From Strigamia acuminata (Eukaryota): 64,000 nucleotides of DNA. The position numbers were made by a program, and so were the translations under genes. Positions 1 through 64,000 of this stretch are shown piece by piece. The stretch spans positions 24,056,001 to 24,120,000 of the forward strand of contig OX442314.1 of the NCBI GenBank assembly GCA_949358305.1, read 5' to 3'. Numbering within the stretch: position 1 is the first letter of the stretch; each line of letters opens with the position of its first letter. Under the pieces are notes generated by a model. That model saw only the letters and a list, made by a program, of their open reading frames with translations, had not been told where the DNA came from and searched no databases.

Positions 1-63
1 TTTTCATCCAAACTTTTGACGGAGAGATTTTATTTGAGTGGGTGCTTGTATTGGATGCTGTAC

Positions 64-3000
64 CTGTAATGCTATCTGGCAGACCAACTAATTTTCCAAA
101 ATGACTGGCTAAGTCTCCAATAATTGCAGTTAATAAACCTATCATTCCCAATGAAAAAACGAAGCACAGCCAACCACCTAGCAATGACGGAGGAGGAACC
201 AGAGCAAACAGCACCTATAAAACAAAAATAAAAACATGTCAAACATTATTTTATTTAAATCAATAACTATTTATACCTTCCAGCCAAAAGTAAGCAGATG
301 AAGGACATAGTCTGTCCAAGAAGCATTTTCCAAGTCGCCACCATTGGGTACCATTGCAGATTTAAATTGCTGGGCCCAAGTCTCGCTTTCGACTCGAATA
401 AGGTCCATGTTTGCGTTTGTCATCATCATCATTTTGTTCATGACTGAATTAAAAGCTATTTTAAGATAGAAAAAGAAAAAGATAATTTAGAAAACGAAAA
501 GCAAAATTTCGATTTTTTTGTCTTTATTACTGTCATCGTTGGTGATTGTAACAGTAATTCGATTAGTATTGCCTAACTGGGCTCCGCCTGTCGGCTCAAA
601 TAATTCTATTTCAAAATGTTCATCTTTTTCTGGATCCATGTCATTGATGACTGGAATTTCAATATTCAGCTCCAACTGATAAAAAATAATCATTTAATCA
701 AGTATTAGACACTTATACGAGCACAAATCACTTCTTTAACGTGTAAAACAAGTCAATTTCACACACAAAACGCAAAAACGTCTAAAACTAATAAATTCGT
801 GCCGGTTTTTAATTACTCGTTAACTATCAACTACAAAATCAGTACTGCATTCAAAAATTAAAATATTTTGTGTTTTACTTCAATTTTAAAGCAAAAATGA
901 CATCATTTCCTATCCAACTTAAAATACTAAAATTGTATTTTTATTTTTGAATGCAGCTACTGAAAACGATTCGATGTGACACCCAAATCCATACGAATTT
1001 ACCAAGTTTTTTATCACGTTTTTATCTCAATCAATAATTTTTAAAGTACCACTTATGCTACGCTGATTATCGTGATAATTAACACTTTAACGGTTTAAAA
1101 CCCAACAGAGTCTAATAAATCAAACCCCATTCACAACACACTCAATTATCAACAACCAATGTAACACTCGTGTTAATACAATTGAATAAATCACCTCTCC
1201 GTGTTTGAAAAGAAGTTCACCTTTACCGCCTTCAAAATCTTGGCCATTAATAGCAGACTTATCTATTGTCCTCCACTGAACTGACACATCACCATCAGCT
1301 CCATTTTTCCTAATCACAGGTATTAAAGCTACGCCGACACTTTCCTCAATTAGCAACCCTCTCTTCTTAAATTGTAATATTCCAGGCTCTAAAACAAAAA
1401 TTTAAATCTTATTCATAAATAATTAATTGAAAACACTCTCAATTACCATCATCATTCAATATAACAATCTCCATGATGCTCACACGACCCAAAACAACTT
1501 CCTCTTCCATTCCTGTTGGAACACTTATCCGTAGAAAAAATTCTTCATCCGGCTCCCATGCATTGTCATCAATAATTTCTACTTCAACTTCTTTTTCCAC
1601 TTCATTGGGTTCGAATGCAACAATCTGATTAATAGGTACATAATCTTCTTCAGCTACTGCGGCTCCATCGATTGTCTCCACTCTGTAATTAAATGCAGGT
1701 TTTAATTAACGACCGATTCCATTTTCGCATGTAAACGTCCTATCGCCTTCATTTTGTACTTCATCAACAAGGCGATAAAATAAACATGTTTTATAAGTTT
1801 TTAAAACAGCAAACTTATCTACAAAAACAGTTCATGTTTTGATTCACAGCATGAGCAAATATTGCCACAGAAATGCGGTTTAAACCAATAAACAAATCAC
1901 TTTCAGCCGAAAAAAACACAATTTAGTAAGCAGAAATATCCCATACCCCTGACAGCTGTTGGGCATTTTATCTTTACCAGTATACTTGAAATTGCTTAAT
2001 TTTTCATGACCATTCCCCCAAGAGTCGTGCTTCTTTAAAGCACAACTCAATGGAGCGAGCAAAGATAGAACATAGAATATTTGCCTAGGCGATTTCTTTC
2101 ACATCGGCACATCAAACCTTCAAGTCATTAATACGACTCCAAGTAATTGCTTTTATCTTTTGCCTAAATCATCCTCACAGAAGAAGTGCATTCAATTATC
2201 AAAGCAAAAGTGCATTCTATTTTTTTTTTATGAATTAAAGTTACAAAAGCATGAAATATAAAACTTTGTGATCTATGAAAACTCGGCCACCGGACTCCAG
2301 TGCAAGAATATGCAGGATGGTGTTCCATATTTTTAAATTTGGAATTTGATATATTTATTTTTTCACCAAGTGGGGAAGGGAGGTAGGGGGTCCCTTTCTC
2401 AATATCATTACAGAATTGTTTGATATTGAATTGTTATATGATTGAAGTGGGTTCATGTCATCGAATCCCGTTTCCTCGAATCCAGTTTCGGTTACTTAAA
2501 TATGATGACTTTTTTTGTCTTCTCCTAAGAAATGCGTCACAACCTCCCTTTAGCTGTTTTTTTTTTGTCTGCACGCTGCGAAACCAATTTGCCACTTCAA
2601 GAAGATTCAAAGAAACAGGATTCGATGAAATGAGCCCACTCGTATATGATTAGCGAAAGGCTTTAATCGTGTGTATTAATTTATTGGCGGAAATTCAGAT
2701 ATTTTACCTCCATCCGTAAAAAAATAAGGGAATAAATCGAACTTAAATATACTAAACTAAACCAAATACAGGCAAAAATGACCTTGATTCAAGGTCAAAA
2801 TATCACATCCTTGTCGATGAGTTAAATCCAAACTCCTTTTAATTTTAATCAATTTACCACGCATGCTGCGTGGGCAACTGCTAGTTCATTCCTAATCAAC
2901 ACTCGGTACAGATTCTAGGATTGCAAAAGAGGGTGCAAAACGGGAAAGTGAGCAAGAATACGCATCTTAACTTCTGCCATAGAAGTAAATAAAATGTAAT

Positions 3001-6000
3001 TGTGCATTTGTTTGCTACCATTGATGAGCCACAATAAAACAAAGAGTATATCCCAATTGGATACCTAAAATGATACTCCGAATTGGAGTATAACCCTAAG
3101 AGGCGCTTTATAGGTTCAGTTCTTGCAAAAGAAGGGCCCCATGCGGCTGTTTCACTTGTGTTTGTAGCTTCAGCGTGTTACCACCTTCGTGCCTTTAATA
3201 TTACCTAATCTCCACTTTATTGTGAATGTTTCCTTTCCTTTCCACTATGACAATCACCTTGCCCGCACTCTCTAGAACAGCGCAGGAGGCCGAGTGGAAT
3301 TCGACAACTGCCGTTCGGATCTTCATGGAAGCAGAAGGTGAGGGAGGATAAGGGACATTTATTCCGTCCGCTTCGCCAATCACATCACATATCTGTTAAA
3401 AATTCAATTAAAATTGGTCAGTTTCATAATTTCGAATAATTAAGTACACGTTTCAAGAGACAAGTACGAAAAAAATACTTTTAAAACAGACAAACAAATT
3501 TACAAGCAATAGCAGAATTGAATGGCAGGCAAATTGAACGGATTGACACTTGGCAAGCAATATTTAAGCTTGAGCGAGGCGAAGTTTGGTTTATTTAATA
3601 CCTTGTCTGACGACGAAGCTCCAGGGATAAATTTTTTTAAATGTTCCTGGTACTGCATGGAAAAATATTCATGTTAGTGCATAGAGAAAACAAAATCAGC
3701 AGTGTACTACTACTAATACTACTAAAACTGACTAATTTAAGAGAAACGAAGGAAAATAGAAAATGAAGAGAACAAATGTTAGTAATGTTTTTCAAATTTT
3801 TTTTAGAAAATACTGCTCCCGACAATTCTTTATTAATAAAATAGAAAACAAACGGCTGCTTCGCTTCAAGATTTCTTTTCATATTATACGACGGCATGAC
3901 TTGGCAGAAGATATAAAAGGGTTTAGAACGGATTAAGCTAAAGCCGTTAATGCTGCAGTTTAAGGGAGTACCAAACCAAAGGATCAAGATATCAAGCCAT
4001 TCTGGCATTGGCGATCCCTAAAGCGCAGTTCACACGAGGAAAAGGATAAGGAATCACAAAAAAAAATATTTTAAATTATGCTTTTAAAGCAGCAATTACA
4101 TTTGTACACAAAGTTTACCCACTTTTATTGCTTGCAGCGGGGTTCTGTGTATGTATTACTCACTACATCAGCACGAATAAAATCGTCATAACATCTCATC
4201 AATATAGAAAGTCTGTTCAAGTTTGTATAAACACTAACAGAAAATACCTCGCAATTTCAAAACTAGTTATTTAATTTTTAATCAAAAACTACGTGTGGAA
4301 GTCTGGATTAATATTAGGATTTCATGCAGTAAAAATTCTACTTTCTACGCCTTAAAGTCTTGTGAGTGTTCGAACAGACTCCACTTGGACAGGGGAGGGC
4401 CACGGGACGTTAGACGCAACACACACGGTAAGATTATCCACAAAATACAACAGACACAGGTTTAGTTATTATTATAGCTTGATTGTTGTCTAGGGGTATG
4501 ACATGGTGTCTCATGGTGCATTTTCCAATGTGATGGCTGCATGGCAGTCGTCCTTATCTAGACCGCGTGGCACGGTGGCCATTGGCTGCATGACACGCGT
4601 GGTCAGATTGCATATTCAATCGCGTCGCTGCAATGTTCTTTAAGAACGCAGGACGACCTCGGCTTACATGGACGCTCAGGTCCCAGTGGGTGAAAGAGCT
4701 GCCCCGCCGATCAGTTTGGTTGCTAACTTAGCTAGGTTTGCCTTGCTGGCTATTCATCAACTCGTGGGCCTCTACAGGGCCCACCCACTTCCGGAAGAGT
4801 CACTTCCGGGGCCCGATTGGTCAATCAAGGGCCCGCAGCTCCACCTGGTTGCGGAGGACCGCAACTGGCGTGCGAGAAACACGAGAGGCGCAGGAGCTGC
4901 ATAAGGTACCTTGCGCTGCAGGGCAGTGATCAGCTTGCAGGGGCAGCTGGTCACAGTCTATTACATCAGATTAAACGAACTGGAACTACCATAATCAGAT
5001 TGTTTTCAAGCGTTGAATCAGTTTTAATTAGTTATTACTTTTTGTATTCATTGCAACCAGTGAAGGCGACCCAAAACGGTCGAAAGGTCTTTGGTTTAAT
5101 TAAATTCAAATGCAAGTTCGTTATTTAATCTGCTCTAATACACTGAATGCAGCACGCATTGAAAGAAAGTTTAGCCTTTAAGCTTAGCTTCCATGTCGGT
5201 AAATATTCCGTAAAAGTGAAATGGATGCCGCAATCTCACTTGCCACTAAAATTCGATGTCGCTATATAGTGAGAAATCGGAGCTCAGGAAAACAAAAAGA
5301 CAATTTCGCAGTTACTATCTAGGTTGAAGTCTAAATATATCTTCCAATTTACTGTGAGCCAATCATTTTAGAAAACGTCCAAAAATAAATTCTACTCCAA
5401 TAATTGTACATGCTACATTGTTACAAAATCTAGTGCAGAAGCATAGTATTAAATTAAAATCATTATATCCCCCTTCCCACTAACAAGGCCAGCTTAACTC
5501 TACCTAATCCAGCTTAAAACACGGCACCTCACTTGTTAAAAGTTAAAAGTCTCGCATAATAATGTCAAAACATTACCATCCATTGCATCTCCCCAATCCC
5601 CCACCTTTTGTCAATTACATCCGTACTTTCCACAATCAATAGTGTTTTTGTGGAAAGCTACTTATGGAATATAAAAAGCAAAGTAATAACCCTATAACTG
5701 CAGTATAAATTCATACGGAAGTTTGTACATTTGTGCATTTGCGTGTTAGCACCTTTGAGTTATATAAAGTTATAACGTTAGAAACAGGATGTGTTAGCTG
5801 CAGCACGAAGCCGTGTGCAAATAAATCAATCGGTCGGCCAGAAACAATATGAATTGTTCAAGTCGTAAGAAACATTAAACTACCTTATATCCTCGCGTAC
5901 AGTGCGAAATATTTATTCAGAAATTACTACCTCTAATTGGGGGAGGGGGGGGGGGTTGCATTATACGCGCGTACACCATTTATTAGCAAAAATGGCGCCT

Positions 6001-8981
6001 TAAAATGGGGGGTCGCATTATACATGGGTCAGATTGTACACGAGTTTATACAGTAGGTAATGTTCAAATTAATCCTGAGATTGATGAGATATGAATTTTA
6101 TTAAACTTAGAGTGACAAAATAGGTCTGGCACCACGTACGCAAAATCATAACATACTCGCAGTGGATTGGCTCCCTTATTTAATAAAAAAGTTATAATTC
6201 AGAGCTTAGTTATAATTACACCCCGTTATATAGGTGTAAGGTTATAACTCGACTTTATAACTCACAAAAACCCTTCCACACTATTATCCTAATCTTATGA
6301 ATAAGTGCATTGTACTGTCACAAAGTTAGTTTCAATGTTGGTTAAATATGCGCGAAAACGAGCGCAGCGCAGATTCGGAGCTGGCTAGTGCTCTTAAGTG
6401 CAATTCATGACATTACGTTATGCCAAAATCACTAAAAACGCAGGCGAGCTATCAAAAGAATGAATAAACAGCCAAAAATAAAAATTTAAATGACTTTCTG
6501 TAAAATCTTCGTCCATAAATGCTTGTCGTTATTGGCGCACTAAACTTAATGTATTCACATTTATGTGCATCCCAGCAGCAACAAATCAATAATCTTTGCC
6601 ATAAATGTACCTCTCTCAGCCTATCATTTAATTTAGGGACTGTTTTCCTGCTGCCTGTCATTTCCCTCACAGCTCCAATGCGGTACCACATGCGACTGTG
6701 CGGTTGCTGTTCGCTCAGCTTCGAGGCTGCCAAAACTGCCGCATCCTCATCGCTCAGACCGGGGTACTTTTTCACTTCCTAGAAAATAAATTTTAAGCCC
6801 AGAAATCAATACACGTGGTAACAATATTTATTTTTACTTTTTATGATTGAGCAACTTACCTTTACAAAAGCAATTAAAGCAGCACGGTTCAATTTTCCAT
6901 CTTTAAAATAAATTTTGTCCTTATCTGAATGTTAAAAAAGAGAGAACCATACGTAAGTAAATATTAATTACTCGTGCGTAATTTCACTCAAGTTATAAAG
7001 TGCAACGAAGCCAATTTGACGCATATAACACGAAACACGTGCTCGATTGATCGGTGAAAACAAGACACAAACTGTGATTAAACACGTGGTTGACACCGAT
7101 TTTTTACACATTTTACCTGGCAAACGTTTCATAAATCCCGCTGAATCTGAGCAATCATTTGGCAACGGAAATAAAACATAAAAAGCAAAAACTCCATTAA
7201 TTCAATTTGTATTAATTTCCGTTCGTTTCTCTGTTTTACGATTGAAATAATAATAATAACAATAATGATATTGATGATAAACCATTCCAAAAGCACCTAA
7301 CAAACATTTTTAAAATTAACAATAACTTCTCATTTACTCGAGATGACAACGGATGTCTACTAAATCCATATTACGGGCGTTCAGAGTAACCATTGAGTGC
7401 CTCATTCTGATTTCACAAGTGAAATAAAAATAAAAAACGTTTCATTTCAGTGCAGGCTTGCCAATAAATCGATGCCGAAGTGATTGAAATTAATTTTCCA
7501 TGAAACCGACTGCAATACTTGTTGGGTGTGGCACCTTTAATTTATTTCTGTTATTTTATAAATATAAATTCACTTTTATAAGCCAATTACACATAACCCA
7601 ATGGAGAGCTGAAATGGAGAGCTGAATTTTACAAATCTTACAAAACAAATTACTTCTAAATTTTGGGTTAATCTCATTACTATCCATAATTTAATTAAAC
7701 CCACTCGCACATTGTTGCATAAAATTGGTAAATAAAATTACTTCCTAAAACAGTTCGAAAAATCCCTTGAAAACCCCGACTAACTCACTTATTGGCGCTA
7801 AATGCAAAGCAGCCATTTCCTAAAAATCATATAAATTGCATTTTGCTTTCAATTTCACCCTTTACGCTCAGGTGCTCATTTACCTCCAGTGAAGCCTAAT
7901 TCCAATTGCTTGCTTCTCCCGACTTTCTTCACTCTACACAAGTTCTTATCTGCCATGTAAGCGCAGATGACGCAGATGGGGAAGAAAAGAAATGTCAAAA
8001 TGGCTTCCCACATGTCCACCACATTCGGCGTAATCGCAACCAAAACTATAAGTAGCCAAATGTACGCAAACACACTAAAAACAAAAAATAAATACAATCA
8101 AACATTGAAAACATTCACGAATCAAAATGCCAATACCAGAAAAACGCAGTCGTTGCGAAAACATTTATATTTTTAATCGGTCGCGTCTCATCTTTGGGTA
8201 TAATGACCATACAAAACCCAGTGATGATGAGCAGATTGAAAGCTGCTGACCCCACTATAGTTCCAGGTCCTAATTCACCGGCTTTGAAACCATTACCAAT
8301 TGTCTGCAATTAAATTAAAATGTATTAATAATCATCACGAATTGCGTCATTTATGTCAAACCAGGAGTGAATAAACAACCTCGAGTAGACCTTTGCCCAT
8401 CTGTTGTTCCATTTATCACTCAAAACGTCGTTTTAAGTGTTTTAAATGCAATTGCTTGCCATTTTCTACGTTTCCGCTAATTATCTGTTATTATTTCCAC
8501 TAATATTCGCTTAAAGCATTGAAAACGGGCTAAAACGCGGGCCCAAAACGCAGAATTTAAACTGAAATAACACATCTCCTTTGGCGTGCGGGCAGAAATA
8601 AAAGTTCTTTTTACTCGAGGTTGTTTATTTCTCCCCAAAACCTACTTCGATGCACGACAGTAGTATCTCGGGAGCACTCGAACCGAGTGCCATGAGTGTG
8701 AGATTGGCTACCGTGTCGTTCCAAACTTTAACTTCTATCACTTCCGGTTCATTGGGATTCGTGGTGGACAGTCGTATTTTTCTCGTTTTGCTCGTAATTT
8801 TTTCAATCGAGCACATAAAGATGTCGGCGATAATGGCCACGCCCAAAAAGCAATAGATCATTCCGACGAAATAGACGGCCGCTCGGGCGCCCACCGACCA
8901 TTCATGTTCCGCCAAAATAGGCAGAAGCAACCCGGTTCGTATGGTTTCGTTGTACAAAAATTTAGGGTCCCTGTTCACCAT
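64..8981 (-). CDS. NCX: Na+/Ca2+ exchanger (SLC8/Calx family), 5' portion; gene continues beyond the left window edge
   Basis: In-frame GT-AG exons: 8981-8646, 8303-8137, 8074-7884, 6924-6860, 6778-6611, 3392-3205, 1682-1447, 1388-1195, 675-531, 455-277, 214-64. Alpha-1 repeat (VANLTLMALGSSAPE...GTIVGSAAFN), two Calx-beta domains (ETIDGAAVAEEDY, IIDDNAWEPDEEF, INDMDPEKDEHFEIEL) and the C-terminal TM region (FGWKVLFALVPP...GDLASHFG). Confidence 0.95.
839..963. mobile_element. MITE of the (A)GCTGCATTCAAAAA-TIR family, in an NCX intron
   Basis: tcagtactgcattcaaaaa...tttttgaatgcagctactga inverted ends. Related copies at about 16280-16420, 13852, 17554 and 36748-37037. Confidence 0.7.
2272..2884 (+). 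mobile_element. Possible non-autonomous Helitron
   Basis: 3' hairpin CCACGCA-TGC-TGCGTGG followed about 8 nt later by CTAG|T at 2881-2885. Candidate 5' end A|TCTAT at 2271/2272 (uncertain). Confidence 0.45.
4361..4955. mobile_element. Solo LTR (595 bp) in an NCX intron
   Basis: GC-rich block with TGTGA...TCACA termini and a 4-bp TSD GTCT (4357-4360 and 4956-4959). Confidence 0.8.
8372..8627. mobile_element. MITE in NCX coding intron 1
   Basis: Terminal inverted repeat taaacaacctcgagta / tactcgaggttgttta. Confidence 0.65.
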
Positions 8982-10423
8982 GTTTCTTAAATTAAAAAAA
9001 AATAATAATAATTAATTATTCCACTTTAATAATTAATTTTCATGAATAAATTCTCTGCACGTGCAAATTTTACACCAGAATTTTAAATTTCACCTTTAAC
9101 AACACAACACCAACTAATAAAACGGAACCAGGACTTGTGGTTGTGAAACGACGTTTGGTAATGAGATTCTACACAATAACACGAGTGATAAAACGGCAAA
9201 AAGCTGCAGTGCTATCAAAACACTCGGTAGCTTCGTATCATCCATTCAAATACAGCAGCAATGTGACAAACGGCGACACAAATTCCTCGAGATAATCCAG
9301 ACCTTAATTGGTATCAATGTTCAAGCAACCTGCACCACAACAACACATCCATTCCTTCCAGATGGTTGAACATGAGTACGTGACCCTGTTACCTACAATT
9401 CGGGGGTGTATAACCCCGGGGCTGTGAATACCGTGAATAATGCACAACCTTGACATTTTCACTCGAGATTGAAAAACAAACCCAACGAAAAAATCTAGTG
9501 TTGGGAATCAAGTAATTACGAACGTTTCCGCACTGACATCATCATCATCAATGCATCACTTCTAGGCTCGGCTAGGTGATATTTTCCCACGCAAAATGTA
9601 AATGCAGAATAGATTATTTATTAGTTTTTAGTCTACACATTCTTAAAACATGATTTCGTTGAATTTCTGACAAGTATGGCTCTCGAATAGATTTTTTTGA
9701 TTTATGTAAATTTTTTTGCTCGTAATAATTTATAAATGCAAATCGATTTCACGCGGAATTCCAATAATATCTACAACGTCAGATAAAGTAATTACCTAGA
9801 CAGCTGCATTTAAATTTATAAACCATCTTCAAGTTTGTTATTAAATTGTTATGAAAAAATATGAAAATATCGAAACAACGTCGAAAAGAGCAATTAAACA
9901 AATTAAACAACAATTGAATTTAAATATCCCACTTTCAATCCATTCAAAACGAGAAAATTTTGATGGAATTTTGATAAAATATTGATAAAATTCACCCTTG
10001 ACCAGTAGATTTCTATCCAAGCATCAAAGTAATGAATGGAAAGGAAATGTAACAAAAACAACAATAAAATAAATAAAAATAAATAAATAAAAATAGCCCA
10101 TTTTCGAAAACAATAAGAAAACAAGTCCAAACAACATTTTGAAAAAAAAATACAAAATTAAGGAAAAACTGCCACCTGCCACACCTGGCGAAAAATAGCG
10201 CCAAATATAGGGCGAATTTAATATGCGATAACAGCAACAATTATTTGACATTTACAGCCAACACTAGAATAATCGTATTTTACTTAACAGACCCTTATTG
10301 GATTCTAATTACTACCCTACACGACATCAGGTTGAACACATTGGACACTGAATCAATGTTAATGTCAATTCGTCTGAATGCACTTCAGTCCAACACATTG
10401 AATTAGAAATTGCACAAACTCAC

Positions 10424-10557
10424 CTTGTACTTACTTACGTTTTGATTTTTACAGCAGCAAGTTAAGTGTATGATTAATCCCACTGACAAACACTACATCC
10501 TCATGCTAGCTGCTGGTGTTTGCTGGTGGTTCGAGGCATTGACAAGTGGAGAACTGA
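10424..10557 (-). promoter_or_regulatory. Putative NCX transcription start (Initiator) and non-coding first exon
   Basis: Minus-strand TCAGTT at 10557-10552 and a strong donor AAG|GTGAGT at 10424/10423, upstream of the NCX ATG exon. Inferred only. Confidence 0.4.
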
Positions 10558-12138
10558 ACTCACTGGTTGCCGGATGAGTCTATTTGGAATTTTCTGAGGG
10601 AAGGAACAATAGTGATACAATCAAGGCCGTCTATCCAGATCACAAAACCAGCAGACCGCATATGAGAAAAAAAATTCTTTTTTTTTTTTCAAATACAAAA
10701 AGAATTCATTTTTCTATAAATTATAAAAAAAAAACTTATATAAAAAAAAAAAAAAAAAAAAAATTATAAATAAAAAAACGACATTTTTATATAACCATCA
10801 CGAAAATCGTAAAAACACATGAAAAATTTATTTGCTTCCCTGTTACACCACAGCAATGTTTATTTCTCCGTAATTTAACGGATAACTGTGTTGTGAGGTC
10901 ATGTGCAAAAAAATCGATAGATTTAAAGTTAGTGTGCTACTCGGGAAAATAAACAAGCCAATAAAAAAAATACACAACCACTGTTCTAAGCATTGCTTGA
11001 TGATTTCTCATTAATTCGTCATTGCATTTATCCTGAGAACAATTTAACTCTCCGATTACCAGTCACGGAATTAAGCATGCGGAAATTAAAACCACACCCG
11101 TGTGATATCACAATCGTGACGTCACTTTGACATCACCTAATGATATGATCGACTTTCCAGTTGTATCAGGATTAATCAAACTCTACTTACGCTTTTGGTT
11201 GATACTCAACTAATCACTGTAACCCGGAGGAGCGAGTTTTTAGAGCTCCTCCGAGACAAGTGTCAAACTGTTATCGATTTTCATTTCGATAAGTTTATAC
11301 TCGCGGATCGATGGTAACCATAAACAGGTAAAGACGTCACACCTATGTTTTATTTACCGTAATTCAGAGTGGTACCTGTAACTAAGTGTTAAAACTTTGC
11401 TTGTGCAAATAATTTATACTATAATTGTCTGTTCCGACGTCGATTAAAGCACAGCGTTATTTCGCGTCATTTTTAGTTCTCCTGTTGTTTTATTATCAGA
11501 ATATTGCGTCATCTAAAAGCAGTGGAAATCGTTTACGGAATGTAAATATCATCGTACGATCGATTTGAGTGATGCAGTGCCAGGTTAAATGCCCCTAGAT
11601 ACAGGAATCTTGGAGGCGCCCTAGGTCGGACAGTTTACAAAAGGGCACTTTTTAAGTGCTCAAATATGTTTATTTTAAAAATTACTGTAGGCTCATTCAT
11701 AGTCATGTTTAACTTGCAGGGAAACATGTTTTTTGGTTTAAATGTTGCACGCATGCCAAAAGCGAATGAAAACAGATGAAATCTAGCGCCATTTTTGAAG
11801 TTAGATCGAGACAAACCGTTTAAATATGTTATTTAAAATGCTGTTTAGTCTAAATTACTTTATGGATGCGCCTAGTGAACCGGAAGCCTATATTAAGGGG
11901 CTCCGCCTGGTGGAATTTTCTTTAAAATACTGAAGATTCCAGGACAAGCCACAAATAACATCATTTATTTGTTATTCATACAAGTAATATTTTGCTTCCT
12001 AACTTCGCAAAATTTAAACTTTTGTCCGCAGTCTTTTTGAGGAGTAAGAGAAAATTTTCAATAAAAAAATCCGAGTTGGAGGAACTTGGTACTATTTGAT
12101 ACTTGGGTGAAGTGATTTGGTGTTTAAATCACGAAATA

Positions 12139-12765
12139 AAGGGTGTCCCAAAAATAACGCAAGATTTGAATTTGCCGCCATTTGTGCAGTAATTGTTGGC
12201 AACCCTGAAACAACAACAAATTGACAGCTAAGAGTTTAGGGTTAGGTTTAGGGTTAGTGAAAATGGAGTGTTACACGATACAACAACGTGTTTAGAGTTG
12301 GTAAACATGGAGCATTACTCGATACAACAACGTGTAACAATTCAATTACTGCAAGAGACATTTCCTGGTCGTGTACTCTCTCGTTTCGGTGATCAGAATT
12401 GGCCCCCTAGATCGTGTGATTTAACACCATTAGATTTCTTTTTACAAGATTATTTGAATTCAAAGGTCTATGTCAACAAGCCCACAACCACCCGTGCATT
12501 ACAATTCTGATCACCGAAACGAAAGAGTACACGACCAGGTTATGTCTCTTGCAATAATTGAATTGTTACACGTTGTTGTATCAAGTAATGCTCCATGTTT
12601 ACCAACCCTAAACACGTTGTTGTATCGTGTAGCACTCCATTTTCACTAACCCTAAACCTAACCCTAAACTCTTAGCTGTCAATTTGTTGCTGTTTCAGGG
12701 TTGCAAACAATTTACTGGACAAATGGCGACGAATTCAAATCTTGCGTTATTTTTGAGACACCCTT
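12139..12765. mobile_element. Tc1/mariner-derived foldback element with a transposase remnant
   Basis: Inverted arms of about 260 bp (12139-12401 and 12502-12765), TA-associated (A)AGGGTG ends. ORF 12268-12510 contains the WPPRSCDLTPLDFFL motif of Tc1/mariner transposases. Confidence 0.85.
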
Positions 12766-14150
12766 ATAACAAAAAGTAGAACCTGCTGCAATACTTTTTT
12801 CCCACACTGATTTCATCTCATCGCGTGATTTCCTAATTTATAGCAAAGTTTTGCTCGAAAAATATTTTTAAAAAAAATTCAAATTGCGTGTTAATTTATT
12901 TATCACGTTCATTTGTTTTAACATGCTCAGTGCACCACAATTCCATGCGTGTCCGACTCGATCCGATGACAATACAAGTCGTGCGCACAATTCGATTAAC
13001 TTCTCGCAGTCAATGCTGTATTGTACGGGTCGTGACCCGTCTATTTTCAGATCACACGAATTGGCACAAACGGTTCCAACTTGCTTGTATAAACTAGTCA
13101 ACATATAAAATAATATCAGCAATATGGTCAAGTGCAGTTTGAACTACCTTTTTAATTGTGATTGGCCACCGAGAAGTGGAGTGCAGTTTATGCCTCCATA
13201 AATTTCCAGACCAGATCCCACAAAATAAGTGAAACGAGTCGCGTTTTCAAGTTCGAGTATCTAGATGACCCATTATTGCTTGACCTTTCACAGAATCCAA
13301 ATGAAATTCATCTGGCTACCATGACAACTCATTTGTAACATCACGTGCAACTATGGGTCCACAAACTGGAATAATTACAGCAATACATAACAAAACAAAA
13401 AACATTTCGTGACAAATTTAGTCTTGCTCACTGGTCTGTATCCTCTGTTGGATGACTTGTGTTTAAAGCATTAAGCCTTATATTGATTGCAGCTGAGGAA
13501 GAGAAATCGTTTCCTCAATTATAAATGTGAGTCTCAAACCAAAATAAATTCGTACGATCATTTATGATTATGTAAGACTGGAAAATCATTAAAGTCGAGC
13601 TTTATGCCTGTAGGCTACTTAAGTTGATGTTCGTGTGACTCAATGACCATGATGTCATGTTTTGCACTCCTTATTTATCAGCCGAGAGGTCTAGACATTC
13701 GATTAAATCACTCTGTTTTTCAAACCTGCTCTATTTTATTTACAACACTATGGCACACCAAAGAGGACTTCCATTGCACGCCCACAAATACCAATGAGCT
13801 GACATCCACTTTTAACTGACTTGTGAGAGAAATGCACACAACTACTAACACTAGCTGAATTCAAAAATAAAAATAACAATTTTAGTTTAAGTGTATTTTA
13901 AGTTTTAACATGGGTTTAAACAGGAAATAATGTTATTTTTGGTTTAAAATTGAAGTAAAACGCTAAATATTTTATTTTTTCAATGCCGCTACTGTTTTCT
14001 TTATATGGTGCGTGAATTTGCTAACACCCGTAGAGTGGTGAATTCTTCTTAGGTCAAATATTTAAATTGTATGACAAGATATAGTAATCAGGAAAAGTTT
14101 TGTCAAAAATTTATTGATTAAATTTGTTTATTCTGTCAAAATTAAGTATA

Positions 14151-14393
14151 CCGTATTTTACCAAATAAGAGCCGCGGCTCTTATTCAAAACTGCCACTTT
14201 GAGCTGCGGCTTTAATTCGGGGGCGGCTCCAATTCGGGAGCGGCTCTTAATTTAAATAGTGGCCGTTCATTGAACGTATATAGCCGCGGCTACTATTCGA
14301 GGGCGGCTCTTATATCAAGTCGCCTATCACGGTCGCGGCTACTATTCGAGGGCGGCTACAATACGAGGGCGACTCTTATTCGGTAAAATACGG
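14151..14393. mobile_element. MITE (CCGTATT TIR, TA TSD)
   Basis: ta|ccgtattttaccaaataagagccgc ... gactcttattcggtaaaatacgg|ta, with internal gcggct.ctattcgaggg repeats. Confidence 0.8.
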
Positions 14394-16246
14394 TAAGTTG
14401 TTTTTTTTTTAATTTGGTAGAACAAAATGCAGAAAATGTGGTTTTGTGTATAAAAATCAATAAAATAAGAATGGATGACAAAAGGGCAGTCGAAGTGTGC
14501 AGAGATATAATTTAAATTGGCAAAGAAAGAAGTAAATTTGAAATTGATAAAGGTAGGAAAAAATAAACGCCATCTAGTGACGAAATTCAAAACCAAATAC
14601 GACTTCAATCATCGTCTGCTGACAGCAAAATAAAACCTGTTATCCCATGTTTCAAAATGTTTCAAAATAAAATCCCCTGGCAAAAATAAAATCTCCTGGC
14701 AAAAAATCTCTGGAAAAAGTTCCAAATTTACAAAAAAAAAAAAACACAACTTAAGAAATAAGAAATAAGAAATAACCTTATTTATGTGTGTGTAAAAAAT
14801 AAATACCCCATGTCTCATAAAAATTAAATTATAAAAAAAAAATTGGCCCTCTATAGAATTTTCTAACATACTTTATTTATTTAGCGCAAACCCTTGAATA
14901 AAAATGTTTCAATTAAACATCAACAGTACACGAACTTTAAACTTTAGAGCGCTCTTTTTGTCGCATAGCTGCATAATGAGCAGAACGAAAAACCATTGCT
15001 AAGAAATTGTGCCAAGATACTTTCCCTGTCAGCAGACAATTTCCAACCAGGATATTTATCCCAGTCAAGGGCAATATTTGTCACAATCATTTAAATCGAA
15101 TCTTACAGACTCATTTTATTACATTCATAATGAACATAATAAAACAAACACTTCCTTCCACATAATTCAGCTATTTCTAACTTCTTTCACGTAGTATTGA
15201 TTTGTTGTTTCAGCACATATTTTCCAAGTTCTTTATTTTTAATTTTTATTCCAACAAAAAAAAAAAATTAAACTTTATCCACAAGTCCACAAAAAGAGCT
15301 TTAAAGTATTTACAGAAAACATGTGACACCTGGCTCAATGTTTCCAATTGGTTACACAAACCCGCGTGATTCAAACGCCCACCAAAACAAAAATAAATTG
15401 CCTCGTATAAATCCAAATAGAGCTGGTCACGTGGTTGCAGTGAGGTTTGAGTGAGATTAAACTAACTGGGTTGCCACCGACGCTTTGTTCAAATTCAAAG
15501 TAAACAATGAAAGCAGCTGATTCAACAGAGACAAATTGCTTTTGGTTTCAGCACAAACAGTACTGAAACTCCAGCCACGCATAAAGCTTCCTGAATCAAT
15601 AAAAACAAACTTTTTTATAAAAAAGTATTTTGGAATTTAATTGTGTCACATTCCGAAATACTACACCAAACTTGCGCAAAAACCATGACTCAGATGGTGA
15701 CATGGATTACAGAATAATAAGTCCAAAGTTCAAGCAAACACTCAAATATTTTGTTGACCCCGCAAAGACGGAAACTAAACAACAAGCAATGGGAATCCAA
15801 ACTTAATACTGACTAATAGGGATGCGCTGAACAGTAAAAACATCGAATACCAAACATCGGATAGTTACCAAATACGAATTTTGAAATGCTGGTATTTGAT
15901 AAATGAATTCAAAGGTTTTAAGTTTAAAATCGATCTAACATAACATCATTTATTTGTTATTCATACAATTAGTAATTTGCTTCATACCTTAGCAAATTTT
16001 GTAAATTTACCGCATAATTATCGAATATTAAATTTTCCGAATACCGAATAATAATGAAGACGGTATTTATTATCAACACAAGTGCAATGTCAAATGTGCA
16101 AAACTGATTTGTGGCCAATAAAACTAATCATAAATCAATCATCAAACACAAATTTGTCGTAGTGATTTATTCATTGTCACCGATCTACAATATATAGGTG
16201 AATACATGCTCATCCTTACTCGATGCATTTTTTCCAGTGTACCGCA

Positions 16247-19200
16247 ATGAAGGTGAGCGCGTAGAATTTCATCAATCACTAGCTGCATTCAAAAACTAAA
16301 ATATTTTGTGTTTTACTTCAATTTTAAACCAAAAATGACATCATATCCTGTTTAAATCCATGTTGAAACTTAAAATACACTTAAACTAAAATTGTTATTT
16401 TAATTTTTGAATGCAGCTAGTTATTTGTTATTCATACAATTAATATTTTGCTTCATTACTTAACATTACTATTTTCTTTGCAGCGCTTGTGCCTCTTCGT
16501 CGCCTTATTCCTTAATCTACTTGTTCTGACTGAACAAAACCATCACCATCCCCATCACCATCACCACCACCATGACCACGATCATCACCACCACGATTGC
16601 ATTCCGCAGGAGAGTTGCAATAACGTTGCCGACCACACCTTGGGTCGTATCCTATATAAACTGCACAGATTAAAGTAACATTTAATAACTGCATTAATTT
16701 TTTTTATTTGTATAAATATTTCGAAATTTCAGTAAACCTATGCCGTACCCGTCAATGCCACCTTACAGGGATTGCTATATCGATGTACAAGATATAACAT
16801 TCAAGAGAATTGGTCCAGTTTGCAAATCACAAAACGAACGTATATCCATTCTCAAGGCGCGAGCATCGGATGTTAAACTGAAATGTCGGCTTCAACTTCT
16901 ACCGTAAGTGAGGGGGACTTTTTCTATTTTATATTCCAATTCCTACTTCCTTAACCATTTGGTCATAATGGTAAATTTTGTTGAACAAACAAAATCTGGG
17001 GGAATTTTCTTTAGAATTTGTTGTTTATCTGTCAATTCACAAAATCCCTTTCTACACAAAATGAAAAGTACATGGGCCCAACTACTGTGTGACACCGGCG
17101 CCTACTTCAGTTCAATTTCAACACAAAATTGACAAGCATTCTTCTCTTGGTGTTGCAATAAGTTGTTGACAAATTTATTTCACCATAGAAAATGGATTGC
17201 AAAACCCTTAGACTTAAAAGACTTGAACTGGACACTCACAGTAAATAGACTGAAAGTTTTTATCTTATCCATTGAATCTTTTTGTGCATTAAAGCATTCT
17301 TTTCTCCCGAAAATGCATTAATTCACTGGAAAATGCATCTTTTTGTGTGTAAATGCGAGTTTTTTTCTCCAGAAAATGCATTTTTTTGGCTTTAGCAATA
17401 AAATGTACAGTAAAATTGTAATTTTTTTAAAATACGAGAGGAACCCAAAAATAACCGAAATTCTCTTCTGGTGGGCAGGCCTCTTCATAGTACAAGCTTC
17501 TCCTCCTAGGAATCTATCTGTACCAGTCTACCAGCTGGAGTTGTTATGAGACACTAGCTGCATTCAAAAAGTCTAAAACGACTCGTTTCTGTCGTTTCGT
17601 GTTGATACGTGTAACGTCATTCCCCCCACCCTGTAAGAATTCCATTTCATAAAATCGACATCTAAATATCTGAGTACCTGATATCTCCATCTATGCCACT
17701 AAACAAATGTAACTTATCACCCTACCGTACCAATTTATTTACAACACACAATACCACATGATCGCTGAATGAATAAACAGTCAAGTTAAACAATTCCTAT
17801 GTAATTACGCAATTCATTCGTGAAGGCACACAACAGATGGAACACATTACACTATGAATGAATTTTGATTCCCTCAGATCAAAGACGATGCTGGGTTCTG
17901 AATTGACTGAATAACTGAACAGAATGATTTCTGCAGCAGAAATTATTCTCAACTGAAAATTTATCTTTTCTGTTATTGTTTCCACTTGGCAAAAAGGTGA
18001 GCAGAAAAGTAGACAGAAAACCTAGATGTGAATATTCAGTAATTTAATTTGGTAGTATTTAGAAATAAGAGATGCCAGCAATCCGTAAATGCACAGTTGT
18101 GCACAGTTATTCATCAGAATAAACAAAATAAAATGCATTGTTGACTTTAGATTGCACCCACACATTTATAAGATTTCCTCGGTGAACCTGTAGCTACTCC
18201 AGTAGTTACTCCGTAATTTAAACTAAACAAAGCATTTTAAACAACATGTTTAAACTGCTTTTTAAACGGCTTGTCTCGATTAAATTCAAAAATGGCGGCC
18301 GATTTAATGTTTTCAGCTGCGGTGGGTTTGCGCCTGACATTTAAACAAAACATGTTTACCTGCAAGTTGAACATGCATTTGTTAATGCGCCTAGTGAATA
18401 CAATGTACCGTGGGTTAACACTTATTTTTTTTTTAATATTCATATAGGACAAAACTTTTGCTTGACCTAGCTGATGTTACAAACGTACGACGACAAGCGT
18501 GTTTAGCGGGAAATATGATGCGAGATTTAGGAATCCCTACTAAACTCCTTGCATTAGATGCAAAAATGAGTGCCGAATGCACCGGTCTAGGCAAAGGAAT
18601 TTTCGGAAATCAAGAATTAGTTGATAAATACGAACACTCAACAGATGCACATCATGGTCATGGTCATCATGGTCATCATGGTTATCGCGACAAAAGAAGT
18701 TTATTGGGCGGCCTACCACTCTTAGGCGGCGGCCTACCACTCTTAGGCGGCGGCCTACCACTCTTAGGCGGCGGCTTACCAGGTTTAGACGGCCTACCAC
18801 TCTTAGGCGCAGGCCTAGGCGGTCTACCAGGCCTAGGCGGTCTACCAGGCCTAGGCGGTTTACCAGCCCTAGGCGGTCTACCAGGCCTAGGCGGGCTACC
18901 ATTCCTAGGCGGTCCACCAGGTCACGGCGGTCCACCAGGTCACGGCGGTTCACCAGGTCACAGCAAAATTCCGGTTGATTTCTTTCCCAGTGGAAAGCCG
19001 GAGGGAGGTTTATCCAGTTTATTGCAGTTTCCTGATAAAATTTTGAGCACAGCCCAACGACTGGCGGGATTAGAAGGTGAGATTGTTTTCTATTTGAACG
19101 ACGTTCTCTTCAGCCTCACTCACGAAGACGGTCATACCATTGGCAACGTCACCGTCAATGCACTGAAAGCGGCGAATATGAAACACAAGTCTTGCAGAGG

Positions 19201-19366
19201 AGCGCCTCATTTCGAACTCCTCTGTAATTGCCTCATACACCAAAGTCTGTTTCAGGTGATATTTCTTGATATTCAACATATTTTGTTCCCTTGTTACTTC
19301 CATGGTACACATTTCTCCGGTGACGAAGAAAATTGGCGATGGCACGAATGCCAAAAACGTTATTGA
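16247..19366 (+). CDS. Secreted His-rich, Gly/Leu/Pro-repeat protein, about 371 aa, 3 coding exons
   Basis: Exons 16247-16252 (MK|GTGAGC), 16484-16674 (signal peptide RLCLFVALFLNLLVLTEQ, poly-His) and 18448-19366 join in frame (phases 0 and 2). RDKR|S dibasic site precedes LGGGLP/LGGLPG and GHGGPP repeats; Cys-containing C-terminal domain. Confidence 0.85.
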
Positions 19367-19957
19367 CATCCAAGCCAACATTATGATCATGAACGCCAAA
19401 TCTATGTCGATAACTATAAAAAATAGGATGAATATGTAAACGTAGAATTAATGTCAAAATAAAATGCAAAATTATCAAAACGAACTTTCTAAGATTAAAT
19501 TTCATGCGCAATGTGTGCGTATCAAGCAGACGTGGAAAACAACAACGCACAATTAATTATGCACTTTTTGTTTCAATAAAACTCCAGCATGTGAATTCAT
19601 CCAATTCCAGATGTTTTTTTTAAAACTTGAATCTTGATACTGCAGCGTTTAATTAGCTGGAAAACAACCCTCAAGAAACCATCACCTGATAACAGCCAGG
19701 TACCTATCTTGTTCAGACGAACCGCAGCTGCAGATGACATCAATTAAGTTTACCCAGTTTGGTCGCTTTTATGTAATTTCAGATATGTTTTAAAGTAAAA
19801 TTTCGGTTTATACCTTCAAATATCTACTTCTAATGGTACCCATTATGGTTTATTTGTCCCGGTATCCCGGAAATAAAAACTGTTCAAAGTAGAACTACGT
19901 TGCAAAGAGGTTGTTTGTTGTGTTTATATTTTTATTTCGAGTTTCGACTGGTCAGCA

Positions 19958-21547
19958 TGTGACGATTACCTTCTGGAGATAGCAATTGCTAAACTAAAGT
20001 GTGAACTATCTGTGTGAAAGTGTAAAATATGCAAACCTGATGTTTTCTCAAAACATATAACATTTATTCCGGTTTGAACCTTATATAAATACTATGCCTA
20101 CAAGTGGCTAAAATGACGAGAAGTTAAACTATACAGTTGTTTGGCAAAAGCCCTGAAATAATATCATTTGAAGGCTTCAGTCATGCAATAAGAATTTGTA
20201 ACGGTCTTATTGCTGTGACGTAAAAGATGTCATCTATGAATGGCTTTGGCTTCTAAATGGTCCGGGGTTTGGTTCTAAAAGGCGTGTAAATGGTTAGGCT
20301 GGGTGGGTTATATCCGAGAGGTGCGGTTGACTTTTCTGTATCGTCACACACATCGCATCGCAGATAATTGTTGTAATCAATAATTACCGCGAGATGTAAC
20401 AATGTGAGAATAAATATTCATATTAATTCTATGGAATTAATCATGATATTTTAGAGTCACAAACTTAACTAAAACTATGAAAATAAGTAAAATATATTAA
20501 AATAGCGCCGAGCTATTTTTTGCCCCGAGTGCAATCAACATCTAAGTTAGACTTAAATGTTCCGTCAAACCAATAACGAATTGAATCGAAATATCTCGCA
20601 GGAAAGGTTATCCATCGCCGGGAAATTACTCCACTCGGTCCTGGCTGGCGGGAGAGTAACCGGGAAATTACTCCGCGTCGATTACTCTGATAATGCGTCT
20701 GTGAAATATAAATACTCCACTCTAGATTCTACATTACCAATGCGTCTGTGAATTTTACTCCACTCTAGATTCTGCACTCTACAACGGAATGTTGGCATGA
20801 AGCTGGAGGGAGTGCGTCTGTGGGTTGTACCCCACTCTAGATACTACACTTAAATGTGTCTGTGAATTACTCACTCTAGTTACAACATTTCTACAACGGA
20901 ATGTTGGCATGAAGAGGCGGGCAGTGTGTCTGTGAGTCTTCTACCCACTCTAGATACTTACACTAAATACAAAGTATTTCTACAACGGATTGTCGGAACG
21001 CAGAGAAGTATAATATGTGCTCAAGTAATATCAGTATCAAACAAAAACAGAACAAGAGCGAGCTATATCCGTTTTGCAGGGGGATATATACTCGGTGAGG
21101 AGAATAGCTGTTCAGTGATCCAATGGGATCACTGGGCAGTCAAATCCATCCAATCCTAGGTCATAGGAAGTGGATACTCAGGACATAGTCTTCTACTAGG
21201 TCCAAAACAGGAACTGGATACGCAGGACACATTTTGGATTAAGTCCCTTTGACTATAATCCAAAAGGAGTCCAACTCACAGTGGGTGATGGGGGGTGACT
21301 TCACCAGGTGTAGAGTTTGCACATAATTCAATAGAATTATGTGACAAATAAATCAACTAGCATTTGAACATCCAAAAGTATTTAAAAGTGTCTAAAGTTG
21401 CAGTGGAATAAAATATAAATAGTAATTTATATTTTATTCACTCAAAAATTGTCGAAATTTGAATTTACCGCTAAAACGCATCAGCGCCATCTATTGGTGA
21501 AGTAATCGTCCTATACTAACAAAGTGCATGACAGTGTAACCGTCACA
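19958..21547 (-). repeat. Gypsy 3' LTR
   Basis: Direct repeat of 32360-33949 (offset 12,402); the small ORFs in both LTRs translate identically. Adjacent PPT (minus AAGGGGGACT) at 21548-21557. Confidence 0.97.
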
Positions 21548-22203
21548 AGTCCCCCTTAAATATATGTTAATACCTGTATTAACATACTATTTATTCCGAA
21601 TATCTTGAGGATCAAGACCACACTGTCATCTAGGGGACTCGAGCTGTAATCCTTGGTAAGCAAAAACCTTTATTTTATATCTTAATAGTATAAATAAAGA
21701 GTATTTCTTAATCAAATGCTTCAAAAAATATTTATTAAGGTTATAAAACTTTCAATTATCAATAATAGCTTCCATCTCTCTTTACAGGTGGACTTACAAC
21801 TGCATCAAGAAAAGGCGATAACTTAAACTAACATCAAACTCTTGTACCAAACAAATGATTAATAAAATTTAACAATTATTTTCACAAAACTTAACTTCTC
21901 ACTGGAAATATAATGATTTGCAAAATAACACTTTACACGTTAAAATTCAAGTATTAAAATTAGTATTCATTTAAACAAACTCACATTGACTCGTAATCAA
22001 ATTTTAACAAAATTGTTAATTTAAATATTAAAGATCTTTGAATTATTCACAAAAACGGCATAAAATACACCTGAACCTGACTAAATCTTTGTTTCAACTC
22101 GGGTCAAGAAATGGAGATGGAGAAAATGGACTCGTTACTTCTGGTCTTGCCTTAAAAGGGAAGATATCGGGAAAGTAACGGATCCCGACATCGTTGACGC
22201 TTT

Positions 22204-23847
22204 CTAGTCCAACTCTTCATCCTCAATAAATCCTTCCATGGATGTAACAACTTCCGAGACGGCTGCGGGTGGAGAATTAAGTTGAATAGCTACCAATTCC
22301 GGTACTACATCTGTCTCAACGTCATGGGCCAGGGGATTCAGGAGCATTCTGTGTTGTTCCTCGGTGAATACTTCCAGGGGATCAGGCCCTCCTAACGGAA
22401 TGGTGTTAGCGCTGGTTGGCTCGGAGAAAACCAAGTGATGGTCGGGTAAGCCGGAGTGCCATCCCTCACGAATCAACGGGTGTGCTGCTGCTGAGACCTG
22501 TTGCAAAATCTTACACCAAATAAAAGAGCGAGTTTGAAAAGATTCCGGCCGGGATGGATGGAAAATCCATTGGATCACGGCCAGTGGCACGCTCAAATCT
22601 GGAATTCGGTCGTTTGAAATCGACACACTAATACGCTTAGCTGCTTCCAATAAAATTGGGAAATAATGTTCCACTTCCGCCTTAGTTTGCTCCGTGAGCG
22701 ACATGTCTGGTCTCGGCATATATGGGTGGACCAGTAAAATAACCGGTTCAGCAGCGTGGCTTGCTTCTGGGAGCGGGATAGTCGCTACAATCATGTTGTT
22801 AGTCGACGTTCCCTCTGGAGAAGCGGCGGCTTGTGGACCAGAATCGGATGCAACCGGCGGAGAATCAGACGCAATAACTGACGTTGGAAGGTTTTCTGCC
22901 GAGGCAACTGGAGTTCCATCAATCGCAGGGGTGGGAGTTTCCGGCTCGCGTTGTGGCTCCGTAAATCCTCCTCGTGGAGTCGAGGTGCTGGACATTTGTG
23001 CCGGGTCTACATAAATAGCCTGCTCCGGGCCCTGGTGGATGAGGCCACATTCGCGACACATCGCCCAATTGCGTGCTGTCGGCGTACTTAGCCCCTTGAC
23101 GATAAATGGAAGAATTTCTTCATTCCACATGCTGGATATGGCAACGCGCTTACCACCGTGACAGTTCACGCAGACTACGGCGTGAATGCCGGATAACAAG
23201 GACGACAACCATCCGCATCCTGCGCACAATGGGCAGAACATCAGCTTCGACTTTGGCATGATGTTAGTCCCCAAGGCGGCAGCTTCCATATCTCGAAATA
23301 CGTGTTCTCTTCGCTGCTTCCGGTAACTTGGCAAATTTAGCTCCGATATCGAACGAGCTTGCGATGTTGGGCGGGTCAGCGCTTCGGATGAAGATGCCAA
23401 CGTGGACTTGGTGGGTCCTTTGGATTTGCCAGTCTTGCCTCGACTAGCGGTATCACGCGGATTTCGTGGTCGGGCAAACTGCCTGCTGGTAGCTGGAGGC
23501 GGAGCTTCTTCAACCGATTCTTCTTCTTGTGAGAAGTCATCTTGGCGCCGTCTCCTCGAGGCAGAACGGGAGTATTGTGACGAGTCGTCAGAAAAATCCC
23601 AATTCGGCGCATCATAGGTTACAACACGCTGACTAGCTTGACGGCCTCTGGAAGGACGCGAGTCGGTCGGGCTAACACCCATGGCGGTCCTAATTCGTGG
23701 CGGTACGAGATCCGGGTTATCACGGGCCCAGTTGGCGACGAGCTCGGGGTCAGAGGAGGGATTAACAAAGCGATAATCCGTCTCTTCCGATTCTTCTGGA
23801 TCCCAATGCACGTACTGTCGCTTGCTAGCACGACCTCGGCGACTCAT
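22204..23847 (-). CDS. Third ORF of the Gypsy element (547 aa), not Env; Arg/Ser-rich N-terminus and Cys/His cluster
   Basis: Intact long ORF between pol and the 3' LTR, same strand as gag-pol. No signal peptide or TM anchor seen. CPLCAGC...CVNCH...CRECGLIH. Pyrimidine tract and AG just upstream of the ATG. Confidence 0.8.
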   Translation of the reverse strand: MSRRGRASKRQYVHWDPEESEETDYRFVNPSSDPELVANWARDNPDLVPPRIRTAMGVSPTDSRPSRGRQASQRVVTYDAPNWDFSDDSSQYSRSASRRRRQDDFSQEEESVEEAPPPATSRQFARPRNPRDTASRGKTGKSKGPTKSTLASSSEALTRPTSQARSISELNLPSYRKQRREHVFRDMEAAALGTNIMPKSKLMFCPLCAGCGWLSSLLSGIHAVVCVNCHGGKRVAISSMWNEEILPFIVKGLSTPTARNWAMCRECGLIHQGPEQAIYVDPAQMSSTSTPRGGFTEPQREPETPTPAIDGTPVASAENLPTSVIASDSPPVASDSGPQAAASPEGTSTNNMIVATIPLPEASHAAEPVILLVHPYMPRPDMSLTEQTKAEVEHYFPILLEAAKRISVSISNDRIPDLSVPLAVIQWIFHPSRPESFQTRSFIWCKILQQVSAAAHPLIREGWHSGLPDHHLVFSEPTSANTIPLGGPDPLEVFTEEQHRMLLNPLAHDVETDVVPELVAIQLNSPPAAVSEVVTSMEGFIEDEELD

Positions 23848-25156
23848 TGCATCTTCAAGAAAATATAAATTTTATTTGAGAACATGAATCAACCGTCGGA
23901 AATTAATTTAATTTCAAATTAAATTAATTGTCGACCAACAACTGGATTAATTTCATAATTAATTCTTAAGTTCCCTTGTTAGCGTGTTTCCTCCATTTGT
24001 CGAATAATTATTAAGATTAATAATTATTCTCGACTTGGCATATAATTTCATTTTATCGTTTAACACAATATCGCTGATAAAATATTCAAATTAGTGTTTA
24101 TTTAATGAAATAAACCTAATTTTTGTATCTACACGACATAATAACTAAAAAACATATAAAAATATTTAAAAAAAAAATATTTTTGTAAGTGTTTTTTAGC
24201 ATCCGACAATAGTCATTTTACATGGTTTTAATTGTACGAATAATTCCACAATTCGTCCGAGTAAATAATTTACTACCGACATCTGGTGGCGTTTGCCCCT
24301 ATCATACACGTGACTTGTTAACCCATGTCTGCTCACCAATTTCCAAGGAACTTAAGAGATATTTTATCTTTCAAAAAATAAACACTTACTAACTAGGTGT
24401 AGTCCTAGAAGGGTATACTTGGCTAGTTTAATGTCTAGCTTCACGTATTTGCGAGGGCTGCTCGGTTCCGGCGATGTTGGCCGATAAAAACGTTGTGCGG
24501 CGCGTGCGAATTCTAAGTCCGCCGTAATGAACGCTTAACCAAAATAAATGTTGTCAATTAATGTCAAAATATTATAAATTTTGACAAAATATTGCTTAAA
24601 TATTTACCGGGAATTCACTTAGTGAGTTCGTGAAAGGCTTACTCGCGATTTTGTCCACGAGATGGTTTCGATAATCAGCGTCGTGTCGATAATTTCTGAA
24701 TTTGAACTGATATTTGTCAAATGAAAAAATCAGTAAAATAAACGATAAGTGTTCAAAATCATCTAGATTTTAACTCACTAAATTTCAGCGAAAATCCGTT
24801 AAAGCGTCGAAGGGTCGAGAATAATCCTTGATTTCAGTCCAGTACAAAACTTGGCGAACAAGTGAGTGATAATCTCAAACCAGGGGTTAAGGGGAGTTTC
24901 GAGGAGTAATTTGATTGGTTTGTAATTACTCATCTCGAAGTTTCTATTAACCCAAAGGGGGAAACACAGTTTCAAGTAAATGTTTACACGTAGATTAATT
25001 TGAATACAATCAGCTTGTGTAAAAAATAACTCAAACATTTGTTAAATTTTATCCACATCAAAAAAAAAATGTTTTTAATTAATAAAATTTAACAATTCTT
25101 CGTGAATATGATTGGAAATATTTATTTAAAATAAAATATTTTCAATATATTGTGTC

Positions 25157-28100
25157 CTAACCCAACTTGACTTGTTTTAGACAATTTACGAGTTGTACAA
25201 AATCGGTCACGTATTTTGTGTTCGGCTTGGGTCTACGTTTAGACTGTCGAACGGGAGATGGAAATCTTTTCCTCTTTTTGGATGAATTTTGAGGAGTTTC
25301 GTCCTCTTTAGAAGAAATCTGAGAAGTTTCCTCCTCTTTCTCTTCAACTAAATCCTCTGTTTCCATGGACACAGGTTCATTTATTAATTCTGAAGAATTA
25401 ATAACCTGACCTGCCATCCAATCTGGAGTCGGGTGTGATTCGTTGGTACCGACTTTCTGATCTAATGTCCATTCCTCAATCGGGTAACTTGGGATATAAG
25501 GCATTAAATCCTGTATGTTGATCGCTTTTGCTTTCGTGTTATCAGAAAGCTTACGTAGTGTGTAGGAACCTCCGCCGAGAACAGCCGTAATTTCCCAAGG
25601 TCCATCACGTTTCTCAGCGAATCCTGCCGAAATCCCTTTATCTTTATTTGATAAAATATGTGTGGCTTTCCACACGAGATCTCCTTTGGCAAATTGACAA
25701 ATATAATATTTGTCTTTATGTAGTCGATCATGCTTTTCGTAATTCGATTGAATTTTCCGATGCATTTCGCTGTGTGCACGTCTAATTACGTCTAAAATAC
25801 TATAGACATAAGCTTCGGGATTCTCTTTGTCGAATTTGATGGCGTGTTTAGTAATACGCGGGTCAAATGGCAAAGGGACGATTCTTCCCGTATTAAGAAT
25901 CATCGGTGAACAATTTGTTGCCTCGGACTTAGCGGTGCGCATCGCAAAGGCAAAAGAATTTAAGTATTTTGGCCAGTGGGAGTGAATGTCCGAGTATAAA
26001 GCTAACATCATTTTTAAAGTCCTGTTAGCCCGCTCTGTAATATTAGCGGCAGCGTGATATGGGCTAATGTGAGCAATATCTACGTGATTTTTTCGACAAA
26101 AATCATTAAATATTGTTGACACGAATTGTTTGCCGTTGTCGGAGATTATCTTTTTTGGATATCCCCAACGGTGGAAAACTTCGCTCATTTTATTAACGAT
26201 GCATTCACTTGATGCAGTCGCTAGTGGGAAGACTTCAATCCATTTTGTACAATTATCAATGATTACTAAAATCCATTTTAATTGTGAACGACCGGCTGGC
26301 TTTGGTCCCATCAGGTCAATGCTTATTGTCTCCCACGGGTTGGTCATGTTGTGGGGTGTATAGCTTGCCCGATGCTTTTGGTGTTGGCTAGGTTTGTATT
26401 GTTGGCAATGAGTGCAACTGCGAACGTAGTTTCGAGTGTCTTTGCTCATTCTAGGCCAGAAATACATCTGTTTTGCTCTATCTAGGGTTTTGCTCATGCC
26501 AGCGTGTCCTGTAAGTGGGTGGCCATGGCATGCGAATAATGCACGTCTCACGAGAGAGCGTGGAATTACCGCCTTAAACCCGTTGCCAGAGTCGTTTAAC
26601 TCTTCCTCATCGGTCGGAGCAAAATAAATTAGCATAACACCTTTATTTTCTTCCGGTTCGTCGAGAGTGTAGCCACGAATCGCGTTTAACCAATGTTTAT
26701 CCGTGACACGATTTTTTAATTTTTCGTCTCCTTTTAGGTAAACAAGGATTTTACTACATGCTGGATCTTTAAGCTGCGCTTCGATAATTTCGTCTCGCGT
26801 CGGCGGAACTACTTTTAGGATATCTGTTAGCGCAGTGTGTACATTTTCGTGATTACAATTGTGGACATCTATATGTCTGCAATTTTCTCTTGTACATCCT
26901 TCTTCCTCCCCCTTTTCTCCAGAATCATGAAATCTAACTGGATTATATGATTCTGAGAAAAAGTCTAAACTAAGGCCAACATTTGTAAGAAAATGTTTGC
27001 GCTCAGTTTCCGTCACTTGTAAAGATGCACACCTGTTTCCATTCCAAGTTGGATAGAAATGGGTGATCTCCTCTGGTTCGATATAATCATAATCCGGAGT
27101 GTCTAGTGCAGACAGTGGAGCGCGTGATAATGCGTCCGCTACTTGGTTCATTGCGCCGCGTCTAAAAATAATTTTAAACGCGCCACATTGTATTTTGACG
27201 GCCCAACGACCAAACCTTCCGGATGGTTCCGGCGTACTCATCAACCAGCTAAGGGCTTTAGCATCGGACTCGAGAGTGAAAGTCGTGTATTCTATATATG
27301 GGCGAAATCTTTCGATTGCCCATACAACGGCCAAACACTCCAATTCCGGCGTAGAATACCTTACTTCGGCCCCGTGCAACACTCGACTGGCGTACGCGAC
27401 TGCCTTTGGAACCATGATTAATTTCTGTTTCTTTTCACAGAATAACTCGACATCTTGGCAGAGTACTGCACCTAAGCCTGAATGAGAAGCATCTGTCAAA
27501 ATGACAAAAGGCTTATTCATATCTGGCATGTGGAGAAGGGCCTGGTCCTTGTCACACAAAATATCTTTGATAGTTTCGAATGCAGTTGTTTGTGGATCAT
27601 CCCACACAAACTTTGCTTGATCATGCATAATATTGGTCAATGGACGAGCAATATTTGCGATGTTAGGAATAAATTTTCGGAAAAAATTCGCAAGTCCTAC
27701 AAATCTTTGAATGTCTTTAGAGCAAGTCGGTTTGGGAAAATTCCTTACAGCCGAGACTTTGTCAGGGTCTGGAAGAAGAGATCCCTCCGAAATTAAATGG
27801 CCTAAAAATCGTAATGATGTTCGACCAAATTTTGACTTGTCTTTATTGATAGTTAGATTCGCGGCATCCAACTTCTCAAGTACGTCTTTAATATGTAATA
27901 AATGATTTTCCCATGTGTCGGAAAAAATAATTATATCGTCTAAATAGACCAGAGCATGTTTATATAAAGAGTCACCCAATACGGTAGTCATGAGGTGTTG
28001 AAAAGAACTAGGTGCATTACAAAGACCAAATGGCAATCTCTTGAATTGAAATTTGCCTTTTGGGGTGTAAAAAGCAGTTTTGCTCTTATCCTCCTCCTCC

Positions 28101-29443
28101 ATTTCCATTTGATGATAACCTTTAGTTAAATCAATGGATGTAAAGTACTTGGCCTGATTAGTATGGTGAATTAATAGGTCAATACTTGGCATTTGAATTG
28201 CATCAACTTCTGTGATCGCATTCAACCAGCGGTAGTCGATACATAATCGATACTTCCCGCCGGGTTTAGCCACTATGACGGGGTGACTTATATAAGGGCC
28301 AGTGGCAGGTTCGATCAACCCATCGGCCTCCAACTCCTCGACCAATTCCGTCATAATCGCCTTCTTGGCCGGATTGTACATTCTATATGGCTGGTGTTTC
28401 CAAGTAGCACCAGGTTTAAACTTGATGCTGTGCTTGGCCACCTTCGTACAGCCCAGTTGGTCTCGAAATACGTTTTTTAATTGTACAAGAACGTTTACGA
28501 GTAACTGTTTTTCTTCCGCCGAACTGTTGCAGCCTTCGACGAGTTTTTCTGCCCAGTCCGGTGAAGTGGGAGTTCCTTCACCTTGGAGACCCAAAGTCTT
28601 AATGCTTGCTAAGCAACAGTTAAGTTCAGTGGTCTCGTACGGGGCTGTCCATCCGGGCATGTCATCACAGGTGAACACTGCTCGTCGGGGATTAGGGTTT
28701 ATCCCCGTTCTACGCATAAAATTGTGACCCAAAATCAACCCACATACATTCTTGTGTAGAATTATGAAGGTCATAGGTGTAACTCTCCTTTTATCGGCCC
28801 ATTTGACACAAAGACAAACTTGACCGATAGGTCGGTGATCTATTCCGACCGCGCAGACACGCATTCCCCGGGGACATTCTTGTATGAATTCCACCGGAAT
28901 TTCCGTGTTTGAGAGGAGTTGTACTCCAATAAAACATTGGGTGGCTCCAGAGTCCATTAGTGCGTTGTAATCCAAACCTCCAATTTGGACATTCATACGC
29001 GGATCATCTTTGCCACCATTAATTAATTTGCTATTGCAAAGTTTGCCAAGCAATACTTTTCGTTCTTTCTTGTTCCATTTTTCAAGTTTAAGAAGTTTTC
29101 TTAACTTGAAAACCTTGGGTACAAGCGGTTTCTTGGGTGCATTCCAGCTTCCACTGAAAATACTCAAATTTTCTAGTTGGTCTGTCATGACTTTTAAATT
29201 TTCATCGACACCGCCACTAGAGCAGCTAGTCTTTCGACAGACAGGTACTGCTTCGTAAGAAATGACCAACGATGGTGGTTTATTCTTCGAATCATCGACA
29301 TAAGGTACTGTGAGATGACTAGGCTTATGTCTTAATTTAAATTCATCTTTTCGTAAAAATAAATCATTTGACAATTCCGAGAAAGGAAACAACTCTTTAA
29401 GCGGGGGTTGGGCAACTTGAACAACCCCCTGAATCAGTTTTTT
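25157..29443 (-). CDS. pol: Gypsy Pol (PR-RT-RNaseH-IN), reached by -1 frameshift
   Basis: LMDSGA protease, LPFGL and YLDD RT motifs, TDAS RNase H, HHCC zinc finger and IDLMGP/SDNG/ERAN DDE integrase. The frame stays open back to the slippery site at 29437-29443. Confidence 0.96.
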   Translation of the reverse strand, partial: KKLIQGVVQVAQPPLKELFPFSELSNDLFLRKDEFKLRHKPSHLTVPYVDDSKNKPPSLVISYEAVPVCRKTSCSSGGVDENLKVMTDQLENLSIFSGSWNAPKKPLVPKVFKLRKLLKLEKWNKKERKVLLGKLCNSKLINGGKDDPRMNVQIGGLDYNALMDSGATQCFIGVQLLSNTEIPVEFIQECPRGMRVCAVGIDHRPIGQVCLCVKWADKRRVTPMTFIILHKNVCGLILGHNFMRRTGINPNPRRAVFTCDDMPGWTAPYETTELNCCLASIKTLGLQGEGTPTSPDWAEKLVEGCNSSAEEKQLLVNVLVQLKNVFRDQLGCTKVAKHSIKFKPGATWKHQPYRMYNPAKKAIMTELVEELEADGLIEPATGPYISHPVIVAKPGGKYRLCIDYRWLNAITEVDAIQMPSIDLLIHHTNQAKYFTSIDLTKGYHQMEMEEEDKSKTAFYTPKGKFQFKRLPFGLCNAPSSFQHLMTTVLGDSLYKHALVYLDDIIIFSDTWENHLLHIKDVLEKLDAANLTINKDKSKFGRTSLRFLGHLISEGSLLPDPDKVSAVRNFPKPTCSKDIQRFVGLANFFRKFIPNIANIARPLTNIMHDQAKFVWDDPQTTAFETIKDILCDKDQALLHMPDMNKPFVILTDASHSGLGAVLCQDVELFCEKKQKLIMVPKAVAYASRVLHGAEVRYSTPELECLAVVWAIERFRPYIEYTTFTLESDAKALSWLMSTPEPSGRFGRWAVKIQCGAFKIIFRRGAMNQVADALSRAPLSALDTPDYDYIEPEEITHFYPTWNGNRCASLQVTETERKHFLTNVGLSLDFFSESYNPVRFHDSGEKGEEEGCTRENCRHIDVHNCNHENVHTALTDILKVVPPTRDEIIEAQLKDPACSKILVYLKGDEKLKNRVTDKHWLNAIRGYTLDEPEENKGVMLIYFAPTDEEELNDSGNGFKAVIPRSLVRRALFACHGHPLTGHAGMSKTLDRAKQMYFWPRMSKDTRNYVRSCTHCQQYKPSQHQKHRASYTPHNMTNPWETISIDLMGPKPAGRSQLKWILVIIDNCTKWIEVFPLATASSECIVNKMSEVFHRWGYPKKIISDNGKQFVSTIFNDFCRKNHVDIAHISPYHAAANITERANRTLKMMLALYSDIHSHWPKYLNSFAFAMRTAKSEATNCSPMILNTGRIVPLPFDPRITKHAIKFDKENPEAYVYSILDVIRRAHSEMHRKIQSNYEKHDRLHKDKYYICQFAKGDLVWKATHILSNKDKGISAGFAEKRDGPWEITAVLGGGSYTLRKLSDNTKAKAINIQDLMPYIPSYPIEEWTLDQKVGTNESHPTPDWMAGQVINSSELINEPVSMETEDLVEEKEEETSQISSKEDETPQNSSKKRKRFPSPVRQSKRRPKPNTKYVTDFVQLVNCLKQVKLG
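29403..29443 (-). promoter_or_regulatory. Programmed -1 ribosomal frameshift signal
   Basis: A AAA AAC heptamer immediately before the gag TGA, a 7-nt spacer, then an 8-bp stem GGGGGTTG/CAACCCCC with an 11-nt loop. Confidence 0.85.
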
Positions 29444-31482
29444 GTCTCGTCGGGAGTGACTGACTCAGTGGCTGCTGGTAAATGCTTAATTAACAGGTCA
29501 ACCATGTTTTTCTGGAAGTCAGTAAATTTGGAGTCTAAAGTTTCTGACGTAACCCAATTTTGTTTGGGTCGTTTAAACTCGGGGTTGGGAGCAGAGTGGT
29601 TAAATCTTTTATTTGAATTTAACGAGTCTGTTTTCCCTGCTAATTTTTTGGCAAGGGCGGGACATTCTCTTTTAAAATGTCCAGGCTCGTGACAGAAAAA
29701 GCATTTTCCAGTAGTCTTTTCATACTGGGCGGCAAATAATCGCTCCATTGAACCATCGTCAGTTGAGTCGTCATTTTCCGACTCGTCTTCATTTTCAACT
29801 TCATCTTGAGTTTGCGTTAAACGTAGTGAAGTTTTAGATGGAAAAATCTTAGATTTTTCGTGAAGTTTGGGAGTAGGATGATTCTCTCGATTATCGTACT
29901 CCAATTTTGCTGCAAGTTGAGAACTTTCAAACTTAGAGCGATTTGCTCCTACATATTGTAGAATGTCATCTACTGTAAAGTTACCATACATTCCTTGTGT
30001 ACATAACGCCGTGAAACTTTCTTGAGTTAAATTGTCGAATAATTGCGCACGTCCAGTTTTATCACCTGGCGGCACTTCACCTTGTTCTTGCGTATAACGC
30101 AGAAGAAAACTATAAAGTGACTCGTCGGCTCGTTGTTTTACATTAAGAAGTCGCCTTTCTCTTGTAAGTGGAACGAGGTCGAAACAATCGAGAAAAGAGG
30201 CTTCGAAAGTTCGCCAACTGTTAAAAGTATGGCGTTGCTTATGGAACCAACGTTGTGCATGGCCTAATAGTCGTCCAGGTACAGCAGTGTGTACCATGTC
30301 GTCTAAAGGGATGCCTTTCCCGAGTGCGACAGCTTTGACGATTTCAAGGAATCGCGCAACCTCTGTCTGTTTCCCGTCAAAAATAGGAATCTCGATTCCT
30401 TTTCCAAAATTCTGACTGGGATTACTCGGGCTTCGGATTTGACCAACTAAACCCTGAATAATTTGTTTTACATTTTCGTCCGACAAATTAGAAGCAGAGT
30501 TCGAATTGGGTGTAGACCGACTTTCTTGGTCTCTGGGTGGCGGATTTGGCTCTCCTCGAAAATTTTGGCGTCTATCAGGTGGCGGAGGAGAACGAGAATT
30601 ATTACGTCGGTGGAAATTATTGTTATAATTTCCCCCTCCACCAGCGTGAGATTCGTCACTACTCGAGTTAGGATCGGAGTCACGAGGATCACCAGGAGCT
30701 CCGGGAAATCGTTGATTTCTCGGCGGAGCTCGTCCACCTTGAGAGCGGGAATTTCTATAATTCCTAAAATCTCCATCAGATTGGGTGTGAGATTGAAAAT
30801 TTTGATAATTTTCATTTCTCCCCCTTGGTTGGACCGACAGATTAGTTCGAGGCTGTGGAACTCTGAAAGAATCATTCAAATTCCCAGTGGGAGCGGGTAA
30901 AATATTATTTACAGCCGTCGCACTTGGTAAATTTCGGGAAATTGGCGCCGAAATATTTCCTTGTCCGGAATTTCCCATTCTTTCGGCCGAATTCGATCGC
31001 CAAGAACTAGTTGGTAACTGAATCGAAGGTTGAACAGATAGTGAAGAATTTAACTGCCCATTGTCGTCACGAGCAACATTCATTCGCCATCCAGGCAATT
31101 GCTGGTAGCGATATGTGGCCGGCGAACGAGGGCCAGTTCGATCTACAGAAACACTTCGTTCGTTGGTTACAACTACATCGGGAGTAATTACACGATTTCT
31201 CTCGTGATGATTATTCGCCGTGTATTGTTGAGCTTCACACAAAGAGGAAAACTGCGTCACTTCCAATTGGTAATGGCGACAGTAAACTTCTAAATCATGT
31301 GGGACTGATAGTGGATCCGTTCGAGAACTACCTGGGTTGGAAACGTCTCTAGGAACATTCTCTTCCCCCTGGCTTTCTAGATCAGACTCCACAATTCCTC
31401 TTGGTGTTTCACACATACCACCACGTCGTCGTGCTCCACGATTTCCTCGTGTTCCACGAACTCTTACAGGTCTACGGGCCAT
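29434..31482 (-). CDS. gag: Gypsy Gag
   Basis: First ATG at 31482 (MARRPVR). Retrotransposon capsid-like region (IPIFDGK...LLGHAQRWF) and CCHC knuckle CFFCHEPGHFKREC. Confidence 0.92.
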   Translation of the reverse strand: MARRPVRVRGTRGNRGARRRGGMCETPRGIVESDLESQGEENVPRDVSNPGSSRTDPLSVPHDLEVYCRHYQLEVTQFSSLCEAQQYTANNHHERNRVITPDVVVTNERSVSVDRTGPRSPATYRYQQLPGWRMNVARDDNGQLNSSLSVQPSIQLPTSSWRSNSAERMGNSGQGNISAPISRNLPSATAVNNILPAPTGNLNDSFRVPQPRTNLSVQPRGRNENYQNFQSHTQSDGDFRNYRNSRSQGGRAPPRNQRFPGAPGDPRDSDPNSSSDESHAGGGGNYNNNFHRRNNSRSPPPPDRRQNFRGEPNPPPRDQESRSTPNSNSASNLSDENVKQIIQGLVGQIRSPSNPSQNFGKGIEIPIFDGKQTEVARFLEIVKAVALGKGIPLDDMVHTAVPGRLLGHAQRWFHKQRHTFNSWRTFEASFLDCFDLVPLTRERRLLNVKQRADESLYSFLLRYTQEQGEVPPGDKTGRAQLFDNLTQESFTALCTQGMYGNFTVDDILQYVGANRSKFESSQLAAKLEYDNRENHPTPKLHEKSKIFPSKTSLRLTQTQDEVENEDESENDDSTDDGSMERLFAAQYEKTTGKCFFCHEPGHFKRECPALAKKLAGKTDSLNSNKRFNHSAPNPEFKRPKQNWVTSETLDSKFTDFQKNMVDLLIKHLPAATESVTPDETKN

Positions 31483-32340
31483 AATACTCAAAGAAATACA
31501 CGTACAAAAGAAAAAATAAACTTTAACTGAACTAGCGTAAATGTAACACGCTTAATATTAAACTAAGAAATAATTTGAAAAAATACAACCTTAGCTGCTG
31601 AAACTGAAGTGGCTTCGGAAAAACTGTCCTATTGCGTGGTCAAGAATGGTCCAAACGGGCACTGGTCACAAAGGCACAACTGGATGGTCGCACTGTCGAA
31701 AAGCAAGTGTGGCTGAATATTGGTTGTCAAACTAGCTTCCGGAAAATCTCCTTTGTCAAGACAGTCTGCTGTGATTGGCGATGTTGACAAATTCCTGATA
31801 ATTTCTAATCCGAAATTCTCAACAATGTCACATCTGGATGACCTACTCCGAGCTGCATCGTGAGTGGTTCTCTTTGTCACATTCTTTACTTTGTTAAAGA
31901 TTAAAATAATAATCAAAAACATTGAAAACAGAACAATAGAAACTTGGTCAAGTTTTTAACCAGCAAAATAAAATACTTTAACTTTTTATTTTTCAGTCAG
32001 CAGGATTTCTAGTCAAATTCGTTTTTTGATCAAAATTCAAGGTTTCGAAATTTTCCAGAATATAGCTGAATATTCTGGGAAACTCAATAAAATCATAATA
32101 GATTTTTCGTAAGAGATTCGGAATTATAATGAGTTTTTTTCAAAATAATCCAAAAATTCGAATTCAGATATTTCCAAAAGATAATGAGAATTTTTTGAAA
32201 ACAAATGGATATTTCACAGTAAATTTATAGAGAAAAATCGGAAATTTTCTAATTATAATATCTATATAAAATAATCAAGAAAATTCATTTTTTCAATTTA
32301 CACTTTGATCACAGAGTTCACTTCGATAAAATGCAACCTA

Positions 32341-32357
32341 TCTCGGTAGAACCTCCA
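32341..32357 (-). promoter_or_regulatory. Primer binding site complementary to the tRNA-Gln 3' end
   Basis: Minus TGGAGGTTCTACCGAGA, 2 nt inside the 5' LTR; complementary to ...TCTCGGTAGAACCT-CCA, recognised from memory as the animal tRNA-Gln 3' end. Confidence 0.8.
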
Positions 32358-32359
32358 CG

Positions 32360-33949
32360 TGTGACGATTACCTTCTGGAGATAGCAATTGCTAAACTAAA
32401 GTGTGAACTATCTGTGTGAAAGTGTAAAATATGCAAACCTGATGTTTTCTCAAAACATATAACATTTATTCCGGTTTGAACCTTATATAAATACTATGCC
32501 TACAAGTGGCTAAAATGACGAGAAGTTAAACTATACAGTTGTTTGGCAAAAGCCCTGAAATAATATCATTTGAAGGCTTCAGTCATGCAATAAGAATTTG
32601 TAACGGTCTTATTGCTGTGACGTAAAAGATGTCATCTATGAATGGCTTTGGCTTCTAAATGGTCCGGGGTTTGGTTCTAAAAGGCGTGTAAATGGTTAGG
32701 CTGGGTGGGTTATATCCGAGAGGTGCGGTTGACTTTTCTGTATCGTCACACACATCGCATCGCAGATAATTGTTGTAATCAATAATTACCGCGAGATGTA
32801 ACAATGTGAGAATAAATATTCATATTAATTCTATGGAATTAATCATGATATTTTAGAGTCACAAACTTAACTAAAACTATGAAAATAAGTAAAATATATT
32901 AAAATAGCGCCGAGCTATTTTTTGCCCCGAGTGCAATCAACATCTAAGTTAGACTTAAATGTTCCGTCAAACCAATAACGAATTGAATCGAAATATCTCG
33001 CAGGAAAGGTTATCCATCGCCGGGAAATTACTCCACTCGGTCCTGGCTGGCGGGAGAGTAACCGGGAAATTACTCCGCGTCGATTACTCTGATAATGCGT
33101 CTGTGAAATATAAATACTCCACTCTAGATTCTACATTACCAATGCGTCTGTGAATTTTACTCCACTCTAGATTCTGCACTCTACAACGGAATGTTGGCAT
33201 GAAGCTGGAGGGAGTGCGTCTGTGGGTTGTACCCCACTCTAGATACTACACTTAAATGTGTCTGTGAATTACTCACTCTAGTTACAACATTTCTACAACG
33301 GAATGTTGGCATGAAGAGGCGGGCAGTGTGTCTGTGAGTCTTCTACCCACTCTAGATACTTACACTAAATACAAAGTATTTCTACAACGGATTGTCGGAA
33401 CGCAGAGAAGTATAATATGTGCTCAAGTAATATCAGTATCAAACAAAAACAGAACAAGAGCGAGCTATATCCGTTTTGCAGGGGGATATATACTCGGTGA
33501 GGAGAATAGCTGTTCAGTGATCCAATGGGATCACTGGGCAGTCAAATCCATCCAATCCTAGGTCATAGGAAGTGGATACTCAGGACATAGTCTTCTACTA
33601 GGTCCAAAACAGGAACTGGATACGCAGGACACATTTTGGATTAAGTCCCTTTGACTATAATCCAAAAGGAGTCCAACTCACAGTGGGTGATGGGGGGTGA
33701 CTTCACCAGGTGTAGAGTTTGCACATAATTCAATAGAATTATGTGACAAATAAATCAACTAGCATTTGAACATCCAAAAGTATTTAAAAGTGTCTAAAGT
33801 TGCAGTGGAATAAAATATAAATAGTAATTTATATTTTATTCACTCAAAAATTGTCGAAATTTGAATTTACCGCTAAAACGCATCAGCGCCATCTATTGGT
33901 GAAGTAATCGTCCTATACTAACAAAGTGCATGACAGTGTAACCGTCACA
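32360..33949 (-). repeat. Gypsy 5' LTR
   Basis: Direct repeat of 19958-21547, followed on the minus strand by the PBS. Confidence 0.97.
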
Positions 33950-34991
33950 AGCAGCTTACTCCGCCCGTTGGCCTGTCGGCTCATGTTCAGCACAGGGAGG
34001 AAATATGTTCTATTTTGTAAATTCCCGTCAAGAGATGGCGCTGGTTTCCATTTCCTACCTAGCAGCAACCTTATTTCAGGCTAATTCACTTTCAGTTTCT
34101 CACCTTCGCTACGAAGAGCAGATATTTTATTGCCGTGATAAAAACCGCACATTTATTATTTGCGATTCATGGTCGTCAGTTAAGCCGCCAGGGATTCATT
34201 ACACACTTCGTATCACTTAATATAATGTCATCATCCTATATGATAATAATTAAATCCGATTCCTAATTAGAGTAATTTCGTTCAACATTAATGTATGCAC
34301 AAATTAATATTAAAACTGAATTTTTCATATGGAAAATTCCGTTTTAATATTTCAGCCCTTATTTTTTTTTTATTTAAAAAAAAAACTGCATTTAATGTAA
34401 TTAAATGCAAAGCTGATAAGGAATTTGACTAGTATTATCATGTGTCAATGTACTGATCGACATTGCATGAATAGAAGTGAGAGTTTAACCCTAGGATCAA
34501 TTTTGACCTGCTAAAATTTTTTTTTTCCTTTCTAAAACGAACGGAGTTTACTTTCTAAAAATTGTTTGGCCCAGAATTTTCTCCCAACTCTTCTTTAGAA
34601 AAATGGTTAAAGAAAAATTAAAAAAGAATTAAAAAAGAATCAAAAATAAAAAAGTCATTCAAAAAACAAAACATTCGTGGCTTTTGGCCCACTCTGTATA
34701 ACGTATAAACATCATAACAAACAATTAAAAAAATAATAGATCCAAAAATTAAAAATCTTTTTTTCAAAAATTTCTTTGTTGAAAACCAGAACATGCGGAA
34801 AATGTATTTCCAACAATGATTTTTTATAGCATATATTTTTTTAAACTGAAGTCAAATCAATGAGTTTGCATCTCACGTCTGCCTTTCTTTCAATCCAAAG
34901 ATCACAACTTAAATTTGGTCAAGGACACTACAAGCTTTGTTAAACTCATTTCGAAATTTCATACCCATTACATATTATCACATAATCTATA

Positions 34992-35247
34992 CCACCTCGT
35001 TTAAACGCCCGGGCGTTTAATAGTTTTTCTGAGCGGGACCCCCACACCCCGGCGCAAATTTGAAGCCCGGCGTGTATTCGGGCCCGGCGCGTAACCGAAA
35101 AATCGGCACTTTTTACAAAAAACACCATTTTTTCGCCAAAAATCGGCGATATTTGGGGGCCGGCACCAATTCCGTAGATTGCCAATTACTGCCCGGCACT
35201 AAAACGGGCCCGGCGTCTTAATGAACCCAGGCGTTTAAACGAGGCGG
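34992..35247. mobile_element. MITE (TA TSD)
   Basis: ta|ccacctcgtttaaacgccc ... ggcgtttaaacgaggcgg|ta. Confidence 0.75.
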
Positions 35248-35790
35248 TACATCATAGCCATCAGGTATTTTTTTGTTTAAAACATTAAATAACAACTTCT
35301 ACATAGTTCATAGTTTTACAGTGACGAATGTGGAAATTTCATTGTTTATGGTAAATAAAAACTAAACAAATTTTCATGGGGTTGCGAGAAAATATTTTGA
35401 GAAGCGAAGGAGTCCGGACTCAAGAAAGGTTAAGAACCACTAAGTGTTTCATTTTGATATCGAATATTTAAAAAAAAAAAAAAATAAACAAAGATAAACT
35501 GAACTTGAAAATTCAACATGCAGCTCAAATCGTAATACCAAAAAAAGAAACTTTTCAGTTAAGATTGCAAATTTGTTTTTGTCTTTTGGTGTCAAGTTTA
35601 TGATAACATAAAAAGAACCGTATTTCCATTCCTCGTTTTGTTGTGAACATGTGCACGGTTTGTGACAACGTTCCAAAGGTTAAACCAGAGTACAATGTAT
35701 ACGAAGGCTTAAATTCAGAATCAATTTTCAAAAACAAGTTCAATACTCATACTCATTTTTCTCTCTGAAATATCTGCAGTTCGTCCTATT

Positions 35791-38588
35791 ATGGATTTCT
35801 CGGTAAGTAGATATTTAAAAAATATACATTTACAGCTATCTGAAAGTTGAATAGTAATTGTTCTCGTAAAGACTAAGTTCTGTGTGATTGAGTACATTCA
35901 CCATGCAATTAAAGCAATAGATACACATAATCTGCACTTTCAAAAGACAATCAATTCCTTATCGGAATTCCAAGCATGTTTATTGGCGGCAGTGCGTTCA
36001 ATTTTGATTAGTATTCCTTAAACTAAACAGAACCTCTCAAGCGAAGTTTTAAAAAAATTAAATTAAGTCGCTTAATATTGACGAGATTAATTGAATTTCC
36101 TGGACAAGTTAACTAACGATTTAACTAAAATGACGAAATAGCAAATCTACAGTGTGCGCCTGTTATCTTGATGCCAAATTCCAACCGTGCATTCCACTAT
36201 GTGCACACCATCATTATTCTCTATTTTTACAGTTCGTGGCCGTTATCTTGATGCCCAATTCATTCTGAGCAGATGATTTCCTAATTCCAGTAGTTATTTA
36301 GCAGTATTAAGCCCAATGTTCGGCCTAATAATGCTAACAAAGTTAATAAACAACAATAAACTAATTAACAAAAGTAAATTACAGCACCAAACCAAAATGT
36401 TGTTGCTTTATTTCCTTTGTGTGCAGCAAACAATCGTGTAAATACTCATACAGGCGCAGTACAGTAGAGCGTTGATTATCCGAACTGATCGGGGACATGG
36501 GTGTTCATAAAACCGATTTCTTCACATAATAAGTCATTAGCTTTATGCAGATACCGCATTGAATACGAAAAAAAAAAACATCCGACAAAAAAACGACTAA
36601 AATCAACTAAAAAGTCGATAGAAAGTCGATCACCGCTGTTCAATTAACCGGTCGTTCGCATGACCGATGTTCGGATAATCGACGCTCTACAGTATGTGAT
36701 GCGCAGTTTGAATTTGGCGATAGAACGGTAGATGATGTGAAATAATGTCAGTAGGTGCATTCAAAAACTCTAAAACGCCTCTAAAACTCGTTTCGTGTTT
36801 GTACGTGACGTCATTCCCATTGAATAACATGAGAATGTTATTCAATGGGAATGATCTCATTGAATAACATGAGAATGTTATTCAATGGGAATGATCCCAT
36901 TGAATAACATGAGAATGTTATTCAATGGGAATGATCCCATTGAATAACATGAGAATGTTATTCAATGGGAATGACGTCACGTACAAACACGAAACGAGTT
37001 TTGCATACGTTTTAGAGTTTTTGAATGCAGCTACTGATTGATCCCCTCCACCTGGCTATTAAATGGGTCCTTAGTATATATATCTACATCTATATATAAC
37101 TAAAGCAAGTCACTTAAGATGTCAAAAACCTGATATCAATGAGACTAGTCGACTAAGCTGTTATCTGATAATGTGATATCTCTAAATGAAACTGAACTTT
37201 TAACGCTACTGTTGAAAATACTCACTCTAAAATAATCTTATTTATTCAATTTTCAGCTCAAGCTGAGAAGAAACACTTTGCTGACTTTCAACGTGGCGCT
37301 ATTGTTTTGTTTCACATTCCTAAACCCACATTCACATTTATCCATTGCAACTACGTCCAAACATAATCATCGCATCGAAGTACATTCAGAAATCGGAAGA
37401 CTCAGGAAAGTTTTGCTCCACAGACCTGGTGATGAACTTGAAAACTTGACTCCAGAACTATTGAAGAAGTTACTATTTGATGACATACCCTACTTGAAAT
37501 TAGCAAGAGAGGAACATGATGTATTTGTCCAAATACTTCAAGACAAAGGTGTTGAAGTTGTATACATTGAAAACCTAGTCTCAGAAGCAATTAGCACTTT
37601 AGTTCAAACGAAAATGAAGTTCATCAACCAATTCATCGATGAATGCGGCATCAAATCCGAAAAAGGCAAGAAAATTCTCACAGACTACTTTCTAAATTTC
37701 CCAACCAAACAAATGGTGGATAAAATGATAGCTGGAGTCAAAAAGAATGAACTTCAAGAACAACTGCCGTCTCTCAATTTCTTGGTTGACAGTGACTATC
37801 CCTTTATTTGTGATCCAATACCCAACCTCTTATTCACAAGAGACCCATTCTCAAGCATAGGCAATGGAGTATCCATAAACCACATGAGCACTGCTACAAG
37901 AAGACGAGAAACCATTTTTGCCGAATATGTCTTCAAACATCATCCAGACTACAACAATGGCCAAGTCCCCATCTGGTATGAGAGAACAGAGCACAGCAAC
38001 ATCGAAGGAGGAGATATTCTGGTATTAAGCGAAGAATTACTGGCCATTGGTATTTCCGAGAGGACTGATAGTGAGGCGATTGAAAAAATTGCCAAATCCC
38101 TCTTCCAAAAGCACCCGACTTTCCAGACAATATTGGCTTTTGATATTCCCAACAGTCGATCGTACATGCATCTCGATACAGTTTTCACACAGATTGACTA
38201 CGACAAGTTTACCATTCACCAGAGCCCGGATATGACGTTCACATGTTATTCGCTCAAGAAGAGTGAATGTGCTGACTGTGCAATGAAAATACAACCGGAA
38301 ACTGGAAGTGTGGAAGAAATTTTGGAACGACATTTGAACAGACAAGTGAAATTAATCGAATGTGGAGGTGGTGATCCAGTCAATGGGGAGAGGGAACAGT
38401 GGAGTGATGGTGCAAATACATTAGCTATAGCCCCTGGAGAAGTTATTGTGTACAATAGAAATTACCAGACCAATAATGCTCTCAGAGAAAATGGAATCAT
38501 TGTTCATGAAATTCCATCCAGTGAACTCTCAAGAGGGCGCGGAGGGCCCAGGTGCATGTCTATGCCTTTAATAAGAGACAATTTGTAA
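35791..38588 (+). CDS. arcA: Bacterial-type arginine deiminase with signal peptide, copy 1 (2 exons, about 447 aa)
   Basis: Exon 1 35791-35802 ATG GAT TTC TCG|GTAAGT; intron to ttttcag|37257; exon 2 is in phase 0 ([22 protein letters not shown]...). ADI motifs [42 protein letters not shown] and [16 protein letters not shown] (catalytic Cys) are all intact. Confidence 0.92.
36462..36692. mobile_element. MITE in the ADI intron (CAGTAGAG TIR, TA TSD)
   Basis: ta|cagtagagcgttgattatccgaac ... gttcggataatcgacgctctacag|ta. Confidence 0.75.
36748..37037. mobile_element. Palindromic MITE with 4 tandem 40-bp self-complementary units, in the ADI intron
   Basis: TIR tcagtag(g/c)tgcattcaaaaactctaaaacg; unit cattgaataacatgagaatgttattcaatgggaatgatcc repeated at 36818-36973. 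Confidence 0.8.
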
Positions 38589-38733
38589 ACATAAGAGAAA
38601 AATTTATATTCAATCAAATATATAATTATTCCTTGTATCATGTTTTAAATTCTCCTTTTAATGAAAAATGAAAAAATTAAGAAAAAAACTCGAAGTGTAT
38701 TTAATGAGTAAATATTGACAGGAAAAAGTCTAA

Positions 38734-39060
38734 TGCTGGGCACACAAATACCGCGATTTCGCAAGCAAAATCGCGCTGTAAATGGCGCGCAATGCTACAC
38801 ACATATAGCTATTTCAGCTCTGCGAATTCAATCTCATGACGTCATTCCACAGCATTTACACAGCAACCGAAAATGTTGATGAAATCACGTCATTTCAAAC
38901 AGCTCACGGGATTGGCTGCGACATGAATCGCAGGCGAAATAGTACTTCGGACAAGTACTATTTCCAAAAGTAGATTTCGAACCGGCGCGTAGGAAATGAC
39001 GTCACCTGCGCATGTGCAATGGCAACGCGACACGAAATCGCGGTACGTGTGCGCCCAGCA
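38734..39060. mobile_element. PIF/Harbinger-like MITE
   Basis: TIR tgctgggcacac / gtgcgcccagca flanked by TAA and TGA; absent from the matching 3' flank of ADI copy 2. Confidence 0.65.
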
Positions 39061-39065
39061 TGAAC

Positions 39066-39330
39066 CAGCAGTCGGCAACAGGCGGACCGCGGAGATGTTT
39101 TAGCAACGTTTTTCCCTCGGTTTCTTTAATTTTTCGGAGTTTTTCTTCTTGTTTTTTTCCTGTTTTTTAGGTTTTATCGGTATTTTTTGGGTTGTGTGTG
39201 TTTATCAGGGGGTTTATTTGGTTTTTAAGTGTTTTTTCCGTTTTCTTAGGTTTATAAGTGTTTTTTTATGGACTTCGATAAATTTTTTAATAGTATTCGG
39301 ACCCCACTTAAAATTACTTGCCGACCCCTG
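39066..39330. mobile_element. hAT-like MITE
   Basis: Ends cagcagtcggcaa / ttgccgacccctg; 8-bp target GTCTAAAC at 39331-39338, whose left copy is split by the Harbinger-like element. Confidence 0.65.
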
Positions 39331-50850: not shown

Positions 50851-51638
50851 TCAACTGAAAGGCGCGAGCTCCGCGAGGAAATGTTTAGAAAGTATGGAAG
50901 TCGATAAAATGTAAAAATCGTATTGAAGCCTGCAGTTAATCATTATTCAATTTACTGTACATGTCTACCGGTAATTATTTTTGTTTTAGTTTGTTTCATA
51001 ATTATATTAGTTCTTAAATGTCTAATAATTTCAGGACTTAAATGCGCTTAAATGTCTAATAGTTTCAGGACTTAAATGCGCTTAAATGTCTAATAATTTC
51101 AGTACTGGTTTATATGACTAATTGTTCTAGTTTATATATCTGGTAAAAACAGATTAATTTTTTTAAATAATTTTAATTAGAAAATTTATGAAAAGCAATA
51201 GAATTAAATTAAAAAAAAATTACTCCATCCAAAAAAAAAAATCACAAAACATTCAGTCACATTGTGTGTGCGGTTTTATTACTGGCTGATTTTTCTTTTC
51301 GTTCTGACATTTTTTCATATTCGTTTGCTTTGAAGTGCCTGTTTTTAACACGATCGCGTTGTACCGCATTGTTTTGCGCCGACAACAGACGGTAATGTCC
51401 ACAAATCAAGTCAAGTTGTCTTCACATATTTTACACTCTTTAGTTTTCACAGTGGGCCATTGCCAAGATTATCTTTCGAGGAACTACTCGTGTTATTCCA
51501 ATACACACAATCATTGAATTGGACATCGCAGCGCATGTCGCCTAAGCGTATATTTTCATCACTCCCTGGAAACACTAACGTCCCACTGGCCACATGGATT
51601 GTGGGTAGTTCTCGTCCTGAATGAAGACCACGTCATCC

Positions 51639-54600
51639 TTAACACAACACCGTGGTCAATCCTTCCAAAGTAAGTACTCTCCTGCACAAAATCTTTTTAA
51701 GACACACCTTGACGGGGCGGACCATCCTCTCCCACAATAAGCCCCACCACAGTGCACATCCCACAATAAACTTCCCTACGACACGATGTTTCATGAGAAC
51801 GACCACAACGACATTGACAAGAATAAACAGTGTCGTCAACACAAACACCACAAAGTACAGAGGCGTGAGGATTGTGGACACACAACAATTTTGAACGCAG
51901 TCCGGTGATGGATCACACTCATCTCTCAATGCGTCCTTCATTATAACACTCCAATTGTCTCCAATGACTACACGAAACAAAGTGAGAAATGCCATTCCAA
52001 AATTAGCAAAATGAGCATGTCCTCCTAAACCTTCACATGGATGAAATTCATCGCATTCTATTAAATAGAGAGCAGTAGTAAATTAAAATGTCAATACTTT
52101 ATTTTTATAAAATAAAAATTACCTATTGTTCCAAACAGTTCCACTCCTAATGCAGCAAATATAAAAATCAATAAATAGAAGAGGAGGCCCAGATTTACAA
52201 CCTGTGGTAATGCATGCATAACAGTGTCCAGGAATGCTCTGATGTCCTTGGCCATTTTGAGTGACTTAAGAACTGAAATTGAGAGTTTTACATTACATTT
52301 TTTAATAATAACTTAAAGCTGGCATAATATGAATAAAAAATTATACAATTTCCAATCCCAAATGCATGAGCACATAATAGAGTTACCGGTAATTAAACAG
52401 TCTGGTGAGGTACAGTACTTACACTTCACCAGAGGTTATGGAGGTTCTTTAAATTTTTTAATGAAGAAAAACATACGGTGTTGTTTCGTTTCGAGTTTTT
52501 TATCTCCTTTCTCTGCTCTTCTGGCCTTTTCTTCGTTCTCTTGTTCTTCATGACATCGATGGAAGTTTTCAAAGACTGCACCAACAAACATGCTTAAAAC
52601 GAAAAATCCCACAAGCAGTAGGAAAGAGATGAAATACAGCAGACGCCATTCGCTGTAATTCTCTATCGGCTGAAATATACACAAAATAATAAATATCAAA
52701 ATTAAATTAACCAAACACTTTTAATAAATAAATTCCCACCTGTTGGTCTACTCCAACAGCGTCCAATCCATGAGGTATAATATCGACCCAACCGTCTTTA
52801 GAAGACATCACGAAAAGCGCCATCAACGCCTAAATAAAATATAACAAAAAAAAATCATTATTTTATTTTGACTTTACTTTTGTATTTTTTCTTTTATTAT
52901 TTACCACTTACCAGTCCTAAATCATCAAAATTGTATCGTCTATTTAACCACTCGTTTCGTGGATCGGCTTCGCAATCGGTTCGATTTTTAATTCCCTTCA
53001 TCTCAGGACCTTGGCAGTAATAAAAAGTTCCTTTAAACAGCTAAATTAAAGAGATTTCATTAAAATTATTAAAATTGCAAAATATAAGTACTGTAAATAA
53101 ATAAATAAATGAATAAATGAATGACAAAAAAAACTTTTTTTATACATGAACTCCAAGAATTCCAAAAATGATGAGAAAAGTACCACAGATGAGAACATTG
53201 TTACGAATGCGTAGGAGGGAGGACAGAACAGTTTGCACAGCTAATTTCAGACCAGGTGCACGGTTTATTACCCTTGAATAAAAAATAAAACAAAAAAAAA
53301 TAATATCAATACAAATAAACAGTAATAACTTGGGTGAAATGTTCTGTAAAGAGCTACTGTAAAGAAGTTGATGTTATTAGTTGCATTCAAAAATAGATAA
53401 CATTCAGTTATTCCTCTTTATTTTCTCGACAAATGACGAGCAAAACAGAAAACAAAAGCCGTTCTATAGTTTTCGCCCGGCCAGCACCAAATTTGCGCGA
53501 CCCAAATTTGCGCCGTCTTTATTTTGGCTCAAATTTGCGCCGGCCCAAATTTGCGCGATTCAAATTTGCGCCGACCCAAATTTGCGCCGGTCCAAATTTG
53601 CGCCGGTCCAAATTTGCGCAACATACGTTACGACTGACCACCAGGGCGCGCATTGGGATACCCTCAACCCCCTTTGCGGGGTTTCTTCATTTCGTCGCCC
53701 TTCATTTAGTTGCCCTTTATTTAATTTCCGACCAACACTCAATGGAAGGAGAATTGCTTAAAAAAAAGTGGTAAGGTTAGGTTCGCGGGGGGTCAAGGGG
53801 GGGCGCTAACCCCCCCTTGTTAAGCATTCTTAGGAATACGAGAGGCGGACTCAGCCTAACAGCGGCGGCGACGAAATGTTCTGCGCATGCGTCGCGCTAA
53901 TTTGACCACGCGCAAATTTGGGTCGGCGCAAATTTGAGTCGGCGCAAATCGCGCAAATTTGGTTTGCGCAAATTTGGGTCGGCGCAAATTTGAATCGCGC
54001 AAATACGGGTCGCGCAAATTTGATTTGCGCTAATCTGAACCCTGCCCACCAGGCGCAAAGGGCAGGGTTACTAAATCCGGATACTAAATCCGTACTGCGC
54101 ATCCCATTCTGCGCATTTGTTATTTAGCAGTATTAAGTTTAATCCATCCATATATTTGGATATAAATCATAAAATAAACGTTTGTTATTGCATGAACATC
54201 TGCATTGAAATTAAATGCGTACCTGAGGGGTCGAAGAGACCGGAGAAGTCGAAAAACTCGAAGAATATCAAAAATATATGAACTAGAAGTGGAAAAGAAA
54301 TTTATGATGATGTCGACAAGTGAAATAATAACTAATGTGCCATCCATAACATTCCAGCCACTGCAAAAATAAGCATGTCTTCCATACCACAGTCCGAAAC
54401 CGACTACCTGTAATAACAACACGAAATTGTTTAGATAAAATGGTTACCGCAATAATTTTTTTTTCTTTTACACTTACCTTGACCAACATTTCCAATGCAA
54501 AAACAGCAGTGAAGATGTAGTTGGTGATTGTTAAAAACTGTCGTTCATGGCTGCTAGGCGGTATATTGGGTCGTTCCATGGCCAGAGTGACACAATTAAA

Positions 54601-54670
54601 ACCGATAAAGGCTATAATACCGTAATCAAACCACTTTTGTTCTATTAAATTAGCGCACATTTTTCGAAAT
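51639..54670 (-). pseudogene. Ca-alpha1T: Partial T-type voltage-gated Ca channel alpha-1 (Cav3) duplicate: domain III and domain IV S5-P-S6
   Basis: Exons 54670-54478, 54407-54223, 53272-53146, 53040-52912, 52829-52740, 52669-52477, 52272-52123, 52057-51639. S4 LRVFRLLRSLRPLR; pore motifs SKDGW (III) and GDNW (IV), the Asp/Asp pattern of T-type channels. Domain IV S1-S4 and the normal C-terminus are absent, and many conserved residues are substituted. Confidence 0.8.
53480..54040. repeat. Intronic foldback/MITE with inverted arrays of aaatttgcgc
   Basis: caaatttgcgccg repeats at about 53488-53620, mirrored by gcgcaaatttg repeats at about 53910-54030. Confidence 0.7.
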
Positions 54671-54809
54671 CTGTAAACAATAGTTAAATAATAACCATCT
54701 ATCTATCTTAATGCGCACTTTCTTTGCAATATAAAATAATAAACCTCATTTGCAATTTCATTAACCTTAATGGTTAAAAGACACAATACGCCCAATGTGT
54801 TGACTGTTG

Positions 54810-55010
54810 ACTAAAGGAAGTCATTCCAGATAACTGGTATCAAAAACGTGATAGCCAAGTCGACAAAGTTGTTATCTTATCTGATATCTCTAAAATAAAA
54901 TTGAACATTTAAAGCTGATATAAAAAGTTACTGTTGAAAATACTTTCTCTAAAATAATTTTATTTATTCAATTTTAAGCTCATTCATAGTATTGAAGTAA
55001 ATTCAGAATC
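54810..55010 (+). pseudogene. Remnant of the ADI intron end, acceptor and exon-2 start (remnant copy 4)
   Basis: Matches 37098-37260 (actaaag.aagtca..., ctgttgaaaatact..ctctaaaataat.ttatttattcaatttt.ag|ctca), then jumps to attgaagta.attcagaa (IEV.SE), with the signal peptide deleted. A shorter match lies at 49292-49314 plus 49950-50030. Confidence 0.7.
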
Positions 55011-56197
55011 TAGAATCAAACCATGGCATTAAAATTCGTATAAAAATATCAGATTTTTAATTTTTGTAGCAAAAATAAATTTGGCAGTGACTTTACAAAA
55101 AAAATGGGGGTGGCCTAAATATAGAATATTGTCGGTTTGACGCAAAAGAAATGTATAAAATTAACATAATCAGTAATTATGTCATCAATTTTTTGCCATT
55201 TTTGAATTGTATTACTCGCGATTTTCTTAGTTTAAAGCAATCCCTTGTACAAAACTTGTAACCACTGTATACATATAGCGATTGAAGGCACTGGGGCTCT
55301 CCAAACAACAAATTGATAGAAGATTAGGAAGGAACTGGAAGAAATTAATCAATTGCATCGAAAATTCTAACCCAAACATGAAAACCAAATGTGAAAGTAG
55401 ACGAGGAAGACCAAAATTGACTATGCAGTGAGCATTGTCCTGCTGAAACACCCATTTGTTGCCACAATTTTCCATCCAAATGGCAACAAATGCACGTTCA
55501 ACACTTTTTTATACTTCTGTGAATCTCTCCGACGGGGCTCCGACGGGGCTCCGACGGGGCCCTGACGGGGCTCAGACCTAAAAGTATCCAAAACCTCTTT
55601 GAAAATCGTAAGCAATTTACACAAGAAAACACCATTTCTTCCAACAATCAATTGTTAAGTTTAGATTGGCTGCCATTTTGTTTGAAATTGATTTGTCCTA
55701 ACCACAGGTCAAGATGACGTCACTGGGCAGAAAGTAATCTGATTGGCTTGTGGGTTTTTCTGCAGCAGAAAAAATAGGAATAGTCTATTTTAGACTTCTA
55801 AACCTGATGTTTAGAAAGTCTTATGAAACGGTCATGTCCGTCCATCCGTCTGTCCGCATCCATATCTCAAAAGCTATAGCCGCTAGAGCCAAACGGACAA
55901 TTCCATAAAACTCAGCGTACCTGTATTAGGATCCTAGGATCTTTTCGCAATTTTTCGACCTCCGGTTGAATTAATAAACTGGTTTTAGTCCACTTTTAGC
56001 CGTCTAATTTAAATAATACTACTTCCGTTCGCGCATCGGAAGTTGTAACATTGTACTAACGCCACCTGCCGGATCCCGTGAGCCATGAAATCTTCGTCGC
56101 GATACGTTTTTTTATGTTTACTATATGGAAATGAAGTCCAAATATTCTGGAACCAAGCCCAATCGATTGAAAATCCAAATCTGCATGACCCTGTATA

Positions 56198-57418
56198 CAG
56201 GGTGGAACAAAAGTCTATTCCCCTCAAATATTTCCTCAGCAATTGCATCTAGGCCAACTTTGATGAAGCAATCGTATAGGAAGTTGGGTGAGAGCAATCC
56301 AATGATCTCATCAAATTTGACCTTGACGGCTATTTTCAAGGATATTCACTTGCTAACTTCTAAACCAATCAGGTTAGAGCAAAAAAGTCAATTACAAAGT
56401 TGTAGAGCACCATCAAATTAGTACTATTCAACTTATCTTAGTCATCTTAAGTTAAATGTTTTCCTTTTAAAAAGGAGACAAATCAGCTGAAATAAAGCCA
56501 GCCATTGTGACAAAACTTAAATTTCTATCACAAAAATACTGAATTACTTAAATAAACGTATTCAAATGTGCATCATTATGCAAGTAAACAAGAAAAACCA
56601 CTGCCTTTTTTTAATGCCTCAATAATTATTTTATCACAAGATTAACCCTTGGCTATACGGATTTATGAACAAGCTTTTTCTTGAATAGGAAAATTTTTTT
56701 TCCTACGAATTTTTTTTGTTGAAAATTTGTGACTTTGTTGATCGGATAATAAAGTAAATCTCGGGTGAAATTTGTAATAATTCATCATTTATTTAATTAA
56801 ATATTCAACTTGGAAATTTTCTGCCCCTTAAAACTCCAGCATAACTTTTAAGCTGGCTTTGCTGTATTTGTAAACAGCGCTTCAGTGAACAGCTTTTCGC
56901 ATTTACCAGTAGTGATTAAAACCACCTCCAGATGGCTCAAATCTATTTATTTTTATTGTTTAGGCATTACGTTCTCAATAAAATTAGTTCCGAACTAAAA
57001 ACAAACTACATGGCGCTTTAACCAATCGACTTAAAAATTGTCCATAAATCCGTAATGGCTAAACCAGAACGGCACATTTTATCCTTATGCCTCCGAGGGT
57101 TAAAAAATTTCACTTTGCTGATTTTTTTTCTGATTTGTCTCCTTTTTAAAAAGAAAACATTTAACTTAAAATGACTAAGATAATTTGGATAGTACTAATT
57201 TGATGATGCTCTACAACTTTGTAATTGACTTTTTTGCTCTAACCTGATTGGTTTAGAAGTTAGCAAGTGAATAACCTTGAAAATGGCCTTCAAGGTCAAA
57301 TTTGATGACATCATTGGATTGCTCTCACCAAACTTCCTATACGATCGCTTCATTAAAGTTGGCCTAGGTGCAATTGCTGAGGAAATATTTGAGGGGAACA
57401 GACTTTTGTTCCACCCTG
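56198..57418. mobile_element. Non-autonomous Tc1/mariner-like element with long TIRs
   Basis: ta|cagggtggaacaaaagtct ... agacttttgttccaccctg|ta; TIRs of about 290 bp explain the mirrored ORFs at 56121 and 57277. Confidence 0.85.
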
Positions 57419-57552
57419 TATATTTTTTTTTTATTTGGTCGAAAAAAAAGTGGCATTACAACCCACCAAAGTGGGCGATCGAATCAGAAATTCAGAGGGA
57501 AATTTGAAAATGTTCATAGCGATTCGTTTTTTGATGTTTTCTATGTCGTAAT

Positions 57553-60500
57553 TGTTATGAATCAAGTAAAAACGGTTGAAGTTTAATCAAGTATAAAGCA
57601 ACTTCACTGTTCTACATCAAGTGAAAGAGTGGGGAAAAAACACAGGAAGGATGTTCACTCCATATATGGTAGGAGTGTCACCACAGGATATAAAAAACTC
57701 AAACTACACTAATTGTACAACGACATCAAGTGGTGATTTTCCACATCAAATATCCCAACAAATTCCCCCAAAATCAACAATTCGATTTCGTCACAAAAAG
57801 AACACTTCTTAATAAACACAATTATGCAAAAACAATTCTTCAATTCTCATGGTGATCTACAACTAACAAATCAAATAAATTAAAGTTAAGCACTGCACAC
57901 GATAAAGTCATTATTCCCCCACAGTCTTTAGTCCTAATGCTTCTAGTATTCTGTTCAGTGCAGGTCCGGCTAAAGGCTTCGTTAAAAAGTCTGCTAACAT
58001 GTCTTGGCTTGCGACATGTTCCACAATAATGTTTCCATCCTCAATCTCTTGCTTGATGAAATGCACCTTTCGATTCAAATGCTTGGTCCTAGTCTTCTGT
58101 GCACCGCCTCGCAACAGTTTCACCGCGTTCAAACTGTCACAGTGCATCGTTGTGGCATTTCCGTCGTCGACTTCTCCATTTAGTCCAATTGCGAGCTGCT
58201 TTAACCAAATTAATTCGCGCACTCCTTCGGTCAGCGCCAAAAGCTCACTCTCTGTACTCGACATTGCGACAATCGCCTGTTTCTGGCACTTCCAGTTAAT
58301 AATCGAACTTCCGTCAAGTGTGATGAATCCGGAGAACGATCGTGCGTTCGATGTCCGGTCCCAACTCGCGTCCGAGTAGCCGTGGATGTGGCTCTCTTCT
58401 CCTCCGTAACTGAGCTTGTAGTTCGTCGTCCCCTTCAGGTATCTCAGCACACGCTTCAATGCTGTAAAATGGATCTTTCGTGGGTCCTTGTTATATTGCG
58501 ATAACAGGTTCATCGGGAAACTCAGGTCTGGTCTCGTGTGTGTGGCAAGGTACATCATCTTGCCCAGCAGTTCTTGATACTGTGTTGCGTCAATTTTCTC
58601 GCTGTCGTCAAATTCGTCCAAATTTTGATTGGGGTTCACTGGTGTTATTGCCGCATTGCATTCTTCCAATCCCTCGCTCTCCACCAATCTTTTTATGTAT
58701 CCGCCTTGGTGGATGTTGATTCTTCCATTTCTATATTCGACTTGGATTCCCAGGATGTATTCCAGTCTGCCTATGCTCACGAACTCAATTTCTTCCTTCA
58801 TTCTTGACATTAGTTCCGTCTCAAATTCATCCGTGGATGCTAAGGATAAGTCGTCGTCTACGTATACGCCAAGGAACATAAAGTTGCCATCAACAAAAAT
58901 CACGTAAAGGCATGGGTCCTCTGGAGATGGTTTGAATCCAATTTTCTTCAATGTTTTGTCCAGCATCTCAAACCAACATCTCCCCGCCTGTTTTAATCCA
59001 TAGATGCTCTTAATTAGTTGACAAACATGTCCTTTTCCTCCTTCAACATATCCTTCTGGCTGTATCATAAATATCATCTCCTTCAGCTTGCCGTGAAGAT
59101 ATGCAGCTTTGACGTCATGTTGTTTCAATGGTCGGTTAATTTTTGCTGCTACATTAATCAGCATTCTGAGAGTCTCTATTCGTATAACCGGGGCAAAGGT
59201 CATCTCATAATCGTCCCCGAATTTCTGCGAGTATCCAGTGGCTACTAGTCTTGCTCGGAATCTTTCCGGTTCCCCCTCGGAATTTAACTTCACTTTATAA
59301 ACCCACTTGGATTTCACCGCCTTCTTTCCTTTTGGCAATTTTCCAATTTTCCACACTCCGTGTTGTTTCATCGAACTCATTTCGTCATCCATCGCGGCCT
59401 TCCATTCCGTCGCGTTGTTGGAATTTGTCGCTTCATTATAATTTTTCGGCGTTAAGATTTCTTCTACTAGTAATGCCATTTGCTTCGTCTTAATTCTCTC
59501 GGATCTTCGCGCTCCCTGGGCGACCAACTGTCGTTCACGTTCCTCTCTTTGCACTTTATCGGCGACCAACTTCATTTCTTTGGTTACCCCTGCTGGTCTC
59601 CCCCTCTGTGGTGGTTCGTCACGTTCATCTTGTGCGTCATTTTCTTCCGCGTTGTCCTCTGGTTCATTCGTTTCATCTTCTTCTTCATTTATCTCGTTTT
59701 GCTCTTCATCCTCGGCATCGTCTGATTCGTCTTCATTTTCTTCGCAGTTCAGATCGATTTTAACTGTCTCCTCTTCATTGTCTTGGATTTCCCCATTCAG
59801 CAAGTCTGCGCCCGTTTTACTTTCGTCAAATTTTACATCGATTTCTTCGCTTATCGAGTCGTTTTCTGGGTGGTAAATCCGGTACGCTTTTCTTGTGTTT
59901 GAGTAGCCAATAAATATTGTTTTTTCCGCCTTTGGGTCCAGTTTCTTTCGTTTGTGGTCTTTAATTAGCACATATGCTATACATCCAAATCTTCTCAAAT
60001 ATTTTAAATTTGGCTTCCTCCCAAACCATATCTCAAATGGTGTGCGTCCATGGACTGACGATTTGCATCGGTTGCGGATGTGTGCCACTGTCGATGCACA
60101 CTCCGCCCAAAAAATCTTCGGCAGTTTGCAATCTTTCAATATTGCTCTCAACATCTCCAAGATTGTTCGGTTTGTGCGTTCCGTGACGCCATTGCTAGCT
60201 GGATTAAATGCCGTGGTCAGCTGGTGTTCAATGCCTCTTTTTGTCGTCCATTCTTTCATGCTTTTGGATAGGAACTCGCCTCCATTGTCGCTCCTTAATT
60301 TCTTTAGCTTCTTGTCATTCTGTCTTTCCATGCATGTAATGAGTTCCGTCAGTTTTTCTTTCGCGTCGCTTTTTGCATTTAGTGTTTTTATCATCAACAT
60401 CCTACTCCAATCGTCCACTACTGTCATCACGTAGTTTGCACCTCCTCGAGATTCGGGTCCAATTGGTCCAATTAAATCAATGTGCCACAATTCCATAATG

Positions 60501-62574
60501 CTTGACGATTGGCGGTCTGTTACCGACTTGTGCGACGCCTTTTTCATTTTTCCCGCAATGCATGGTTCACACACGCCGCCATCTTTGCTGCTGATTTGTA
60601 AGCCATATGCCAGTTCTTCATTTTTCATCTCTCGCAGGGTGTTGTGATTTAAATGTCCCAGTCTCACGTGCCAATTGTCGCCTTTTTCCTCCGCTTTGTA
60701 CGACTTCTCGCATTGTTTAATGTTCGCGTGCAACACAAACATGTCTCCCTTTCTCGGTACCGTCATAATTTCTTCTCCATTCTCATCGTCAATTGTTGCG
60801 CTCGTTTTGGAGAATGTGACTTTTAGTCCATTATCGACAATTTTCGATACTGATAACAAATTGCTTCCAATTTGCGGCACGCACAACACCTTCTTCAATC
60901 TGGAATTTTTCCCGTCGTGTTCGAGCACAATCTCGCCCATTCCAATCGATTTCATGCTTTTGCCTTTTTTCGCCATTCCGATGTTCTTCTCATCTTCATC
61001 AAATACGTCAAAATGTTTCGCATCTAGTGCCGTCATGTGGCTTGTTGCTCCTGAGTCTAATACCCAATCGCTCTCTCCATCTGGTTCTTCATTCGTCTCT
61101 TCATCATTCATGTTTTCATCCATCTCGTACGTCATAAGTGTGAATTCAGGCTTTTCCTCATACGCCATCATTGATATTTCGCTTTTTCCTCTCCCGCGAC
61201 CTCGCTGATTGCCTCTGCCTCGACCACGTCCTCTTGAGTCGCCACTTTTAAACTCTCGTTTGGGTTTCGAACAATCTTTCGATAAGTGGCCAAACTCCTG
61301 GCAGTTGAAACATTTTGCCTCACTGTAGCATTCTCTCGCCATGTGTCCTCCACGGCCACAGTTGAAGCATGTGCGCTTTGGCTTTTGTCCCTTCTCTCGT
61401 GTTTTTAGTGCAGCCTCGTTCAATGTCGTATTTTTCTCTTCTTTTCTAGTTGAAATTCGACCTTCTTCCATTTTTAATATGTCACGAATTTTTGACATGT
61501 CCAAATTTGCCTGTACTTCAATTGCGCGCACATTCGCGTCAAATTCTCGTCGTAAGCCTTTTGTCACATAAAACTTGCTCTCATAGTCGTCAATTGGTTT
61601 GCCAAGTTTCGCACAGCGGTTGATTATGGCTTCGGCTCTGTTTATGTAGGTGTCTACATCTTCTTTACTGCTCATCTTTAGCTGCGTCAGCTCGCAGGCA
61701 CTTCTCATCTGTAATTCTTGGGTTTTCGCCGCCATGTTGGTTTTTACCAGATCCCAAAGTGCTTTTGCTCCTTTTGTGTTTGAGTACTTCAAGACTTGTG
61801 GTGCAGTCATTGTACTGATCATCGTGAAGTGGGCCGCCGCGTTTTTGTCGTCCCATTCGTCCCAAGTTTTCTCTTTTGCGGCAAAATCCGCTTCTCCTTG
61901 AACTCCACGTTGCGGTTCGGCTCCTACAATTACTTCTTTCCACAATTTCTTGGCTCTGAGGATTCCCTCCACTCTTGATTCCCGTAGGAAATAATTCGCA
62001 TCATTTAATGGCTCAATGTTTGCCAAACTCCAATTACCGGTATCGCTCATCTTTGTTTGTTTCGTCTCAAATTGCACGTATTGTTCAACTTTTTCTTCCG
62101 TCTCGGTTCTGTGGCACAATCTCAATATTGTTTACTCGTAATTCACCTCGAATCGAATTGTTGCTCACAGTCTTTGTTAAAGTTGTTTCTCGTCGTCTCG
62201 TATCGTGCTCTTCAAGATGGCGCGGCGTTGCTCTCGATTTTCGCCTCGTGGTTGCTCTCAACGTCGCCTCGAATCTGCTCAAAACTTCTTGTTTTTCGGT
62301 CTCAATACCGTTTTTCATCAATTCAATGTGGCTGATGATTGTTCAACCTTGCTCTCTGCTACCATTTGTTATGAATCAAGTAAAAACGGTTGAAGTTTAA
62401 TCAAGTATAAAGCAACCTCACTGTTCTACATCAAGTGAAAGAGTGGGGAAAAAACACAGGAAGGATGTTCACTCCATATATGGTAGGAGTGTCACCACAG
62501 GATATAAAAAACTCAAACTACACTAATTGTACAACGACATCAAGTGGTGATTTTCCACATCAAATATCCCAACA
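57553..62574 (-). mobile_element. Full-length Ty1/Copia LTR retrotransposon (5,022 bp)
   Basis: 208-bp LTRs at 57553-57760 and 62367-62574 (TG...CA; one mismatch seen), 5-bp TSD GTAAT, PBS TGGTAGCAGAG (tRNA-iMet) at 62364-62354, PPT (minus GGGGGAATT) next to the left LTR. Confidence 0.97.
57911..62050 (-). CDS. Copia Gag-Pol polyprotein (Gag, 2x CCHC, PR, IN, RT, RNase H)
   Basis: Single intact ORF, first ATG at 62050. CFNCGRGGHMAREC and CFNCQEFGHLSKDC knuckles, WVLDSGA, WHVRLGH...CEPC, SDNGGEF, YGLKQAG, YVDD, ADFLTK; IN precedes RT. Confidence 0.96.
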   Translation of the reverse strand: MSDTGNWSLANIEPLNDANYFLRESRVEGILRAKKLWKEVIVGAEPQRGVQGEADFAAKEKTWDEWDDKNAAAHFTMISTMTAPQVLKYSNTKGAKALWDLVKTNMAAKTQELQMRSACELTQLKMSSKEDVDTYINRAEAIINRCAKLGKPIDDYESKFYVTKGLRREFDANVRAIEVQANLDMSKIRDILKMEEGRISTRKEEKNTTLNEAALKTREKGQKPKRTCFNCGRGGHMARECYSEAKCFNCQEFGHLSKDCSKPKREFKSGDSRGRGRGRGNQRGRGRGKSEISMMAYEEKPEFTLMTYEMDENMNDEETNEEPDGESDWVLDSGATSHMTALDAKHFDVFDEDEKNIGMAKKGKSMKSIGMGEIVLEHDGKNSRLKKVLCVPQIGSNLLSVSKIVDNGLKVTFSKTSATIDDENGEEIMTVPRKGDMFVLHANIKQCEKSYKAEEKGDNWHVRLGHLNHNTLREMKNEELAYGLQISSKDGGVCEPCIAGKMKKASHKSVTDRQSSSIMELWHIDLIGPIGPESRGGANYVMTVVDDWSRMLMIKTLNAKSDAKEKLTELITCMERQNDKKLKKLRSDNGGEFLSKSMKEWTTKRGIEHQLTTAFNPASNGVTERTNRTILEMLRAILKDCKLPKIFWAECASTVAHIRNRCKSSVHGRTPFEIWFGRKPNLKYLRRFGCIAYVLIKDHKRKKLDPKAEKTIFIGYSNTRKAYRIYHPENDSISEEIDVKFDESKTGADLLNGEIQDNEEETVKIDLNCEENEDESDDAEDEEQNEINEEEDETNEPEDNAEENDAQDERDEPPQRGRPAGVTKEMKLVADKVQREERERQLVAQGARRSERIKTKQMALLVEEILTPKNYNEATNSNNATEWKAAMDDEMSSMKQHGVWKIGKLPKGKKAVKSKWVYKVKLNSEGEPERFRARLVATGYSQKFGDDYEMTFAPVIRIETLRMLINVAAKINRPLKQHDVKAAYLHGKLKEMIFMIQPEGYVEGGKGHVCQLIKSIYGLKQAGRCWFEMLDKTLKKIGFKPSPEDPCLYVIFVDGNFMFLGVYVDDDLSLASTDEFETELMSRMKEEIEFVSIGRLEYILGIQVEYRNGRINIHQGGYIKRLVESEGLEECNAAITPVNPNQNLDEFDDSEKIDATQYQELLGKMMYLATHTRPDLSFPMNLLSQYNKDPRKIHFTALKRVLRYLKGTTNYKLSYGGEESHIHGYSDASWDRTSNARSFSGFITLDGSSIINWKCQKQAIVAMSSTESELLALTEGVRELIWLKQLAIGLNGEVDDGNATTMHCDSLNAVKLLRGGAQKTRTKHLNRKVHFIKQEIEDGNIIVEHVASQDMLADFLTKPLAGPALNRILEALGLKTVGE

Positions 62575-62947
62575 GTAATGAGGTCCAAAAATTCTGAAAC
62601 TAAGTTCATTTTGAAGACCGGACAATTGCGCACAAGCCTGTATTTTTTTCTATTGCGATTCGGTCGTGAAAAAGTACCGATTCGGGCGATCTTAGCGGGC
62701 GATCGAATAGGAAATTTATTCAAAATTTGGATTCGACCAAGAAAAAACCTAATATTTTGAAAAAAGGACCGATTAGAATGTTTAAACAAAGTTTCCTGTA
62801 TAGATTTTGCCGCTGAAAACGATGGTGCTAATAACTTTTCGATCGGATTAACGGTTGACTTTTTAGTAACAAAAATCGATCTTATTTGTGTGATTATATT
62901 TTGGTGTTTAATTTAGGGACAGACGGACAGATATATTTTTATACAGA

Positions 62948-63233
62948 AACAAGCTGGGATTTGTAATGCAGGAAAGCATTACATATTAGACTTCTAAACC
63001 CTGTCCTTTTGAAAGAAAATAAAGTAATTTAAAAAAAAAAATTTTTTTGCCAATATAAAGCAACAACAAACAAAATCCCACCAAAATTTGATATGATATG
63101 CTGCGGACAGACAGACAGACATGACTGTTTCATGAGACTTTCTAAACATCAGGTTTAGAAGTCTAAAATGTAGAAGTGGTTTAGAAGTCTAATATGTAAT
63201 GCTTCCCTGCATTACAAATGTGTACTTGTTTTT
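62948..63233. mobile_element. Helentron/DINE-1-like non-autonomous repeat pieces
   Basis: (GACA)n/(GTCY)n microsatellite; inverted atttgtaatgcagg..agcattacatattagacttctaaacc blocks ending in cttgtt. 63102-63167 is the reverse complement of 55787-55860. Confidence 0.45.

Positions 63234-64000: not shown

Follow-up and report, generated by a model that had tools for sequence, protein, structure and literature searches.

A survey published in 2016 detected no arginine deiminase (ADI) in Metazoa, Fungi or land plants, within a limited sampling, and the same paper describes Giardia and Trichomonas as secreting ADI, with depletion of host arginine and nitric oxide (PMC5052871). The genes presented here resemble these protist ones in encoding a eukaryotic ADI, secreted in the protists and predicted to be secreted in our case, but the protist enzymes are mostly members of a full energy pathway (PMC5052871).

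Centipedes are known to have acquired another bacterial arginine-deiminating enzyme, centiPAD, a peptidylarginine deiminase of the Porphyromonas type that came from Gammaproteobacteria or Bacteroidetes and occurs in scutigeromorphs and Lithobius; other transferred centipede venom families map to intron-bearing genes in Strigamia maritima (PMC7864903, PMC4379518). CentiPAD is listed among the centipede venom transfers, and the available portion of the supplements names peptidyl-arginine deiminase only and does not contain the word 'Borrelia' (PMC7864903). Eleven myriapod transfers described elsewhere, restricted to those found in three species, do not include ADI as far as the accessible text goes (PMC9151784). 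ADI was not found in the text of PMC4244043, the supplements of PMC5490193 or the text of PMC13389597, and the accessible parts of PMC4358723 and of a preprint (10.64898/2026.02.11.705288) use the term in other senses or for something absent. Overall, no report of an animal ADI was found in the literature searched, which was mostly open-access, the tables of a metazoan HGT compendium being outside its coverage.

A third relevant system is that of the HESP salivary proteins of true bugs, transferred bacterial genes that share with the present ones a route of transfer, duplication, intron gain and secretion; intron- and signal-peptide-bearing transferred genes are therein already known from arthropods (PMC10908841). 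Our genes differ from HESP in belonging to another family, in encoding a normally cytosolic enzyme, in having the start codon on a four-codon exon and in having a possible leaderless relic nearby. The gain of an intron and a signal peptide after transfer is a known route; what seems to be new is that an animal has this enzyme, which donor it came from and that it is predicted to be secreted.

We analysed a window of 64,000 nucleotides from the centipede Strigamia acuminata (contig OX442314.1; positions below are those of the window), whose main features are collected in Table 1. In the reading that we favour, and that we hold to be probable, the chromosome carries two tandem, intact, bacterial-type ADI genes that originated from a relative of Borrelia, are spliced, and are secreted by means of a 35-residue signal peptide. 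The gene is a real one of bacterial type, and we consider it likely to be domesticated.

Table 1. Features of the ADI locus and its surroundings, by position in the window
Feature	Positions	Strand	Remarks
Na/Ca exchanger (NCX) gene, nine exon matches	62-8960	-	runs off the left end of the window
Copy 1 coding micro-exon, ATG plus three codons	35791..35802	+	followed by a phase-0 donor; in a 38-nt island common with copy 2; splicing predicted
Copy 1 predicted GT-AG intron, 1454 nt, phase 0	35803..37256	+	
MITE-like element, inverted arms of 26 nt, TA at either end	36460..36694		in copy 1 intron
MITE-like element, arms of 143 nt enclosing an internal repeat of 40 nt	36748..37037		in copy 1 intron
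Copy 1 leader, residues 5-35, predicted signal peptide	37257..37349	+	hand rules on sequence
Copy 1 ADI domain, residues 44-447 and stop codon	37374..38588	+	PF02274, TIGR01078, fold
Copy 2 coding micro-exon, identical donor, a single change relative to copy 1	39977..39988	+	motif comparison
Copy 2 predicted intron, 2057 nt, mostly repeats	39989..42045	+	final 46 nt as in copy 1
Copy 2 exon 2, leader and ADI	42046..43383	+	93% amino-acid identity to copy 1
Broken ADI fragment in two pieces, internally deleted	43859..44096	+	
Relic comprising the 3' end of the intron, the acceptor region and codons 41-49 of ADI, without the 105-nt leader	54810..55008	+	abuts a Cav3-like exon on the other strand

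Both copies matched the ADI profiles PF02274 (400 and 404 bits; E 1e-119 for copy 1) and TIGR01078, an equivalog model (542.7 and 547.5 bits, cut-off 489.1). D200, H309, D311 and C437, present in both copies, align with the motifs that hold Pseudomonas D166, H278, D280 and C406, the catalytic residues mutated in PDB entries 2aci, 2aaf, 2abr and 2a9g. A structure model had a pLDDT of 81.9, and its best fold match was 4bof (E 1.5e-49, TM 0.93 by target). The centipede ADI is predicted to convert free arginine to citrulline and ammonia. An identity with centiPAD was rejected, Pfam and NCBIfam giving only ADI and a weak DDAH match; in contrast to centiPAD, the Strigamia protein belongs to PF02274/TIGR01078, has free arginine as its predicted substrate and has no demonstrated link to venom.

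The 120 best of 7999 scored ADI matches were 56–62% identical to the centipede protein; those carrying a name were from Clostridia and Borrelia, and none was named as an animal protein, though many had no name. The centipede pair was sister to Borreliaceae in all three trees that we built: FastTree on 136 rows (support 1.0), IQ-TREE under LG+G4 on 46 rows (100/99) and LG+C20 on 26 rows (99/99), the two smaller sets being hand-picked from the 136 rows, which were themselves drawn from the best matches and included no protist ADIs. At the shared node the stems are fairly long on both sides (0.31–0.41), and the alignment with Borreliaceae has letters in common also outside the catalytic motifs. 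Matches on plasmids reached at most 55% identity among the best 25 of 422. In these trees the gene is nested among bacteria, and the donor would likely be either a Borrelia relative or a lineage that also donated arcA to Borreliaceae. In the 46-row tree, an ADI from a genome labelled Actinobacillus sp. (MAG) grouped with Clostridium perfringens (95/61), reflecting either a transfer between bacteria or a binning error.

Compared with Borreliaceae ArcA (Borrelia, Borreliella), to which they are similar in identity, fold and catalytic residues, the centipede genes have a 35-residue leader, an upstream micro-exon, three extra cysteines and a tandem arrangement in animal DNA. They also differ in lacking nearby pathway partners: no OTC, carbamate kinase or antiporter was recognised among the 47 frames of at least 100 aa in the 64-kb window, all of which were read by eye and 14 scanned by Pfam.

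A first-pass annotation of this DNA had proposed that a short ATG exon followed by GTAAGT is joined in phase 0 to an acceptor at 37256/37257, and that the frame of the long exon is open upstream of its TTG as far as that acceptor. Both points were right: the ATG lies at 35791, the donor at 35803 and the acceptor AG at 37255-37256, and joining the exons in silico gives 447 codons with zero internal stops and a stop at 38588; the stop-to-stop frame of the long exon opens at 37236, with the first in-frame TTG at 37278 and the first ATG only at 37614. Between 30000 and 37257, the 35803 donor is the only one of ten GT[AG]AG donors with an in-frame ATG upstream. Seven AG sites occur in 37236-37400, but just two of them, 37256 and 37262, are compatible with the phase-0 donor, implying that the leader would be translated. 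The acceptor, an AT-rich polypyrimidine tract followed by CAG, is similar to those of the neighbouring NCX gene. Taken as sequence features, the consensus donor, the acceptor, the frame-preserving phase and the conservation all agree with a U2-type GT-AG intron, and we infer splicing at 35802/37257 and, in the second copy, at 39988/42046.

The two ADI copies are 94% identical in DNA over 37211-38733. The micro-exon of copy 2, like the affinity with Borreliaceae and the leaderless relic, had escaped the first-pass annotation. Upstream, the resemblance shrinks to an island, 35783-35820 in copy 1 versus 39969-40006 in copy 2, with 33 of 38 nucleotides identical; it contains the four-codon ATG and GTAAGT motif, at 39977-39994 in copy 2. 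This was the best 38-mer match between the upstream regions, the corresponding values being 24–27 in 30 shuffles and 25–30 in 10 natural control regions. The flanks of the island do not align between copies, even though they are partly low-depth, apparently unique sequence. Such an island, kept amid non-alignable flanks, would be the expected outcome of selection on a start codon and a donor during intron turnover. A search with the motif pattern returned two matches; as the pattern was derived from both copies, this is not a fully independent test.

Independently of the island, exon 2 itself requires a start further upstream, because it has no ATG before residue 124 and yet the preceding codons stay conserved. 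A start at residue 124 would lose conserved N-terminal motifs, and codons 44-123 show 7 synonymous and 6 replacement codon differences between copies. For the ADI core as a whole, dN/dS between copies is 0.28 (26 synonymous and 28 replacement differences; Fisher p 1e-5), meaning that the core is under purifying selection. A gene with one long coding exon spliced to a four-codon first exon is thus the likely structure of both copies, at the level of sequence.

The first-pass annotation had also described the leader as a signal peptide that bacterial ArcA lacks. Its residues 1-11 are net basic and residues 12-26 hydrophobic and uncharged (Kyte-Doolittle mean over these 15 residues, 2.25 and 2.14 in the two copies), followed by Pro28. 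Residues 33 and 35 are small, and beyond the h-region the two copies have a single (-3,-1) site in common, which falls after residue 35. None of the 120 best homologues exceeded 1.18 over 12 residues within the first 40, so the absence of such a leader from bacterial ArcA held among them, and their SEIG motif starts 7–31 residues from the N-terminus, versus residue 47 here. Among the 150 best 50%-cluster representatives (identity at most 57%), one passed a hydrophobicity of 1.8, at 1.81, and none had a comparable leader. When residues 1-90 were compared with short proteins, 75 matches were found among 120 candidates, none covering more than 61% and hence none including the leader. An Atlas search returned only bacterial ADI clusters for the full protein, with scores of 0.75–0.76 for the leader.

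To judge how often such a leader arises, we collected 1782 YAG sites outside excluded genes, which gave 224 open 36-codon frames; this set retained most NCX and Cav3 exons, and its thresholds were taken from the query leader. Equal hydrophobicity was seen in 35 of the 224 frames (16%), meaning that AT-rich DNA readily yields hydrophobic frames, but a basic n-region and an uncharged core were also present in just two. By hand rules, the three features looked for in a signal peptide (basic n-region, h-region, small -3/-1 residues) are all present in the leader, although it is long and the thresholds are query-derived, so that the signal peptide is a predicted one. Typical signal peptides are shorter than this one, which has 35 residues and a c-region of 9.

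The n-region of copy 2 is weaker (R8 to G), copy 1 has gained zero glycosylation sequons relative to bacteria, and the leader has a pLDDT below 50 in the structure model. Between copies, the leader carries 3 synonymous and 4 replacement substitutions, giving a dN/dS of 0.41 that, on 7 changes, is not significant. C334, C342 and C345 are shared by the two copies and were seen in none of the 34 homologues aligned; the model places residues 342 and 345 in a hairpin loop, and these gains are compatible with disulfides.

The main competitor to a cleaved signal peptide is a spliced host gene whose leader does something else, serving as a type II anchor (making ADI an ecto-enzyme), as an organelle-targeting peptide, or merely persisting as tolerated, exonised intron DNA on an intracellular enzyme. 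Basic residues ahead of a hydrophobic stretch would suit an N-in anchor, and the long c-region, a dN/dS indistinguishable from neutral, the frequency of equally hydrophobic frames and the lack of any database relative found for the leader all point the same way. Against this, the full basic and uncharged pattern is rare in the null frames, the 19-residue hydrophobicity mean (1.2–1.3) is low for a transmembrane helix, and the copies have in common both a small-residue cleavage site and the three gained cysteines. We regard this alternative as unlikely. The leader looks like a cleavable signal peptide, with predicted ER entry and cleavage after residue 35, and if the gene model is right cleavable secretion is reasonably probable. 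The signal-peptide claim thus stands as a likely one, borne by the n-region and h-region pattern, while selection on the leader is not significant.

The intron contains repeats, and parts of it recur elsewhere. Both of its MITE-like elements fall in bins whose depth is hundreds of times the unique level. The 36748-37037 element shares its ends with sequences at 836-963, 13849-13998, 16274-16421 and 17552-17624, the first of which sits between NCX exons 274-678 and 1192-1389 and has the terminal ~20 nt in common. That the intron holds two MITEs, one from a family also present in an NCX intron, as had been proposed, is hence correct at the level of terminal repeats, and for the ends only.

The relic beside the Cav3-like exon can be aligned (72% identity) with the intron of copy 1 from 37099 up to and including the acceptor. 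Exactly 105 nt, comprising the entire leader and linker, are then skipped in frame before the match takes up again over 27 nt within codons 41-49; the skipped stretch is bordered by a short imperfect direct repeat. The relic may be a leaderless earlier state, preceding insertion of the leader, or the product of a microhomology deletion in a dead copy. We clearly favour deletion, because the other relic, the broken ADI fragment, also carries one. This segment of the intron is also found at 49291-49314 and 49946-50031, next to a Cav3-like exon that is duplicated, indicating that local duplications tie the ADI intron to DNA adjoining the Cav3-like fragments, whichever of the two gave rise to the other. 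The copy 2 intron showed no significant likeness to the segment common to copy 1 and the relics.

A more elaborate history can be built on the leaderless state: this would be the first animal ADI, its arcA coming from an unsampled Borrelia-like spirochete, with a first step in which micro-exon and intron gave an N-terminus of bacterial length, as in the relic, and a later in-frame insertion of 105 nt that became the signal peptide and led to secretion. We put this forward as a tentative scheme, unlikely in its entirety. The earlier suggestion that the locus records how the gene was eukaryotised is fair as far as the outcome goes, though the events leading to it may have come in more than one order.

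Less probable still is that the host genes are real and begin differently, with extra upstream coding exons or a non-AUG start in exon 2. In copy 1, a pyrimidine tract plus CAG resembling an acceptor occupies 35757-35781, 11 nt before the ATG (further upstream exons, such as a 5' untranslated one, are therefore possible in this copy); before copy 2, 4 of 9 GT[AG]AG donors have an in-frame ATG, i.e., there are three other phase-0 candidates; and exon 2 of copy 1 has an in-frame CTG at 37263 as well as the TTG at 37278. However, the island with the 39977 motif is the sole stretch conserved between the two upstream regions, the upstream AG is differently placed in copy 2, and an additional 5' untranslated exon would leave the protein unchanged. 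We consider a different first coding exon improbable and retain the four-codon exon.

As for the genomic setting, NCX, Cav3-like exons, LTR elements and MITEs lie in the same window as ADI, in the assembly and in short contigs. The nine NCX matches are 72–97% identical to the Strigamia maritima protein, the other matches listed for the first exon reaching at most 80%, which on this one gene agrees with a likely centipede host. In one sequencing run, the depth over copy 1 (77–90) equalled that of unique host contigs (77–90); in a second it was uneven (227–505), and such depth is not a copy number. Both runs, which come from one study, are possibly the window's own source and hence are not independent, behave as DNA, with the intron covered and no 35802-37257 joint among the joints listed (15 of 85). 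Exact peptide patterns found no ADI relative in 185,579 species genomes or in metagenomes.

Contamination is very unlikely, as the first-pass annotation had maintained, because the splice-type motifs are conserved in two copies, the intron holds host repeats, the core is under purifying selection, no bacterial match among the best 120 exceeds 62% identity, no operon partner lies among the long frames, no close relative was found in the genomes and metagenomes searched, and the depth in the first run equals that of unique host contigs. That the bacterial DNA was inserted recently and is silent, or that the assembly is chimeric, with splice-like motifs present by chance, might be suspected from the long exon without introns and from the fact that none of the contigs listed bridges the copy 1 intron to exon 2, but this is a far-fetched reading given these same observations, the conserved donor island and the host repeats and flanks common to both copies.

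The surroundings contain several other elements. An intact Ty3/gypsy-type LTR retrotransposon occupies 19958-33951, with two 1592-nt LTRs 100% identical, gag at 29434-31551, pol at 25157-29464 and, on the same strand, an extra frame of 555 aa (22204-23871) without a Pfam match; its insertion, 1.8 kb upstream of the ADI micro-exon, is very recent. An intact Ty1/copia element (57552-62574; 209-nt LTRs 99.5% identical, a single 1406-aa frame) lies inside or beside an element with inverted ends at 56194-56486 and 57130-57422. On the minus strand, 51642-54702 holds diverged exons for domains III-IV of what we take to be a Cav3-like (T-type) calcium channel, Pfam giving Ion_trans only; exons are apparently missing, this is likely a partial pseudogene, and part of one exon is duplicated with its flank at 48245-48455. 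Among frames without a Pfam match, one of 309 aa (18437-19366, plus strand) contains Gly-Leu-Pro repeats along with a patch rich in His, stops some 600 nt short of the gypsy LTR, is accompanied by a His-rich frame at 16421-16675 and may represent one exon of a structural or glue protein that is secreted; two others, of 179 and 186 aa (47168-47707 and 50180-50740, plus strand), lie between the ADI copies and the Cav3-like exons.

If the favoured reading is correct, a host promoter would transcribe the ADI gene, removal of one intron would join the four-codon exon to the long coding exon, and the signal peptide would direct ADI into the ER, where the leader would be cleaved after residue 35; outside the cell, the secreted enzyme would then hydrolyse free arginine, yielding citrulline and ammonia. 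Energy production is an unlikely purpose, given the secretory leader and the lack of a pathway partner seen nearby. By analogy with the ADI secreted by Giardia and Trichomonas, our guess is that arginine depletion in a secretion, whether antimicrobial, digestive or directed against the nitric-oxide defence of prey, is the likeliest use.

Irrespective of the exact use, a working, secreted animal ADI would, if real, represent a new arthropod means of controlling extracellular arginine, from which nitric oxide is synthesised and which many microbes use as a substrate. It would also mean that centipedes, having acquired centiPAD, independently recruited arginine-deiminating chemistry a second time. 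Arginine-depletion biotechnology relies on bacterial enzymes, and animal ADIs would be of interest there too. At this locus one can test directly how an enzyme that is cytosolic in bacteria comes to have a start exon and a signal peptide. Finally, the tree points to a Borrelia-related bacterium that was once intimate with an arthropod other than a tick, which bears on the origin of Borreliaceae.
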